Part shown: one piece after another, positions 1 through 64,000 of the stretch
Layout: every line of letters begins with the position of its first letter
How positions within the stretch are numbered: the first letter of the stretch is position 1
NCBI GenBank assembly: GCA_038245295.1
Contig: JBBRSP010000001.1
Span: 320,001 to 384,000 of the forward strand
From: Candidatus Binatia bacterium
GTDB taxonomy: Bacteria; Desulfobacterota; Binatia; HRBIN30
Length of the DNA: 64,000 bases
Reading direction: 5' to 3'
Program-made: the position numbers and the translations under genes
The notes under the pieces: model-generated
Seen by the model: only the letters and a program-made list of their open reading frames with translations
Database searches by the model: none
What the model was told of the DNA's origin: nothing

Positions 1-253
1 CGGCGGCGGCGCCCGTCAGCGCGCCCTTGGCTTCGCAAAGATTGATGTGCCGACACTGATGTTGTGGGGCGAGCACGACGCGGCGCTGGGCAAAGAGACG
101 ACATACGGAACCGAGCGCTACGTCAACGATCTCACCATTCGCTACCTGCCGCGAGTGTCGCATTGGGTGCAACAGGAAGCCCCGGAGAAGGTCAACGCGA
201 TGGTCACCGCGTGGTTGAGCGGCCAGCGCGTGCCCGAAGCGCACGAGATCTAA
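1..253 (+). CDS. Alpha/beta hydrolase (epoxide hydrolase-like), C-terminal part; 5' end outside the window
   Basis: PTLMLWGEHD...SHWVQQEAPEKVN is the typical acid/His catalytic tail of a/b hydrolases. Confidence 0.85.
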   Translation, partial: GGGARQRALGFAKIDVPTLMLWGEHDAALGKETTYGTERYVNDLTIRYLPRVSHWVQQEAPEKVNAMVTAWLSGQRVPEAHEI

Positions 254-262
254 GGCCCGGGC

Positions 263-348
263 AAAGGGTCCTGCCCCCGTTTTCGCTAGCGCGACGCTTG
301 GCTTCCTTGATGATGTCCGCTGGCAGAAAAGGGTCCTGTCCCCTTTTT
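263..348. repeat. Two direct copies of an imperfect palindrome AAAGGGTCCTG(C/T)CCCC..TTT (REP-like)
   Basis: aaagggtcctgcccccgtttt at 263-283 and aaaagggtcctgtccccttttt at 327-348. Confidence 0.6.
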
Positions 349-469
349 CAGGAACCCGATCACCGATGCGGCCCGACCGCGGCGGCGCCGAGTGCGCGGC
401 GTCGAATTACGATTTGAAGAAGGAATTGTTGCGCTTGGATCGCATGAGGATTAGAGGAGCAGAAGAGAC

Positions 470-835
470 ATGACGCACCGACGCTCACTGCGCATCGCGA
501 TCCTCTTGAGCCTGACGCTGCTCCTCCAGGCGGCGTACGTCGGTCCGGCGCGTGCCACCGCCAGTGTCCGCGCCATTCATTGCTGCGCCACCCGATGCCA
601 CCATATGCCGTCGCCGGCACGTTCCGCACGATGCTGCGGCGTCGAGCGCGATGAAAGCGGCCTGGCTCCAGCATCAACGATACAACCTCTGCCTGCACCG
701 GCCTTCGCGGCGCTCCTTCCTGTGATCGCTGTAACTTCGCCTCTGTCGCGCACGGGTCTACACTTCGACCCAACGGCGCGCCTGTCGGCGCGTGCCGCGC
801 CAATCTTTCTCCTCACTCTGTCCCTGCGTATCTGA
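470..835 (+). CDS. Exported Cys/His-rich leader protein (CutF/DUF2946-like architecture) upstream of the cus operon
   Basis: Purine-rich RBS region (gaggagcagaagagac), Sec-type signal ending ARA, HCCxxxCHH and CC motifs, C-terminus PIFLLTLSLRI*. Confidence 0.7.
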   Translation: MTHRRSLRIAILLSLTLLLQAAYVGPARATASVRAIHCCATRCHHMPSPARSARCCGVERDESGLAPASTIQPLPAPAFAALLPVIAVTSPLSRTGLHFDPTARLSARAAPIFLLTLSLRI

Positions 836-837
836 GA

Positions 838-959
838 TTCTCCATCCCGGTTCGGGCGTGTCGTTCGTTCGGCACTGCCCGGAGGTGTCTGTTGGCCATC
901 CAACAGGCGGCTGAACGATCCCGTTCGGTCCACGATCAGGCCAGTTTCGGCGTGGAGAG
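838..959 (+). promoter_or_regulatory. Predicted RBS-sequestering multibranch RNA structure between the leader and cusC
   Basis: TCTCCAT-C-CCGG (839-850) pairs with TCGG-C-GTGGAGA (947-958, the SD); inner hairpins ctgttgg/ccaacag and gctgaacg/cgttcggt. Confidence 0.6.
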
Positions 960-964
960 ATGTC

Positions 965-2224
965 ATGAAGCGAGTATTGACTGTCGGGTATTTGGCGGCT
1001 GCCAGCTGCTTGTGGGCGACCCATCCTGCCCAGGCCCAAGGCGACGTGTCCCTCACCCTGGCAAGCGTGATCGAAGTTGCGCGCCAACGAAATCCTGAAA
1101 TCGAGGCGGCACGGCAGCGTGCTACCGGGGCGGCGGCGGTGCCGGCTCGCGTCAGCGCGTATGACGATCCGACCTTCGCATGGGAGGCCTACAACGCGCC
1201 GGAGTCGCTGCGCATCGATCGCGCCGACAACAATATCCTCCGTGTTTCGCAACGTATCCCGTTCCCGGGGAAACGCAGCCTGGCCGGCGTTGTGGCTGAG
1301 CACGATGCCGAGGTCATGCAGCAGGATGTTACCAGCGTCGAGTTGGACGTCGTCACCGCGGTTCGCCGCGCCTACTACGATCTGTGGCTGGCGCATCGGA
1401 CACTGGATCTCTTCGAGCGCGAGAAGTTGTTGCTGCAGCGATTCAGCCACATCGCCGAGCAACGCTACGCCACCAGTGAGGTCACGCAGTCCGACGTCTT
1501 GCGGGCGCAGGTCGAACTCACCCGCACGATCAACCGGATCGCGACGCAACAGTTGGTGATCGACGCGGCACGCGCCGAGTTGAACGCGTTGCTGAGCCGA
1601 GAGCCGGATGATCCGTTGGGCGATCCCGATCCACCACCCGTACCGCGACTCGCCGCGACACCGGTAGCGTGGATGGCGCGCGCACTGAAACAGCGCCCGG
1701 AGCTGGCGGCGCAAACCGCTGTCCTTGCCCGCGAAGACAGCAGTGTCCGTCTGGCGGAGATGAACTACCTGCCGGATTTCGAGTTTACGGTCGGCCGTTT
1801 CTTCAACTACGATCGCAACGATGGCTTCGGCGCCATTGCCTCGGTCACCCTGCCGTTCGTCTACCGCTCGAAGTACGCCGCCGGCATCGCCGAAGCCAAC
1901 GCGCGTGTCGCGGCGGCACAAGCCGACCAACGCAAGCTGAGTGATCGAATCCGCCGCGAGGTGACGCAGAGCTTCGTGAGAGCCCGCACCGCACTGCTGC
2001 AGCGCGAGCTGTTCGTCACCACACACATTCCCCAGGCCGAGCAGGCGTTGCGGGTTACGGAGAGCGCGTATCAAACCGGGACGGTCGACTTCCTGGCCCT
2101 CGTCGATACCGCGCGCAGCATCGAGATGGCGCACGTCGAACACCTGCAAGCCGAGGCGGACTTCCAGAAGGCCTATGCTGATTTGGAGCGCGCCGCCGGC
2201 GTGTTCCCATCGAGCCAGCCGTGA
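965..2224 (+). CDS. cusC: TolC-family outer membrane efflux protein (CusC/CzcC-like)
   Basis: Signal peptide, OEP helical repeats (NPEIEAAR, RPELAA, AYQTGTVDFLALVD), first gene before MFP and RND. Confidence 0.85.
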   Translation: MKRVLTVGYLAAASCLWATHPAQAQGDVSLTLASVIEVARQRNPEIEAARQRATGAAAVPARVSAYDDPTFAWEAYNAPESLRIDRADNNILRVSQRIPFPGKRSLAGVVAEHDAEVMQQDVTSVELDVVTAVRRAYYDLWLAHRTLDLFEREKLLLQRFSHIAEQRYATSEVTQSDVLRAQVELTRTINRIATQQLVIDAARAELNALLSREPDDPLGDPDPPPVPRLAATPVAWMARALKQRPELAAQTAVLAREDSSVRLAEMNYLPDFEFTVGRFFNYDRNDGFGAIASVTLPFVYRSKYAAGIAEANARVAAAQADQRKLSDRIRREVTQSFVRARTALLQRELFVTTHIPQAEQALRVTESAYQTGTVDFLALVDTARSIEMAHVEHLQAEADFQKAYADLERAAGVFPSSQP

Positions 2225-2235
2225 GGCGAGGAGTC

Positions 2236-3474
2236 ATGATCATGCGCGTACGTCGGTTGTTCGTAAGTATCGTCCTGCTTCTGGTCGCCTTTGGTGCGGG
2301 TGTATTTGTTCCGCGGTCGTGGCTGTCGGTTCCATCAACGCCGGACACTCTCGGGTCGGTCACGAAGAAGGAACGTTACCAGTGTGCCATGCACCCGCAG
2401 ATCGTTCGCGACCACCCGGGTAACTGTCCAATCTGTCAGATGACACTGCAACGCGTCGAGGACGGCGAAGTGCTGCCAACTCCGGCCGCGTCTTCCAACG
2501 GCAAGTCGAAGATCCTCTTCTATCGTCACCCGATGCGGGCGGACGTGACGTCCCCCGTCCCCGCGGTCGACGAGATGGGCATGGCCTACATTCCGGTGCG
2601 CGAGGAAGATGTTGGCGGCGGCACAGGAGGGGACGTTCCGGACCACGCGCCATTCACGCTCTCCGTGCAGCGCCAGCAACTCATCGGTGTAACTCGAACA
2701 AAGCTCGAACGGCGCAACCTCGATGTCGAGATTCGCGCCGTCGGCAAGGTTGCGTATGACCCGCAGCTCTATCAGGCGATCAGCGAATACCGTGAGGCGC
2801 GCAAGGCCAATGCGGGAATCGCCGACAGCACTGTCCCTGAGGCTCACGCCGGGGCGAACGCGATGGTGCGCTCGTCGGCGCTGAAGCTGCGACAGATGGG
2901 GATCTCCGAGCAGCAACTGCGCGAGCTGACCGAGAGCGGCGCCTCACCGACCAACCTGTTGCTGCCGGGCAAAAGTGCTTGGATCTATGCCCAGGTTTAC
3001 GAATACGAAATGGACAGCGTGCACCCGGGACAGACGATCGAAGTCACAACACCAGCTCTCCCGGGTCGTACCTTCACCGCCAAGATTGTGGCCGTTGATG
3101 CAATCCTCAATGCCGCGACGCGCACGGTGCGGGTGCGAGCCCTGGTGCAGACTCCGGATACGGTGCTGCGCCCCGAGACCTTCGTGCACGTGAAGATTCG
3201 CGTCCCGTTGGGGGAGAAACTAGCAGTGCCCGAAGACGCGGTTCTCGATACCGGCGAGCACCAGGTTGTCTTTGTCGTCATGGGCGAAGGACATTTCGAG
3301 CCGCGCTCCGTGCAACTAGGTCGAGAAGCGCAGGGCTATTACGAGGTCTTGTCCGGAATCGAGGTCGGTGAAGAAGTCGTCACTTCGGCCAACTTCCTGA
3401 TTGATTCGGAATCGCGCTTTCGCTCGGCCCTCGCCGCTTTTGCCGCGAAACCGCCGGCTGCCCACGCGCACTGA
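2236..3474 (+). CDS. cusB: Efflux RND periplasmic adaptor (CusB family) with N-terminal heavy-metal-binding domain
   Basis: YQCAMHPQIVRDHPGNCPICQMTL, YRHPM...DEMGMAYIPV, C-terminal VVTSANFLIDSES; RBS gaggag before ATG 2236. Confidence 0.9.
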   Translation: MIMRVRRLFVSIVLLLVAFGAGVFVPRSWLSVPSTPDTLGSVTKKERYQCAMHPQIVRDHPGNCPICQMTLQRVEDGEVLPTPAASSNGKSKILFYRHPMRADVTSPVPAVDEMGMAYIPVREEDVGGGTGGDVPDHAPFTLSVQRQQLIGVTRTKLERRNLDVEIRAVGKVAYDPQLYQAISEYREARKANAGIADSTVPEAHAGANAMVRSSALKLRQMGISEQQLRELTESGASPTNLLLPGKSAWIYAQVYEYEMDSVHPGQTIEVTTPALPGRTFTAKIVAVDAILNAATRTVRVRALVQTPDTVLRPETFVHVKIRVPLGEKLAVPEDAVLDTGEHQVVFVVMGEGHFEPRSVQLGREAQGYYEVLSGIEVGEEVVTSANFLIDSESRFRSALAAFAAKPPAAHAH

Positions 3475-3485
3475 GGAGAACGGCG

Positions 3486-6400
3486 ATGGTGGAACGAATC
3501 ATCGAGTTCAGCGCGCACAACAAGTTCCTGGTGTTGTTGCTCACCGCCGTGGCGTTGGTTGGAGCGACCTGGACGGTCCGTACGATCCCGCTCGACGCGA
3601 TTCCCGATCTCTCCGATACACAAGTGATTGTCTACTCGCGCTGGGATCGCAGCCCGGATCTGATCGAGGATCAGGTTACATATCCGATCGTCTCGGCGTT
3701 ACTCGGCGCACCCAAGATCAAGGTTGTCCGCGGCTTCTCCGATTTCGGTTACTCTTACGTCTACGTCATCTTCCAGGACGGCACCGACCTTTACTGGGCG
3801 CGTGCCCGGGTGCTCGAATATCTCAGCAAGATCCTGCCGCGTTTGCCCGAGGGGGTGCAGACCGAGCTCGGCCCCGACGCCACCAGCGTCGGCTGGGTGT
3901 ATCAGTACGCTCTCACCGATCATTCCGGGACGCACGATCTCGCCGAGCTGCGCAGCCTGCAAGACTGGTATCTGCGCTACCATCTACAAGCCGTGCCGGG
4001 TGTGGCCGAGGTGGCGGCGGTGGGTGGGTTCGTCAAGCAGTATCAGGTCAATGTCGATCCGCAGCTACTGCTGGCGTACAATATCCCGCTGACCCAGGTG
4101 CTCGACGCGATTCGCCGCGGCAACAAGGAGGTTGGCGGTCGCGTTCTCGAGTTCGCCGGCACCGAATACATGGTGCGCGGGCGCGGCTACATCAAGTCGA
4201 TCGACGACATCGAGAAGATTGTCGTGTCGACCGATCCGTCGTCGGGCACGCCGGTACAGGTCAAACAGGTTGCGAAGGTGGCGCTGGGGCCGGACATGCG
4301 CCGCGGCGTGGCCGACCTGGACGGGCAGGGCGACACCGTCGGTGGCATCGTTGTCATGCGTCACGGCGAGAATGCGCTCCAGGTCATCGAGCGTGTCAAA
4401 GCGAAGCTCGAAGAGCTCAAACCCAGCCTGCCGGAGGGGGTGGAGATCATTCCGACCTACGACCGTTCCGGCCTCATCGAACACTCCATCGATACGTTGC
4501 TCCATTCTCTGCGCGAGGAGATGATCATCGTCAGCTTCGTGATCTTGCTCTTCCTGTGGCACTTCCCCTCGGCGATCATTCCGATCATCACGATTCCTGT
4601 CTCGGTATTCCTGGCGTTCATCCCGCTCTATCTGATGGGCTTGAGCTCGAACATCATGTCGCTGTCCGGCATCGCCATCTCGATCGGTGTGCTCGTCGAT
4701 GGAGCTATCGTCGAGGTCGAGAATGCCTACAAGCGGCTTGAAGAGTGGATCGAGGGTGGCCGGCAGGGCGACTTCCATCTCGTCCGACTGCAGGCCCTCA
4801 AAGAAGTCGGACCGTCGGTCTTCTTCTCACTGCTGGTGATTGCGATCGCCTTCTTGCCGGTGTTCACGCTGGTCGATCAGGAAGGCCGTCTCTTCAAGCC
4901 ACTCGCCTACTCGAAGAACCTGGCGATGGCGCTCGCGGCTGTCCTCGCGATCACCCTCGATCCCGCATTGCGCATGATGTTCACGCGCATGGACTACGCA
5001 CACTTTCGACCGCGTTGGCTCGCATCGATTGTCAACACGGTGACGGTCGGGCGCTACTACACCGAGGAACGCCACCCGATCAGTCGCGTCTTGTTTGCCG
5101 TCTATGAGCCCGTGTGTCGGTTTGTGTTGCGGCATCGTGTTCTAACGCTGGTGCTTGCGCTGGGCTTGGTGGCATCCACCGTCCCCGTCTATTTCAAGCT
5201 CGGTTCGGAGTTCATGCCGCCGCTCAACGAAGGTGCCTTTCTCTACATGCCGACGGCGTTGCCGGGCATGTCGGTCACTGAGGCGCAGCGCATCCTGCAA
5301 ATCCAGGACAAGATCATCCGCAGCTTCCCGGAAGTGGAGACGGTGTTCGGCAAGGCGGGTAGAGCGACGTCGCCCACCGACCCGGCGCCGTTCTCGATGG
5401 TCGAGACGACGATCATGCTGAAGCCCGAGTCGACGTGGCGGCCGATGCGGCGCTGGTACTCCGACTGGCCGGCTCCGCTGCGCTGGTTGTTTTCGTCGGT
5501 GACGCCGGAGCACATGACGTTTACCGAGCTGCAAGACGACATGGACGCCAAGCTGCGCTTCCCCGGCATCCCGAACATCTGGACCATGCCGATCAAGAAC
5601 CGCATCGACATGCTGTCGACCGGCGTGCGCACGCCGATCGGCATCAAGATCCTCGGCGCCGACCTCAAAGTGATCCAGAAAGTCGGCGAGGATCTCGAAG
5701 GGATCATTCGCGAGATTCCGGGCACGCGAAATGTCATCGCCGAGCGCACCGCCGGTGGGTACTACGTCGACTTCACGCTGAATCGCGACGAGCTGGCACG
5801 CTACGGCCTGTCGATTGAAGACGGACAGACGGTGATCATGTCGGCGATCGGCGGCGAGAACATCACCAATACGATCGAGGGGCGCGAGCGTTACCCGGTG
5901 AACGTCCGCTACGGTCGCGAATTCCGTGACAACATCGATGAGCTGCGGCGCGTCCTGGTGCCGACGGCGTCGGGGGCGCAGGTGCCGCTGGCCCAACTGG
6001 CCGACATCAAATTCTCGGAAGGCCCGTCGATGATTCGCAGCGAGAACGGCCACCTCGCCGGCTACGTGTACGTCGATATGGACAGCACCCGTGATCTTGG
6101 CGGGTATGTGCACGAAGCGAAGAAGCGTGTCGCCAAAGCCCTGCAGCTGCCCAAGGGCTACAGCCTGGTGTGGAGCGGCCAATACGAGAATCTGGCGCGG
6201 GTGCGCGAGCGCTTGAAGATGGTGATCCCGTTGACGCTCTTCCTGATCGCGCTGCTGCTGTACATGAACACCAAATCGGTAGTGAAGGCCGGTATCGTCA
6301 TGCTCGCCGTGCCGTTCTCGCTGATCGGCGCCATCTGGTTGCTCTACGTGCTCGGATACAACACGTCGATTGCCGTCTGGGTCGGCATGATCGCCCTCAT

Positions 6401-6776
6401 GGGTCTTGATGCCGAGACCGGCGTCTTCATGCTGCTGTTTCTGGATCTCGCCTACGACGAACGTGTCCGCAAAGGCACGATGCGAACCTGGACGGATCTC
6501 GAGGAAGCGATCCTGCACGGCGCCGTGAAGCGTGTGCGCCCGAAGATGATGACCGTGATGGCGTCCTTCTTCGGCCTGCTGCCGATCATGTGGTCGATCG
6601 GCGCCGGGTCGGACGTAATGAAACGCATCGCCGCGCCGATGGTAGGTGGGCTTTTCACCTCGTTCCTTCTCGAGCTGCTCGTCTACCCGGTCATCTACTC
6701 GATCTGGAAGTGGCGTTTCGAAATGAAAGGCGGCAGCGTAATCCCACAGCCGGCCTTGATCGGCACGCCCCGCTAG
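3486..6776 (+). CDS. cusA: CusA/SilA-family Cu(I)/Ag(I) RND efflux transporter
   Basis: DAIPDLSDTQVIV, GPDATSVGWVYQY, Met triad (EFMPPLNEG, PFSMVET, RIDML), KRIAAPMVGG. Confidence 0.95.
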   Translation: MVERIIEFSAHNKFLVLLLTAVALVGATWTVRTIPLDAIPDLSDTQVIVYSRWDRSPDLIEDQVTYPIVSALLGAPKIKVVRGFSDFGYSYVYVIFQDGTDLYWARARVLEYLSKILPRLPEGVQTELGPDATSVGWVYQYALTDHSGTHDLAELRSLQDWYLRYHLQAVPGVAEVAAVGGFVKQYQVNVDPQLLLAYNIPLTQVLDAIRRGNKEVGGRVLEFAGTEYMVRGRGYIKSIDDIEKIVVSTDPSSGTPVQVKQVAKVALGPDMRRGVADLDGQGDTVGGIVVMRHGENALQVIERVKAKLEELKPSLPEGVEIIPTYDRSGLIEHSIDTLLHSLREEMIIVSFVILLFLWHFPSAIIPIITIPVSVFLAFIPLYLMGLSSNIMSLSGIAISIGVLVDGAIVEVENAYKRLEEWIEGGRQGDFHLVRLQALKEVGPSVFFSLLVIAIAFLPVFTLVDQEGRLFKPLAYSKNLAMALAAVLAITLDPALRMMFTRMDYAHFRPRWLASIVNTVTVGRYYTEERHPISRVLFAVYEPVCRFVLRHRVLTLVLALGLVASTVPVYFKLGSEFMPPLNEGAFLYMPTALPGMSVTEAQRILQIQDKIIRSFPEVETVFGKAGRATSPTDPAPFSMVETTIMLKPESTWRPMRRWYSDWPAPLRWLFSSVTPEHMTFTELQDDMDAKLRFPGIPNIWTMPIKNRIDMLSTGVRTPIGIKILGADLKVIQKVGEDLEGIIREIPGTRNVIAERTAGGYYVDFTLNRDELARYGLSIEDGQTVIMSAIGGENITNTIEGRERYPVNVRYGREFRDNIDELRRVLVPTASGAQVPLAQLADIKFSEGPSMIRSENGHLAGYVYVDMDSTRDLGGYVHEAKKRVAKALQLPKGYSLVWSGQYENLARVRERLKMVIPLTLFLIALLLYMNTKSVVKAGIVMLAVPFSLIGAIWLLYVLGYNTSIAVWVGMIALMGLDAETGVFMLLFLDLAYDERVRKGTMRTWTDLEEAILHGAVKRVRPKMMTVMASFFGLLPIMWSIGAGSDVMKRIAAPMVGGLFTSFLLELLVYPVIYSIWKWRFEMKGGSVIPQPALIGTPR

Positions 6777-6935
6777 CACTGCTCGTTTCTATGCCCCGGC
6801 GCGGAACAACAATTTGGGAATTGTTGGCCGGCGTGTGGACGGCGTATGGCTTGCGGCCTGACGTGCCCGGTGGCTGGCGATGCCCGCGCGAGTAGCTGGA
6901 GCCTCGTCTCCTTGACGGCTCGAGAACGCTCTCGT

Positions 6936-9260
6936 ATGGCTCCTTCGGTGTCGGAGAGAGCGCCTGAAGTCTATCCAGAACCTCCGACGACGCTGACGCC
7001 GCCGCATTCGCCCTTGGCGGACGAGAATCCACTCGAGGCAGCCTTGAGCATCGGCCTGGCGACGTTCATGTCCACGAGTGCGCTCATTCTGCTGAAGCTG
7101 CTCGTAACAAAGACGTTTTCTGTTCCCACGTTGAACTTCGGTGGTCGCGGTCCGCAGCTCCTTTCGCTTGCCCAGGGTGTGCTCGTCACACCAGGGGTTG
7201 TAGCCTTGATCACCGTGGGCGCAGTCCTCCTCGGGCGATTCTATGCACGATTGGTTGGAGAGGGGTCGCTGGGATCCATCCTGACCGCCTCACTCGCCGG
7301 CATCGCCGGCGCGATCGCCATGGTTCCGGTGCTCGGACGAGAGGCCGACAGCACGCGGATGCCGTTGGTTATCCTGATCCCGATCCTGCTGGGCATTGCC
7401 GCACTGGTTTGTCATCAGAGTCGACTGGTCACGCGCGGGGTCCTCTTCAGCGCCTGTTTGCCCGGGGCACTGTTCGCGTACAGTCTTGCGTCGCTGTTGG
7501 ACAGTGAAGGAATCACCGCCGCCTTTCCGCTGAACTCGGAGCTGGCGCGACAAGGAGTTGCTGCCCTGGGCGGGCTCCTCATCGGGCACCTTGTTGCCTT
7601 CCTTCTTCCGACGGTCATTGGGGTGCTCTTGCTGTCCGGCTGGGGGCAGCAGTGGGCATGGCGCAGCCTTCTTGCTTTTGGCCTCATGGGTGCGGCCGCG
7701 TGGATGGTATTGATCCTGGACAATATCCTCGAGCCGCTGCTCGCTTTCCCTGGCCTCTTCGATTTTCGTTTCGCCATCGAGCTGCTGGCGATCCTCATGG
7801 GCGCGGCGGGTGTCGGCCTGTTGTTGAGTCGCGGCCGGGCGCAAGCAGGGGCCGCTGGCGTTGCCATCGCACTGGCGCTAGCCGCCGTCCCACTTCCGAT
7901 CACCCCAAAGGCAGCAATGTATTCTTCGGGAATGGCCATCGACGTGTGGGTTCGGCGTTCCTACTCGGAAGTCTTCGACCGCGACGGGGATGGAGCATCG
8001 ACCTTGTTCGGGGAGGGGGATTGCGATGATCACAATGCCGCCATCCGTCCCGGCCGCCCCGACGTCCCGTTCAACGGCATCGATGAAAACTGTTTGGCGG
8101 GCGACCTGCAGCAGGCGGATGTACCCCCGAATCGGTGGCAGATCACCCATCCGGCATCAGCCAACCACAGCATTCTTCTGGTCACGGTCGATACGCTACG
8201 CTCCGACATCGTGTTCGGAGCAAATGGGACAATGCCGCGTTTGCGCAGCTTCGCCCAACGCCACGGTGGATTCGACAATGCTCACGCTCTCGGCGGCGCC
8301 ACCGCTTTTGGCCTTCTCAATCTCTTCTACACGGAAGAGATCTCACCCTACGCTCTGCCGCGTCATCGCAACCTTCCGAGTTATATGAAGGAGGCGGGCT
8401 ATCGAACACTGTGCATCTACCCGACCTACCGCGCCGCATCCGTGGATGTGCCTACGACGATCTTTCAGGAATGCGATCTGGCCGAGGTTGTTGCCGGCGA
8501 CGACAAGGCGCGCATCCCTTCCGGGCAGGAAGTGATCGAGCGGGCGCTCTTGCGCATGAATCAAATTGCTGGGAACAAGTTCGTCTGGATACAGCTCGAC
8601 GACCTTCACGACTACGTCGTGTACCGTCCCGGTAAAGGCTACAAAAGCTACTACTTGTTCGATGGCCTTTCGTCGCTGGGCTCGTATCAGACCCTACGAT
8701 CCTACTTGCTCGCCAAGTATCGCGAGCGCGCTGCCTATCTCGACCGAGTCTTGGATGAACAGATCCTGTCTCGCTTCGAGAACGACCCCGCATTCGCCGA
8801 CACTCTTCTGATCTTGACCGGTGATCACGGCGAGGAGTTCCTGGAGCACGGCGGCATCTTTCATGGCTCAACTCTTTACGAAGAGCTGACGCGTGTCCCG
8901 ATCGTCTTCTCGGATGGCCAGGCCGGAGAGATCTACCATCACCCAATGGCTCATCAGGACGCCGTCAAGAGCATGATGGCGTACGCCGGCTTCGAGCGTT
9001 TTCCCGAGCCGGCAACAACCTTGCGCACACCGCCCAGCGACGACCGTGTCCTCGTCGGATTGATGGTCAGCAACGGCCTCTTCTCTGTACGCCGCGGCAG
9101 GTACAAACTCATTCTGAACTTCTTCACCGGCGCTGAGATGTTGTTCGACCTCGTCGACGATCCAGGGGAGACACGCGACCGGAGCGGTGATCTTCCGCAG
9201 GTTGCGGCTGAGTTTAGGACGCTGGCCGACATCGAAGAGCGCCGGATCATCAAGCGCTAG
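6936..9260 (+). CDS. Multi-pass membrane protein with a C-terminal sulfatase/alkaline-phosphatase-superfamily domain and a MopE-like DxDGDG-DCDD-NGIDENC motif
   Basis: About 9 hydrophobic helices; ILLVTVDTLRSD, TGDHGEEFLEHGGIFHG, LYEELTRVP, LFDLVDDPGE; start uncertain (6846 or 6936). Confidence 0.8.
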   Translation: MAPSVSERAPEVYPEPPTTLTPPHSPLADENPLEAALSIGLATFMSTSALILLKLLVTKTFSVPTLNFGGRGPQLLSLAQGVLVTPGVVALITVGAVLLGRFYARLVGEGSLGSILTASLAGIAGAIAMVPVLGREADSTRMPLVILIPILLGIAALVCHQSRLVTRGVLFSACLPGALFAYSLASLLDSEGITAAFPLNSELARQGVAALGGLLIGHLVAFLLPTVIGVLLLSGWGQQWAWRSLLAFGLMGAAAWMVLILDNILEPLLAFPGLFDFRFAIELLAILMGAAGVGLLLSRGRAQAGAAGVAIALALAAVPLPITPKAAMYSSGMAIDVWVRRSYSEVFDRDGDGASTLFGEGDCDDHNAAIRPGRPDVPFNGIDENCLAGDLQQADVPPNRWQITHPASANHSILLVTVDTLRSDIVFGANGTMPRLRSFAQRHGGFDNAHALGGATAFGLLNLFYTEEISPYALPRHRNLPSYMKEAGYRTLCIYPTYRAASVDVPTTIFQECDLAEVVAGDDKARIPSGQEVIERALLRMNQIAGNKFVWIQLDDLHDYVVYRPGKGYKSYYLFDGLSSLGSYQTLRSYLLAKYRERAAYLDRVLDEQILSRFENDPAFADTLLILTGDHGEEFLEHGGIFHGSTLYEELTRVPIVFSDGQAGEIYHHPMAHQDAVKSMMAYAGFERFPEPATTLRTPPSDDRVLVGLMVSNGLFSVRRGRYKLILNFFTGAEMLFDLVDDPGETRDRSGDLPQVAAEFRTLADIEERRIIKR

Positions 9261-9680
9261 GTATAACCCGGCTGTGGGCATCGTGGCGACGATCCGCCAG
9301 CGTCTGGGCGTGGGAACCGCGACCAACCTCAAGGCTCGTCGCTCAAGTCGAGCTCGGCGCCGGGAAACGCCGGTGGCATGGCGAGGCGTGCAAGCCAGGC
9401 CTGAAACTCGGTAAGCAGAAGGGACGACCTGGCCATCTCCCCGGCCAGTTGGTTGGCGCGTTTCTGCAAGGTCGCGAGCTCATCCGGATTGTCGGCGGCA
9501 ACGTTGTTGTTCATTGGGCGCGAAGGCCAAGACGACCGCTATCCACGCAAGGTTGCGATGCGCCTTCCTAGTCTATGGAAGGCGCCCCGCCGCCATCGTT
9601 GAAGCGTGCCTTCCCTGACACCCGCAGCGGTTGGCGTCTCCCTTGCAGTACTCTTAAGTAGAGCCACAGGAGGGCCTACC

Positions 9681-11132
9681 ATGACGCGCCTCAGTCGTCG
9701 CGATGTTCTCAAGCTCGGCGGGTTGGCGCTGACAGCACCATACCTCGGAAGTCCTCGTTGGGCGCGCGGGTTGACCGCCGTCGGGTCGTTTCCTGTTCCG
9801 CCTCGTTTGCCTCTGATCCGCCCCGAGCCCGGATTGGTCGAGGCTGAGTTGAGCGCGGCATGGACGCAGTCTGCCGTCGCCGGCACGACGGCGCGGCTGC
9901 AGACCTACAACGGTAGTTTCCCGGGCCCGATCCTGCGCCTGCGCGAAGGCGAACGGGTTCGCCTCTGGTTCACCAACAACCTGGGTGAGCCGAGCAACTT
10001 GCACATGCATGGACTGCATGTGCCGCCGAGCATCGATAATCCATTTCTCTCGGTCTCACCGGGCGAGACCACCGTCTACGAATTCGACGTTCCGGCGAAT
10101 TCGGCGGGCACGTACTGGTATCATCCGCATCTGCACATGCGCGTCGCCCGCCAGCTCTTTGGTGGGCTTGCTGGCGTCATCGTCGTCGAGGGCCGCATGG
10201 ACCGGCAGTTGCGCCGGCGCGGTGCCGACGAATACGTCGTCGTGCTCAAGGACCTTTCCCTGGTCAACGGCGCGCCGGAAGCCCATAACCCGTTCGATTG
10301 GATGAGCGGCAAGGAAGGCAATCTCCTGCTGGTGAACGGTGCCGTGCAGCCCGTGCTGGTGCCGCGCACGAGCCTGCTGCGCCTGCGGTTGCTAAACGCC
10401 AGCAACGCGCGTTACTACCGCCTCGCCCTGGAAGGCCATCCGCTGTTTCTGATCGCCACCGACGGCGGCTTCATCGACCAGCCGATCGAGCTCAATGAGT
10501 TGCTTCTCGCTCCGGGCGAACGGGCCGACGTGCTGGTACAGCTCAATACGGCCGGAAACTTCCGTCTCCTCAATCTTCCCTATGATCGCGGCAGTGGTCA
10601 CGGGATGGGTGGAATGCACGGCGGCGGTCACATGGGTGGCATGCATGGAGGTAGCACGGGAAGCACGGCGGCCCCGGATGTCCTCATGACCATCGCGGCT
10701 GGTGAAAACCCACCACGATCGCTTCCCTCACGTGTAGGCCTGGTCGAGCCTCTGGCCCCGGCACCAGGCGACGTCCACCGTCGCCTGGTGCTCGGCGAGG
10801 CGATGATGGGATTCCAGTTCTACCTCAACGGGCGGACCTTCGACGAGGCACGCATCGACTTCCAGGGACGGCTAGGAGATCTCGAGGTGTGGGAGATCGA
10901 CAATCGCACCGGCATGGATCACCCGATGCATCTCCATACATATCCCTTCCAGGTTTTGTCTCGGAATGGCGTCCCCGAGGCCCTGCGCGCCTGGAAAGAT
11001 GTGGTCAACGTGAGGGCAGGGGAGGTTGTTCGCATCGCCGTGCCGCTTCGGGATTTCACCGGCAAGACGGTCTACCACTGCCACATCGTCGAACACGAAG
11101 ATCGCGGCATGATGGGCGTTCTTGCGGTGTAG
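9681..11132 (+). CDS. Tat-exported three-domain multicopper oxidase (CueO/laccase-like)
   Basis: SRRDVLK twin-arginine signal; HMHGLH, WYHPHLH, HPMHLH, YHCHIVEHEDRGMM; Gly/Met/His-rich insert; RBS aggagg. Confidence 0.92.
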   Translation: MTRLSRRDVLKLGGLALTAPYLGSPRWARGLTAVGSFPVPPRLPLIRPEPGLVEAELSAAWTQSAVAGTTARLQTYNGSFPGPILRLREGERVRLWFTNNLGEPSNLHMHGLHVPPSIDNPFLSVSPGETTVYEFDVPANSAGTYWYHPHLHMRVARQLFGGLAGVIVVEGRMDRQLRRRGADEYVVVLKDLSLVNGAPEAHNPFDWMSGKEGNLLLVNGAVQPVLVPRTSLLRLRLLNASNARYYRLALEGHPLFLIATDGGFIDQPIELNELLLAPGERADVLVQLNTAGNFRLLNLPYDRGSGHGMGGMHGGGHMGGMHGGSTGSTAAPDVLMTIAAGENPPRSLPSRVGLVEPLAPAPGDVHRRLVLGEAMMGFQFYLNGRTFDEARIDFQGRLGDLEVWEIDNRTGMDHPMHLHTYPFQVLSRNGVPEALRAWKDVVNVRAGEVVRIAVPLRDFTGKTVYHCHIVEHEDRGMMGVLAV

Positions 11133-11152
11133 TCGGCAAGGAGAACGAACAA

Positions 11153-11536
11153 GTGAGCGACCATAGGGCGCAAGACAGGCTCTTCGCTGTCGGCGACTAC
11201 TTTGGGGGAGGACTCATCGGCGGCACGACTGCGGCGGCTGTGCGAGCCCTGATCGTGCCGGAAACCGACATGGTGTTGGCAATGCTCATCGGGATGACGG
11301 TCGGTATGATCCTGCACCTGGGGATCGGGCTGTTGCTGACGCCGTTGCTGGGCATGTTTCACGCGATGATTCCGGGCAGTCTGATCGGGATGTACGGCGG
11401 GATGATGTTCGCGATGCGCGACAGTATGCAGGGGCCTGCGATGTCCAAAAGCCACGCCGTCGGCGTGGGTGTTGTCTTTGGGCTCCTGATGATTGTCGTC
11501 GTGCGACTCTACGATCGCGGCCTCCGCGGCGCCTAA
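11153..11536 (+). CDS. Small Met-rich membrane protein (about 4 TM)
   Basis: RBS aaggag before GTG; hydrophobic helices with MLIGMTVGM and GMYGGMMFAM. Confidence 0.7.
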   Translation: MSDHRAQDRLFAVGDYFGGGLIGGTTAAAVRALIVPETDMVLAMLIGMTVGMILHLGIGLLLTPLLGMFHAMIPGSLIGMYGGMMFAMRDSMQGPAMSKSHAVGVGVVFGLLMIVVVRLYDRGLRGA

Positions 11537-12052
11537 GCAACGGCTGTTCGCGGAGATGGACGGACATTGCCTCATGCTCGCGGCCGGTACGGGTGCCGAC
11601 TTCGCGCACTTCCCCGCCGGGCTGACGATCAAGACGATCGACATCAGCCCAGGCATGATCGCGCGCGGCGGGGCACGGGCCGCGATGTATGATGGCTCAC
11701 TCACGCTGCAGGTCATTGACGCGCAAGCCCTGCAGTTTGCCGACGCGAGCTTCGATTCGGTGGTCACCTCCTGCACATTTTGTTCGGTCCCCGATCCACT
11801 ACGCCGGTTGCGTGAGCTCTATCGCTGCTTGAAGCCAGGCGGCCGGTTGCTGATGTTCGAGCACGTGCGCAGCCGGGTCGGGCCGATCGCGTTGATGCAG
11901 GATGTCATGACGTTCATCACCCGTCGCGTCGTTGGTCCAGATATGAACCGTGATAGGTCAGCAACGTTGTGCGCGCCGGATTCGAGCTCTGCCGAGAGGA
12001 CAACGTCTACCTCGACGTGGTGAACTCCATTCGCGCCCGACGGCCAAACTAG
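11530..12052 (+). pseudogene. Class I SAM-dependent methyltransferase, 5'-truncated and frameshifted
   Basis: LAAGTG, IDISPGM, SFDSVV..TFCSVPDP, LKPGGRLLMFEHV; frame break at gat-ag-gtc (~11955), other frame continues VSNVVRAGF...NVYLDVVNSIRARRPN*. Confidence 0.75.
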
Positions 12053-12147
12053 GGCTGCCGGGCTTCGTCGCCTTGTCCTCCCGCGCCCGAACTTAGCCAC
12101 TTGTTGGAATGACATTTGCGCGTAGGGTTGGGCAAAGGAGCCGAAAA

Positions 12148-12540
12148 ATGTCCATCTCACACAAATGTCGTACGGCGATCGGGTATAGCCTCGGGGTTGT
12201 CGGCCTCGTAGCTCTCACGAGTATCGGTTCGGGGAGCGCCGCGTTGGCGCAGGGTGCGGGGCCGGTGACCGACGCCAACGTGGTCGAGCGCGTAGTCAAT
12301 ATGAAAACCCCCGCCGATCACACGGCCATTGCCGACTACTATCAGGCGAAGGCCGCGACCGCTGCCACCGAGGTGACGCGGCACGAGGCGATGGTGAAGT
12401 CGTACGAGAACATGGGCAACCCGGCCAAGCAGATGGCGGCCCACTGCGGGCGTCTCCTCGACGCTGCCAAGAAGGAACATGCCGAGTATGAGTCCTTGGC
12501 CAAGGACCATGCCGCCATGGCGGCGGCCGCGAAGAAGTAG
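12148..12540 (+). CDS. Secreted helical His/Met-containing protein
   Basis: RBS aaaggag, signal ending ALA, ADHTAIADYY...HEAM...MAAHC...HAAM. Confidence 0.8.
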   Translation: MSISHKCRTAIGYSLGVVGLVALTSIGSGSAALAQGAGPVTDANVVERVVNMKTPADHTAIADYYQAKAATAATEVTRHEAMVKSYENMGNPAKQMAAHCGRLLDAAKKEHAEYESLAKDHAAMAAAAKK

Positions 12541-12808
12541 CTGAGTCAAGCGACGCACACGATGGGGCACGGCTCACGAAGAGCGAGCCGTGCCGGTCGT
12601 CGCCCCGGGCTGCGTAACTCCACGCGCGTAGTAGTGCGTTCTTACTATCCATTCTGACACTTGCAATAAGGGGGCATGGCTGACGTCGGTCTCGGGAACT
12701 GTGATGAACAGCGATCGCTGGCCCTCTTCACCTCCTGCCAGGCGCTCAACCGCAGCGACGCTGGTGGAACGAATCGCGCGCGGTAGACATCAACAACGGA
12801 GGTAGACC

Positions 12809-13192
12809 ATGAGACGACCACTTCAGAGAATAGCTCTCTACGCCATGGGAGGACTCCTCTTCGGCGCAACCGCGCATGCCGCGCCGGTCGCTCCACAATT
12901 GAGCGCGCACCTTGTCGATCCGGCCGCCAAGGCGCAGAAGCAGGCGGCGACCGTCGAGGTGAAGGTCAGCGGCGTGAAGATCATCGACCCGGCATCGGCC
13001 AAGGAGAAGCCACGCCCTGGGCAAGGTCATCTGCACTACCAGGTTGACGACGGTCCGATCATTGCCACGACGGCAACCAAGTTGAGTTTTCACGGCCTCA
13101 AGACCGGCAAGCATTCGATCAAGGTCATGCTCGCCGGCAACGATCATCAGGCGCTCGGGCCGGAAGCGACCCTGAACGTCGACATCCCCTGA
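12809..13192 (+). CDS. Secreted beta-rich protein, DUF4399/DUF6130-like (putative metal binding)
   Basis: RBS ggagg, signal ending AHA, GHLHYQVD...HSIKVMLAGNDH. Confidence 0.75.
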   Translation: MRRPLQRIALYAMGGLLFGATAHAAPVAPQLSAHLVDPAAKAQKQAATVEVKVSGVKIIDPASAKEKPRPGQGHLHYQVDDGPIIATTATKLSFHGLKTGKHSIKVMLAGNDHQALGPEATLNVDIP

Positions 13193-13210
13193 GCAAGGAG
13201 GAACTGCCAA

Positions 13211-13576
13211 ATGGGACGATCTGAGATCGCTGAAAGGTCGGCAAGCCTCGAGCACGGAAGCCGCGCGGCAGGCCTCGAAAGTCGGCGTGTTTGGCCGGAC
13301 CCGAACACGCCGCGATGCAGCCTCCACAGTCCGTTGCCGGGCCGTGAGCTGGCCTCCATCATTCATTTCATCAGCTGCCCGTACTGCCAGCGTACCTTCG
13401 ATGTGTTTGCCGCGCTGTGGTGCGCCCACCAGGAGGATCAGCCGTCGAAGGTTTGTCCGCACTGCGACCGTTGCCTCTGTGCGCACCCCGCCTACGCAGA
13501 ACCTCACTTTTGGAGGGACTCGCCGGCGGTTTTTCATGACCGCGGATTCACACGTTTGTTCCTGTTCTATCTCTGA
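13211..13576 (+). CDS. Small Cys-rich (zinc-ribbon-like) protein
   Basis: RBS aaggagg; CPYC...WCAH...CPHCDRCLC. Confidence 0.7.
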   Translation: MGRSEIAERSASLEHGSRAAGLESRRVWPDPNTPRCSLHSPLPGRELASIIHFISCPYCQRTFDVFAALWCAHQEDQPSKVCPHCDRCLCAHPAYAEPHFWRDSPAVFHDRGFTRLFLFYL

Positions 13577-13655
13577 GTCCGCGACTCCACGGTCGTGTCA
13601 TTTGAACCGGCACCGTGCTTGACGATCTCCCGAGCAGCGCTTAAGGGAGCCCGCA

Positions 13656-14048
13656 GTGAAGCGTACTATCACCAGTCTCCTGTTGCTGGCGTTGTTCGCG
13701 GCCGACCTGCTGCTTTGTCCTTGTGTCGGGACGGCGACGGCATCGACGCCGCAATCACGACGCAAGGCAGACGCCCACGAGTGCTGCCCCGCCGCCGACG
13801 AATCCGGACGAGGGCACGGGGCGGTCCCCCAGCATCATCCTGGCTGCGATCATTGCGATCATGGCGGTGCCTCGCTCACCGCCGCGAGCAACGCCGCCTC
13901 GTTCCAGGCGCCGCAATTGTGGGCGATGTCACCTGTGATATCGGCTGTCCCGTTTCTACCTGCTTCCGTCCCTTCGGCCTTCGGAGATCGAATCCCGAAG
14001 CCTCCCCCGTTGCCACTGACGCACCGCACGTGCGTCTTGCTGATTTGA
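13656..14048 (+). CDS. Second exported Cys/His-rich leader protein, upstream of tolC-mco-copA
   Basis: RBS aaggga + GTG, hydrophobic N-terminus, CPC, HECC, HHPGCDHCDH, C-terminus PKPPPLPLTHRTCVLLI*. Confidence 0.72.
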   Translation: MKRTITSLLLLALFAADLLLCPCVGTATASTPQSRRKADAHECCPAADESGRGHGAVPQHHPGCDHCDHGGASLTAASNAASFQAPQLWAMSPVISAVPFLPASVPSAFGDRIPKPPPLPLTHRTCVLLI

Positions 14049-14051
14049 CCA

Positions 14052-14150
14052 CCTCTTCCATCTGACCCGTCTCTCTTAATTGAGACGTGCGGGATTTCTC
14101 GCGTTTGATCGGCCATACCGCCGCGGCGCGAGCGGTCTGTTTGGAAGAGG
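14052..14150 (+). promoter_or_regulatory. Predicted RBS-sequestering RNA structure between leader 2 and tolC
   Basis: CCTCTTCCA (14052-14060) is the exact reverse complement of TGGAAGAGG (14142-14150, overlapping the SD); inner stems cgtctc/gagacg and ctcgcg/cgcgag. Confidence 0.65.
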
Positions 14151-14157
14151 AGCGTCC

Positions 14158-15612
14158 ATGTTCGGAAAAGCTAGATTGGGCTCGACGACCCGCGGCGGCT
14201 GGTGGCTGTGCCTCGTGACACTCGCTGGGTGTGCGAACATCCAACCCCAGGGCGGATTCAGCGATGTGCAACAACTGATCGCCGAGCGCATGCAGGAACC
14301 CATCTATTGGAGCCAGGGAACGGCCGCCGACGCCGAAGTGCAGCAACGTATCGGCGCCATGCTTGGGGAGGCTCTCACGTCCGACACGGCGGTGCAGATC
14401 GCGTTGCTCAACAACCGCGGCCTCCAGGCCACCTACGAGGACCTTGGCGTGGCGCAGGCCGACCTGGTCCAGGCTGGCCTGCTGAAGAATCCGGTGTTCA
14501 GTGTGGAACGCCGCTTCAGCGGCCAAGCGGCGGAATTTCACATCATCCAGGATTTCCTCGATGCGTTCCTGATCCCGCTGCGCAAGCGGGCGGCGCAAGC
14601 TGCGTTTGATGCGGAGAAGGCGCGCGTCGCCGAGGCCATCCTGAACCTGGCCACCGAGGTGCGCGCCACGTTCTACACCCTTCAAGGAGCGCAGCAGCTG
14701 GTCGAGATGCGGCGCTCGGTGGTGCGCAGCACCGAGGCATCGGCTGAGGCGGCTGACGCGCTGCATACGGCCGGTAACATCAGTGAGCTAGACTGGCGCA
14801 TTGAGCAGAAGGCGGGGACGCAGGCGCGACTCGATCTTGCGACGGCCGAGGACAGTGTCGTTCAGCATCGCGAACGCCTGAATGCGCTCCTCGGTCTTTG
14901 GGGTGAGCAAACGCAATGGAAGGTCAGCGTGCATCTGCCCGAGTTGCCAGCGGGAGAGATCCAACCGCAAGGGCTGGAGGCCCTCGCTGTTGAGCAGCGA
15001 CTTGATCTGGCCGCCGGTCGTCAGGGCATCGTGCTGGCAGCCGAGAGTCTCGGGCTGACGAGCGTGACGCGCTTCGTGCCGGATGTGAACATCGGCCTGC
15101 ACTCCGAACGCGAGGCGGACGGCTTCGACTCGCTCGGCCCAAGCTTGGATCTCGCCATCCCGATCTTCGATCAGGGTCAGGCCAAGATGGCGCGCAGCGC
15201 TGCGTTGCTGCGCCAGCGCCAGGAGCGTTATGTGGCGTTGGGCATCGAGGTTCGTTCGCAGGTGCGTGCCGCCTACGCCCGAATGTCGGCTGCCGGCAGG
15301 CGCGCCAACTTCTACCGCCGCACCGTTCTGCCGCTGCATGCGGAGATCCTCCATCACACCCAGCTGCACTACAACGCCATGCAAGCCGGCGTCTTCCAGT
15401 TGCTGCTGGCGCGGCAGGCCGAGATCGATGCCGGGCGCGAGTACATTGAGACCCTGCGCGACTATTGGATTGCGCGCGCCGAGTTGGAACGCGCCGTTGG
15501 CGGCCGACTTGCCGGGTTGACGATGAGTCCAGCGGAGCCGCCTGCAGGGGCTGAGACGCCCCCGGTGCCAAGTCCGCCGCACGAACATCAGCACCATGGA
15601 GATCAATCATGA
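14158..15612 (+). CDS. TolC-family outer membrane lipoprotein (copper resistance-associated)
   Basis: Lipobox LAGC, AVQIALLNNRGLQA, YNAMQAGVFQLL, His-rich tail HEHQHHG. Confidence 0.88.
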   Translation: MFGKARLGSTTRGGWWLCLVTLAGCANIQPQGGFSDVQQLIAERMQEPIYWSQGTAADAEVQQRIGAMLGEALTSDTAVQIALLNNRGLQATYEDLGVAQADLVQAGLLKNPVFSVERRFSGQAAEFHIIQDFLDAFLIPLRKRAAQAAFDAEKARVAEAILNLATEVRATFYTLQGAQQLVEMRRSVVRSTEASAEAADALHTAGNISELDWRIEQKAGTQARLDLATAEDSVVQHRERLNALLGLWGEQTQWKVSVHLPELPAGEIQPQGLEALAVEQRLDLAAGRQGIVLAAESLGLTSVTRFVPDVNIGLHSEREADGFDSLGPSLDLAIPIFDQGQAKMARSAALLRQRQERYVALGIEVRSQVRAAYARMSAAGRRANFYRRTVLPLHAEILHHTQLHYNAMQAGVFQLLLARQAEIDAGREYIETLRDYWIARAELERAVGGRLAGLTMSPAEPPAGAETPPVPSPPHEHQHHGDQS

Positions 15613-16955
15613 AGTCGAACAAGCAGGGCATGCCACGTAGAGACTTCCTCGTTTCAGGAGCCGCGGCCATGGCTGGTGGAGCTCTTCTTCTCGGCGGCGT
15701 TGGTCAAACGGCGATAGCTCAGGCGACGCCGGAACCCCCAAAGGATCCTGAAGCGGCGCGGCAAGCATCAGGCATGGCCGGGCAAGACTATGCCCCCGTC
15801 ATTGTACCCAACGGTGCCAAATTGCCGTGGAAGATGATCGACGGCGTCAAAGTGTTCCACTTGATCGCGGAGGAGGTTGATCACGAGTTCGCCCCGGGCC
15901 TGAAGGCAACGTGTTGGGGCTACAACGGTGCCGTGCACGGTCCGCTAATCGAAGCGGTCGAAGGTGATCGCGTGCGGATCTATGTGACGAACCGCCTGTC
16001 CGCGTCGACCACGGTTCACTGGCATGGTCTCCTCGTGCCCAGCGGTATGGACGGCGTCGGCGGTCTCAATCAGCGCGCGATCAGACCGGGCGAGACCTTC
16101 AAATACGAGTTCACCCTTATCCAGCACGGGACGCTGATGTACCACTCGCATCACGACGAGATGACACAGATCGCCCTAGGCATGACTGGCATGTTTGTCG
16201 TGCATCCGCGTCAGCGGCCGGACCCCAAAATCGATCGCGACTTCGCGATCATGTTGCACGAGTGGCGTATCGACGCCGGAGCGACTCGCCCAAATCCGAA
16301 TGAGATGACGGAGTTCAACATCCTGACGATGAACGGACGAGTGTTCCCAGGCACCTCGCCTCTGGTGGCCCGCAAGGGGGATCGCGTGCGCATCCGTCTC
16401 GGCAATCTGGGGCCGATGGATCATCATCCGATCCACCTGCACGGACATGTGTTCACCCTGGTGGCGACGGATGGCGGAGAAGTTCCGGCATCGGCGCGGC
16501 ACCCCGAAACAACGGTACTCGTGCCGGTAGGCAGTACTCGCACGGTGGAGCTCGTGGCGACCGAGGGTGACTGGGCGATGCACTGTCACATGACCCATCA
16601 CGTCATGAACCAGATGGGTCACAAGTTTCCCAACATGATCGGTGTGAAGCCGGGTAGCCTCGACGCGAAGGTTGGTCAGGTCCTGCCGAGCTACATGACC
16701 ATGGGGCAGGACGGCATGGGTGATATGGGCGGGATGAAGATGGCGGTGCCGAAGAACAGCATCGCAATGGTCGGTGGTCGTGGGCCGTTCGACAACATTA
16801 CGATGGGCGGGATGTTTACGATTCTCAAGGTGCGCGGCAGCCTTGCCGACTACAACAGCGCGACCGAGTGGTACCCGAACCCGCCCGGGACCGTTGCTAA
16901 CCTGGCGACGGCCGAGCAACTGCGGGCCGACGGCATCGTCACCGATCGAAAATGA
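15609..16955 (+). CDS. Tat-exported two-domain multicopper oxidase with Met-rich tail
   Basis: PRRDFL signal; [27 protein letters not shown] overlap with tolC. Confidence 0.9.
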
Positions 16956-16986
16956 CAGGACTAGGCAAAGCACGGAGAAAACGACG

Positions 16987-19449
<2,463 letters not shown>

Positions 19450-19533
19450 TCATTCCGTTGATGAGCTCACGTCGAGACGTAAAAAGACAGCCCGGATTGG
19501 CCGGAACCAACTCAGGCCAACCATCCCTATTTC

Positions 19534-19700
19534 CGTCATCCCGGCGAAAGAGACTGTCGTAAAACCAAAGTGGAGCAACGTCATCCCGGTGAAAACCGGG
19601 ATCTCCTCCTGCTGGAAGCTTCGGAAGCTCGCGAGATACCGGCTTTCGCCGGTATGACGGCAAGGTCTGCTCGGTTTCAAATTTGGTTTCCGAGAGAACA
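19534..19700. mobile_element. REP-containing MITE-like element, copy 1 (one end degenerate)
   Basis: gtcatcccggcgaaa-gagactgtcgtaaaaccaaagtggagcaacgtcatcccggtgaaaaccgggatc...gagataccggctttcgccggtatgac; homologous in inverted orientation to 38515-38704. Confidence 0.65.
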
Positions 19701-19771
19701 CCAGAAGCGCATTCCCCATTCTCTTTGCGTCCTAGCGGCTCTGCGTGAGCCAACACGACAGGTGGAAGCGA

Positions 19772-21724
19772 TCAACGAGTCGTCGCCGTTGCCGGCCGCG
19801 CCTCAATCTTCGCGCTCAGAGTCAACGGCTTGCCGTCGCGCTGTAAGGACAACTCAACCGACGAGTCGATGCCCAACACGTAGAGCCACTTCTGGAAATC
19901 GCCGACGGCGCCGAGCTTGTGGCCGTTGAGGGCGAGCAGGAAGTCGCCTTTCTGCACGCCGGCCTGTGTCGCCGGACTCGGCTCGAACACGTTGTCGATG
20001 TAGACGCCGCTCTCCGGAATTGTGACGCTGTCGGCCTTGGCTCCGAGTTGTTGCCGCAGCAGCAGGAGCTCGAGCACCGAGACGCCGATCCACGGCGACC
20101 GATCACTTTGGGCCACCTTGAGGGCTTCGGTGAGGTTCAGCACGAGATTGATGGGTAGGATTGGTGTCGTCAGCGGCCCGATGGGCAGTCCATTGGCGGA
20201 TGGGTTCTGACGCAGGCCGATGCTGAGGCCGACGACGCGTCCGAAGATGTCGACGATCGGTCCACCCAGACCACCAGGCGGCACGATCAGCGAGCTTTGC
20301 ACCAACGTCGCCGACATTTGTTCCTGGTAACACTGCCGCTGCGCCCCGGCGGAGACGACACCGACCGTGAATACCGCTTCCGGTCCAGGCGGATCCCCGA
20401 GGGCGATCAGCCAATGCCCGGCCTGTAATCGGTCGCTGTCCGCGAACGTCGGCTCTGGCTCGGCGAAGGTCCACGCCGGATCGGCAATGTGTAGGATCGC
20501 CAAATCGAGACTTGGCTCGGCGCCGATGATCTTGGCGACAAAGCGTCGTTGATCGTGCAGCTCGACGCTGACGAACTCGGCGAGTGTGCCGTTCTCGTCG
20601 CGCACGAGATGATCACACGACAAAATGTAGCCTTGATCATCGACAAGAAATCCACTGCCCGAACGCAGTCGACGAAAACCCGGGAAGAGGGGCTCGTCTT
20701 CGGTGGTGTGCGACCAGCCGCTCGCTGGCGTGCCGCCGCCGGCCGACGGATTCGGTGCGGTGACGGCACGAGCATAACTCGACACGCCGACGACGCGCGG
20801 AAACAGCCGATCGGCCACCGCCGCAAAACTATCCTGCAGTTCTATCGCCGTCGTCAGCCCGGCCGTTGTGGCAGTGCCTTGACCGGCCAGGGGCGCGACC
20901 CCTTCGCCGGTCGAGAAATTGAGTCGGAAATAGTCGATCCAATTCGGCGTGGCGTCCGGGTGGGCCGGACGCAGGCGTGCCAACAGCTCCTCATTCGAGG
21001 ATGTGGCAAGATCCTCCAAGCCGAACTTGATACTTGCGGGCGGGCGTTTGGGCTCGAACTCGACGCGTAACGTCATCAGGAAAAAGGCGACGTCCCACAA
21101 CTCCTGTTCCGTATAGGCGTCGGAGTAAGACGGCATCGCCGTGCTGGCGACACCCAGAGCGACAGCGCGATACGCCTGGCGCGGCGACAGCCGCTCGAGA
21201 AACAAGCCACGAAACGCCGTTGAGGCTGGCTGCAAGCCGCCGGAGGAAGGTCCATCGCCGCCACCGGTGGGCCCATGGCAGCTGGCGCAGTCGTTCGTGT
21301 AGCGGCGTCGCCCGTTGGCAATATTGGGTGGGACAATCGGCAGAGCGGTGGCGCCGAGGGCTTGCGATAACAGCGGGACGACGGCGCGACTGGCAAGCCA
21401 AACCGCTTGGCTCGAGGCGCGGTCGGTGATGAGTGTCTCCAGATCGGCGAGGCTTTTGGCGACGGCGTCGGGCTTTGGATGGTTCGCATGGTACTCGTGC
21501 ACGACCTGTCGCGTCAGCCTCAGGGCCTCGCCGTACTCGGCCTGGTCGACAATGTTACCGTCACGCACGGCGCGATCGTAATCCGTGCCCACATACTCGA
21601 TCAGGTAGACGAGGCGGTGTGAGTCGGCTTTGGGCGGCGCGGCCGATTGGGTGGCGTGCGCCGCCGTGATGGAAAGCAGCAGGCCGGCGACGACAGACGC
21701 GATGCGGTTCAGGGCGATGAACAT
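19772..21724 (-). CDS. Fusion of a PbrT/FTR1-type N-terminal helical + cytochrome c domain with an HtrA/DegP-like trypsin-PDZ module
   Basis: LIEYVGTDYDRAVRDG..AEY, CASCH, MPSY, GSGFLVD, SCDHLV, DLAIL, PPGGLGGP, PDZ SPATQAGVQKGD. Confidence 0.8.
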   Translation of the reverse strand: MFIALNRIASVVAGLLLSITAAHATQSAAPPKADSHRLVYLIEYVGTDYDRAVRDGNIVDQAEYGEALRLTRQVVHEYHANHPKPDAVAKSLADLETLITDRASSQAVWLASRAVVPLLSQALGATALPIVPPNIANGRRRYTNDCASCHGPTGGGDGPSSGGLQPASTAFRGLFLERLSPRQAYRAVALGVASTAMPSYSDAYTEQELWDVAFFLMTLRVEFEPKRPPASIKFGLEDLATSSNEELLARLRPAHPDATPNWIDYFRLNFSTGEGVAPLAGQGTATTAGLTTAIELQDSFAAVADRLFPRVVGVSSYARAVTAPNPSAGGGTPASGWSHTTEDEPLFPGFRRLRSGSGFLVDDQGYILSCDHLVRDENGTLAEFVSVELHDQRRFVAKIIGAEPSLDLAILHIADPAWTFAEPEPTFADSDRLQAGHWLIALGDPPGPEAVFTVGVVSAGAQRQCYQEQMSATLVQSSLIVPPGGLGGPIVDIFGRVVGLSIGLRQNPSANGLPIGPLTTPILPINLVLNLTEALKVAQSDRSPWIGVSVLELLLLRQQLGAKADSVTIPESGVYIDNVFEPSPATQAGVQKGDFLLALNGHKLGAVGDFQKWLYVLGIDSSVELSLQRDGKPLTLSAKIEARPATATTR

Positions 21725-21927
21725 ATGTCGGCGACGGTATCACGCGTTGCGTATCGTACGCGAGATTCCCGGCGCGCCTCCAAATCTGCCGCAAGCGGAA
21801 ACTTGCGCCTACCGAGGCCGGAAGGGTAGGCGCGGGCTTCAGCCTGCGCTGGACGCCAGACAGTGGCGCGTCCCCACTTGTGGAGCTAGTTTCGCCGGGC
21901 CGAATTGACCACGAACTGGAGGCGCAC

Positions 21928-23346
21928 ATGTCGGAAGGACCTTTGGGCAAACTCTACCCCTACGCCGAGCGTTACGGCGTCAACGACAAGCTCCCGGCCA
22001 AGGGACGCAGCCGTGAGGATGTTCTGCGCGAGCTGCAGGAGATGGCCAAAGCCGAAGACGGCTTCTGGCAGACCGGTAAGTGCTCCGGAACGATGTACTG
22101 CGGCGACATGTCGCACTACGAGTTTCTCAACGAGGCATTCTCGTTGTATTCCCACGTCAACGCCTTGCAGCGCGATATGTGCCCCAGCGCGACTCGCTTC
22201 GAAGGCGAGATCGCCGCAATGGCCCTCGACTTGATGCACGGCGACGCTGTGAAGTCGCATCATCCCGACGACAATCCCTGCGGCTCGGTAACCAGCGGCG
22301 GCACCGAGAGCATCATGAGTGCGGTGCTCGCCTATCGCGAACGCGGCCGCACGCGCGGCATCACTCAGCCGGAAATGATCATGCCGGTGACGGCGCACCC
22401 GGCGTTCGAAAAGGGCGCGCACCTTTTCAATGTGAAGTTGCTGTTGGCGCCGGTCGATCCGCAGACGACACTCGTCGATGTCGATTGGGTGAAGCAGAAC
22501 ATCAATGAGAACACGGTGATGTTGGTCGGCTCGGCCGGCAACTATCCGTATGGGACGATCGATCCGATCAGCGAGCTCTCCGAGTTGGCCGTGAAACACG
22601 ACGTCGGGCTCCACGTCGACGGTTGCCTCGGCGGCTTCATCCTGCCGTTCGGTCAGGAGCTGGGGTACGACATCCCGGTATTCGACTTCCGCCTGCCGGG
22701 TGTGACGTCGATCTCGGCCGACACGCACAAGTATGGCTACGGCCTCAAGGGTACGTCGACCCTGTTGTTCCGCGATCAGTCGATTCGCCAGCATCTGTAT
22801 TTCATGAGCCTCGAATGGCCCGGCGGTAAATACTTCTCGCCCGGTTTGGCGGGCAGCCGCTCCGGTGGCATGTTGGCCACGGCGTGGGCCTCGATGGTCA
22901 GCCTGGGTAGGGAAGGGTATCTCAAGTACGCCAAGCAGATCTTTGAAGCCGCGTTTGCGATGCAGAAGGCGGTGCTCAGCCACAAAGAGCTGCGCATGAT
23001 GGGCAAGCCGACGTTCTGCTTCTCGTTCACCTCGGAGGTGTTCGACATCTACCACATCAATGATTTCATGAAGACGCGCGGCTGGCGCTTCAACGGGCAG
23101 CAGTACCCGAATGCCATGCACATGTGCACGACGCGGCCGCAAACCCAGCCCGGCGTCGTCGAGTCCTTCACCAAAGATCTTGCCGACGCGGTGCAGTACG
23201 CGCTGAAGCCGGATCGTGACATGCCGGCAACCGGCGCCGTCTACGGCGGTGTGCCCAAAGGTGTGCCGGAGATCCAGAAGTACGTCACCGATTTCATGGT
23301 CGGTTTCCTCGACGCGTCGCAGGCGGTGCCGCCGAAGCAGGGCTGA
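21928..23346 (+). CDS. PLP-dependent sphingosine-1-phosphate lyase-like protein (group II decarboxylase family)
   Basis: TSGGTESI, AHPAFEKGA, HVDGCLGGF, SISADTHKYGYGLKGTS, GSRSGG. Confidence 0.88.
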   Translation: MSEGPLGKLYPYAERYGVNDKLPAKGRSREDVLRELQEMAKAEDGFWQTGKCSGTMYCGDMSHYEFLNEAFSLYSHVNALQRDMCPSATRFEGEIAAMALDLMHGDAVKSHHPDDNPCGSVTSGGTESIMSAVLAYRERGRTRGITQPEMIMPVTAHPAFEKGAHLFNVKLLLAPVDPQTTLVDVDWVKQNINENTVMLVGSAGNYPYGTIDPISELSELAVKHDVGLHVDGCLGGFILPFGQELGYDIPVFDFRLPGVTSISADTHKYGYGLKGTSTLLFRDQSIRQHLYFMSLEWPGGKYFSPGLAGSRSGGMLATAWASMVSLGREGYLKYAKQIFEAAFAMQKAVLSHKELRMMGKPTFCFSFTSEVFDIYHINDFMKTRGWRFNGQQYPNAMHMCTTRPQTQPGVVESFTKDLADAVQYALKPDRDMPATGAVYGGVPKGVPEIQKYVTDFMVGFLDASQAVPPKQG

Positions 23347-23356
23347 GAGATCGGTA

Positions 23357-23501
23357 CCCTTACCCCAACCCTCTCCCGCGAGTGAGAAAACCACGCGGGA
23401 GAGGGGGGCGTCTGTTTAGCCAGAGTCTGGCACCCAAGAACTCCCTCGCCCCGCTCGAGCGGGACCTTTATGCGCGGGGAGAGAGTCAGGGGGGGGGGGG
23501 G
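23357..23501. repeat. Pair of CCCTCTCCC...GGGAGAGGG palindromic REP-like units, ending in a G13 tract
   Basis: ccctctcccgcg (23369-23380)/cgcgggagaggg (23394-23405); second degenerate unit 23441-23501. Confidence 0.6.
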
Positions 23502-23549
23502 ATTAAGCAGGCTTGACTGATTTATTCTAATCGGATATCTCGGCCGGGC

Positions 23550-24149
23550 ATGCGTAGCGGGGCGACTCCGAAACAGGAACGCAGCACGGCGATGCGCCAA
23601 CGCCTTTTGGCATCGGCCATCGCGTGTCTGTGCACGGAAGGGTATGCCGGGACGACGACGCTCGAAGTCGGTGCTCGTGCCGGTGTATCGCGCGGTGCGT
23701 TGCTGTACCACTTCCCAACCCGCGAACAGCTCGTCGCCGGAGCGGTCGAACATCTCTTTGCCGAGCTGCGCGAGGACTTCGCCAAACGGTTCGCCCGCCT
23801 GGCGCCTGGCGCGGATCGCCTGGATGCGGCGATCAATCTGCTGTGGAAGGTGTTTCAGGATGTACGTCTCGCCGCCGTGCTCGATCTGTACGTTGCCGCG
23901 CGCACCGATAAGGGCTTGCATGCGACGCTGCTCCCTGTAGCGCAGGCGCATCACGATCACGTTCTTGGCCTGGCGCGGGCGTTTTTCCCCGAAGCGGCGG
24001 CGAGCCAGGATCTGCGCGACACCACGAACCTGCTGCTCGATACGCTGCAAGGGATGGCCATTCGCAAGCTGATCCGCCCCGCCGATCGGTCGCCGAGCCG
24101 AACCCTTGCCATGCTCAAGCAATTGGCCGCTGCCGTGGCCGCGACCTGA
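23550..24149 (+). CDS. TetR/AcrR family transcriptional regulator
   Basis: GYAGTTTLEVGARAGVSRGALLYHFPTRE helix-turn-helix. Confidence 0.92.
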   Translation: MRSGATPKQERSTAMRQRLLASAIACLCTEGYAGTTTLEVGARAGVSRGALLYHFPTREQLVAGAVEHLFAELREDFAKRFARLAPGADRLDAAINLLWKVFQDVRLAAVLDLYVAARTDKGLHATLLPVAQAHHDHVLGLARAFFPEAAASQDLRDTTNLLLDTLQGMAIRKLIRPADRSPSRTLAMLKQLAAAVAAT

Positions 24150-24158
24150 AGGAGTCGG

Positions 24159-25055
24159 ATGATGTTGGTCATGTATGCCATTCCCGCATTCGTCGTCCTG
24201 ATGATCGTCGAGGCGCTGGTTCTCTCGCCTTGGGGCGGCACGGCGCCGCGTGCTCGGCGGCGAGGCTATGAGGGGCGCGATACGGCGGCGAGTCTGGCAA
24301 TGGGCCTGGGCAACGTCGTGATCGGCGTTGCGACACAGGCGTCGCGCATCGCGCTGATGATCTGGATCTATCAGTTTCGCCTTTTCGATATGGGCACCGG
24401 CGTTGTTGCCTGGGCCATCGTGCTGATCGGCGAAGATTTTACCTATTACTGGTGGCATCGGGCGTCGCACGAGATCCGTTTCATGTGGGCGGCGCACGAG
24501 AACCATCACTCTAGCCAGCACTACAACTTGTCGACGGCACTGCGGCAGTCGTGGACCACGCCGTTTACGACCTTGCTCTTCTATGCGCCGTTACCGCTGC
24601 TTGGTTTCAATCCGGCAATGCTGGCCGTCGCCAGCACGATCAGCTTGCTTTATCAGTTCTGGATCCACACCGAAGTCATCGATCGCCTCGGGCCTCTCGA
24701 ACAGGTCTTCAACACGCCGTCGCACCACCGCGTGCATCACGGTTCCAACATCGAGTACCTCGACCGCAATCACGCCGGCATCCTGATCATCTGGGATCGC
24801 CTGTTCGGCACCTTCGAGCCTGAAGTCGCGGCGGTTCGCTACGGGCTCACCAAGAACATCGACACGTTCAACCCCGTGCGAATCGCCTTCCTTGAATGGG
24901 CTCAGCTGGTTCGCGACGTCCGTTGCGCTACCACCTGGCGCGCCCGTCTCGGCTACATCTTCTGCGCGCCGGGATGGAAGCCGGACGGCGCCTCGACGAC
25001 GTCGCGCCTGCTGCGCGAGCGTCGCACGCAGCTTTCAGGCGTCGGGGAGTTTTAA
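24159..25055 (+). CDS. Sterol desaturase / fatty acid hydroxylase family (alkylglycerol monooxygenase-like)
   Basis: His boxes YYWWHRASH, AHENHHSS, QFWIHTE, PSHHRVHHG, WDRLFGTF. Confidence 0.9.
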   Translation: MMLVMYAIPAFVVLMIVEALVLSPWGGTAPRARRRGYEGRDTAASLAMGLGNVVIGVATQASRIALMIWIYQFRLFDMGTGVVAWAIVLIGEDFTYYWWHRASHEIRFMWAAHENHHSSQHYNLSTALRQSWTTPFTTLLFYAPLPLLGFNPAMLAVASTISLLYQFWIHTEVIDRLGPLEQVFNTPSHHRVHHGSNIEYLDRNHAGILIIWDRLFGTFEPEVAAVRYGLTKNIDTFNPVRIAFLEWAQLVRDVRCATTWRARLGYIFCAPGWKPDGASTTSRLLRERRTQLSGVGEF

Positions 25056-25145
25056 CAGGATGGACAGGATAGACAGGATACCCGCACAACCCGCGCCTAG
25101 GCCGGAACCGAATTCGGCTGTAGGGGCGGTTCGGGAACCGCCGGG
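25055..25145. repeat. 9-nt tandem repeat (ACAGGATRG x3) followed by a GTAG-type REP
   Basis: acaggatggacaggatagacaggata 25055-25080; gtaggggcggttcgggaaccgcc 25120-25142. Confidence 0.6.
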
Positions 25146-25248
25146 TTCTGCCATCCGTAGCTTCAGCGTCGGACGGGCCTGTTGAAAAGTCCGACGCTCG
25201 TTGAGCTGCCCTCGACACGCTATCCGAAATCCGACATCGTACGTCAAC

Positions 25249-27507
25249 GTGTATTGGCCTTCCTGTAATCGAGTCCTGTCTTTCGTTCTGGCGCTGCCGT
25301 TCGTCGCCCTGACGGCGTGGGGGGCGGAGACGCCCACCGGTATAGCCGGCGGCGCTCTCGCCGACCTGAAGGGGCGAGCGGCGCAAGTACGTGCGGATCG
25401 GGTCCAGCTGCAAGTGCAGATGGATGAACTGCGCCGCGCCATCAAATCCGCCGGCGGCGATGTTCCCGAGTCGCTGAGTCAGGAAGCGGCGCTGTTGCAG
25501 CGCATCGACCTCCTGCTGTCGCAGGAGACGTCGGCCCTCCACCAGGCCGAGGAAATGGCACAACGGCAGGAACAGCTGCAGGACGAGCTTTCGCACATGC
25601 GCGCGGCGGGTGTGCCCGAGACGCCACCGTACTCGATTGTCTTCCTCGACGAGATTCAAGACGAGATCGACCTGGCGCAGACCCAAGTGCGCAGCGACGA
25701 AGCCAGCGTCACGGCGGCGACGGAAGCTGTCGATCAGGCACGCCAGGAACAAGACGTGCGCGAGCGCGCTCGTCGTGCCGCCAAAGAGGGGCTCGAGACC
25801 AATACCGATCTGGCTCGATCCGCCGCCCTCGACGCCGCCCTGCGGGCCGCGCAACTCGAGGCGCGCGCTTCGAACGAGACGCTGCGTTTGCGTGAGGTCG
25901 AGCTGTCGAACGAAACGGCGCTGCGCGACATTGATCGCCAGCGGCTGGTTGTCATGCAGGAGAAGGCTGCCTTCGTCGGCAAAGACGCTTGTCTGGTGAA
26001 AGACGACCTCGACAAGCAGGTGAGCGCCGTCGACAAGGACGAAACCGAACTGCAGCGCACCCTCGCGGCGGCCAGGCGTGAGTTGGACACTGCCGAGCGG
26101 CGCATGATGATGGCTCAGCAGCGGGTCGATCAGGACGGTAGCTCCGATCCCGTCCGCGCCGCCGAGGTCGCGGCGCGCCGTACCGCCTTGGAGACGCTGC
26201 AACTCGAAGTTCGCAGCCTGACCCAGCGTCTGCAGCGCTCCGCTGAGATCCGCCAGGTGTGGGAGCGGCGCTACCAGGTGTCGGAGGATCCACCGGCGCA
26301 GGCGCAACTCAACGGCTGGCTGCGCGAAGCCGAGGCGGCGGTCGAACAACTCGGTCGCGAGGAACGCGTGCAGCGGAGCCGGCTCACGCAGCTGCACCAG
26401 ACCGCAAAAACCCTCCAGCAACAGATCGATGACACCGCGCAACCAGCGCCCGAAGTGGCACGCTGGCTGATCGATCAGCAGGGCCGTTTCCAAGAACAGA
26501 CGACGACGTATGAGTCGCTCCTGACGAGTATCGAGACGGCGCGCCATCTGCAGGAGAAGCTCGTCAAACAGATCGAGCAACATTCGACGCGCCTGTCGCT
26601 GCGCGAAAGGTTGCGCGATCTTCGCGACGTTGGCCGAGCCGCGTGGAACTACGAGCTGACCTCCGTCGAGGATCGGCCGATTACGGTTGGTAAGATTGCT
26701 CTCGGCGCGTTGCTGGTCAGCCTCGGATTCTGGTTTGCGAGCTTCTTTTCGACGCTACTGGGTCGACGGCTGCTGCCTCGACTGGGACTCGATGCGCGTG
26801 CTGCCTCGATACTGCAATCGGTGGTCTTCTACGTCCTGCTCTCGGGCCTGTTCCTGATCGTCCTCAACGTGATCAACGTTCCACTGACGGTGTTTACCTT
26901 CGTCGGCGGCGCCGTCGCCATCGGCGTCGGCTTTGGAAGCCAGAACATCGTCAACAACTTCATCAGCGGGCTCATTCTGATGGCCGAACGGCCCATCAAG
27001 CTGGGCGACGTCGTGACGGTTGACGGTACCAAAGGGACGGTGGAACACATCGGGCCACGCAGCACACGTGTGCTCGGCGAAGGCAACATCGACATCATCA
27101 TCCCGAACAGCGTCTTTCTCGAGCGCAACGTCGTCAACTGGACCCTGTCGACCGACTCGATTCGGACGCACGTGTCGGTGGGAGTTGCGTGCGGATCGGA
27201 CGTCCAATTGGTCAGCTCACTGCTGCGCCTGGCCGTGGCCGAGAACGAAAAGATCCTCAAGCAACCCGAGCCGTTCGTGTTGTTTACGGACTTCGCGGAG
27301 AGCGCTCTGCAGTTGGAAATTCAGTTCTGGATTCGTGTGCGCTCGCCGCTCGACGAAAAACTGGCGCAGAGTGAGGTGCGCTTCGCGGTCGATCGCCTAT
27401 TCAGACAGGAGAAGATCGAGGTCGCTTTTCCGCAGCGCGACCTTCATTTGCGCGCCGCGACCCCGATCGCCGTTCACCTGGTTGAGAAGGAGGAGGGCGA
27501 GAAATGA
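25249..27507 (+). CDS. MscS-family mechanosensitive channel with long periplasmic coiled coil (MscK-like)
   Basis: GGAVAIGVGFGSQNIVNNFISGLILMAERPIKLGD, IIIPNS, FPQRDLH; start uncertain. Confidence 0.88.
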   Translation: MYWPSCNRVLSFVLALPFVALTAWGAETPTGIAGGALADLKGRAAQVRADRVQLQVQMDELRRAIKSAGGDVPESLSQEAALLQRIDLLLSQETSALHQAEEMAQRQEQLQDELSHMRAAGVPETPPYSIVFLDEIQDEIDLAQTQVRSDEASVTAATEAVDQARQEQDVRERARRAAKEGLETNTDLARSAALDAALRAAQLEARASNETLRLREVELSNETALRDIDRQRLVVMQEKAAFVGKDACLVKDDLDKQVSAVDKDETELQRTLAAARRELDTAERRMMMAQQRVDQDGSSDPVRAAEVAARRTALETLQLEVRSLTQRLQRSAEIRQVWERRYQVSEDPPAQAQLNGWLREAEAAVEQLGREERVQRSRLTQLHQTAKTLQQQIDDTAQPAPEVARWLIDQQGRFQEQTTTYESLLTSIETARHLQEKLVKQIEQHSTRLSLRERLRDLRDVGRAAWNYELTSVEDRPITVGKIALGALLVSLGFWFASFFSTLLGRRLLPRLGLDARAASILQSVVFYVLLSGLFLIVLNVINVPLTVFTFVGGAVAIGVGFGSQNIVNNFISGLILMAERPIKLGDVVTVDGTKGTVEHIGPRSTRVLGEGNIDIIIPNSVFLERNVVNWTLSTDSIRTHVSVGVACGSDVQLVSSLLRLAVAENEKILKQPEPFVLFTDFAESALQLEIQFWIRVRSPLDEKLAQSEVRFAVDRLFRQEKIEVAFPQRDLHLRAATPIAVHLVEKEEGEK

Positions 27508-27875
27508 CTGAACATCGAGGCGGCTGCCACTGCGGCCGCGTGCGTTTCGTTGTGCGGCGCGAGATCGAGCGCGTCAGCGAGTGCAACTGCTCGGTCTGTA
27601 CCAAAAAGGGCATCCTGCATTGGCTTGTCGAGAAAGGCGAATTCACCCTGGAGAGCGGTGCCGACGCGTTGTCGACCTACACGTTCAACACCGGCGTCGC
27701 CAAACATCACTTCTGCAAGTTCTGCGGCATCGCCGCCTTCTACATTCCGCGCTCCGACCCGGACCGCATCGACGTCAACGTGCGCTGCCTCGATAACGTC
27801 GACCTCAGCGGCTATCCGACGACGCGCTTCGACGGGCGGAACTGGGAGAAGTCGATTCACTCCTTCGAACGTTAG
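27504..27875 (+). CDS. GFA/CENP-V family protein
   Basis: GGCHCGRVRF, CNCSVC, HHFCKFCG, VNVRCLD. Confidence 0.92.
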   Translation: MTEHRGGCHCGRVRFVVRREIERVSECNCSVCTKKGILHWLVEKGEFTLESGADALSTYTFNTGVAKHHFCKFCGIAAFYIPRSDPDRIDVNVRCLDNVDLSGYPTTRFDGRNWEKSIHSFER

Positions 27876-27968
27876 GGGCGGGTCACGAGCCGCCGCCGCG
27901 ATGTCCCCACCGGCGGCTAAGAAGCAACCGGTTGCCGCTGCCGCGCATCGTCGCTACCTTCGACGGCC

Positions 27969-29894
27969 GTGCTGACAGTTACCGGATTACAGAAACGCTT
28001 CGGCGGCCAGATCGTTCTCGATTCGGTCAATTGGTTTGTTCCGTCCAACGGACGTGTCGCTCTGGTCGGCGCCAATGGATCTGGGAAGTCGACGTTCCTG
28101 CGCATGATCGCGCGGCATGCCGAGCCCGACGCTGGTTCGATCAACCTGCCGAAGGGCGCTACCATTGGTTACCTGCAGCAGGAGGTCTTTGGACTCTCAG
28201 AGCGGTCCGTAATGGAAGAGACGCTGAGCGCCTTTGCGCATCTGCACGAGATCGAAGACACCTGCCGGCGTCTCGAGCACGAGATGTCGGACCTTCCGGC
28301 CGATGATCCGCGCCACGACGAAGTGATGCAGGCCTATTCCGAAGCGCGTGAGGCCTGGGACGCGCACGGCAGTTACGATCTCGACAGCCGTACGGAAAAT
28401 GTTCTGACCGGTCTCGGCTTCAGCAGCGCCGACTTCACGCGCTCGTGCACGACGTTCTCCGGTGGTTGGCAGATGCGTATCGCCCTCGCCAAGTTGCTGT
28501 TACAGCAACCAAGCCTCTTGCTGCTCGATGAGCCGACCAACCACCTCGACCTCGAAGCGCGCAATTGGCTCGAGGACTTCCTGCGGACGTATCCGGGAAG
28601 CGTCATCCTGGTTGCGCATGATCGCTATTTCCTCGATCAGACCGTCAACCACGTTTCCGAGCTGTCGCGTGGCAAGCTCACCGACTTCGACTGCAACTAC
28701 AGCCGCTATCTCGAAGAGAAGGTCGAGCGCCAGCAGCTGCAGGAGCAGGCCTACCGGCTGCAGCAGGAAGAGATCGAGCGCATCGAAGCCTTCGTCAGTC
28801 GCTTCCGGGCGCAGGCATCAAAAGCGGCGTTGGTGCAGAGCCGCATCAAGCAACTCGAGAAGATCGAGCGCCTAAGCCCGCCGGAAGGCATGCGCACCGT
28901 GCACTTCCGCTTTCCACAGCCGGAGCGCAGTGGGCGCATGGTGCTCGAGATGCAGGGCGCCGCCAAGAGTTATGGCGACATCTGTGTCTATCGTGATGCC
29001 ACTTTGGCGATCGAGCGTGGCAAGAAGGTGGCACTGGTCGGACCCAACGGCGCCGGCAAATCGACGCTGATGCGCATGATGGCCGGAACCGAACCGCTCG
29101 ATTCCGGTGAGCGGCGTGCCGGTCACAATGTGCAGATCAGTTACTTCGCCCAGGATCGCGGCGCCAGTCTGGATCCGGATCGCTCGGTGCTGGAAACGGT
29201 GACGTCAGCCGCCCCGATGGATCTCGTCCCCTACGTACGCGGCTTGCTCGGGTCGTTTCTGTTCAGCGGCGATGCTGTACACAAGAAGGTGCGCGTGCTG
29301 AGCGGTGGCGAGCGCAGTCGCCTCGCCCTGGCGTTGCTGCTGTTGCGGCCGACCAACTGTCTGCTGCTCGACGAGCCCACCAATCACCTCGACCTGGCGG
29401 CCAAGGAAGTGCTGCTCGGCGCCTTGCAGGGGTACAACGGCACCCTCATCTTCGTCGCCCACGATCGCTACTTCCTCGATCATCTGCCGAGCGAGGTGCT
29501 CGAGGCCGGGCATGGGACGACGACGAGTTATCTGGGCGACTACCACTCGTACCTTGCCAAGAAAGAAGCCGAATTGGTGACGCCCGCCGCGCCGGTTGTC
29601 GCAACACGTCCGACCGTTGCCGCTCCGCCACCTTCGAGCAATGGCGCCGCACGCGACCGTGAGGCCGAGAAGAAAGTCGCCAAAGAGAAGCAAAAGCGCG
29701 AACGGGAGCTGGCCGCGTTGATGCAGGAGATCGAAGGCAAGGAGACGACGCTCGGCGAGATGACGCAGCTGATCAACGATCCAAACTTCTACATGCAGAG
29801 CAAGAATCCACAGGCCACCTACAGTGAGTTCGCCAAGCTCAAGGACGAGATCGCCAAGCTGTACACCAGGATGGAACGGCTTGGGGAAGAGTGA
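27969..29894 (+). CDS. ABC-F family ATPase
   Basis: Two ABC domains (GANGSGKST/FSGGW/LDEPTNHLD; GPNGAGKST/LSGGE/LDEPTNHLD), no TM helices, C-terminal coiled coil. Confidence 0.93.
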   Translation: MLTVTGLQKRFGGQIVLDSVNWFVPSNGRVALVGANGSGKSTFLRMIARHAEPDAGSINLPKGATIGYLQQEVFGLSERSVMEETLSAFAHLHEIEDTCRRLEHEMSDLPADDPRHDEVMQAYSEAREAWDAHGSYDLDSRTENVLTGLGFSSADFTRSCTTFSGGWQMRIALAKLLLQQPSLLLLDEPTNHLDLEARNWLEDFLRTYPGSVILVAHDRYFLDQTVNHVSELSRGKLTDFDCNYSRYLEEKVERQQLQEQAYRLQQEEIERIEAFVSRFRAQASKAALVQSRIKQLEKIERLSPPEGMRTVHFRFPQPERSGRMVLEMQGAAKSYGDICVYRDATLAIERGKKVALVGPNGAGKSTLMRMMAGTEPLDSGERRAGHNVQISYFAQDRGASLDPDRSVLETVTSAAPMDLVPYVRGLLGSFLFSGDAVHKKVRVLSGGERSRLALALLLLRPTNCLLLDEPTNHLDLAAKEVLLGALQGYNGTLIFVAHDRYFLDHLPSEVLEAGHGTTTSYLGDYHSYLAKKEAELVTPAAPVVATRPTVAAPPPSSNGAARDREAEKKVAKEKQKRERELAALMQEIEGKETTLGEMTQLINDPNFYMQSKNPQATYSEFAKLKDEIAKLYTRMERLGEE

Positions 29895-29905
29895 AGAGTG
29901 AAACG

Positions 29906-31888
29906 CTAGTTGCAGCCACTGCGGTTCGACGTGCTGCCGGTCCAGATCGTCAGCGCGCTGCAGTCGGTGACGCCTGCCGCCGCGGGTGACGGCGGCTGCT
30001 GAGTTACCTTCGGCAAGCTGCGTACAAACGTCAGGAGCGCTTGGCGATCTTCCTCGGTAAAGTGTGAATGTGCTGTCCACAGGGTCAACGCTGGCACCAT
30101 GGGCCGTCCACGGCGGGTGATGCCGCTGCGAAGGCCACGCAGGAACGAAACATCGTCGAGCGTCGTCAGATTGCTGCTCCACACGGTTCCGAACGTCGCG
30201 GCGTTTAGTTTGACATTGCCGCTGCCGTTCGGCGCGTGGCACAAGACACAGCCGCTGCCGCGATAGAGATACCGTCCCTGTTCCCACAGGATCTTCTGGC
30301 GCGGTGTCGCCTTGTCCGGCTCCGCTGTCGGCACTGCCGAGGCGAAGGCCTGCACGACGGCTTCTGCCGGCACGACGTTGAGCTCCGGATAACGTGACAG
30401 CATGGCGGCGAGTGCCAGTAAGACCGCCGACACCATTCCGACGGCGAGGGTGACCCCGATCAAATTGTCCGCGCCGGGCACCGAAAAGGCCAGCAAGCCG
30501 CCGAAGATCACCAGCACCACCTGAAGCCATGCGATGCGATCGGCCCACGAACTCGCTGACGACTCGGCGTGTCCGTAATTCCCCAGGCCTAGTTCGAGTC
30601 GTTCCGGTGTCATCACCGGCCAGCCGGCGGCGAGCTTACGCACGACCGTCTCGATCACACCGAAATGAATCGCCGGTGGTACCAGGTTGCGAACCGGCGG
30701 CACGGTCTTGAGGTAAGCACCGATCGCTACCGCATCGTCCTGCGTCAACGCTCCACTCAGCATCCAGGGCATCGCCCAGAAGTTGAGCCGACGGTCGCGT
30801 GTATGGCCACTGCGGATAGCGACGGCAATCTCGTTCTCCGACCAATGGCCGATTCCGGTCTCGGGATCGGGCGTTAAATTGGACGCGAAGAAGATACCGT
30901 GCGGGCCGGCGTCGATACGTCGTCCGCCCGCGAGTTGCAATGCGGTGACGGGGCTCCCGACGGCATCCACCGAGCTGTGACACCAGGCGCAATTGCCTGT
31001 CTGTACGAGGTACTCTCCACGCCGCAGTCGATTGCTTTGCTTCTCCAGCAACTCGGCAGGTGCATTCGGATCGCCGGGGGCAGGGTGGGCGAGCGAATTG
31101 ATATAGGCAACGACGGCAGCCAGCTCGTTTGGTGATGCGACTTCAAGGTACCCGGGCATCGGTGTACCACCGATGCCGAATGCCAATCTTGCGTAGAGAG
31201 CTTGCGGCGATGCGCCACCGCGAAAGGTCCACGGTTGCGTCAGATTGCGCGGCACGGCCGGTTGATTCCAGGTGTCGCGCAGGTCTTTTGCCGACGAGCC
31301 GTCCCCCAAGCCTTCCTTGCCATGGCAGGCCGGACAACCAAGCTCCTTATACTTCTGCCTGCCCAGATCAGTCGAGGCTTGGTCGAAAACACTTTGCGGC
31401 GGTATCGCGTCGCGTGGGTCACCGGAGTCTTGCGGGTCATCCTCCCAGGTGAGCGTCGGATCAAAGCGCCGTACCCGATCGGCAACGTCATTGATCTCCG
31501 CATCGCTCAGGAGTCCTTCCCACCCCGGCATGGATGATCCCGGCATGCCGCGGCGGATGGTACCCTCGATGTCGCCCCGCCGCGGGCCCTGACCGGTCGG
31601 TGTCGATTTCAGCTTGTACGTGCCGCGCGTAAAATCACGCGGTCGTGGCGTGAGAAGCGCGGCGACTGGCGCCTCGCCGTTTCCTTGCACTCCGTGACAA
31701 GTGGCGCAGTGTTGATTGTAGACATGATCCCCCGGAGTTGCGTCGACCGGAGTCGGTGTTGCTATGACGATTGGTGTGACGTCGATTGTCGGTGCGGTAA
31801 TCCAGTAATGGGCGGCAACAGAACGTGCTCCATCGAGAACGAGGAGCAGCACAACGACCGACCGGTAGACGCGAGCTCGTGGCGACAT
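29906..31888 (-). CDS. Membrane-anchored tetraheme c-type cytochrome
   Basis: CATCH, CPACH, CAWCH, CVLCH; PRDFTRGTYK, ASNLTPDPETGIG; two TM helices before the last heme. Confidence 0.85.
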   Translation of the reverse strand: MSPRARVYRSVVVLLLVLDGARSVAAHYWITAPTIDVTPIVIATPTPVDATPGDHVYNQHCATCHGVQGNGEAPVAALLTPRPRDFTRGTYKLKSTPTGQGPRRGDIEGTIRRGMPGSSMPGWEGLLSDAEINDVADRVRRFDPTLTWEDDPQDSGDPRDAIPPQSVFDQASTDLGRQKYKELGCPACHGKEGLGDGSSAKDLRDTWNQPAVPRNLTQPWTFRGGASPQALYARLAFGIGGTPMPGYLEVASPNELAAVVAYINSLAHPAPGDPNAPAELLEKQSNRLRRGEYLVQTGNCAWCHSSVDAVGSPVTALQLAGGRRIDAGPHGIFFASNLTPDPETGIGHWSENEIAVAIRSGHTRDRRLNFWAMPWMLSGALTQDDAVAIGAYLKTVPPVRNLVPPAIHFGVIETVVRKLAAGWPVMTPERLELGLGNYGHAESSASSWADRIAWLQVVLVIFGGLLAFSVPGADNLIGVTLAVGMVSAVLLALAAMLSRYPELNVVPAEAVVQAFASAVPTAEPDKATPRQKILWEQGRYLYRGSGCVLCHAPNGSGNVKLNAATFGTVWSSNLTTLDDVSFLRGLRSGITRRGRPMVPALTLWTAHSHFTEEDRQALLTFVRSLPKVTQQPPSPAAAGVTDCSALTIWTGSTSNRSGCN

Positions 31889-31939
31889 GAAATCAACGTG
31901 CAGAGGATCGAGGCAACAATCGGCGCGAGGCTACGGGTC

Positions 31940-33427
31940 CTAAGCTGCGGACGACGTCGTGACCTTGGTGGTGCGCGGTCTGCGCTTTGGCACCGCGTGT
32001 GGTTTCACCGGCGCTACGACGACACGCTCCAGGCCTGTTTCCTGCCACAGCTCGTCGAAGGAATTGCGTAGGTAGTCGGCGAGATCCCAAACATCGCCGA
32101 CGCGATCGCTGTCGGCATTGATGCCGATGGTGATCTGATCGGCATAACTCATGATGGCAAACCCAAGCCCGATCCCGACCGCCAGCGGCACCAGCGGCAC
32201 CGCCAACTGCAGCGGCTGACCAAGGATGTAGCGTGTTTCGCGCGGCCCCGGCACGTTGGTACAGACGGTGTTCACCGGAGAAACAGAAGCCTGCAACTGG
32301 GCGAGCGGTTTCTGCAGCATTGGTGGCATGAGGTCGGTGAGGCCGACGATACGCTCCATCTGGCCGGCCTGACCGCTGGCTTTCAGAAGGTCCATGGCGG
32401 CGGATACCTGACGCAGACGCTCGAGCGGGTCGTGGATGCCGATCGGCAACGGGGCGACCATCATCGAGACGCGGTTGCCGAGTTTGACACTGTCATGTTC
32501 GCTACGGACGTTCACCGGCACCATAGCCTTGAGTTCGGTGCGCTCGACATTCTGCCCGTGCTCGCGCAAGTACTGCCTCAAGCCGCCAGAAATGATGGCC
32601 AGGATGACGTCGTTGAGCGTACCCCCCAGGCGATTCTTGATCGCCTTGATCTCGTTCAAGGAGAACCGTGCCCAAGCCAGGGATCGGTGCGGTCCGATCG
32701 TACCATTGAACAGAGTCGGCGGCGGGGCGGCGCTGAGAGTGCGGACGAGTGTTCCGACGGCATCGAGCGTCAGTCGTGCTTGCTCGAGGGCCTTCTCCGG
32801 CTTGGACAGAAGGCGCAGGGCACTGCTCGCCAGATTGGCCTGAGAACGGACGACGTCGACCAGACCATCGAGTGTCTGCGAGACGACCGACGGCGGCTCC
32901 TCGGTCTCGTCGCCGACGTCGTCGGGCAAGTGCGGACGCGGCGAGTTTGGCGAGGGGTCCATCAAAATGTTCATGAGCTCGACGCCCGACGCGCCATCGA
33001 TCATGCAGTGATGCGTTTTGGCGATCATCGCACAGCCGCGGCCGTAGCCTTCCACGAGATGCATTTCCCACAGCGGGCGGCTGCGATCGAGTGGTTCGGT
33101 GAACAGCTTGGCGCACAAGGCGGCCAAGGCCCTGTCGTCGTTGCCGTGGCGTAGGCGGTGGTGCACGACGTGGTAACGAATGTCGAAATCCGGGTCGTTT
33201 TCCCAGGTTGGATGGGCCAGGTTGAGCGGCACGGTCGAGATACGCTGGGTGTAGCGCGGAATCAGCGGCAAACGCGATTCGACGTCGGCGACCAACGCCT
33301 CGTAGTCGAGCGGCGCAGCGAACGTATAGATTCCGGCCACATGCATCAAAGCATTCGGCTGTTCGAGGTAAAGGAAGCTCGCGTCAAGCGAGGTCATCCG
33401 GCGTGAAAGCTCCGCCATGATCGGCAT
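31940..33427 (-). CDS. Wax ester synthase/diacylglycerol acyltransferase (WS/DGAT)
   Basis: LDASFLYLE..MHV, PLDRSRPLWEMH, HHCMIDG, TNVPGP. Confidence 0.93.
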   Translation of the reverse strand: MPIMAELSRRMTSLDASFLYLEQPNALMHVAGIYTFAAPLDYEALVADVESRLPLIPRYTQRISTVPLNLAHPTWENDPDFDIRYHVVHHRLRHGNDDRALAALCAKLFTEPLDRSRPLWEMHLVEGYGRGCAMIAKTHHCMIDGASGVELMNILMDPSPNSPRPHLPDDVGDETEEPPSVVSQTLDGLVDVVRSQANLASSALRLLSKPEKALEQARLTLDAVGTLVRTLSAAPPPTLFNGTIGPHRSLAWARFSLNEIKAIKNRLGGTLNDVILAIISGGLRQYLREHGQNVERTELKAMVPVNVRSEHDSVKLGNRVSMMVAPLPIGIHDPLERLRQVSAAMDLLKASGQAGQMERIVGLTDLMPPMLQKPLAQLQASVSPVNTVCTNVPGPRETRYILGQPLQLAVPLVPLAVGIGLGFAIMSYADQITIGINADSDRVGDVWDLADYLRNSFDELWQETGLERVVVAPVKPHAVPKRRPRTTKVTTSSAA

Positions 33428-33518
33428 CCCCCTGGTGAGATTGAGGCGTTGAACCGCGCGTCACCGCCCGTCGTTCGGGCAAGGGGCTACCTTGCTCTAC
33501 GCAACGGTGGTCGTCTGG

Positions 33519-33722
33519 CTACTTGTCGAGAACGAACGTCACGAGGAGCGTGGCGCGATACTCGACGATCTTTCCTTTTTCGATGTGAGCGTTCTCTTTC
33601 ATCACCTCGAGGCCGGTGATGCCGCGCAAGGTCTTGTTGGCGCGTTCGAGGGCGTTACGGACGGCGTCTTCCCAGCTGTGGGCCGAAGCGCCGATGATTT
33701 GCGTTTGTCGTGCAACTGCCAT
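33519..33722 (-). CDS. Dodecin family protein
   Basis: 67 aa, IIGASAHSWEDAVRNALERANKTLRGI...IVEYRATLLVTF. Confidence 0.88.
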   Translation of the reverse strand: MAVARQTQIIGASAHSWEDAVRNALERANKTLRGITGLEVMKENAHIEKGKIVEYRATLLVTFVLDK

Positions 33723-33737
33723 GATCCTGTCCTCCGG

Positions 33738-33938
33738 CTATTCCAGAATGAAGACGATCTTCATGTCGACGCGGTATTCGACGATTTTGCCGCGTTCTAC
33801 TTTCACTCGCTTCTCGAGAACCTCGAGCCCCGTTATTCCCCGCAGCGTCTTTACAGCTCGCGAGATGCCTTCGATGACAGCTTCTTGGAATCCTTCGGGC
33901 GACGAGGCTCGAATTTCGGTTACACGCGCGACAGCCAT
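33738..33938 (-). CDS. Dodecin family protein (tandem paralog)
   Basis: RBS aggagg; MAVARVTEIRASSPEGFQEAV...KTLRGITGLEV...IVEYRVDMKIVF. Confidence 0.88.
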   Translation of the reverse strand: MAVARVTEIRASSPEGFQEAVIEGISRAVKTLRGITGLEVLEKRVKVERGKIVEYRVDMKIVFILE

Positions 33939-33997
33939 GATCACCTCCTGGTGATGTCTTCGTCTTACTCCGGTCTGCGCGCGTGGTGCAATACGTC

Positions 33998-34030
33998 CAA
34001 TAGGTCCTATGTGACCCATAGGACCTATTG
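33998..34030. repeat. Perfect 14-bp inverted repeat between divergent genes
   Basis: CAATAGGTCCTATG-tgacc-CATAGGACCTATTG. Confidence 0.75.
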
Positions 34031-34116
34031 CCCCGCCGCTCAGCTGCATGCGAACCGCTGCATTGACGCCGACGCGCCTGCCCCATAGACGCAGTGGGCA
34101 AACGAAAGGAGCTTCC

Positions 34117-34776
34117 ATGCACAACAAATTCATTACCCTTACGCCGGAGTTGTATGAGTACGTCGTCGAACATTCCAGCCGCCGCGATCCGGTGTTCGAT
34201 GCACTCAAGGCCGAAACCGAAGAGAAGCTGGGCCCCGTGAGTATGATGCAGATCGCCGCCGAGCAGGGCGCCTTCATGACCATGCTGACGCGCCTCATTG
34301 GGGCGCGCTCGGCGATCGAGATCGGCACCTTCACCGGTTACAGCGCGCTGGCGGTGGCCAAGGGGCTGCCCGACGATGGTAAGCTCATTTGTTGCGATAT
34401 CAGCGAAGAGTGGACGGCCCTCGGTCGCCGCGCTTGGGAGCGTGCCGGTGTGGCCAAGAAGATCGACCTACGCCTGGCGCCGGCGCTCGATACGTTGCGC
34501 TCGCTGGCGAAGACCGAGCAGTTCGACATGGCCTTCATCGACGCAGACAAAGGCAACTACGATGCCTACTTCGAAGAGCTGCTGCCGCGCATGCGCCGCA
34601 ACGCCGTCATCCTGTTCGACAACGTGCTGTGGAGCGGCACCGTTGCCGATGCGTCAAATACGTCGGACGACACTGTCGCCTTGCGCGCTCTCAACGACAA
34701 GCTGGCCAAGGACGAGCGCGTCGAGGTGGTCATGCTGCCGATTGCCGATGGGCTGACGTTGGTGCGAAAGAAATAG
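34117..34776 (+). CDS. Caffeoyl-CoA-type class I O-methyltransferase
   Basis: MMQIAAEQG, IEIGTFTGYSAL, FDMAFIDADK, DNVLWSG, DGLTLVRK. Confidence 0.92.
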   Translation: MHNKFITLTPELYEYVVEHSSRRDPVFDALKAETEEKLGPVSMMQIAAEQGAFMTMLTRLIGARSAIEIGTFTGYSALAVAKGLPDDGKLICCDISEEWTALGRRAWERAGVAKKIDLRLAPALDTLRSLAKTEQFDMAFIDADKGNYDAYFEELLPRMRRNAVILFDNVLWSGTVADASNTSDDTVALRALNDKLAKDERVEVVMLPIADGLTLVRKK

Positions 34777-34900
34777 GGCCAGTGGCGAGTCCGACCAGAA
34801 CGGTCGTGCTACCTGGTGCGGACCACTTCTATCGGAGGGCTCGAGCCGGAGAGTGCTGTCGCGGTTCGGCAGTTCTGCTGTTGGGCGCGCCCCTCGCGAG

Positions 34901-35255
34901 TTCCACCACGAAGAGCACGACGCGGGCTTTGCCGGCAACCCAACCGAGAGGCCGCTTGCCACGGATGAATGGGATGAACACAGATGGCTTGCCAACGGCC
35001 AGGCGCGCACCGTAGGCCCAAAGGGCCTGCATCTGTGTTCATCGGTGTTCATCCGTGGCAAGGAACCGCACGCTGGTTTCAAGCTCGCCAGATCATCGCG
35101 CGCCGCGACGAATTCCAACATAAGGAATACGAAGGTTACCGGAGCGACGCACCCGTCAACTCTCCCCCGGGGTCTCCATTCGTGTGAGCAACGCTGGATG
35201 CACGTCCGTGGCGTGAGAGGCGATCTTCGTGCCCTTCGCGCTCTTCGTGGTGAAA
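34901..35255. repeat. Nested inverted repeats with internal 9-nt periodicity
   Basis: Outer arms 34901-34920/35236-35255 (ttccaccacgaagagcacga); inner ~32-bp arms 34955-34986/35030-35062. Confidence 0.7.
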
Positions 35256-35348
35256 CAGTCCCTGCGGCTAGTGGGGTGGACCCGCGGTCCACTTCCGTGC
35301 AATCGAAGTGGGTAGGCAACAAAGAGCGATCGTTGTAGATGCGGCCGC

Positions 35349-37343
35349 ATGATCTCGACGCATCACTCGGTATGTCCGCTCGATTGTCCCGATACCTGCA
35401 GCCTCAACGTCACGGTTGAGGACGGGCGCGTCACCAAGGTCGATGCCTCGGCGCGCAATCCGTTTACCGATGGATACATCTGCGCCAAGGTGCGCCGTTA
35501 TCCGGAGTATATGTACTCACCACTGCGTATCCTGCAGCCGATGAAGCGGACCGGCGCCAAGGGGGACGGCGAGTTCCAGCCCATCTCGTGGGACGCGGCG
35601 CTGACGCTGATCGCGGAGAAGTGGCGCGCAATTATCGCGCAGGACGGTGCCGAGGCCATCTTGCCGTATCATTATGGCGGCTCGTCCGGCGTGCTCGGCG
35701 AAGACGCGATGGATGCGCGTTTCTTCCAGCGGCTGGGCGCTTCGGAGCTTCTGAAGACGATCTGTGCTGCTCCGACGGGCGCCGTCAGTCGACTCATGTA
35801 CGGCCCGATGTTCGGCGTACCACTCGAGGATTACGTCCACGCCAAGACGATTCTCTTGTGGGGCGTAAACCCGTCGGCGACCAACATTCACCTGATGCCG
35901 ATTCTGCAGGCGGCACAGGAGCAGGGTGCATCCATCGCCGTCGTCGATCCGCGGCGCACGGCGACGGCGCGGCGGGCCGATCTGCACCTGGCGCCGAAGC
36001 CCGGCACCGACGTGGTGCTGGCCTTGTCGATGATCCACCATCTGATTCAGACCGAGCGGGTCGATCGCGACTTCATCGCCGAGCATGTGGCGGGCTTCGA
36101 CGCGTTGTCAAAAGTTGCCGCGCAGTACCCGATAACGACGGCGGCAAGCATCTGTGATGTCGACGCCCGTGATATCGAAGCGCTCGTCGACGCTTACGCT
36201 GCGGCCTCACCGGCGGTGGTGCGCTGCGGCTGGGGTGTCGAACGCAACCGCAATGGCGGCAATGCCGTGCGCGCTGTGTTGGCATTGCCCGCGGTGGCGG
36301 GAAAATTCGGCGTGCGTGGCGGCGGCTACACGATGAGCCTCAGCAAGGCGGCGCCGATCGATCGCGAGGCTGTGTCGCGTCCGGACCTGCGCCGGAGGCC
36401 GGTGCGGCAGATCAACATGACCCAGCTTGGGCGCGTGTTGACCGAGCTGCGCGATCCACCGATCCGGTCATTGTTCGTCTACAATGCCAATCCTGTCGCG
36501 GTGACGCCGGATCAGAATCGCATCATTCGCGGGCTGAAGCGTGACGATCTGTTCACGGTGGTGCACGATACAGTCATGACCGATACGGCACGCTACGCTG
36601 ACCTGGTCTTGCCGGCGCCCAGCATGTTGGAGCAGCCGGACCTGCATAAGGCCTACGGGCACTATCACATGCAGTATTCCGAGGCGGTGATCGCCCCGCT
36701 CGGCGAGGCGATGAGCAATCACAACCTGTTCTGCACGCTGGCGGCGGCGATGGGATTCGCCGAGCCGGAGTTCAAGGTCAGCGCCGAAGAGCTGGCGTGC
36801 CAGGCGATCGATACGGCGAGCCCGTTGTGGTCGGCGGCATCGCCGGACGACCTCCTACGCGACGGGATCAGCACTCCATCACTGTTGCGTCAGGGGGTCG
36901 TGCAGTTCGGCAATGTCTTCCCGGCAACGGCGAGTGGCCGCGTCGAGCTGATGGCGGGGGAGATGGGGCCGATTACCTACGAGACCTCGTCGGGCAAGTT
37001 CCCGCTGACGCTGCTCAGTCCGGCCTCGAGCAAGACCATCAACTCGATCTTCGGCGAGTTCCTACTGCGTGACCCGCGCGTATCCCTAAACACCGCCGAT
37101 GCGGCGGCGCGCGGCATCAACGAAGGTGACCTCGTGCGGGTACATAACGAGCTGGGTGAGGTGCATGTGCGTGCCTCCGTCGGCGACACAATTCGGACGG
37201 GCGTCGCGTCGATTCCTAAAGGCATGTGGTGCGCCAGCAGCCGCAACGGGTCGTCGGTCACAGCGCTTGTGCCGGATCATCTCACCGACATCGGTGACGG
37301 CGCGTGCTTCAACGACGCGCGTGTCGAGGTGGAGCGTTTGTAA
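35349..37343 (+). CDS. Molybdopterin-dependent oxidoreductase (DMSO reductase superfamily, uncharacterised subgroup)
   Basis: CPLDCPDTC and C...K Fe-S motif, ISWDAAL, TDTARYADLVLPA, C-terminal DAAARGINEGDLVRVHNELG. Confidence 0.9.
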   Translation: MISTHHSVCPLDCPDTCSLNVTVEDGRVTKVDASARNPFTDGYICAKVRRYPEYMYSPLRILQPMKRTGAKGDGEFQPISWDAALTLIAEKWRAIIAQDGAEAILPYHYGGSSGVLGEDAMDARFFQRLGASELLKTICAAPTGAVSRLMYGPMFGVPLEDYVHAKTILLWGVNPSATNIHLMPILQAAQEQGASIAVVDPRRTATARRADLHLAPKPGTDVVLALSMIHHLIQTERVDRDFIAEHVAGFDALSKVAAQYPITTAASICDVDARDIEALVDAYAAASPAVVRCGWGVERNRNGGNAVRAVLALPAVAGKFGVRGGGYTMSLSKAAPIDREAVSRPDLRRRPVRQINMTQLGRVLTELRDPPIRSLFVYNANPVAVTPDQNRIIRGLKRDDLFTVVHDTVMTDTARYADLVLPAPSMLEQPDLHKAYGHYHMQYSEAVIAPLGEAMSNHNLFCTLAAAMGFAEPEFKVSAEELACQAIDTASPLWSAASPDDLLRDGISTPSLLRQGVVQFGNVFPATASGRVELMAGEMGPITYETSSGKFPLTLLSPASSKTINSIFGEFLLRDPRVSLNTADAAARGINEGDLVRVHNELGEVHVRASVGDTIRTGVASIPKGMWCASSRNGSSVTALVPDHLTDIGDGACFNDARVEVERL

Positions 37344-37405
37344 CCCTCGCCTCCGCCCGTGTTCCGAACCGAGGCGAGGGCAGGGGCACCGGCGGGGGCG
37401 CGGGT

Positions 37406-38473
37406 TTAACGCAAAGCCCCCCGACCGGCGATTACCGGCATGTGCAGCCAGCTCTTCAGCCCCGGCGTAGCGGCGCAGACATGCGGGATCGCGTTGACGA
37501 GACGCATTGCCGTACCGACGCAGCCGTCGATGTTGTGATCCGGGCTGTTGTAGCCGACATGCAGGTCGCACTTGAGTGCCGGCATACCCTCGATGATGAC
37601 GCGGTAGTTGCCCGGCCCGACACCTTGCGGCCAATGCGGCGCGATGTCGTCGCGCAAGCGTGTCACGTGCTCGACGACGATACGCGGCTCACCCTTGATC
37701 ATGCCGCGCACTTCGAAACGCAGGCCGGCAACGGTGCCCTTCTCGATATGGCCGCACGAAATGTCGAACGACTCGGGTGCCACTTCCTGCTCGTGGAGCT
37801 GGGTGATTTCGTCGAGCTCGACACCGAGAGCATCGGCGACCATCCGCACCGAAGATCCCCAGGCCATGCTGAGCGCGCCGGGGATGAGCAGGGGGCACAT
37901 GGTTCCCGGCGGCTTGGCGAAGCCCATGACTTCGAAGAGTGTCTCGGGCTGGTCGTACGTCGCGTAGTTGAAGATCTCCTGCGAGCGGATCGAATCGATG
38001 CGCTCGGACAAGCTCGACAGCATGATCGGCAGAGCGTCGGTCGAGAAGCCCGGGTCGATGCCGGAGCAGTAGAACGACGAGCCGCCTTTCTGGCAGGCGG
38101 CCTCGATCTGCTCGGCGAAGGCGGGGATGACGTGCCAGGGGTGGATGAACGGAACGAATGAGCTGGTGACCAGATTCTTGCCCGACTCGAGGATGCGTAC
38201 CATGTCATCAATTGCATCGCCGAGGCGGAAGTCGGTGGCCGCGGCGTAGGAGACGCAGTCGGCGTCGAGCTTCAAGATGGCCTCGGCGGCGGTGGTCGCT
38301 TTGATACCGGTGAGGCCGATGCCGCACAGCTCGCCGGCATCTTTGCCGGCCTTCGCCGGGCTACTGACCAGCAGCCCGACGAGTTGCATATCCGGATGCT
38401 GCGCGATGCCGCGCAAGGCGTGTTTGCCGACGTGTCCTGTGGCCCACTGGATGACGCGTAGTTTCTTCTTCAA
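37406..38473 (-). CDS. NAD(P)-dependent oxidoreductase, dihydrodipicolinate reductase / 2,4-diaminopentanoate dehydrogenase-like
   Basis: RVIQWATGHVG, GIDPGF, TAMRLVNAIPHVCAATPG. Confidence 0.85.
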   Translation of the reverse strand: MKKKLRVIQWATGHVGKHALRGIAQHPDMQLVGLLVSSPAKAGKDAGELCGIGLTGIKATTAAEAILKLDADCVSYAAATDFRLGDAIDDMVRILESGKNLVTSSFVPFIHPWHVIPAFAEQIEAACQKGGSSFYCSGIDPGFSTDALPIMLSSLSERIDSIRSQEIFNYATYDQPETLFEVMGFAKPPGTMCPLLIPGALSMAWGSSVRMVADALGVELDEITQLHEQEVAPESFDISCGHIEKGTVAGLRFEVRGMIKGEPRIVVEHVTRLRDDIAPHWPQGVGPGNYRVIIEGMPALKCDLHVGYNSPDHNIDGCVGTAMRLVNAIPHVCAATPGLKSWLHMPVIAGRGALR

Positions 38474-38514
38474 GACAATTTCTCCTCTATCGTGCGGTCG
38501 ATTCTATTCGCGAC

Positions 38515-38704
38515 CGTCATCCCGGCGAAGGAGACTGTCGATTCTGTCTGCTTCATCGTTTGAAACGGCGCAAACACCTCTGTCATACCGGCGAAAGCCG
38601 GTATCTCCCCGCCTTTCGAGGCTCCCAGCACTGGGTGATCCCGGTTTTCACCGGGATGACGTTGCTCCACTTTGATTTTACCACAGTCTCTTTCGTCGGG
38701 ACGA
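38515..38704. mobile_element. MITE-like element (core 38531-38690, TIR GAGACTGT) containing a REP pair and flanked by REP half-sites
   Basis: gagactgtcg...ccacagtctc ends; internal gtcataccggcgaaagccggtatc and gatcccggttttcaccgggatgac; inverted homolog at 19534-19700. Confidence 0.7.
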
Positions 38705-38722
38705 GGTGTGTCTTTCATGTGT

Positions 38723-39877
38723 TCAAGAAGCCAACGCTGAATACAAGGCCTGGATGAGACGACGGCTGCGATCGTCTCCGGTAAGGCGCATTTGCATTTG
38801 ATTCATCACATACGCGAAGGCGATGCCGCTGTCGGGATCGGCGAAGGCCACCGAGCCGCCGGCGCCGGGGTGGCCGAAACAGTTGGGCGGGCAATCGACG
38901 CCGAGTGCCGGCGGTAACATGAAGCCGAGACCGAAACGGGTCGGCAGGATGATCGTTGCATCGGGTCCGTCCGACTGCACTTCGCGGGCGCGGTCTACGG
39001 TCTCGGGGCGTAACAAGCGCACACCGTCTACTTCACCGATGATGCTGGCGTACAATTTGGCGAGCGACCGCGCTGTGCCAATGCCGTTGGAAGAGGGTAG
39101 CTCCGCGGCATGCACCGCGCGCGTGTTCCAGATGTCGCCGTAGGTCAGATCACCCGGGCCGTTGAGGGCGCGGTACAAGAAGGTTCCCGGACCCATGAAG
39201 CGATCGCGTAGCTCGATCTCGACGGGATCGGTCGGTGGCGCCGCGGCATAGAGAGTCGCCACGTGGGATTCGAGCTGTTCGGGCAAGCCAATGTAGAAGT
39301 CGAGGCCTAGCGGTTCGCCGATGTCACGGCGAAAGAAGGCGCCGGGCGAAAGACCCGTGACACGTCGGATGATCTCGCCGCACAACCAGCCGTATGTCCG
39401 TAAATGATAGCCGTGTTGGCTGTTGGGCTCCCAGGTTGGTGCCTGCTGCTGCAACGCTTCGATCACCGGTGTCCAGGCGAGGACCTCTTCCAGCGTCAGA
39501 TCCTTCTCAACGACCGGCACGCCAGCGCGGTGGCTGAGGACCCAGCGTACCGGGATCGACTTCTTTCCAGCGGTCGCGAACTCGGGCCAGTAGCGTGTCA
39601 CGGGTGCGTCGAGATCGATGAGCCCGCGTTCGATGAGTCGATGCATGCAGATGGCTGTCACACCCTTGGTGGCCGAGAACACCAGCGTCATCGTGTTGTC
39701 TTGCCAAGGTCGTGCCGCTGCCTTGTCGGCGAAACCGGCCCAGATGTCGACGATCGGCTTGCCGTGGCGGTAGATGGCGCACGCGGCGCCGACTTCGCCC
39801 TGGTCGTCGAAGTTGCTGCGAAACGCCTCGGCGATGGCCTCGAAGCCGCGACTCACTGTTCCATGGATGTCCGGCAC
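38723..39877 (-). CDS. Serine hydrolase, beta-lactamase-related esterase (EstA/EstB-like)
   Basis: FSATK (SxxK), LSHRAG, HGYH, FGHPGAGGS; GTG 39877 chosen for its RBS. Confidence 0.9.
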   Translation of the reverse strand: MPDIHGTVSRGFEAIAEAFRSNFDDQGEVGAACAIYRHGKPIVDIWAGFADKAAARPWQDNTMTLVFSATKGVTAICMHRLIERGLIDLDAPVTRYWPEFATAGKKSIPVRWVLSHRAGVPVVEKDLTLEEVLAWTPVIEALQQQAPTWEPNSQHGYHLRTYGWLCGEIIRRVTGLSPGAFFRRDIGEPLGLDFYIGLPEQLESHVATLYAAAPPTDPVEIELRDRFMGPGTFLYRALNGPGDLTYGDIWNTRAVHAAELPSSNGIGTARSLAKLYASIIGEVDGVRLLRPETVDRAREVQSDGPDATIILPTRFGLGFMLPPALGVDCPPNCFGHPGAGGSVAFADPDSGIAFAYVMNQMQMRLTGDDRSRRLIQALYSALAS

Positions 39878-39935
39878 GCCGTCCTTCTTGCGGGCCTGCG
39901 GGCGCCGAGTCAATGGGCGGGGCGGTTGCGAATTC

Positions 39936-40334
39936 CTACGACGCCGACGCGAGGAACTTGGGATTGGCGACGACCAACTTCTCGATCACCGTGCGGCGCA
40001 GATGCTCGACCACTTGCTGACCCCATGGGTCGCTATCGGCGTCGCCGCGTTCAATACGTGCGCAGAGATCGGCGGTGCGCTGGCGGACGAGCCGGTTCGC
40101 CGCGGCCCGTTCGCTGGGCAATGTCTGATCGTCGTCAAGAAGTCGAGCGAGACGCTCCCACTCGGCTTGTCGCTGCGTGTCTTCGTGTTCCAGCTCGCGG
40201 CCGATGATGGCGAGAACGTTCACCGCTACCCGGGCGTGAAATTGCTTGTGGCCCTGCAGCGCCGGCACCACGTCAGTCTCCAGAAAATGCCGCACGGCGT
40301 CGAGTAGCTCGCCGACTCTCGGTCGATCTTGCAT
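39936..40334 (-). CDS. DUF6285-like protein
   Basis: MQDRP...ELLDAVRHFL...FHARVAVNVL...KLVVANPKF; near an APH gene. Confidence 0.75.
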   Translation of the reverse strand: MQDRPRVGELLDAVRHFLETDVVPALQGHKQFHARVAVNVLAIIGRELEHEDTQRQAEWERLARLLDDDQTLPSERAAANRLVRQRTADLCARIERGDADSDPWGQQVVEHLRRTVIEKLVVANPKFLASAS

Positions 40335-40337
40335 GTT

Positions 40338-41069
40338 CTACCTCCCGCGAGGCCCGTAGGCCGCGCAATCTCCGCTGGCGCGTCCGTCGACGCGCGCGCA
40401 GACGAGCGAGCGTCGTGTCGCGACGGCGCCACCCATGCCGCCTTCGGAGCGAATCTCCCCGAGGCCGGGCACCAGTGTGATCGTCGTGACCAGCTCGAAG
40501 TCCCCATCTTGCCCTTGCAGGCGGCGCGAGGTGCGCAACTGCACGGCACGCTCATAGGCACCGCCGCGCCACTGACCCGCCGGCGCGGCGCTGGCGGTCG
40601 TGGTTTGCGTCACCTTCAAGGTGCCCGCCGGAATCGTGCTGCCGAGTTGTGTCATGTAGACGCTGGCGGTCGCCTGCTTCTCGCCGGCCATCAAGGGCAC
40701 CTGGAGATATGGCAACGGCGGGTCGTAGGCGAGGCGCAAGGCGCGTGTGTAGTCGTCTTCGCTGACGATCCACAACGTGTTGCCGTCGTCGTGGATCTGC
40801 ACACGTCCGGTGGCCAGGCCGTCTTCGCTGATGGTGACTTCGAAGTTGCCGTTCTTGTCGAGGGTGCTGATATGTTCGACCTGCAACGCCGACGGTTCGA
40901 AGCCCTGGCCGGTTGCCTGCTCGACGACGAACACAAAGTGATCGCGGTCGCTGTGCGGAACGAGCTCGCGCAGCGAGGTCGCCAGCGGCCTGGTGGCCGG
41001 CTTGACGTAGGCACAGCTCGACGTGGCTAGTGCCGACGCCAGGAGGATCGCCGAGAGGTACACTCTCAT
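40338..41069 (-). CDS. Hypothetical lipoprotein
   Basis: Signal with TSSC lipobox; ATGA overlap with the upstream APH gene. Confidence 0.65.
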   Translation of the reverse strand: MRVYLSAILLASALATSSCAYVKPATRPLATSLRELVPHSDRDHFVFVVEQATGQGFEPSALQVEHISTLDKNGNFEVTISEDGLATGRVQIHDDGNTLWIVSEDDYTRALRLAYDPPLPYLQVPLMAGEKQATASVYMTQLGSTIPAGTLKVTQTTTASAAPAGQWRGGAYERAVQLRTSRRLQGQDGDFELVTTITLVPGLGEIRSEGGMGGAVATRRSLVCARVDGRASGDCAAYGPRGR

Positions 41070-42088
41070 CGCGGTTCCATCAGCTCAAGCAGCTCGAACT
41101 CCATCTCGGCCGTGCGGCGTCCCAAACTCGCGAGCTCGACACTCTGCACATTGCCGTCGAGATAGTTCTTGGCCTGCATGATTGTCATGATGGCCCACTT
41201 CAGGTTGCCAAGCAGCTCCCAAAATCGGACATGTTGCGGGTCGACGGCGGTGCCACTGACTTCGGCGTAGGCACGGAAGAACTCTTCGCGACTCCCGATG
41301 CCGCCGACCGGCTTGTCATCCGAGCCGAAACGCCAGGAACGCACGCACATCCAGCCGAGATCCTCCATTGGATCGCCGATATGAGCTAGCTCCCAATCGA
41401 GAATTGAACGCACACCCTCGGGCCCAAAGATGACGTTGCCGATGCGGTAATCGCCATGGACGACGACACGTCGATCATCGGCCGGTAGGCGGGCCCGTAG
41501 CCAGCGAAAGGCCAATTCGAACGTCGGATGAGGGTCCGGGGCGATCGCACGGTAGATTTGCTCGAATCGATCAATCTCGTTCGCCGCGGCGTTTTCCTCG
41601 GCTGGTGCTTCCATCAGAAACGACAGGTCGTGGCGCCGGCGGTCGATGCGATGGATGCGGGCCAGGATCTGTCCCAACTGGGCCGTCATCACGGATCGTG
41701 CCCGAGCGTACTCGTCGTCGCGCAAGAGTCGTCGCGCCAGCGTCTCGCCCTCGATGCGGTCCATGAGAAAGAAGGGCGCTCCCAGTGTGTCGCGATCGTC
41801 GGCCAGCCAGCGCACGCGCGGCACCGGCACACCCTCGGCGAGGGCTGCTTGCAAGAGGATGAACTCGTCACGACGCTGGCCCTGCACGGCGGCCTTGGGT
41901 GGGTCGCGACGTAGCACCAGGGGCAGTTGCACTTGTTCGGTTCCGTCGCTGTAGGCGACGTCGACGGCCCAGGTCTCGCGCGAAGCACCACCCGGCAAAC
42001 GGCGCAGCCCCGACACCTTGATGTCGGAGCCACCCGTCTGCGCGGCGATGAAGGTAGCCAGGCGCTGTTCGATTTCGTCAGTTGTCAT
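41066..42088 (-). CDS. Phosphotransferase (APH/ACAD10-N-like) family protein
   Basis: GGASRETW, LVLRRDP, VHGDYRIGN, LDWELAHIGDPMEDLGW. Confidence 0.92.
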   Translation of the reverse strand: MTTDEIEQRLATFIAAQTGGSDIKVSGLRRLPGGASRETWAVDVAYSDGTEQVQLPLVLRRDPPKAAVQGQRRDEFILLQAALAEGVPVPRVRWLADDRDTLGAPFFLMDRIEGETLARRLLRDDEYARARSVMTAQLGQILARIHRIDRRRHDLSFLMEAPAEENAAANEIDRFEQIYRAIAPDPHPTFELAFRWLRARLPADDRRVVVHGDYRIGNVIFGPEGVRSILDWELAHIGDPMEDLGWMCVRSWRFGSDDKPVGGIGSREEFFRAYAEVSGTAVDPQHVRFWELLGNLKWAIMTIMQAKNYLDGNVQSVELASLGRRTAEMEFELLELMEPR

Positions 42089-42138
42089 TCAAACGTGAGG
42101 TTCGGATACCCGGTTCATTGCCGCAATATGCGGATGAG

Positions 42139-44289
42139 TCAATCAGCCGGGGTTGTCGCGGCGTCTTCCGTCAGTTCTACGATGCCAGCACCGGCGCGTG
42201 CCTTGAAGAGGAATCGGCAGGCCTGCGGATCGGCGCTGCGGCGCGTGTAGAACCCATGATCCAGGGCGGCGAGGACGTCGCTGACCCTGTCGTCCGCCAC
42301 CAGACTCACGGTGCAGCCACCGAAGCCTGCTCCCGTCAGTCGCGCCCCGACGGCGCCGGCGCCGCGCGTCAACTCGACCAGCTCCTCCAGCTCGGGGCAG
42401 CTGATCTCATAGTCGTCGCGGCAACTAAAGTGCGACGCGTTCATGAGGGTGCCGAGTGTTGCGATGTCGTTTTCGCGCAGGGCCGTCTCTGCCTGGTTTA
42501 CTCGTTGGGCTTCGCTGAGGACGTGTCGTAGGCGTCGGACGATCGCGAACGAATCCGGCAGGCTTGTCGGGATCGCCAAGATGCGCCGTAACTCCTCTGT
42601 GTCGACGGCCAACACGGCGGCCACGCGGGCCAAGGGCAACGGCTCGTCGGGCAACCGGGCCAGGACAGGTGCAAAGAACGAGGGCAGGGGCCTATCCGGA
42701 AAGAGGCGCACTAGATCGCCGAGTGTCGACAGATGGATTTTGGGGCGCTCGTCGGCGAGAGCCTGCTCCAGGACCCGACACGCGAGCTGGCACTCGATGA
42801 CGCGAAGATTATAGGCGTCCTTTGCGATGCCCGCCTTTTCGGCTTGCACGAGGCTGTCGGCGACGATGAAGCCGTAGCCTGCCGGCAGCGGTACGGGCCG
42901 CACGTTCAGCGGGAAGAAGTCGATGCGTAGCGCATGATCGGCCTGCCCCAGCAGGCTGATCGCTTGATCCATGCCGCCGCTCAAGGTGCCGACGTAACGC
43001 TCGGCGCGCGGCAGCATCTCGGCGAGAGCCATCTTGTCGATTGTCGCGTCGTTGGCGCGCAGAAGTGTCAGCGCGCTTGCTACGACCAGGGCGGAAGAAG
43101 ACGACAATCCCGCGCCAGCGGGGATGTTGCCGTCGATGAGCAGGGTCGCCCCACTTTTCAAAGCGGTACCGTTGCCGACCAATCCCTGCGCCGCCGCCTT
43201 CACATAGTTGGTCCAGCTCCCCGCCACGTCGGCGGTAATCTGGTCGCTTATCTCGAAGCAGCAGTCGGCGAACCGCGGATCCACATTCGACGCCGTCACC
43301 AGGCGATCACGGCGTCGCGATGCCGCCATGAGAACACTTCGATCGATCGCCATCGGCAATACCGGCAAGCCATTGTAGTCGGTATGTTCGCCGAGCAAGT
43401 TCACGCGCCCGGGTGCGCGGGCGACAAACTCAGGTCGCTGCCCGTGCTGTTGCGTGAACCGAGCGACCAGCTCTTCGATCCGTGACGCTTCATGATTCGT
43501 CACAGACGCGTCGGCACCAGACGAGCGCCCACGCCCGACGCCCGACCCGAAACGCTCGACTAGTGTATAGGCTGTTTGCGCGACGGCGAGATCCTCTGGT
43601 GTTCCGATGTCACTCCAGAAGCCGTCCAGCGCCATCGCCCGCACATCACGCTTGTCCTCGATCATGTTGGTGATGGCTTGCGGCAGCTCATATTCCCCAC
43701 GTTCGGAAGGACCGAGAGCATCGATGTACCGCCAGACGATCGGAGCGCAGATGAAAATGCCGGCGTTGTTCCACGGCGTTGAGGACGTTCCGCGCGGCGG
43801 TTTCTCGATGAGCTGCGTCACCCTGTCGTCAGGATCGATGTACACGGCGGCGCCGCGCCACGGATCTTCGACCCGGTTGAGGCTGAGGAGGGCGTCGGCG
43901 TTGTGCCGACGGTAGGTGTCGACCAGTCGCGCATACTGCGACGGTTCGATGACCACATCACCCCAGGAGACAAGGAACGGCTGGTCGTCGGCTGCAGCGC
44001 GTGCCAGTTGCACCGCGCGCGCGGTGCCGTCGGCGATGGATTGTCGCCGATAGGTCAAGCGCATGCCGAGTGCCGCGCCGTCGCCAAAGTAGCGTTCGAT
44101 TTGATCGCCGCGATAACCGACCACGATGACCGCTTTGTGAATACCGGCGGTGCGCAAGCCGAGCAGGATGTGCTCGAGAATGGGCCGCCCCTGCAGCGGC
44201 AGCAGGGGCTTCGGCATCGTGTCCGTCAGCGCGCCCATGCGCGTGCCGCGTCCGGCGGCGAGGAGTACGGCGATCACGCCGGCGTTCAT
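42139..44289 (-). CDS. Sugar-phosphate nucleotidyltransferase fused to a galactokinase (GHMP) domain
   Basis: LAAGRGTRM..PKPL, SERGEYEL, WSDIGTPED; then APGRVNLLGEHTDYNG, AGLSSSSA, GGMDQ, GARLTGAGFGG. Confidence 0.88.
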   Translation of the reverse strand: MNAGVIAVLLAAGRGTRMGALTDTMPKPLLPLQGRPILEHILLGLRTAGIHKAVIVVGYRGDQIERYFGDGAALGMRLTYRRQSIADGTARAVQLARAAADDQPFLVSWGDVVIEPSQYARLVDTYRRHNADALLSLNRVEDPWRGAAVYIDPDDRVTQLIEKPPRGTSSTPWNNAGIFICAPIVWRYIDALGPSERGEYELPQAITNMIEDKRDVRAMALDGFWSDIGTPEDLAVAQTAYTLVERFGSGVGRGRSSGADASVTNHEASRIEELVARFTQQHGQRPEFVARAPGRVNLLGEHTDYNGLPVLPMAIDRSVLMAASRRRDRLVTASNVDPRFADCCFEISDQITADVAGSWTNYVKAAAQGLVGNGTALKSGATLLIDGNIPAGAGLSSSSALVVASALTLLRANDATIDKMALAEMLPRAERYVGTLSGGMDQAISLLGQADHALRIDFFPLNVRPVPLPAGYGFIVADSLVQAEKAGIAKDAYNLRVIECQLACRVLEQALADERPKIHLSTLGDLVRLFPDRPLPSFFAPVLARLPDEPLPLARVAAVLAVDTEELRRILAIPTSLPDSFAIVRRLRHVLSEAQRVNQAETALRENDIATLGTLMNASHFSCRDDYEISCPELEELVELTRGAGAVGARLTGAGFGGCTVSLVADDRVSDVLAALDHGFYTRRSADPQACRFLFKARAGAGIVELTEDAATTPAD

Positions 44290-44310
44290 ATGCAGCGCGA
44301 TGCCGAGGTC

Positions 44311-45195
44311 CTAGTTGCGAGGAATCGGCGTTCGCGATGGGCGCGGCGGTCGGGTCGCGCGGGGCGGACGAGTGGCGCGGGTTGGCCGGGTGGGGGTCAC
44401 CACCGGTGTCGGGGTTGCCGTCGGTGGCGGCGCGGTTGTCGGGTTACCGATGGGTGCTGTCGATATCCGCGCCGGAATGTTGACGCTGATGACCGAGGCA
44501 TTATCGGCGAAGCTGTTGTCGGTCTCCATCAGGAAATCGAGCGGATCGGCGACGTTGACCAGCGAGTACGTTCCGGCGGGGACCGACTCATCCCGGCCGA
44601 CATCGAGCTCGATGTATTGTTCTGGATAGAAGTCGTCGTATACGTCGGTCCATCCGGACGAAATTCCCTGCTGCCCTTCCTGGGTCAGGCAGTTGCCGTA
44701 GACCTGGCGCGTGCCATCGAAGCCGCGCAGCGGCTCGATATCGGTCAGACAAAACGACAACTTCGAAGCGCGGGCGATTTGGGTTCCTGTTGCCGGATCG
44801 TCGGAATCGTTCTTGCGCAGCTGGTACTCTGCAAAGTCGTTCAAATGCCAATGATTGTGGGTGACGTGGAACTCGAACGTGCCGGCGTCGTGGGTGCAAG
44901 AGGTGCCGTCGGACTTCTGGACGATCTGTGTCGCGCGGGTCACCTTCTGGCCGAACTCGGTGGTGACGATCTTCGACTCAATGCGTAGCGGGCCGCGACC
45001 GATGTTGGCGAAATATGAGGTGAAGTAGAGACGGCGCGTACCATTACGCTCGACGACGCGCACACGTTTCGGCGGCAACGACCGCATGTTTGGCAGGACC
45101 AGGGTCGGATCATTCGGATCACACTCTTCGGCGATAGCCGGCGCGATCAGAGACAAAAATACGAGTCCGGCAACGGCCGTGAAACGGAAACTCAT
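44311..45195 (-). CDS. Secreted lysyl oxidase-like protein with Pro/Thr/Arg tail
   Basis: FHVTHNHWH, SKLSFCLTD, QGISSGWTDVY, DPLDFLMETD..N; signal peptide. Confidence 0.82.
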   Translation of the reverse strand: MSFRFTAVAGLVFLSLIAPAIAEECDPNDPTLVLPNMRSLPPKRVRVVERNGTRRLYFTSYFANIGRGPLRIESKIVTTEFGQKVTRATQIVQKSDGTSCTHDAGTFEFHVTHNHWHLNDFAEYQLRKNDSDDPATGTQIARASKLSFCLTDIEPLRGFDGTRQVYGNCLTQEGQQGISSGWTDVYDDFYPEQYIELDVGRDESVPAGTYSLVNVADPLDFLMETDNSFADNASVISVNIPARISTAPIGNPTTAPPPTATPTPVVTPTRPTRATRPPRATRPPRPSRTPIPRN

Positions 45196-45283
45196 CGAGG
45201 ACCTCCTGGTGCAACTTCGGCCGGACGGTACCTCACGCGCGCGACGGTAAGCAAGCCACTTAGCCTGCAATAATCAGCGGGTT

Positions 45284-46909
45284 TCAGCCAAAGCTGTCGA
45301 CCAGTTGATTGAGGATTGTCTCCCGTTCGTTCTCGTCGGCCGAGCCGAGAAATCGCGCCAGTAGGGCCGCGTCAAGGTGGTGGCGTTTGAAGAAGCCCGC
45401 TGAACGCTCGTTGAGGGTCGCATCGTGGGGATTGGCGAGCAGTCCGCCGATGTAGGTGTTGAGTGCTTCCGGGAGTAGGTTCGCTTGCTCGTAGGCCAAG
45501 GCAAGGTGCACCGTGCCGATGGCGTCGCCGCTGCGCTCGCTCAACCCGCGCCGCAGGTAGTCGATCGCCGCGTCGATGTGCCCGGCTTCGCGTTCCATGG
45601 CGCCCGTGTTGATGTCGATTTCGGGGATTCGATAACTGTGGACGCCCCAGGCGTCGCTCCACGCGAGGACGATGCCGAGTCCGGCGAGCGCCGCACTGAG
45701 GACGATCGTGCGTCGATCACGCCACGTCGTCCTGACGCTTCGTACGGTGAGGCCGGCCAGCAGCAGCAGGCTGGGCAGCATGATCAGGCGAAACCGCCCG
45801 TTGGTAAAGAAGACGACACACGTCATCAGGGCGATGCTGACCGGCGCCATAAGGACCGGCACACTCTTGCGTCGCAGCGAGGGTAGTCCGGCCAGGGCGA
45901 AGGGCAGTACCATGCCAAAGCTCAGCGGCAGCGCCGGCAATCGGAACAACCAACTGTAGGAGCTCTGCCAATCTGGATCCGACGTGTTGGGCAGCTCACG
46001 GTTGGTGAAGGTCCATACGAGCTTCTTGAACCCGAGGGCTACCGCGGCCCACGGGTTGTCGCCAATGAACTGCTCCGCTTGGTTGCGAAAAAGGCGATCG
46101 GCGAGGCGCGCGTCGCCGCCGGCCGTGGTGCGAATGGCATCAGCCGTTGGCTCCAGTTCCGGGGTAATGAACGGGCTGACGCCGTCGGCATTCGGGTTGT
46201 TCCCGAGCCACAGATTCAGGCCGCCGCTCTGCGGCAGCCATGCCGACGAGGTGCCGCTGCCGGTGTTGAGCGTCAATACGAAAACCAAACCGATTGCCAT
46301 TCCGAAGCCGACGCGGGTGGCAGCGCCGAGGTGCCGGCGCGCCGCCGCGGCGAGCAGCAGGAATGGTAGGCCCACCAGCAGCTCACTGCGCACGGCCACG
46401 GCAAGCCCCCAGATCACCCCGGCGATGATCCACTGCTCGGCGGCCAGGCCGGCAAGCGCCGCGATGACCAGGAAGACAGGCAGGGTCGCCGGGACAAGCT
46501 CGCCGCACGAGAGGATCAGCGGCCCGTAGAGGGCGGCGAGCAGCGCGGCGATGACCCCGGACGGGCGATCGAACAGCCGAGTGCCCAGCGGCACCAGCAG
46601 CGCGGCAGCCGCCGCATCGAGCAACGCTTGGGTCACGTACACGTTGGACAAAGCCGCTCCGCTCAGCCGGTAGATCAGGGCGATGAAGTACGCGTAGCCT
46701 GCCGCCTGCTCGAACGGTGGTCGCGGCGCGTGGCCCTCGAGGATCAGTCGTGCCCATTCGTCGTAGCGTGCGGCATTGGTGACGAGGTTGTCGAAGAACG
46801 GCGCCGTCGCCACCGAGTGCAGGTACGCGAGTCGAACGGCGAGGGCGACGACGAAGATGCTCATCGGAGCTAGCCAGGCGCGAGCCCCGGAGTTTGGCGA
46901 TTCACTCAC
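45284..46909 (-). CDS. GT-C (PMT/ArnT-like) membrane glycosyltransferase with C-terminal TPR
   Basis: Many TM helices, ARYDEWA, GGLNLWLGNNPNADG, RFRL, TPR-like tail. Confidence 0.8.
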   Translation of the reverse strand: MSESPNSGARAWLAPMSIFVVALAVRLAYLHSVATAPFFDNLVTNAARYDEWARLILEGHAPRPPFEQAAGYAYFIALIYRLSGAALSNVYVTQALLDAAAAALLVPLGTRLFDRPSGVIAALLAALYGPLILSCGELVPATLPVFLVIAALAGLAAEQWIIAGVIWGLAVAVRSELLVGLPFLLLAAAARRHLGAATRVGFGMAIGLVFVLTLNTGSGTSSAWLPQSGGLNLWLGNNPNADGVSPFITPELEPTADAIRTTAGGDARLADRLFRNQAEQFIGDNPWAAVALGFKKLVWTFTNRELPNTSDPDWQSSYSWLFRLPALPLSFGMVLPFALAGLPSLRRKSVPVLMAPVSIALMTCVVFFTNGRFRLIMLPSLLLLAGLTVRSVRTTWRDRRTIVLSAALAGLGIVLAWSDAWGVHSYRIPEIDINTGAMEREAGHIDAAIDYLRRGLSERSGDAIGTVHLALAYEQANLLPEALNTYIGGLLANPHDATLNERSAGFFKRHHLDAALLARFLGSADENERETILNQLVDSFG

Positions 46910-47002
46910 AACGTGGGCCTCCTACTTGCTGCGGCATAGTCGTGCAACTGTACCCGTCCGCGGTCGTGCCTTTGGGTCGTCCCTTGTGGTAGCGGGGGGA
47001 GC

Positions 47003-47956
47003 ATGGCTCGTATCCTGATCGCCGGTGCCGGTGCGTTGGGTTCGGTGTTCGGCGGCTTCCTGCAGCGTTACGGACACGCGGTGACCTTGCTCGGGCGCGC
47101 TCCGCATCTGGCAGCGATCGCTACAGGTGGCCTGCGGATCGACGGCATTTGGGGCGAGTGTAGCGTGGACGGCTTCGCCCTGGTCAGCGATGCGGCACAA
47201 CTGGTAGGTCGCTTCGACTGTATTCTGGTGACCGTCAAGTCTTTCGATACCGCCGGGGTTGCCGCGAGACTTGCGGATCATCTGGTGCCGGACGGCATCG
47301 TCGTTTCGCTGCAGAACGGTCTGGGCAACATTGAAGCGCTGCAGGGCGAACTCGGCCCGGAGCGGGTCCTGGGAGGCCGTGTCATCTTCGGTGCGACGAT
47401 CCCACACCCGGGCGCGGTGCGCGTGACGGTGTATGCCGAGCCGGTGTTGCTCGGCGCATGGGGGGAGGCTCCCGTGGGCCTCGCCGATACGGCGCGTGCC
47501 TGGGCTGTCGAGATCACTCGTATCGGAATCCCCACGCAGTACACGGCCAACCTGCCAGCGGCGCTGTGGGGTAAGGTGTTCTATAACGCCGCCCTCAATC
47601 CTCTTGGGGCTCTTCTGGGTGTGCACTACGGCGCGCTCGCCGAGGACGAAGCGACCCGTTCCATCATGGACGAGGTGATCGGCGAAGCCCACGCCGTGGC
47701 CTGCGCGGAAGGCATCTCGCTGCCATGGCCGTCGGCGGCGGCGTATCGCGAGCTGTTTTATGACCGTCTGCTGCCGCCAACCTACGACCACCGTTCGTCG
47801 ATGCTGCAGGACCTCGAGCGCGGTCGGCGCACGGAGATCGACGCGATCAATGGCGAGGTGTGGCGTCGTGGCCAGAGCCACGCCATCGCCACGCCCAATA
47901 ATGCGCTGCTGACACGCTTGGTTCGAGCCCGTCATCATGGCATGGCAGGCCGATGA
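47003..47956 (+). CDS. panE: Ketopantoate reductase family protein
   Basis: GAGALG, VKSFDT, SLQNGLG, WGKVFYNAALN, SSMLQDLERGRRTEIDAING. Confidence 0.9.
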   Translation: MARILIAGAGALGSVFGGFLQRYGHAVTLLGRAPHLAAIATGGLRIDGIWGECSVDGFALVSDAAQLVGRFDCILVTVKSFDTAGVAARLADHLVPDGIVVSLQNGLGNIEALQGELGPERVLGGRVIFGATIPHPGAVRVTVYAEPVLLGAWGEAPVGLADTARAWAVEITRIGIPTQYTANLPAALWGKVFYNAALNPLGALLGVHYGALAEDEATRSIMDEVIGEAHAVACAEGISLPWPSAAAYRELFYDRLLPPTYDHRSSMLQDLERGRRTEIDAINGEVWRRGQSHAIATPNNALLTRLVRARHHGMAGR

Positions 47957-48417
47957 GCGTGACGATCACAGCGGCCACCCAGTTGGCAATCAACACCCAC
48001 GCCGAGCGAACGTATCCAGATGAGTGTTGTGGATTTGTCGTGGCGCGCGATGGACGCGAAGAGGTGCTCGAAATCGAAAACGTCCAGAACGAGCTGCACG
48101 CCAAGGACCCACAGAGTTTCACGCGCGACGCACGCACCGCGTACAACATGCGTTACGCCGACGTGGAGCCGATCTTCGAGGCCGCGTACAAAGGGACCCT
48201 ACGTCTGCGCGCCGTCTATCACTCGCATCCGGAACACGACGCTTATTTCTCCGACACCGACCGCGCCGCTGCCGAGGGGTGGATTGACGATCCCAATTAC
48301 GCCGCGGCGGGGCAGATTGTCGTCTCCGTACGACAGCGTCGGGCGGTCGTCGCCAAGGCATTTGTCTTCGATCCAACGTCGCGCCAATACGTTGACGCCG
48401 CCCTAAACGTGGAGTGA
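47953..48417 (+). CDS. JAB/MPN (M67) metalloprotease, Mec-like
   Basis: YPDECCG and YHSHPEHDAYFSDTD JAMM motif. Confidence 0.9.
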   Translation: MSVTITAATQLAINTHAERTYPDECCGFVVARDGREEVLEIENVQNELHAKDPQSFTRDARTAYNMRYADVEPIFEAAYKGTLRLRAVYHSHPEHDAYFSDTDRAAAEGWIDDPNYAAAGQIVVSVRQRRAVVAKAFVFDPTSRQYVDAALNVE

Positions 48418-48481
48418 GACAGCCGGCGGGGACTGAATCTGGCGCGGTCTCGGTGGGCCTGCTAGGCAGCGGCGCTGCTGT

Positions 48482-49657
48482 ATGGCGCGCCTCTGGCTTC
48501 TGATCGCTGTTTGCTTCGGTATCACGCTGCCCGCTGTCGTCTTGCGCGTCAGCGGCGCACACGTTGAATCAGAGATTGGCGCCCTGATGTTCGGCGTGGC
48601 GATCCTTGGCGGCGCCTTCCTTCTCACCTGGGCTTCCGAGGTTGCCGAGCTCGACATTCCGCAAGGCGTCGCGCTTGCTTTCCTAGCGCTGGTTGCCGTG
48701 CTTCCCGAATATGCCGTCGACCTTTACTTCGCGTGGAAAGCGGCGACGCATCCGGAGTACACCGCGTTCGCCACGGCCAACATGACCGGGGCCAACCGCT
48801 TGCTGATCGGCGTCGCCTGGCCGGTGATCATCTTTCTGAATTGGTTTCGCACCAAGAGCACCGAACTCGAATTGGAGAAAGATCGCAGCGTCGAGTTGTC
48901 GTTCTTGACGCTCGCAACGATCTACTCCTTCATCATCCCGTTCAAGGGGACCATCTCGGTCCTTGATTCCGTCGTGCTCGTGTCGATCTTCATCGCCTAT
49001 GTCTGGCGCATCATGCAGGCGGAGGCCCGAGAGCCGGATCTCGTCGGTCCGGCGCTGGCCATCGCCGAGCTCCGACCGGCTGTGCGGCGCAGTGTCGTCG
49101 TGTTGTTCTTTCTGTTCTCGGCCGGGGTGATCCTGGCGAGCGCCGAGCCGTTTGCCGAATCCCTGATACACATGGGGCGCAAAAGCGGCATCGACGAGTT
49201 CTTGTTGGTGCAATGGCTGGCGCCGCTCGCTTCCGAGGCACCCGAGCTCATCATCGCCTGCATCCTGACGATGAAGGGTGATGCGCAAGCCGGTATGGGG
49301 GCGATGGTGTCGTCGAAGGTGAATCAGTGGACCCTGCTGGTCGGCACCCTGCCGCTGGCCTACTCGGCGTCGCATGGTCACGTCGAGGCGCTGCACCTCG
49401 ATGCGCGACAAGTTGAGGAGGTGTTGCTCACGGCGGCGCAATCCTTCCTGGCGATCGCCGTACTTTGTGATTTGCGCCTATCGATGACCGAGGCCGTGAT
49501 GCTGTTCCTACTGTTCATTGTGCAGCTGTTCTTCCCCGACACACACGTGCGTTACCTCTTCGCGTTGTCCTATCTGGTGATCGGCGCGGCGCTGATGATG
49601 CGCAAGCGTGTCGCGTTTGGGAACCTCTTCCGCTCTGGTTTGCGCGGCGGGCATTAG
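48482..49657 (+). CDS. Sodium/calcium exchanger (CaCA) family antiporter
   Basis: AVLPEYAVD, ANMTGANR, APLASEAPE, SSKVNQWT alpha-repeats. Confidence 0.88.
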   Translation: MARLWLLIAVCFGITLPAVVLRVSGAHVESEIGALMFGVAILGGAFLLTWASEVAELDIPQGVALAFLALVAVLPEYAVDLYFAWKAATHPEYTAFATANMTGANRLLIGVAWPVIIFLNWFRTKSTELELEKDRSVELSFLTLATIYSFIIPFKGTISVLDSVVLVSIFIAYVWRIMQAEAREPDLVGPALAIAELRPAVRRSVVVLFFLFSAGVILASAEPFAESLIHMGRKSGIDEFLLVQWLAPLASEAPELIIACILTMKGDAQAGMGAMVSSKVNQWTLLVGTLPLAYSASHGHVEALHLDARQVEEVLLTAAQSFLAIAVLCDLRLSMTEAVMLFLLFIVQLFFPDTHVRYLFALSYLVIGAALMMRKRVAFGNLFRSGLRGGH

Positions 49658-49686
49658 CCGCCTCTTCAGCCTGCGCTGGCTGTGAA

Positions 49687-50505
49687 TCACACTGGCGTCA
49701 AACGCGTATGCTGCAGGCAAGGCAACTGCTCGCGCACGCGTCGCTGGTGCTCGCGGTCCACCTCCGCGTAGATGACCATCTCGCGATCGGCGGCGCGTGC
49801 GAGTGTCGTACCCCACGGGTCGACGATGAGCGAATTGCCATAGTCGACGACGCCACCGGCACTTTTGCCGATCTGATCCGGAGCGATCAGGTAGACCTGA
49901 TTCTCGATCGCACGGGCCCGTATCAGGATCTCCCAGTGTGCCGCACCGGTCGGAAAGGTGAACGCCGAGGGCAGGGTGATGATCTCGGCACCGGCCTGGG
50001 TCAGGCGGCGAAACAGCTCGGGGAAACGCAGGTCGTAACAGATGCTGAGACCTATCGTGCCGAGGGGGGTGACGACCGTGACAACCTGATCTCCCGGGCG
50101 GCGTGTGTCCGACTCACGCACGGTAACGTGGCCGGTTATGTCGACGTCGAACAGATGAATCTTGCGATACGTAGCGATGATATCGCCGTTAGGATCGAAC
50201 ACCAGGCTGGTGTTGTAGGCGCGCTCGTCGTCGCTGTGCTCTAGGATCGAGCCGGCGACCAGGTAGAGGCCGAGCGAGTGGGCCAGGGCGGCGAGCCGGC
50301 GCGTCGTCGGTCCGGGGATCGGTTCGCGCTGGGCGCTCTCGTCGCGGCGCTCGCCACGCCAGACGAAGACCTCGGGCAGGACCACCAGTCGTGCCCCGCG
50401 CTGCGCCGCTTCGGCGATGAACGCCTCGGCCTTGTCGACGTTGGCTTGCTTATCGACACCGGCGTGCACCTGGATGGCGGCGGCGAGGTACTTTTGGAAT
50501 GCCAT
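49687..50505 (-). CDS. Carbon-nitrogen hydrolase (Nit1/deaminated glutathione amidase-like)
   Basis: LPE, YRKIHLFD, ICYDLRFPE, RARAIENQ. Confidence 0.92.
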   Translation of the reverse strand: MAFQKYLAAAIQVHAGVDKQANVDKAEAFIAEAAQRGARLVVLPEVFVWRGERRDESAQREPIPGPTTRRLAALAHSLGLYLVAGSILEHSDDERAYNTSLVFDPNGDIIATYRKIHLFDVDITGHVTVRESDTRRPGDQVVTVVTPLGTIGLSICYDLRFPELFRRLTQAGAEIITLPSAFTFPTGAAHWEILIRARAIENQVYLIAPDQIGKSAGGVVDYGNSLIVDPWGTTLARAADREMVIYAEVDREHQRRVREQLPCLQHTRLTPV

Positions 50506-50590
50506 GACGACGCGAGGCTATCTGCCTCTGGTCGGCAACTCAAGGTGCTTGCCGCACAGCAGCACTAATGTTACCCCTGCCGGCCATTCC

Positions 50591-51241
50591 ATGACTCGCC
50601 TGATCAAGCGCTACGCCAATCGCAAGCTCTACGACACGCAGTCGAGCCGTTACGTGACCCTCGAAGGTATCGCCGATCTGGTGCGCTCGGGCGATGACGT
50701 CCGTATCATCGACATCGACAGCGGTGAGGACCTCACTGCCGTCACCTTTGCGCAGATCCTGTTCGAAGAGCAGAAGCGTGAAAACCCGCTGCTTGGGTTG
50801 CCAGTCCTGCGTTGGATTATCCAGCAGGGCGGAGCGGCCATTCAGGAGATCGCCAGCAGCGTCGACCGCGGCCGCGAAGCCCTTGAAAACGTTCGTGAGC
50901 TCGCCGAGCGCGGCGTCAAGCAATTTGCCCAGGGCGGCGAGACGCGGCACCCGGAGAAGACTGCCCACGACGCCAAGAAGCGCGGCATCTTTGAAGAGAT
51001 CCTCGAGCTGCCACAGCGTCAGATCGAACAATTGCAGCATCGCATCGACACGCAGGTGCGCGGGTCGATCGAGCGGGTCGCTTCGCACCCGGCCGTCAAA
51101 CATGAGCTGCAGCGTATCGAGAAGAACCTCCGCCAACTCGAGCAGCAGATCTCGTCGCTGGGACGTGGCAAGCCACCACCGCCCAAGAAACGGGCGGCGA
51201 AAACGCGCAAGGTGAAATCGAACGGGAGGTCGTCGCCGTGA
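50591..51241 (+). CDS. PHA synthesis regulator (PhaR-like) DNA-binding domain protein
   Basis: IKRYANRKLYDTQSSRYVTL...GEDLT. Confidence 0.85.
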   Translation: MTRLIKRYANRKLYDTQSSRYVTLEGIADLVRSGDDVRIIDIDSGEDLTAVTFAQILFEEQKRENPLLGLPVLRWIIQQGGAAIQEIASSVDRGREALENVRELAERGVKQFAQGGETRHPEKTAHDAKKRGIFEEILELPQRQIEQLQHRIDTQVRGSIERVASHPAVKHELQRIEKNLRQLEQQISSLGRGKPPPPKKRAAKTRKVKSNGRSSP

Positions 51242-51516
51242 ACCGTATCCGCCCAGCCGAGTTACACGCCATCTCCCACGGCCTCGTCGCCGGGTTGCTG
51301 AAATCGGGATTCGTCAAGGCAAAGGCCGAACAGGCTTTGTTGGAGCGACGCGTCTCGGAGCTCATCAACGACACCTTCGAGAAGGCGCAAGCCCTCGAAG
51401 CCGAAGCGGAAAAGCTGGCGGCGGCGCATTCGCGCGAGATGTTCGGCATGGACCAGCGCCGGGTGATCCAGGGCATCCTGGAACGTCTGGCGCGCGAGCG
51501 CGACTTCCCCTTGTGA
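51238..51516 (+). CDS. DUF507-like protein
   Basis: Short helical protein ending ...LARERDFPL; GTGA overlap with upstream gene. Confidence 0.65.
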   Translation: MNRIRPAELHAISHGLVAGLLKSGFVKAKAEQALLERRVSELINDTFEKAQALEAEAEKLAAAHSREMFGMDQRRVIQGILERLARERDFPL

Positions 51517-51523
51517 GCCAGCC

Positions 51524-51802
51524 ATGAAGTTCAGCGAAGCCCGTAAATCGCATCTGGCGCATGCCATCATTGCCGCTTTCCGTGCCGACGGCCTGGCTGA
51601 GGTCGAGAACGAGATCCTGGCGATGCGCGAGATCAAGCGATTGTTGGACCTCGAGCACACCGTTGATGAACGTCTCGATGCGGCGGCTCGGCGCAAGATC
51701 GCGTCGTTATCGCGTAATGTTCCGCCGGGAAGTCGCGAGTGGGACATCCTCTACCGCCAATACTACGAAGAGGAAGCGCGAAAAGTCCGACCGCGGGGTT
51801 GA
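51524..51802 (+). CDS. DUF507 family protein
   Basis: ARRKIASLSRNVPPGSREWDILYRQYYEEE. Confidence 0.8.
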   Translation: MKFSEARKSHLAHAIIAAFRADGLAEVENEILAMREIKRLLDLEHTVDERLDAAARRKIASLSRNVPPGSREWDILYRQYYEEEARKVRPRG

Positions 51803-51826
51803 CACTCGTCTTTGGCTCCTTAGGTT
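51799..51826 (+). promoter_or_regulatory. Candidate sigma70-type promoter for groESL
   Basis: TTGACA-N16-TAGGTT about 100 nt upstream of groES. Confidence 0.4.
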
Positions 51827-51925
51827 GCAGCGGGTCTTGCTCAGTCCAACCGCTGTTTGCGACCGCGGCCAAGGCGCCCATTCAGAAATCGAGTACGAAG
51901 AAAGTTGTTACGAAGGAGAAGGTTT

Positions 51926-52213
51926 ATGAAGATCCGTCCGCTGCATGATCGCGTTCTCATCAAGCGCATCGCCGAAGAATCGAAGACCAAGGGGGGCATC
52001 ATCATCCCCGATACCGCGAAGGAAAAGCCTCAAGAGGGCAAGGTCGTGGCGGTTGGTGCCGGCAAAGTCGATGACTCGGGCAAGCTCATTCCGCTCGGCG
52101 TCAAAGTCGGCGACAAGATCCTCTTCGGCAAGTATTCCGGCAGCGAGGTGAAGCTCGACGGCGAGGAACACCTGATCATGCGCGAAGAAGATATCATGGG
52201 CGTGCTCGAGTAG
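51926..52213 (+). CDS. groES: Co-chaperonin GroES
   Basis: [10 protein letters not shown]...[19 protein letters not shown] aaggag. Confidence 0.98.
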
Positions 52214-53872
<1,659 letters not shown>

Positions 53873-53924
53873 GAACCTCTACTCCCCCGTCAGACGTTTT
53901 ATGTCTGGGGGTAGGGTGTGAATC

Positions 53925-53968
53925 AAAAAAGCGGCGCTCCTGGTTTTCCCGGGGGCGCCGTTTGTTTT
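53925..53968 (+). terminator. Intrinsic terminator after groEL (probably bidirectional)
   Basis: A6-gcggcgctcctgg...ccgggggcgccgt-ttgtttt hairpin flanked by A and T runs. Confidence 0.75.
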
Positions 53969-53995
53969 GAAGAGTGAAGAGTGAAGGGTGAAAAC

Positions 53996-54814
53996 CTAGT
54001 CGACGGTGCCGAAGCCTCGTAGCTCTCCTTCGCGCGTTTGGCCGCCGGCACTCATGAATGCTTGCATGCGTTCCTGGGCGGCGGGCGTCGCTACCGACAG
54101 GTTGAAGAGGTGTGCCTCTTCGAGAAGGCCCCGCTCGGTCGGCAGCTCGGCCGCGGCGACGGCTTGTTTGGCGAGGGCGATCGCCGATGCGGGAAACGAT
54201 GCGATGCGGAATGCCAGGTCTTCGACGAAGGGCGTAATCTGGTTGGCTGGCAGGGCGCGGTTGATGTAGCCGTAGCGCTCGGCTAACTCAGCATCGAAGT
54301 CGGCGCAACCCAGGATCACCTCGAGAGCCCGCCCCCGACCCATCAAGCGCGGCAGACGCTGCGTGCCGCTGCCCCCGGGGATAATTCCTACGGTGACCTC
54401 CGGCTGCGCCAGCCTGGCCTTGCCCAGGGCGCCGAAGCGCATGTCGAGCGACAGCAACAACTCACTACCACCGCCACGGGCGATGCCTTCGATCTTGCCG
54501 ATGGTTGCTTTGGGCATGGTGCGGAAGCGCTCCACCATGACGTGGAAGAACCCCAGGCGCGTCGCCTTCGGTGGAGCTTCCTTGGGCATCAGTTGGATCA
54601 GCTCGACATCGGCGTGGGCGATGAAGAACTCGGGATCGGCACTCTGCAGAACCAGCACGCGCACCGCGTCATCGGCGGCCACCTCCTGCGCCACACGATC
54701 GAGATCCTGGATCAATGTGATGTCGAGAAGATTGATCGGCGGGTGGTTGATGCTGACGAACGCGACGCCGCGGTCGCTGCGGACACTCAAAGTCGTGTAG
54801 TTGTCGTAGGCCAT
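53996..54814 (-). CDS. Enoyl-CoA hydratase/isomerase family protein
   Basis: HPPINLL, FFIAHAD, ARGGGSE, QPEVTVGIIPGGSGTQRL. Confidence 0.92.
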   Translation of the reverse strand: MAYDNYTTLSVRSDRGVAFVSINHPPINLLDITLIQDLDRVAQEVAADDAVRVLVLQSADPEFFIAHADVELIQLMPKEAPPKATRLGFFHVMVERFRTMPKATIGKIEGIARGGGSELLLSLDMRFGALGKARLAQPEVTVGIIPGGSGTQRLPRLMGRGRALEVILGCADFDAELAERYGYINRALPANQITPFVEDLAFRIASFPASAIALAKQAVAAAELPTERGLLEEAHLFNLSVATPAAQERMQAFMSAGGQTREGELRGFGTVD

Positions 54815-54887
54815 GCCAAGCTCCTCTCCTTGCGTCGGTGACTTCACACCTCTCAGCTGGAGGAACAAGTACCCCCGCCTGTGAAGG

Positions 54888-54948
54888 GTAGGGGCGGTTC
54901 GGCTTGTCAGCCGCAGCGCCCTGCGCGGAGGGTGAGAACCGCCCCTAC
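54888..54948. repeat. GTAG-type REP inverted pair
   Basis: Perfect 13-bp arms gtaggggcggttc / gaaccgcccctac; same motif at 25120. Confidence 0.7.
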
Positions 54949-57688
54949 TGCGCTGGGCGCAGTTGCAACCCGATCGGCAGAGACTCGTCGAGGATCTTGG
55001 CGCGTTCCTGGCCTTCGAGGGCGATGACCTCGAGCACCAGACGTGCCGCACGCTCGCCACGCGGCAGCGGTCGCAAACGCTCGGCGACACGTTTGCGCAA
55101 CTCGAGATCGAGATCGCTCTCGCGGTCGCCGGTACAACGCGCCATCTGCATGACGGCGAAGGCGGTCGTTTCAGGTCGCTTCCATTCGAGTGGCAGTAGT
55201 TTCTCGACCCACTGACTCGCCACCTCCCGCGTGACCACGCAGTTCAACGGCCCGTGGAACGGCGCGCGCTCTCCCAGTCGGCCGAGCGACCAGATCTCGG
55301 CGTCGGTGGCATCACCCTTGACGATCATCGGCACGAGCACATTCCCGAGCTCGGCCTTGAGCTCCGGTGAGATGCGTTCGCAACTGGCGATGAGCTGCCA
55401 GTATTCGCGAATCTCCTGCGGGCCGACCTTGGGCAAGCCCTTCGCCTTGGCTTTGAATCGCGGCAACAGCCAGGGCGCCACCTCGGCGTGGAGTTGCATC
55501 TGTTGCTGGCGATTCAGTCCGCCGGCGATGCGCTTCCACAGGTTCCACCACTCGGCGCGGCCCTGAGTGGCGCGGGCGAACTTGAGCCCTTCGCTGCGCA
55601 GGCGCCACAACTGCTGCACGCGCACCTCGTCGGTGTCGGTGCCGAAACCCGGACGCAATAGGAACCCTGCCAGGTTGAACCAACGTGCTTCGTGGCCCTG
55701 GGTGAGAGCGCGCTGCGCTCGGCCTTCCCACAAGGCATCCCACAAGCGCCGCAATGCCAGGAGCGGCCAGGCGTCTTTGCCGGTGCCTAGGAACTCCTCG
55801 AGAACACGCATCACGCCGATCGGATCGCCAACGGCCGCGGTTTTGTCCGCCGGGAATACGGCGCGTAGCGCTGCCAACGCCGCTTCGAGTCGTTCTTCCG
55901 GAATCGCCGTCTCGGCCTGCTGCTCGGCGGTGTCCTCGCCGGCCGCGGTTGCACCCGGGTCGCGCAGCTGAAACTGCAAGCGCCAACGATGCTCGGTCTG
56001 CACGGAGTCGCACCACAATTCCAGCGTACCGATCTCCGTAAGGTGAGCGCTCAGACGTACTGGGAGAGCCCTTTGCGTGAGCTTCTTGCCGAAGCGCAGG
56101 ATGGTGCGGATCGGCGGCAGTTCGGTCAATTCGTCACGAGCCGCGGTGATGAGCGCGCCCGGTTGATCGTTGGTGCGTACCGTCGACGCGAACAGGGGGA
56201 ACTGCACGGCGCGATTCGCTACCACTTCGAGAGGATGATCTCCGAGTTCGATCGTCTGGCCGCTTTCCATGCCGCGCGGTACCAGACATAGCGCCGACAC
56301 CGTCGGCTCGTCCGTCGCACCCAGGCCGATGAAGTACGCGCGTGCCGCTCCGCCGCGAATGCGTACGCCGCGTCCGCGTCGCACCAGGCCGAAGTACGCG
56401 GCACCGCGGGCCACCGCCAGATCGAGATCGACACTGGCGAGAATATGCGGCGTGTTGCCGCTCCACGATTGAATCAGGTCGCGAATGCGATTTCGCACCG
56501 CTGCCGGCTTGAGAGCGCCGCCATTGAACAGCAACGCGTCCGGCCACGGAGCTGCATCCTCGGCGCGGTGCTGCCGCAGGAACTGGGCGAGGTGTCGCGA
56601 GATCTCCGGCTCCTGCGCGAAAGGTAATCCGAACTCTTGCAGCGCCGCGCGCACATTGCGCCGCGGTGTCGCTTCGGCGGCGGTGAGCGGGAAGAAGCCG
56701 TCGAGAACGAGCGACTCCACTTCCTGACGCTTCAGTGTCGCCGATAAAGTTCCGCCGATGACCGAACTGCCTCGCCCCACGAGGCGGATCGGCCACTCCT
56801 CCGGCGCGTTCTCGGCGAGCAACGCTTCCTTGGCGTTGCGGCACAGGTTGGTCAGGGCCTGCCAGCGCTGGCCGTCGAGCTTGCCTCCGAGGCGCGGCTC
56901 AAGCTGTCGGGCGAGGGCGACATCGATGTTATCGCCGCCGAGCAATAAGTGATCGCCCACGGCGGTGCGCTCGAGTGCCAGACGACCGTCGACGGTGCGC
57001 GCTTGGATCAAGCTGAAATCGGTGGTGCCGCCGCCCACGTCGACCACGGCGATGAGTCGTGACTCACCGAGGCTGCCTTCCCACGTGGCCTCGTTCTGCT
57101 GCAGCCAGGCGTAGAAGGCGGCCTGCGGCTCCTCGAGCAGGACCGCCTTCGCAAGGCCGGCGCGTTGCGCGGCTTCCACCGTCAACTCACGCGCCACTTC
57201 GTCGAACGACGCGGGCACGGTGAGGATGATCTCTTGCTCTTCGAGCGGGTGTTTTGGAAAGCGCTGCCGCCAGGCCTCGCGCAGATGCTGCAGGTAGCGC
57301 GACGAAGCCTCGACGGGCGAGATCTTCTGCACTTCGTCGGCCGCGGCCCACGGCAGGATGTTGGCGTTGCGGTCGACGCCACCGTGGCAGAGCCAAGACT
57401 TTGCCGAGGATACGAGCCGCCCGGGGACACGTGCTCCCTGGGCGCGCGCGAACTCGCCGACGGCGTAGTCGCGATCCTCGGCCCACGGCAGCTTTAGCGC
57501 GCCGGGGCGCAGGTCATGCTCGCCGCCGAGATAAAGAAACGAGGGCAGGGTGGGGCGCGCTTCGGTGGTTCCCTCGGAGACCAGCTGCACGATGGGAAAA
57601 CTGACGACGCGACGCTGCTCGTCTTGCAGGTCTGCGTAGGCAACGGCCGAATTGGTCGTTCCCAGATCAATGCCGACGACGAAGCGCT

Positions 57689-57692
<4 letters not shown>
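54945..57692 (-). CDS. Atypical Hsp70/DnaK-related protein with long C-terminal (DUF3731-like) extension
   Basis: GIDLGTTNS, LTVPASF, EEPQAAFY, DVGGGTTD, LLGGDN; extension WFNLAGFLLRPGFG, WSLGRLGER. Confidence 0.9.
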
Positions 57693-59466
<1,774 letters not shown>

Positions 59467-59470
<4 letters not shown>

Positions 59471-60126
59471 GGCAGCTCTACCTCGGCCGGGGCGATGATC
59501 GTCGCATCGCCGCTGCTTTGCGGCAGATTCACCTTGGTGGCCTTCCAGCCGCCGTGCTGCAGTGTGCCGCGGAAGGGTGGCTCACCGGTGACGTTGCCGG
59601 TGAGGCGAACGGCATGACGGTCGAAGTCGGCATTGATCGAGACAGGGCTGCCGTCCTCGTCGGCGAGGATGCGGCTGAATTCGATGCGGCCGTCGAGAGC
59701 CTTGCGACAGCCGGCGTGGATCGAACGCACAGCGGCACCGACCTGTTCATCGCTGTACCCATCGATCGGCTCTTGCAGGAAATCGACGAAGCGGCCTTCC
59801 TGCTGCAGCAGCGTCAGGAGCTGCAGCGCGAAAGCCGGAGATGGTGGCGGTGGTGCCGGCCCGGCGGCGGGTTTGGTCGCCGCCGGCTCTGACACCGTGG
59901 CGGCCTCCCTCGACCCCCCGCCAAGGGCGGCACTGAGGGCGGCGAGCAGGACCGGTGAGATTACGAAGAACAGCAGAGCGACGGAGGCGCGATCGTACAG
60001 CGCCTTCAAATCGAACTCGCCGCCGGCATCGGTCACGATATGCAAGAGGAAGACGTTGGCGACGGCGACCAGAGTGCCACCGATCAACGCGATGGCCAGA
60101 GGCCGAGCGGAACCGCGATCGTTCAT
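59467..60126 (-). CDS. DUF2760 family membrane-anchored protein
   Basis: Two N-terminal TM helices; ALQLLTLLQQEGRFVDFLQE, VRLTGNVTGEPPFRGTLQHGGW, APAEVEL. Confidence 0.85.
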
Positions 60127-60269
60127 GGAAAGTCCTTTAGGTTGTCTCTTCGGCGGACGGGCGTATAGCCGAGGCGATCCCAGGTGACCAGTCAGTCGCC
60201 GCGAACCGGGCCCGCCCCGGGTGAGGGGGACGTACGCCCCGCATCAGACTCGAAACAGCTGAATTCGCC

Positions 60270-60858
60270 TTAGCGACTCTCGCGGTCGAGCGTGTCGCGC
60301 CCAACGCGCAGGTCGAGGCGACTGAGCACGTCCATCCCGAGCAGGCTCAGGCCCGGCATGGAGCCGACGACCACCTCGACGTTGTGCAGCTCTTCCGTGC
60401 CGATGCGAACCAGCTCGAGCTCGACGATCGACATGGCGGCGACGCCGGTGGCCCCGGCCATCATTTCGTCGCGTCGGGTTCTGACCCCGAGCTCATCGGC
60501 GAGCTCCGGGGCGATCATGGTTTTCTGCGCGCCGGTGTCGACGATCATGCGCAGGTCGACCGATCCTTGGCTGCCCTCCATTTGGGCGCGCACGATCTTC
60601 TGACCGTTGGATGCCTCCAACGGCACTGGCTGGAAGGTGGTGGCGTTGGCCTCGGTGCTGCCGCGCCGCACCGGCTGTGTCGCGAGGGTCGTGCACTGGC
60701 TTTTGCCCCAACGCCGGTGCGGAGTTGGGGAAATGCACCAGACCCTGCTCATCCGTCCACGTGAAGATCTCATCGGCCGCCAGCCGAGCAGCACCAACCA
60801 CGAGGTAGATCCCGAGAACGGGAATCGTCGACAAGGTTTGTGCGCCGCGTCGAGCCAT
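60270..60858 (-). pseudogene. DUF4124 + retropepsin-like aspartyl protease, split by a frameshift
   Basis: One frame: signal + EIFTWTDEQGLVHF; other frame: MIVDTGAQKT...LLGMDVL; switch near 60690-60735. Confidence 0.7.
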
Positions 60859-61061
60859 GGAGCGATCGGGTATAGGTGGTATCCGCCGTCCCTCCAACCG
60901 AAAGCTGTGTGCGCTTGCCCCGGGCGCGGAACCAGGATCGTCTGACAAGGTGTCACGGACCGTCACTACTCTCGAGGCCCGAATATTGCGGGATTCGCCA
61001 CATTCACTGCAAACGAGAGGCTTCGATGATGGGTGACAAAGGGTGAAACATCGTCCGACAC

Positions 61062-63311
61062 TCACCCTTTATGTGGCTCACCGTCAGGCTGGTCGTTTAT
61101 GCGGGCCATCCGCACCGCACCTGCCGGGCCGTGCTCGGCGAACCACTCCAGCAACGATTCGCCCAGAGTCGGGCGCATCACGACGCCCAGCGGGGTACCG
61201 TGATCAGAGTCGACGACGATCACCGCGTTGGCGTTCCCGGCAGTCATCGCTCGAGCCAGGCCCCGGAGGTCAGCACCGGCGTCGACGCAGGGTGCTGGGC
61301 GTGCCAGGTCGGCGGCGATCAGCATCTTCGCGAGATCCTCGTCGTGGGCAAACTCATCGATATGCTCACGGAGAAGGACCCCGTACCGGTCCGCCATGCG
61401 TACAATCAAGCACTCGGCGCCGGACCTTTGGATTTGCGCCATCAGCTCGGGCAGCTTCGTCGGGCCGGGCACCTCGACGGCTTTCGCCATGAGGTGCTCA
61501 ATGAACGAAGCTGGGCTTGATTGCCTCATCTTGGGCGCCGCCGCTTTCGCCGGTGGCGCGGCGCGCGCGTACGCCCGTGCGACGTCGCTCATCGCCAGGA
61601 TGCCGATGAGTCTTGTCTCGGATCGTTCGCCAACCACCAACAACTGTCGCACGCCTAGGTCGTCCATACGAACGACGGCTCGCAGGAGCGGCTCGTCGGC
61701 ACCAATCGTGTGTGCCGTTTTCATCAGGGTCGTGACCGCCGCCCGCGATGGTGCGGCGACATCGCGCAGCTCGGCGAGCGACACAACACCCAAGACAGCG
61801 CCGTTCGCGTCGCGAACCGGCGCGACGGCAAAGCTCCGTGAACCAAGCTCCGCAATCGCTTCCGCTACCGTCCGCCGCGACGAAAGACATACGACGTCGG
61901 CGGTCATCGCGTCGCCTGCCGTCAGGTGGTCGAGCGGATGCGCCCGCACGACCGTGTGCGGCAGGAAGATGTCATCTTGCTCCAGTAGAGCCTCATAGAT
62001 GGGTGTTGGTCGCCACTTCCGAGCGATTGCGTACGACGTCATGTTCGCCAGCATCAACGGCAGAACGAGACCGTAGCCGCCGGTCATTTCGAAAATGATC
62101 AGCACGGATGTAATTGGCGCGCGGATGACCCCGGCAAACACCGCTCCCATTCCTACCAGGGCGAACGCACCGTGCTGCTGAACCTCGTGGTCCAGCAGCG
62201 CCACATCGAGATAGCCGAACGCCCCGCCGAGCATGGCGCCCATGAACAGTGCCGGGGCGAAAATGCCGCCGGCGCCGCCGCTCGAATAAGAGAAGACCGT
62301 GGCGATGAGTTTCACGACGCAGAGCACGACAAGGGTGCGAACGCCGAGTTCTCCGGCCAAGGCTTGCCCCAGCGTCTCGTAACCGCCGCCGGTTACGCCT
62401 GTGTTTCCGAGACCACGAAGTACGAGCACCGCCAGGAGACCTGTTACGAGTCCGCCCAGCGCCGGCTGCGCCCACTGCGGCACCACTCGTAGGCTGCGAA
62501 ACCACAAACGCAGCTTGAGCAGGCCATCGGTAAATGCCACGGAAACAACCGCTGCGGCGATGCCAAGCAGCGCATAAACAATGAGAGACGAGGCGTGGTC
62601 GAGACCGTAGGGTTGATCGACCTCGATGACGGGGTGAACTCCGAGGACACCGCGTTCGATGACGGCGGCGAGCGCCGCAGCAACAACGACGCCCGAGAGC
62701 ACGGTGTTGTCGAGAGTGCCGACAATTTCCTCGATCGTAAACGTCACCGCGGCGATCGGTGCATTGAACGCTGCGGCGATGCCGGCCGCCACGCCTACCG
62801 GTGTGAGCCGCCGCATGCTGCGCGGCGGCAGCGCCGTGGCGCGGGCCAGGGAGCTGGCAACGCCGGCACAGATATGGACCGTTGGCCCCTCACGGCCGAG
62901 CGAAGCGCCGGAACCGATCTGCAACGCCGCGACCACAAATTTCCCCACCGCATCGCGGAAGCGAACCCTGCCGCCCTCGGTCGCGAAAGCCTGTTTAACC
63001 TGGGGGATTCCGGAACCGCGCGCATCAGGAACAACCCACGTTAGGATGGCTCCGCCGAGCAAACCACCCACCGTCGGCGACAGCACCGTCCAGATCACGC
63101 CGCTCGTTCCCGGGGTGCGCAGCGCGCGGTCGATGAACAGCGCCTCCAGGGCGCGTATACTGAGATGGAAGGCGACCGCCGCCAGGCCGCAAACGACACC
63201 AACCACCAGCGTCAGCCCGAAAAGATGTTGCGACTCGTTCGGTTGGTACCGCTTCAGCCAACGGCGACCACCGATGCGTATCGCCGCAGCCCGATCCATC
63301 AGGATGGACAT
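61062..63311 (-). CDS. ClC-family chloride/proton antiporter with tandem CBS domains
   Basis: GSGIP, GREGP, FTIEEI, GIFAP, PIY; C-terminal CBS pairs; start uncertain. Confidence 0.92.
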   Translation of the reverse strand: MSILMDRAAAIRIGGRRWLKRYQPNESQHLFGLTLVVGVVCGLAAVAFHLSIRALEALFIDRALRTPGTSGVIWTVLSPTVGGLLGGAILTWVVPDARGSGIPQVKQAFATEGGRVRFRDAVGKFVVAALQIGSGASLGREGPTVHICAGVASSLARATALPPRSMRRLTPVGVAAGIAAAFNAPIAAVTFTIEEIVGTLDNTVLSGVVVAAALAAVIERGVLGVHPVIEVDQPYGLDHASSLIVYALLGIAAAVVSVAFTDGLLKLRLWFRSLRVVPQWAQPALGGLVTGLLAVLVLRGLGNTGVTGGGYETLGQALAGELGVRTLVVLCVVKLIATVFSYSSGGAGGIFAPALFMGAMLGGAFGYLDVALLDHEVQQHGAFALVGMGAVFAGVIRAPITSVLIIFEMTGGYGLVLPLMLANMTSYAIARKWRPTPIYEALLEQDDIFLPHTVVRAHPLDHLTAGDAMTADVVCLSSRRTVAEAIAELGSRSFAVAPVRDANGAVLGVVSLAELRDVAAPSRAAVTTLMKTAHTIGADEPLLRAVVRMDDLGVRQLLVVGERSETRLIGILAMSDVARAYARAAPPAKAAAPKMRQSSPASFIEHLMAKAVEVPGPTKLPELMAQIQRSGAECLIVRMADRYGVLLREHIDEFAHDEDLAKMLIAADLARPAPCVDAGADLRGLARAMTAGNANAVIVVDSDHGTPLGVVMRPTLGESLLEWFAEHGPAGAVRMARINDQPDGEPHKG

Positions 63312-63373
63312 CGGCCAGCGTCGGACGACACCGAGGTTTGCACGCGACACCCGGGGCCCATAGCAGCAACAGC

Positions 63374-63385
63374 TTGGATATCCAA
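63374..63385. promoter_or_regulatory. Candidate MarR operator
   Basis: Perfect palindrome TTGGATATCCAA in the AT-rich gap between divergent clc and marR. Confidence 0.55.
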
Positions 63386-63428
63386 CTATCTTGTGTTAGG
63401 TCGCACACATGGAGAAGCGAGCGCCATC

Positions 63429-63902
63429 GTGACGTCAAAGTCCGCCATCCGAGCCGAGTATCCTTTGGGCCCGGCTCTCGATTTCCTGCAGAGGCTGTGG
63501 CAGCTGAACCACGCCCTCGAGAGTCTGTCGAGCCGCATGGAGAAGCGCCTCGGGGTGACGGCTCAACAGCGACTGATCGTTCGCTGTGTCGCGAAATATC
63601 CGGGAATCGCCGCCGGCCAGCTTGCCGCCCTGCTCCACGTCGATCCCGGCACCGTGTCGGCGGCACTCACTCGCCTCGAAGGCAAACACCTCATCGAACG
63701 CCGGCGTGATCAGCCGGACAAGCGGCGTACGTCGGTTGGCCTTACGCCGAAAGCGCGTGCCCTGGATCGACCAACTCGGGGGACTGTCGAGAGCGCCGTC
63801 GAGCGGCTGCTTCAACAGACATCGACGAAACAGATTGGTAACGCCGTCGGGGTGATGGAGAAGCTGACAGAAGCACTGGGAGAAGAACTCGGTGGCGCGT
63901 AA
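63429..63902 (+). CDS. MarR family transcriptional regulator
   Basis: LGVTAQQ, QLAALLHVDPGTVS, DQPDKRRTSVGLTPKA winged helix. Confidence 0.9.
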   Translation: MTSKSAIRAEYPLGPALDFLQRLWQLNHALESLSSRMEKRLGVTAQQRLIVRCVAKYPGIAAGQLAALLHVDPGTVSAALTRLEGKHLIERRRDQPDKRRTSVGLTPKARALDRPTRGTVESAVERLLQQTSTKQIGNAVGVMEKLTEALGEELGGA

Positions 63903-64000
63903 ATCGAGCGCCACCGATTCGGTCGCGCAACCGACGATTCTTTTGCGGGTTGCGTCAGGCGCGGAGGTCGGGCGGTTAGCGCTCCGCCGGCTGGTAGGGA

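What the first reader, a model, noticed from the sequence alone, without database searches (positions are those of the whole stretch)
470..14160. Two paralogous-looking leader-peptide/anti-SD cassettes head both copper operons: candidate nascent-chain copper sensor that switches on efflux translation
Seen in sequence: ORFs 470-835 and 13656-14048 each sit directly upstream of a TolC-family gene that opens a Cu operon. They share little overall similarity but have the same layout: (i) an export signal; (ii) Cys/His clusters whose last Cys lies 65 and 63 residues from the C-terminus; (iii) the terminal pattern P-[IL]-x3-T-x2-L-[RL]-I-stop (PIFLLTLSLRI*, PLTHRTCVLLI*); (iv) an anti-SD starting at the 4th nt after the stop (839, 14052) that pairs with the downstream SD 100-120 nt away. 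Established: Rhodobacter CutF and Bordetella CruR (DUF2946) are exported nascent peptides that sense Cu and control the downstream gene via ribosome stalling; CutF acts on an SD-hiding stem-loop. Inference: about 63-65 residues roughly spans ribosome tunnel plus translocon, so the Cys motif would reach the periplasm as the ribosome reaches the stop. A ribosome paused there would cover the anti-SD and free the tolC RBS. The LxI-stop terminus differs from the RAPP motif and the targets are RND/TolC/ATPase export operons, so this may be an undescribed class.
Basis: partly seen in the sequence, partly recalled or inferred. Interest (0 to 1): 0.92.

Follow-up and report, generated by a model that had tools for sequence, protein, structure and literature searches.

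The report
Long-tailed copper leader peptides before TolC
Two small secreted, cysteine-rich genes each sit in front of a copper-export operon, and an RNA helix just after their stop codon hides the next gene's ribosome-binding site; they look like a variant of known copper-sensing leader peptides in which the ribosome must reach the very last codons, not the proline motif, to switch export on.

Summary
ORFs 470-835 and 13656-14048 are real leader genes. In the same class, 44 loci before homologous tolC genes keep an export signal, a Cys cluster 60-72 residues from the end, Leu at -3 (42/44) and an anti-SD just after the stop. Own-partner pairing beats swapped pairing (0/50,000 permutations, 27 dereplicated loci). 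In 49 cusC-type loci the leader (34) and a divergent ECF sigma factor (14) never co-occur, so the leader probably replaces a regulator. The targets are not new: Ozturk 2023 names TolC/OEP the commonest neighbour of CutF-like leaders, leader-2 relatives weakly match DUF2946, and Bacteroidota HYC_CC_PP proteins have a similar tail. The geometry does differ. The Pro/RAGP-like motif lies 10-13 codons before the stop, and modelling frees the SD only when the ribosome reaches the last two codons, so a CutF-type polyproline stall cannot switch it on. Best guess: a copper-prolonged pause at termination. Main rival: CruR-like release followed by coupling. Metal sensing and pausing are inferred, not shown. 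The scan noted a similar layout on other DNA (e1-6571215). Verdict: new variant of a known kind.

The parts
429..457 (+). Possible weak sigma-70-like promoter for leader 1 (TTG-type -35 at 429-434, 17-nt spacer, imperfect -10 at 452-457); an SD-like element at 454-459 overlaps it
   Evidence: Read; not reported by the consensus scan; TTG at this distance is typical of homologues (28 of 44)
470..835 (+). Leader 1, 121 aa: export signal, CC-x3-C-x11-CC cluster, Ala/Pro-rich linker, RAAP at -14..-11, tail ending L-R-I-stop
   Evidence: (C38, C39, C55, C56, P111 invariant in 26 relatives)
839..845 (+). Anti-SD 1, core 7-bp strand, helix extendable into the stop codon
846..951 (+). Intergenic multi-hairpin spacer bringing anti-SD and SD together
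   Evidence: z -3.70
952..958 (+). Sequestered SD of the cusC-like gene
965..2224 (+). OEP/TolC-family outer-membrane factor (cusC-like)
   Evidence: PF02321
2221..3474 (+). CusB-like adaptor with heavy-metal-binding domain
   Evidence: PF16576, PF19335
3486..6776 (+). CusA-type RND pump
   Evidence: TIGR00914 above cut-off; best PDB match E. coli CusA 1042 bits versus ZneA 489
13619..13647 (+). Possible promoter for leader 2 (TTGACG 13619-13624, 17-nt spacer, imperfect -10 ending 8 nt before the GTG), suggesting a leaderless or near-leaderless mRNA
   Evidence: Read; not reported by the scan; TANNNT 4-11 nt before the start in 19 of 44 homologues versus 0 of 44 control starts
13656..14048 (+). 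Leader 2, 130 aa: export signal, CxC, CC, His-rich CxxC, PPP at -15..-13, tail ending C-V-L-L-I-stop
14052..14060 (+). Anti-SD 2 (9 bp)
14142..14150 (+). Sequestered SD of the second TolC-family gene
   Evidence: z -3.49
14158..15612 (+). OEP/TolC-family protein with lipoprotein-like N-terminus
   Evidence: PF02321
15609..16955 (+). Tat-type multicopper oxidase
16987..19449 (+). Copper-translocating P1B ATPase with YHS and HMBD domains
   Evidence: TIGR01511 598.7 bits versus cut-off 397

Best explanation
Each small gene is a cis-acting leader of the CutF/CruR kind that gates translation of the copper-export operon behind it. Shown by sequence and computation: a conserved exported Cys/His peptide, mostly on leaderless-looking sigma-70 transcripts, followed by a helix in which nt +1 to +10 after the stop hide the next SD; modelling opens the SD only when the ribosome's P site is on the last two codons. 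Inferred: the peptide is exported co-translationally, so its Cys cluster, about 64 residues from the end, is in the periplasm when the ribosome reaches the stop. Cu(I) or Ag(I) binding, in place of disulfide-driven folding, weakens the pull on the chain and prolongs a pause at termination set by the Pro...L-x-[LIV]-stop tail. The paused ribosome holds the anti-SD and tolC translation starts. Without metal the ribosome leaves quickly, the helix re-forms and the peptide is degraded.
For: Last cluster Cys 60-72 from the end in 44 of 44 loci, 38 of them at 62-67. Leu at -3 in 42 of 44 with mixed synonymous codons (CTC 20, CTG 13, CTT 6, TTG 3) and in 91% of 149 database relatives, against 374 of 3,710 ordinary genes. 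Tail in 41 of 47 filter-passing ORFs versus 4 of 122 other upstream ORFs; the filter did not use the tail. Post-stop:SD duplex mean -15.9 versus -9.9 kcal/mol in 373 ordinary gene pairs of this genome, peaking at the stop. Own-partner pairing beats swapped pairing in 27 loci dereplicated at 40% identity, 0 of 50,000 permutations. SD gain >0.2 in 25 of 43 loci with the P site on codon -1, 16 on -2, and 0-1 on codons -14 to -8. In this genome's canonical RAPP-ending DUF2946 leader the anti-SD lies inside the coding region, within reach of a RAPP-stalled ribosome. Leader and ECF sigma are mutually exclusive in 49 cusC-type loci. No CueR, CsoR or CusR-type model over cut-off in this genome. Precedents: CutF; stop-dependent arrest peptides that rely on residues -1 and -3 (PMC10987492).
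Against: No direct evidence of translation, metal binding or pausing. Spacing variance does not identify the calibrated site: Cys-to-end SD 1.69 versus Cys-to-Pro 1.94 in family 1, but 2.02 versus 1.64 in family 2 and 2.80 versus 2.56 in 121 database relatives. About 64 residues is far more than CutF's 45, and +5 residues strongly reduced the copper response in CruR. A Pro or RAGP-like motif is conserved 10-13 codons upstream, which fits an upstream arrest. For window leader 2 the modelled SD opening is 0.50 at codon -2 but only 0.24 at -1. RNAalifold found no consensus helix because the register shifts. In 24 tail-type loci mostly from other phyla, the post-stop duplex is near background (mean -10.4; 8 of 24 at -12 or below, automatic start choice partly wrong). 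A nonpolar C-terminus could simply be a degradation signal (PMC9426467 discussion).
Confidence: 0.45

Rival explanations
1. Release-activated switch. The RAGP/RAAP/PP motif is a CruR-type arrest site that copper relieves. Because the tail puts it 10-13 codons before the stop, the arrested ribosome cannot reach the anti-SD (OFF). With copper it runs to the stop and melts the helix (ON). The same sensor as CruR would give the opposite output.
For: R-[AGSN]-[GAPS]-P near the end in 12 of 26 family-1 leaders (8 at exactly -14; background 0), and all 26 have this or PP. RAGP is the SecM motif. Copper relieves CruR arrest, which is at RAPP. Cys-to-Pro averages 51-53, nearer CruR's 45 than 64 is. No locus opens with the ribosome on codons -14 to -12.
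Against: RAPP or RGPP, the robust arrest cores (abstract of PMC12992588), occur in only 1 of 44 class leaders and 3 of 149 relatives. Neither motif is present in 7 of 18 family-2 leaders and 28 of 149 relatives. A normally terminating ribosome opens a long-range helix only briefly. This model does not explain the conserved Leu at -3.
Confidence: 0.22
2. Translational coupling without copper sensing. The leader monitors secretion or periplasmic disulfide state, or only sets the level, and the tail is a C-terminal degron for periplasmic PDZ proteases.
For: Paired Cys could report oxidative folding (disulfide model in bioRxiv 2025.02.05.636593). Nonpolar C-termini are degradation signals. Several distant members keep only one Cys in the cluster plus His.
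Against: Class neighbours are copper/heavy-metal genes, and the HYC_CC_PP neighbours scanned are heavy-metal-binding, RND or TonB-receptor genes. The leader takes the place of a dedicated ECF regulator. The characterised relatives respond to copper through their Cys motifs.
Confidence: 0.2
3. The product is a stable periplasmic metal chaperone or buffer acting in trans, and the helix only couples its synthesis to the operon.
For: Many Cys and His ligands; the model shows an ordered N-terminal half (pLDDT 75-94 for residues 1-60).
Against: The C-terminal half is low-complexity and disordered in the model (pLDDT about 50), yet its length is fixed. CutF and CopL act only in cis.
Confidence: 0.1
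4. Chance ORFs and chance GC-rich pairing.
For: High-GC DNA gives many long ORFs and stable folds; 30 of 373 ordinary gene pairs reach -15.9 kcal/mol.
Against: Invariant Cys and Pro in 26 diverged relatives; 455 profile hits; partner-specific pairing.
Confidence: 0.02

Closest known systems
CutF-cutO of Rhodobacter capsulatus and the 'CutF-like' proteins (PMC9973294, PMC8456105, bioRxiv 10.1101/2025.02.05.636593)
   Same: Small Sec-exported Cys-motif leader in cis before a copper-detox gene, with a stem-loop hiding the SD. OEP/TolC is the most frequent neighbour of CutF-like proteins. Leader 2 meets the paper's list filter (under 150 aa, PP in the last 15 residues, same-strand neighbour), as do 27 of 44 class leaders on the PP criterion.
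   Different: CutF stalls on PPP two residues from its end, 45 residues after CxxxC. Here the Pro motif is 10-13 codons before the stop, the Cys cluster is about 64 residues from the end, and a conserved L-x-[LIV]-stop tail follows. Leader 1 has no PP. The helix is long-range (about 100 nt) over several hairpins.
CruR (Bp2923) of Bordetella pertussis, DUF2946/PF11162 (PMC9426467; arrest shown in PMC12992588)
   Same: uORF with export signal and Cys motif at fixed spacing. 28 of 149 leader-2 relatives match DUF2946 at E<=0.05, 4 over the cut-off; in several the profile ends at their Pro motif.
   Different: CruR has RAPP three residues from the end, copper relieves arrest and turns an importer off through Rho, and the signal is dispensable. 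The two window leaders have no DUF2946 hit and head exporters.
HYC_CC_PP family (NCBIfam NF047658; accession recalled, model confirmed); DUF8199/PF26622 as nearest ESM-Atlas family
   Same: Same plan in 23 matched loci: CC 68-79 residues from the end, usually a Pro-Pro motif, hydrophobic tail ([FYWL]-x-[IL]-stop in 12 of 23), upstream of CusA-type, HMA/HMBD and TonB-receptor genes.
   Different: No hit to the model among our leaders. Most of those loci show no SD or anti-SD. No paper names the family in the library searched.
[quoted passage not shown]
   Same: Exported leaders that stall with the stop codon in the A site and depend on residues -1 and -3.
   Different: They end in Pro or Lys, lie before secA/secDF, and are not metal sensors.
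CopL and CzcI families (NF033807, NF045614)
   Same: Short-tail leaders with weak matches to these models occupy the same position before homologous tolC operons in proteobacterial records.
   Different: Their Cys are 43-48 residues from the end and PP is within the last 7.

Membership tests
CutF-like proteins (Ozturk 2023 rule set) | Shorter than 150 aa with same-strand neighbour under 1,000 nt away | tested here: met
   121 and 130 aa; 129 and 109 nt; rules
CutF-like proteins (Ozturk 2023 rule set) | N-terminal Sec signal peptide | tested here: inconclusive
   Basic N-terminus, hydrophobic segment 2.4 and 2.6, Ala-x-Ala sites by eye; no SignalP available
CutF-like proteins (Ozturk 2023 rule set) | PP within the last 15 residues | tested here: inconclusive
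   Met by leader 2 (PPP at -15..-13), not by leader 1 (RAAP); 27 of 44 class leaders and 104 of 149 relatives
CutF-like proteins (Ozturk 2023 rule set) | Belongs to one of the 29 SSN clusters | not testable with these tools
   Fig. S6 logos are pictures and File S1 is not held
CutF mechanism | Stem-loop hides the downstream SD | tested here: met
   (computed, not probed)
CutF mechanism | Terminal polyproline stall close enough to open the stem-loop, about 45 residues after the Cys motif | tested here: not met
   Pro 10-13 codons before the stop, Cys-to-Pro 51-53; 0 of 43 loci open with the ribosome at -14 to -12
CutF mechanism | Cu-dependent stalling, cis-only action, EF-P dependence | not testable with these tools
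   Needs reporters and toeprinting
DUF2946 / CruR | PF11162 match over the gathering score | tested here: not met
   No hit for either window leader; 0 of 26 family-1 and 4 of 18 family-2 members at E<=1; 4 of 149 relatives over cut-off
DUF2946 / CruR | RAPP about 3 residues from the end, 45 residues after CxxC | tested here: not met
   PP within the last 7 residues in 0 of 44 and 2 of 149; the genome's separate canonical member has RAPP near its end, 45 residues after CxxC by hand count
HYC_CC_PP (NF047658) | HMM match | tested here: not met
   0 of 26, 0 of 18, 0 of 53 proteins; none in own genome
HYC_CC_PP (NF047658) | Cys pair about 70 residues from the end, Pro motif, hydrophobic tail, heavy-metal neighbours | tested here: met
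   Architecture shared; features taken from members found, not from the model's description
Stop-dependent arrest peptides | Ribosome stalls with stop codon in the A site, needing residues -1 and -3 | not testable with these tools
   Conservation at -1 and -3 and the anti-SD position fit; no stalling assay

The most novel reading that the evidence does not exclude
The 10-13-codon tail is a logic inverter. The Pro/RAGP-like motif arrests the ribosome until copper binds the exported Cys cluster, as in CruR, but the tail keeps the arrested ribosome out of reach of the anti-SD, so release rather than arrest switches on efflux. One sensor chemistry would then run uptake genes (short tail, anti-SD under the arrest site) and export genes (long tail, anti-SD after the stop) in opposite directions in the same cell; this genome holds both leader types. 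The same tail plan recurs in records of several phyla and in the unstudied HYC_CC_PP family.
Probability: 0.22. Interest if true: 0.82.

Novelty: new variant of a known kind. Interest (0 to 1): 0.55.

Why it matters
Only two copper-sensing leaders have been worked out, and both stall on a proline motif at the very end of the peptide. This long-tail group cannot switch on its SD that way, so it needs either a metal-gated pause at termination or activation by release from arrest; neither turned up for a metal sensor in the searches made. It gives a testable function to several hundred unannotated small proteins (455 clusters for family 2 alone) and probably to the HYC_CC_PP family. It also suggests that in this bacterial class a leader peptide and an ECF sigma factor are interchangeable ways to control the same copper pump.

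Tried and rejected
Pfam and NCBIfam gave no hit for either window leader. RNAalifold on 26 intergenic regions gave no consensus structure, since spacer length and helix register vary; the cross-pairing permutation test was used instead. The consensus promoter scan found no promoter at either leader. No RNA holder was listed for window 13500-15700, which says nothing about expression. The plasmid search gave only distant TolC matches (31% identity or less in the rows shown) and was not followed. An AlphaFold2 model of leader 1 was low-confidence (pTM 0.35) and was not used for a fold search. Profile searches of the own genome found no third long-tail paralogue in the output seen (middle of the output cut). 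Spacing-variance analysis could not separate a Pro-calibrated from an end-calibrated sensor. An intrinsic-terminator or attenuator reading was rejected: terminator-like hits lie in or near the leaders at about shuffle frequency. In one search the downstream start of the canonical DUF2946 leader was mis-chosen and was redone. Dropped from the 47 filter-passing ORFs before the 44-locus counts: L028 and L058 (other proteins) and L042 (altered tail). L066 stayed in the duplex tests with a probably wrong downstream start (counts against the result) and was left out. Earlier-findings look-ups by place and sequence returned nothing.


Full report
OBSERVATION. Both ORFs, their termini and both anti-SD:SD helices are as described. 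One correction: leader 2 has a further Cys five residues from its end. The downstream genes are copper-export genes. Operon 1 is OEP, CusB-like adaptor and a pump whose best solved relative is E. coli CusA. Operon 2 is OEP, multicopper oxidase and a P1B ATPase over the TIGR01511 cut-off. The leaders are 26% identical; their family profiles match only over the Cys region (hhalign 94.7%, 32 columns), so 'paralogous' is plausible but distant.

ARE THE ORFS REAL? I searched 201 genomes of the window's class with each TolC protein (75 and 29 with a match) and analysed 78 loci (49 cusC-type, 29 of the second type; two further loci fell out of the script). A filter using only a hydrophobic segment and at least two Cys, not the tail, passed 47 upstream ORFs. 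After dropping three, 44 remained, the window's two included. The [LFI]-x-[LIV]-stop tail is in 41 of 47 passing ORFs and 4 of 122 other upstream ORFs. Leu at -3 is in 42 of 44 and uses mixed codons, which points to protein-level selection. The last codon is odd: 24 of 25 terminal Leu codons are CTC, against 60 CTC to 68 CTG at gene ends in this genome. This may be RNA-level selection or avoidance of a start codon overlapping the stop; it is unexplained. The last cluster Cys lies 60-72 residues from the end. A family-2 profile found 455 clusters at E<=0.001 among 1.84 billion representatives; 149 of the top 150 (one 1,036-aa protein left out) show Leu at -3 in 91%.

IS THE RNA HELIX SELECTED? 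The 20 nt after the stop pair with the 20 nt before the next start at a mean of -15.9 kcal/mol in the 44 loci, against -9.9 in 373 ordinary gene pairs of this genome, and the signal peaks at the stop. Swapping partners weakens it: -17.2 versus -14.1 in the 28 cusC-type loci (0 of 20,000 permutations), -13.8 versus -11.3 in the other 16 (5 of 20,000), and -15.7 versus -12.4 in 27 loci dereplicated at 40% leader identity (0 of 50,000). The own partner is the single best in only 5 of 44, as expected when all SDs are alike. In full folds the SD pairs mainly with the post-stop tract in 25 of 44. RNAalifold found no column-wise consensus. All of this is equilibrium modelling with a recalled generic 16S anti-SD to locate the SD.

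WHERE MUST THE RIBOSOME BE? I blocked pairing up to 15 nt past the P-site codon (an assumed footprint) in 43 loci. SD accessibility rose by more than 0.2 in 0-1 loci for codons -14 to -8, 4-7 for -7 to -3, 16 for -2 and 25 for -1. Window leader 1 opens to 0.61 and 0.81 at -2 and -1; leader 2 to 0.50 and 0.24. The conserved Pro motif is 10-13 codons before the stop in most leaders, so a stall there leaves the SD hidden. This genome also has a canonical DUF2946 leader ending in RAPP (C4:132115-132450). Its anti-SD lies in the coding region 26-30 nt before the end of the stop codon and opens with the ribosome at -5 (0.30 to 0.66). In 3 of 6 short-tail proteobacterial leaders the anti-SD likewise lies in the last five codons and the stop; in the other three the automatic start choice was doubtful. 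The anti-SD position thus seems to follow the expected pause site, but that rests on few cases.

REGULATORY CONTEXT. Of 49 cusC-type loci, 34 have the leader or a damaged copy (28 by filter, 6 more by profile), 14 have a divergent ECF sigma gene instead, and 1 is truncated; no locus has both. Two ECF loci have under 600 nt of flank, and kin are not independent. ECF loci have weaker SDs (mean -4.1 versus -7.7). Leader starts often follow a sigma-70-like promoter directly: TANNNT 4-11 nt upstream in 19 of 44 versus 0 of 44 controls, and TTG 33-40 nt upstream in 28 versus 3. In this 96.6%-complete genome no CueR, CsoR/RcnR or CusR-type model reached its cut-off (best CusR-type score 239.6 versus 279.2). 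When a small exported gene is inserted between leader and tolC, the post-stop tract is complementary to the new first gene's SD in most cases inspected.

RANGE. In 24 of the long-tail loci (two duplicates of class loci and one without a called next gene left out) the post-stop duplex was near background, so the post-stop anti-SD is firm only for the window's class. Twenty-three HYC_CC_PP loci from 20 of 81 genomes of another phylum show the same plan, mostly without SD pairing.

WHAT IS KNOWN. PMC9973294 (sections 5, 8, 10-13, 25 and the Fig. S6 legend read) collected 5,334 CutF-like proteins with PP allowed anywhere in the last 15 residues, found OEP the most frequent neighbour, and notes members without the Pro motif. 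Its logos and File S1 could not be seen, so the long-tail group may already be among its clusters; the text read does not describe the tail. CutF ends PPPRL and stalls on PPP with copper (PMC8456105, passages and section 28; bioRxiv 2025.02.05.636593, Discussion and first part of Results; bioRxiv supplements were not seen). CruR needs CxxC and RAPP 45 residues apart, and copper relieves its arrest (PMC9426467 sections 9-11; PMC12992588 abstract and passages). Stop-dependent arrest peptides relying on residues -1 and -3 are in PMC10987492 (passages). Seven library searches (listings only beyond the papers named) showed no study of this tail or of HYC_CC_PP/DUF8199; most subscription journals are not covered. 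The ESM Atlas puts both leaders with unnamed clusters (0.96) and next with DUF2946 and DUF8199 clusters (0.93-0.94; leads only).

VERDICT. It works like CutF in outline: an exported Cys leader and a hidden SD before copper-detox genes. It is not a DUF2946 or HYC_CC_PP member by profile, and it fails the CutF geometry. I put about 0.67 on a copper-gated translational switch: 0.45 for a prolonged pause at termination and 0.22 for release from an upstream arrest. Metal-independent coupling gets 0.2 and a trans-acting chaperone 0.1. Every step involving metal, export timing or pausing is inferred. The distinct geometry, the leader/ECF exchange and a single toeprint that would separate two undescribed mechanisms keep it at 0.55.

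Noticed in passing
L210:1489-1947 (-), G000 C4:132115-132450: Canonical DUF2946 leader ending in RAPP, before an unannotated exported protein of at least 460 aa with no Pfam hit that looks like an uptake porin; its anti-SD lies in the leader's own codons.
   Followed up: partly
L029, L036, L039, L046, L047, L049, L054, L087, L088, L095-L097, L100, L102: A divergent ECF sigma factor (followed in L039 by a membrane protein with CxxC-type motifs, probably an anti-sigma) replaces the leader; several loci share a GTTAC...CGTA promoter-like motif right before an SD-less tolC start. Possibly an unstudied metal-responsive ECF group.
   Followed up: partly
window 19772-21724 (-): Fusion of a cytochrome c domain with a trypsin-like protease and PDZ domain, convergent with the second copper operon; a possible degrader of hydrophobic-tailed leaders, untested.
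   Followed up: no
window 6846-13576: Between the operons: a membrane sulfatase-like protein with a Cu-binding_MopE motif, a second Tat multicopper oxidase (9606-11132), a methyltransferase that looks broken at its 5' end (11493-12023), two small exported His/Met-containing proteins (12109-12540, 12809-13192) and a small Cys-rich ORF ending at 13576.
   Followed up: no
L089, L091: Family-2 (CxC/CC/CxxC) leaders sit before cusC-type tolC genes that elsewhere carry family-1 leaders, suggesting leader cassettes are swapped between operons.
   Followed up: partly
44 class loci, last sense codon: 24 of 25 terminal Leu codons are CTC and all but one last codon end in a pyrimidine; Arg at -2 is CGA in 8 of 15. 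Unexplained.
   Followed up: partly
L042, L092: Damaged leaders: altered tail in L042, frame break in the 5' half in L092, with the downstream layout kept in L092.
   Followed up: no
L116, L118, L123, L127, L130, L132, L135, L137, L139: Long-tail leaders with a His-rich region and a single Cys at 59-75 from the end, possibly sensing another metal.
   Followed up: no
window 29906-31888: Multi-haem cytochrome c protein with several CxxCH motifs.
   Followed up: no

Follow-up and report, generated by a model that had tools for sequence, protein, structure and literature searches.

Heavy-metal RND efflux pumps are usually regarded as being under transcriptional control. The cusCBA-like operon described here lies in a 64,000-nucleotide stretch of a Candidatus Binatia contig (JBBRSP010000001.1, positions 320,001 to 384,000 of the forward strand; hereafter the window), and it raises the question of whether such a pump can be controlled in cis at the level of translation and, if so, by what input. 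A first-pass annotation had proposed that a multibranched RNA hides the cusC ribosome-binding site (RBS), and that the lack of a U-tract speaks for translational rather than termination control. We find that the helix predicted to cover this site starts from the stop codon of an upstream leader open reading frame (ORF), that this anchoring is kept across homologous loci, and we consider it highly probable that translation of cusCBA is gated by the leader. Taken with its relatives, the locus points to control of the pump in cis and at the level of translation by an unannotated leader family that falls outside every Pfam and NCBIfam profile. The features of the locus are collected in Table 1.

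Table 1. Features of the leader, the intergenic structure and the pump operon (window positions)
Feature	Position	Strand	Basis or remark
SD-like AGAGGAG of leader ORF	453..459	+	read from sequence, 10 nt 5' of ATG 470
Leader ORF, 121 aa, CutF/CruR-like, without Pfam or NCBIfam family	470..835	+	
N-terminus resembling a signal peptide, with basic start, hydrophobic helix and A-x-A (residues 27-29)	470..556	+	export inferred
First Cys site, C38-C39 and C43 (CCxxxC)	581..598	+	aligned leaders
Second Cys pair, C55-C56, 56 residues ahead of motif Pro	632..637	+	aligned leaders
RAAP, RAGP/RAPP-like candidate arrest motif, 10 codons ahead of stop	791..802	+	
Hydrophobic 10-residue tail in register with stop, plus stop codon	803..835	+	
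Closing helix, 5' arm: last leader codons, stop, anti-SD (837-850)	827..850	+	predicted fold
Closing helix, 3' arm: SD 952-959, cusC AUG 965-967	947..972	+	predicted fold
Inner hairpin 1	852..882	+	pair probabilities 0.8-0.98
Inner hairpin 2	886..909	+	probabilities 0.97-1.0 for 887-895/900-908
Inner hairpin 3; core at 913-926, whole hairpin in opened model	909..930	+	predicted fold
cusC-like outer-membrane factor	965..2224	+	OEP PF02321
cusB-like adaptor with heavy-metal-binding domain	2221..3474	+	true start probably 2236 or 2242
CusA-type heavy-metal RND pump	3486..6776	+	TIGR00914 above cut-off

The pump operon and its surroundings

The RND pump passes the CusA/CzcA cut-off, scores 1042 bits against E. 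coli CusA compared with 489 bits against ZneA, and has Met588, Met638 and Met709 aligned with Met residues of E. coli CusA, which we take to be the Cu(I)/Ag(I) site. Based on these three features of its sequence, the pump likely exports copper or silver. In named records, cusC has its two closest orthologues in a Deltaproteobacteria MAG and in Ca. Binatia.

Several other features were observed around the operon. Two copies of a short REP-like imperfect palindrome lie upstream (263-283 and 326-348), a pattern that occurs at 35 places in the genome, often paired approximately 65 nt apart. Directly after cusA is a gene for a membrane-anchored sulfatase-domain protein with a putative MopE-type metal-binding motif (6846-9260). 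A multicopper oxidase whose start is twin-arginine-like and which has a loop rich in His and Met is encoded at 9682-11132, and a small exported helical protein, resembling one encoded before cusC in homologous locus L025, at 12109-12540; with these two, the region resembles a wider copper island.

A predicted long-range helix covers the cusC start

The pairing claimed between 838-850 and 947-959 was recounted exactly as described, with 12 of 13 positions paired including G-U pairs, and a C-C opposition at 846/951 as the sole mismatch. The SD-like GTGGAGAG of cusC is found at 952-959. On the + strand, the 820-980 region folds at -70.5 kcal/mol (z -3.50, equaled by 0/200 shuffles), compared with a weaker fold for the - strand (z -1.70, 16/200 shuffles), and the wider 740-1000 region gives a z of -2.17 (4/200 shuffles). 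In the computed ensemble, the core SD pairs (840-844 with 953-957) have probabilities of 0.99-1.0, in keeping with a hidden RBS, but the helix is longer than had been proposed: 827-837 pairs with 961-972 at probabilities of 0.83-1.0. The leader stop codon (833-835) is thereby predicted to pair with the bases immediately 5' of the cusC AUG, and AUG 965 to be buried as well. All six arms of the three enclosed hairpins are present (853-862/871-881, 887-895/900-908 and 909-917/922-930), although the third is firm in the closed fold only at 913-917/922-926, and its full 909-930 form is modeled only with 818-845 blocked by a ribosome.

The absence of a U-tract 3' of the closing helix was confirmed, and a terminator scan gave two weak sites against 1.0 +/- 1.0 by chance. 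A search of positions 1-1500 found no sigma-70-like promoter, and DNA contigs aligned over 300-1400 show no variant letters. When the fold was compared with and without the region that a ribosome would cover, as the first-pass annotation had suggested, opening of the SD region was modeled to cost 8-11 kcal/mol in naked RNA and approximately 4 kcal/mol with a ribosome over the last leader codons. A scan of ribosome positions gave 10.5 kcal/mol with the P-site at the RAAP motif and 3.6-4.3 kcal/mol at codons 119 to the stop, with a ribosome reach of +12 to +18 nt being an assumption of these models. The modeled costs support translational rather than termination control. The first-pass annotation is incomplete in naming no input, which a conserved leader ORF lying upstream would supply; the inner hairpins that it drew attention to are unconserved.

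The interior of the structure and the riboswitch question

Three inner hairpins precede a metal efflux operon, and the NiCo riboswitch (RF02683) likewise places a multi-way junction ahead of metal exporters, raising the idea of a metal-binding riboswitch with a NiCo-like four-way junction. Unlike that riboswitch, the cusC structure gives no covariance match and has no conserved junction nucleotides: Rfam returned no match for the 836-964 locus or for 20 homologous loci, and a dedicated NiCo search found nothing at this place. Among 20 loci of the same class, no interior column is invariant, and folds with as few as 1 and as many as 5 hairpins occur among loci; the set of three inner hairpins is not conserved. 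RNAalifold recovered 0 pairs from 23 loci of the class in which the motif Pro lies 12-13 residues from the leader end (described below), since the interiors do not align, and 19 pairs from the 14 closest loci, six of them with a two-sided change; the covariation term was weak (-0.28). Given the blank Rfam and NiCo searches, the unconserved interior and the varying hairpin count, we reject a riboswitch as highly unlikely. At a relaxed threshold of E<=10, Rfam gave two chance matches, both outside the structure.

The leader ORF

The leader ends where the structure begins: its stop abuts the anti-SD, and 129 nt separate leader and cusC. Reading from the N-terminus, a signal-like segment is followed by CCxxxC and then CC, after which come a free linker, RAAP and a hydrophobic tail of ten residues. 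The N-terminus has a hydropathy of 2.4 and is predicted by AlphaFold2 to form a helix at residues 3-24 (pLDDT >90 for residues 1-20), and the leader is probably exported. AlphaFold2 predicts no compact fold for the whole protein (pTM 0.33). C39, C55 and C56 are invariant in 99 aligned leaders, C38 and P111 are present in at least 90%, and the Cys pairs would bind metal. Compared with the Pfam and NCBIfam profiles, the ORF matched no family.

A heuristic search placed a leader before 23/30 cusC-like loci. A profile of these leaders found homologues in 53/401 genomes of the class, including a broken match of 41 aa, and matched 345 clusters (50% identity, E<=0.001). From the opposite direction, in 30 scanned loci of the 52 analyzed below, the gene following the leader encodes an OEP in 23 and a family-less protein of 91-102 aa in seven, one of which may reflect a wrong start. 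A scan of the genome for further leaders of this CC..CC type returned only the 470-835 ORF, and no such leader precedes the multicopper oxidase gene at 9682.

Variants of the arrangement were also seen. An exported, family-less protein of 89-102 aa is encoded between leader and cusC in L079 (1330-1605), L087 (782-1057) and several metagenome loci; this small protein is found in the two closest orthologues, where it inherits the clamp, and is absent from the 470-965 locus. Loci L053, L069 and L090 carry a divergent leader type with an FKLP-like ending, no PP and fewer Cys, and show weak stop-anchored pairing.

Stop-anchored pairing is kept across homologous loci

Of 58 profile matches, 56 were fetched and four dropped, because of the lack of a real leader (L091), a near-copy (L074) or long or ambiguous spacing (L063 and L077), leaving 52 loci. 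Starts of cusC were chosen by SD strength, with that of L071 set by hand; L059 counts as a miss because its start was mended only after scoring. The controls were 147 same-strand gene pairs from the window's own genome with gaps of 66-150 nt and a strong SD. Pairing was called stop-anchored when at least 4 of 11 SD-region bases paired within 15 nt of the upstream stop. By this measure, the SD region is anchored at the leader stop in 44/52 homologous loci compared with 8/147 control pairs. The median modeled cost of opening the SD is 10.9 kcal/mol for naked RNA (5.8 in controls), 11.3 with a ribosome placed 11 codons short of the stop (6.0 in controls) and 5.0 with a ribosome at the stop (6.0 in controls). 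A ribosome at the stop lowers the modeled cost by at least 3 kcal/mol in 41/52 loci but in only 5/147 controls, and the same drop is obtained in 1/52 loci when the ribosome stands 11 codons earlier, at the Pro motif. As the relatives are not independent, these family counts are to be read as tallies and not as p-values.

A second sample consisted of 80 metagenome loci chosen by cusC similarity (the best 80 of 247). Among the 54 of these with enough upstream DNA, 36 have a leader within 1.2 kb, and in the 33 that were non-redundant and scorable, again from the best 80 of 247, 28 are stop-anchored and 26 show the drop. Anti-SD and RBS pair better with their own partner than with swapped ones in 21/26 and 18/21 cases, by approximately 3.7 kcal/mol and with no such gap in controls, although the own partner is the single best in only 3/26 and 3/21, and 3/20 foreign RBS segments pair with the window's arm better than its own RBS does.

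In favor of chance folding of GC-rich DNA, 9/147 controls are as hard to open at the SD and 12/147 have as strong a stop/RBS duplex. However, 0/147 match the window in stop-anchored pairing or in the ribosome-induced drop, and the anchoring recurs in homologues that cannot be aligned. At the level of the family chance is refuted, and we give it a negligible probability.

The proline motif, the spacer and the tail

The distinctive trait of the family is a spacer of 10-13 codons between the Pro motif and the stop. PP is present in 176/229 scored homologues. Where it has been lost, an Arg appears three residues before the Pro (29/53 leaders without PP, compared with 2/176 with PP), yielding RAAP, RAGP and RASP, which resemble the SecM core; the 53 leaders without PP include 10 with RAAP, six with RAGP, six with RASP and three with RGAP, and 24 lack the Arg.

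The leaders fall into two classes. In the first, 12-13 residues separate the Pro from the end, the anti-SD falls within the final Leu codons (centered at about -3) and those codons are CTC 46 times versus CTG 14 times. In the second, to which the window's leader belongs, the Pro is 10-11 residues from the end, the anti-SD lies just past the stop (centered at about +8) and the last codons have no RNA-type codon bias of this kind. Ungapped counts by codon position in six pairs of close leaders gave a mixed picture. The spacer is longer where the anti-SD falls inside the ORF. In the model, opening of the SD begins at about codon -6 for leaders of the first class and at -3 to -2 for those of the second, and the Pro codon is at least 25 nt from the anti-SD in 47/47 loci scored (of 52). 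The hydrophobic residues of the tail, at -10, -9, -3 and -1, hold their register with the stop across spacers of 10-13, while the Pro slides over those 10-13 residues. All three stop codons are used.

How the leader might gate cusC

Given that the helix hiding the SD is anchored at the leader stop, the pump is likely made only once a ribosome finishes the leader. We propose that the long-range helix would tie the leader stop region to the cusC SD and AUG, that a ribosome reaching the last leader codons would open it, and that ribosomes would be held ten codons earlier, at RAAP, with the pump off. Periplasmic copper on the leader Cys pairs would then free the arrested ribosome, which would run to the stop, and cusC initiation would be coupled to leader termination. 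The 10-13 codon spacer would keep the arrested ribosome beyond reach of the helix, such that release means ON. Which ribosome positions open the SD is a computed result; export, metal binding, the arrest at RAAP, its relief by metal and the coupling to termination are what we infer. We favor this account tentatively, and rank it above the alternatives that follow, while holding it to be far from certain. Extended to the family, with the spacer setting the sign of regulation and an RxxP or PP arrest parking the ribosome out of reach until metal release unlocks the SD, the proposal is slightly more tentative again.

In its favor, only a ribosome at the last codons opens the SD in the model, and the leader's own motif resembles a known arrest core; in CruR, copper is known to relieve arrest. 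In addition, the distance from the second CC to the Pro is equal in the two classes (56.8 and 56.1 residues, 12- and 10-spacer class), whereas that to the stop is not (69.8 versus 67.1), an argument that rests on two related clades and that a single indel could produce. Against it stand the 24 leaders that have neither PP nor the Arg, and the need of CutF for its Pro repeat (below). The register of the tail with the stop and the bias-free last codons of the 10-spacer class would, moreover, suit a late or termination stall. In such a scheme, of the type described for CutF, metal on the exported Cys pairs would prolong dwell at the last codons or at termination by way of the tail, and so hold the helix open; copper-prolonged stalling that melts an SD stem-loop has a precedent there, in the accessible text of PMC9973294. 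This scheme, too, fits the modeled opening of the SD by late ribosome positions alone, and it fits the existence of leaders with neither PP nor Arg. It gives no reason for the conservation of a Pro motif whose distance from the stop varies over 10-13 residues. The distance from the second CC to the stop also differs between classes, no particular stop codon is kept, the tail codons of the 12-spacer class are the anti-SD itself, and, given the specificity of PDZ proteases, the tail could be a C-terminal degron. A late stall is the strongest of the rivals and only somewhat less probable than arrest and release.

Metal would turn the pump on in both of these schemes, and they share a caveat from the modeling: if the upstream RNA is kept, the C/U tract at 804-810 re-pairs with the SD (6.4 versus 13.2 kcal/mol). 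The Phe-Leu-Leu codons of the tail (804-814) thereby give the RNA another C/U tract that resembles an anti-SD, lying 5' of the first by about the length of a ribosome.

Ribosome position might instead govern Rho-dependent termination, as in CruR, and the SD helix would then serve as a second, subordinate lock. The genome encodes rho, and the sequence from -36 to +15 around the leader stop is C-rich and G-poor (C/G 2.24, compared with 0.91 in controls). Yet this stretch is approximately 50 nt, is accounted for by Pro, Leu, Thr and Ser codons plus the anti-SD, and is followed by strongly folded intergenic RNA, making Rho control distinctly improbable. More plainly, the ORF might encode a CzcI-like periplasmic metal-binding protein, with the helix doing no more than couple cusC to it and with metal control exerted transcriptionally elsewhere. 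Every RNA result fits this equally, arrest is a candidate only, and one homologue has a weak CzcI match (E 0.0024, far below the cut-off). The Pro motif, the tail and the CC-to-Pro distance are nevertheless conserved amid an otherwise free linker, the lack of a predicted compact fold does not suggest such a protein, and no regulator gene was seen among the ORFs scanned in the 8 kb upstream. We regard plain coupling as improbable, though less so than Rho control.

Comparison with known systems

The cusC clamp is best explained as the RNA half of leader-peptide control, a kind of regulation that has already been described. Small CC/PP proteins comparable with the leader include HYC_CC_PP (NF047658), CzcI (NF045614), DUF8199 and DUF6769. 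As a lead, the nearest named clusters by language-model features are DUF8199 (0.94), DUF2946 (0.93) and DUF6769 (0.93). HYC_CC_PP and CzcI each gave a sub-threshold match in 1/94 homologues; NF047658 (cut-off 28) did not match the window's leader, and its best homologue scored 17.6 bits. In the case of DUF2946 (PF11162), no family was assigned to the leader, 0/23 members matched and hhalign gave 0.4%. The leader would work like CutF and CruR but is no DUF2946 member.

The match to the DUF2946 profile in this genome is a different gene (G000:C4:132105-132450, - strand; L173:5107-5451). It is a true DUF2946 leader with CxxC, RAPP three residues from the end and 26.3 bits, above the cut-off, and it lies 94 nt ahead of a gene for a 518-aa signal-bearing protein without a Pfam family. 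There, too, the intergenic RNA can mask the SD, but the fold is ambiguous and depends on the window folded, and for this reason the locus cannot be used to calibrate ribosome reach.

SecM, ApdA and ApdP share with the leader a signal peptide (putative in the leader), an R-x-x-P core and a downstream SD helix, as presented in the available parts of PMC10951233 and PMC12992588. RAGP and HGPP are described as arrest cores in the accessible text of PMC12992588, in which RAAP has 0 occurrences, and RAGP-type cores stall with Pro at the A-site according to the available portion of PMC10951233. The differences, as far as these partial texts go, are that their stalled ribosome opens the helix, while the window's motif is modeled to be out of reach, and that they monitor secretion and not metal.

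The survey of CutF-like leaders set as rules, in the accessible portion of PMC9973294, a length of <150 aa, a same-strand neighbor within 1000 nt, a metal-homeostasis neighbor, a Sec signal peptide and PP within the last 15 residues; it sorts the leaders into 29 clusters, reports OEP/CusC genes as the commonest neighbors and leaves the mode of action of most such leaders open. With 121 aa and a same-strand OEP gene 129 nt away, the window's leader falls within the rules for size, distance and neighbor, but its RAAP does not pass the PP filter. Many of its homologues may nonetheless be in the survey lists, as OEP neighbors are the commonest there and PP was admitted up to 15 residues from the end. 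In our search of open text and passages, neither a spacer-inverted leader nor the CC..CC family was the subject of any paper.

CutF-cutO of Rhodobacter capsulatus and the present locus both have a small Cys leader that is exported (probably so here), a Pro motif near the C-terminus and an intergenic structure that, here computationally, shields the downstream SD. However, the Pro motif of CutF is PPP and lies two residues before the end, as opposed to a single-Pro RAAP ten residues before it, and the window's locus is set apart by two CC pairs and by a long-range multibranch helix over 129 nt. In the CutF mechanism, a ribosome at the Pro motif can melt the structure; in our models, a ribosome there opens the SD in a single locus of the 52, and with RAAP in the window the cost stays at 10.5 kcal/mol. 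Loss of the Pro repeat abolished downstream expression in CutF, in the available text of bioRxiv 10.1101/2025.02.05.636593, so that passing ribosomes are insufficient there.

CruR (Bp2923) of Bordetella pertussis, in which copper relieves arrest according to the accessible part of PMC9426467, resembles the leader in having a Cys motif and a RAPP-type motif at conserved spacing, with metal proposed to relieve arrest. Its output is different, namely Rho-dependent termination and repression of an importer, and CruR/DUF2946 proteins have CxxC, RAPP three residues from the end and a spacing of 45, compared with CCxxxC plus CC, RAAP ten from the end and a spacing of 56 in the window's leader. The geometry of the leader family bears on whether identical parts could be connected to give the opposite regulatory outcome. 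If our tentative reading is true, the family would join the input of CruR, in which metal relieves arrest, to the output of CutF, in which an SD is unmasked, and would turn around the common scheme in which a stalled ribosome exposes the next gene.
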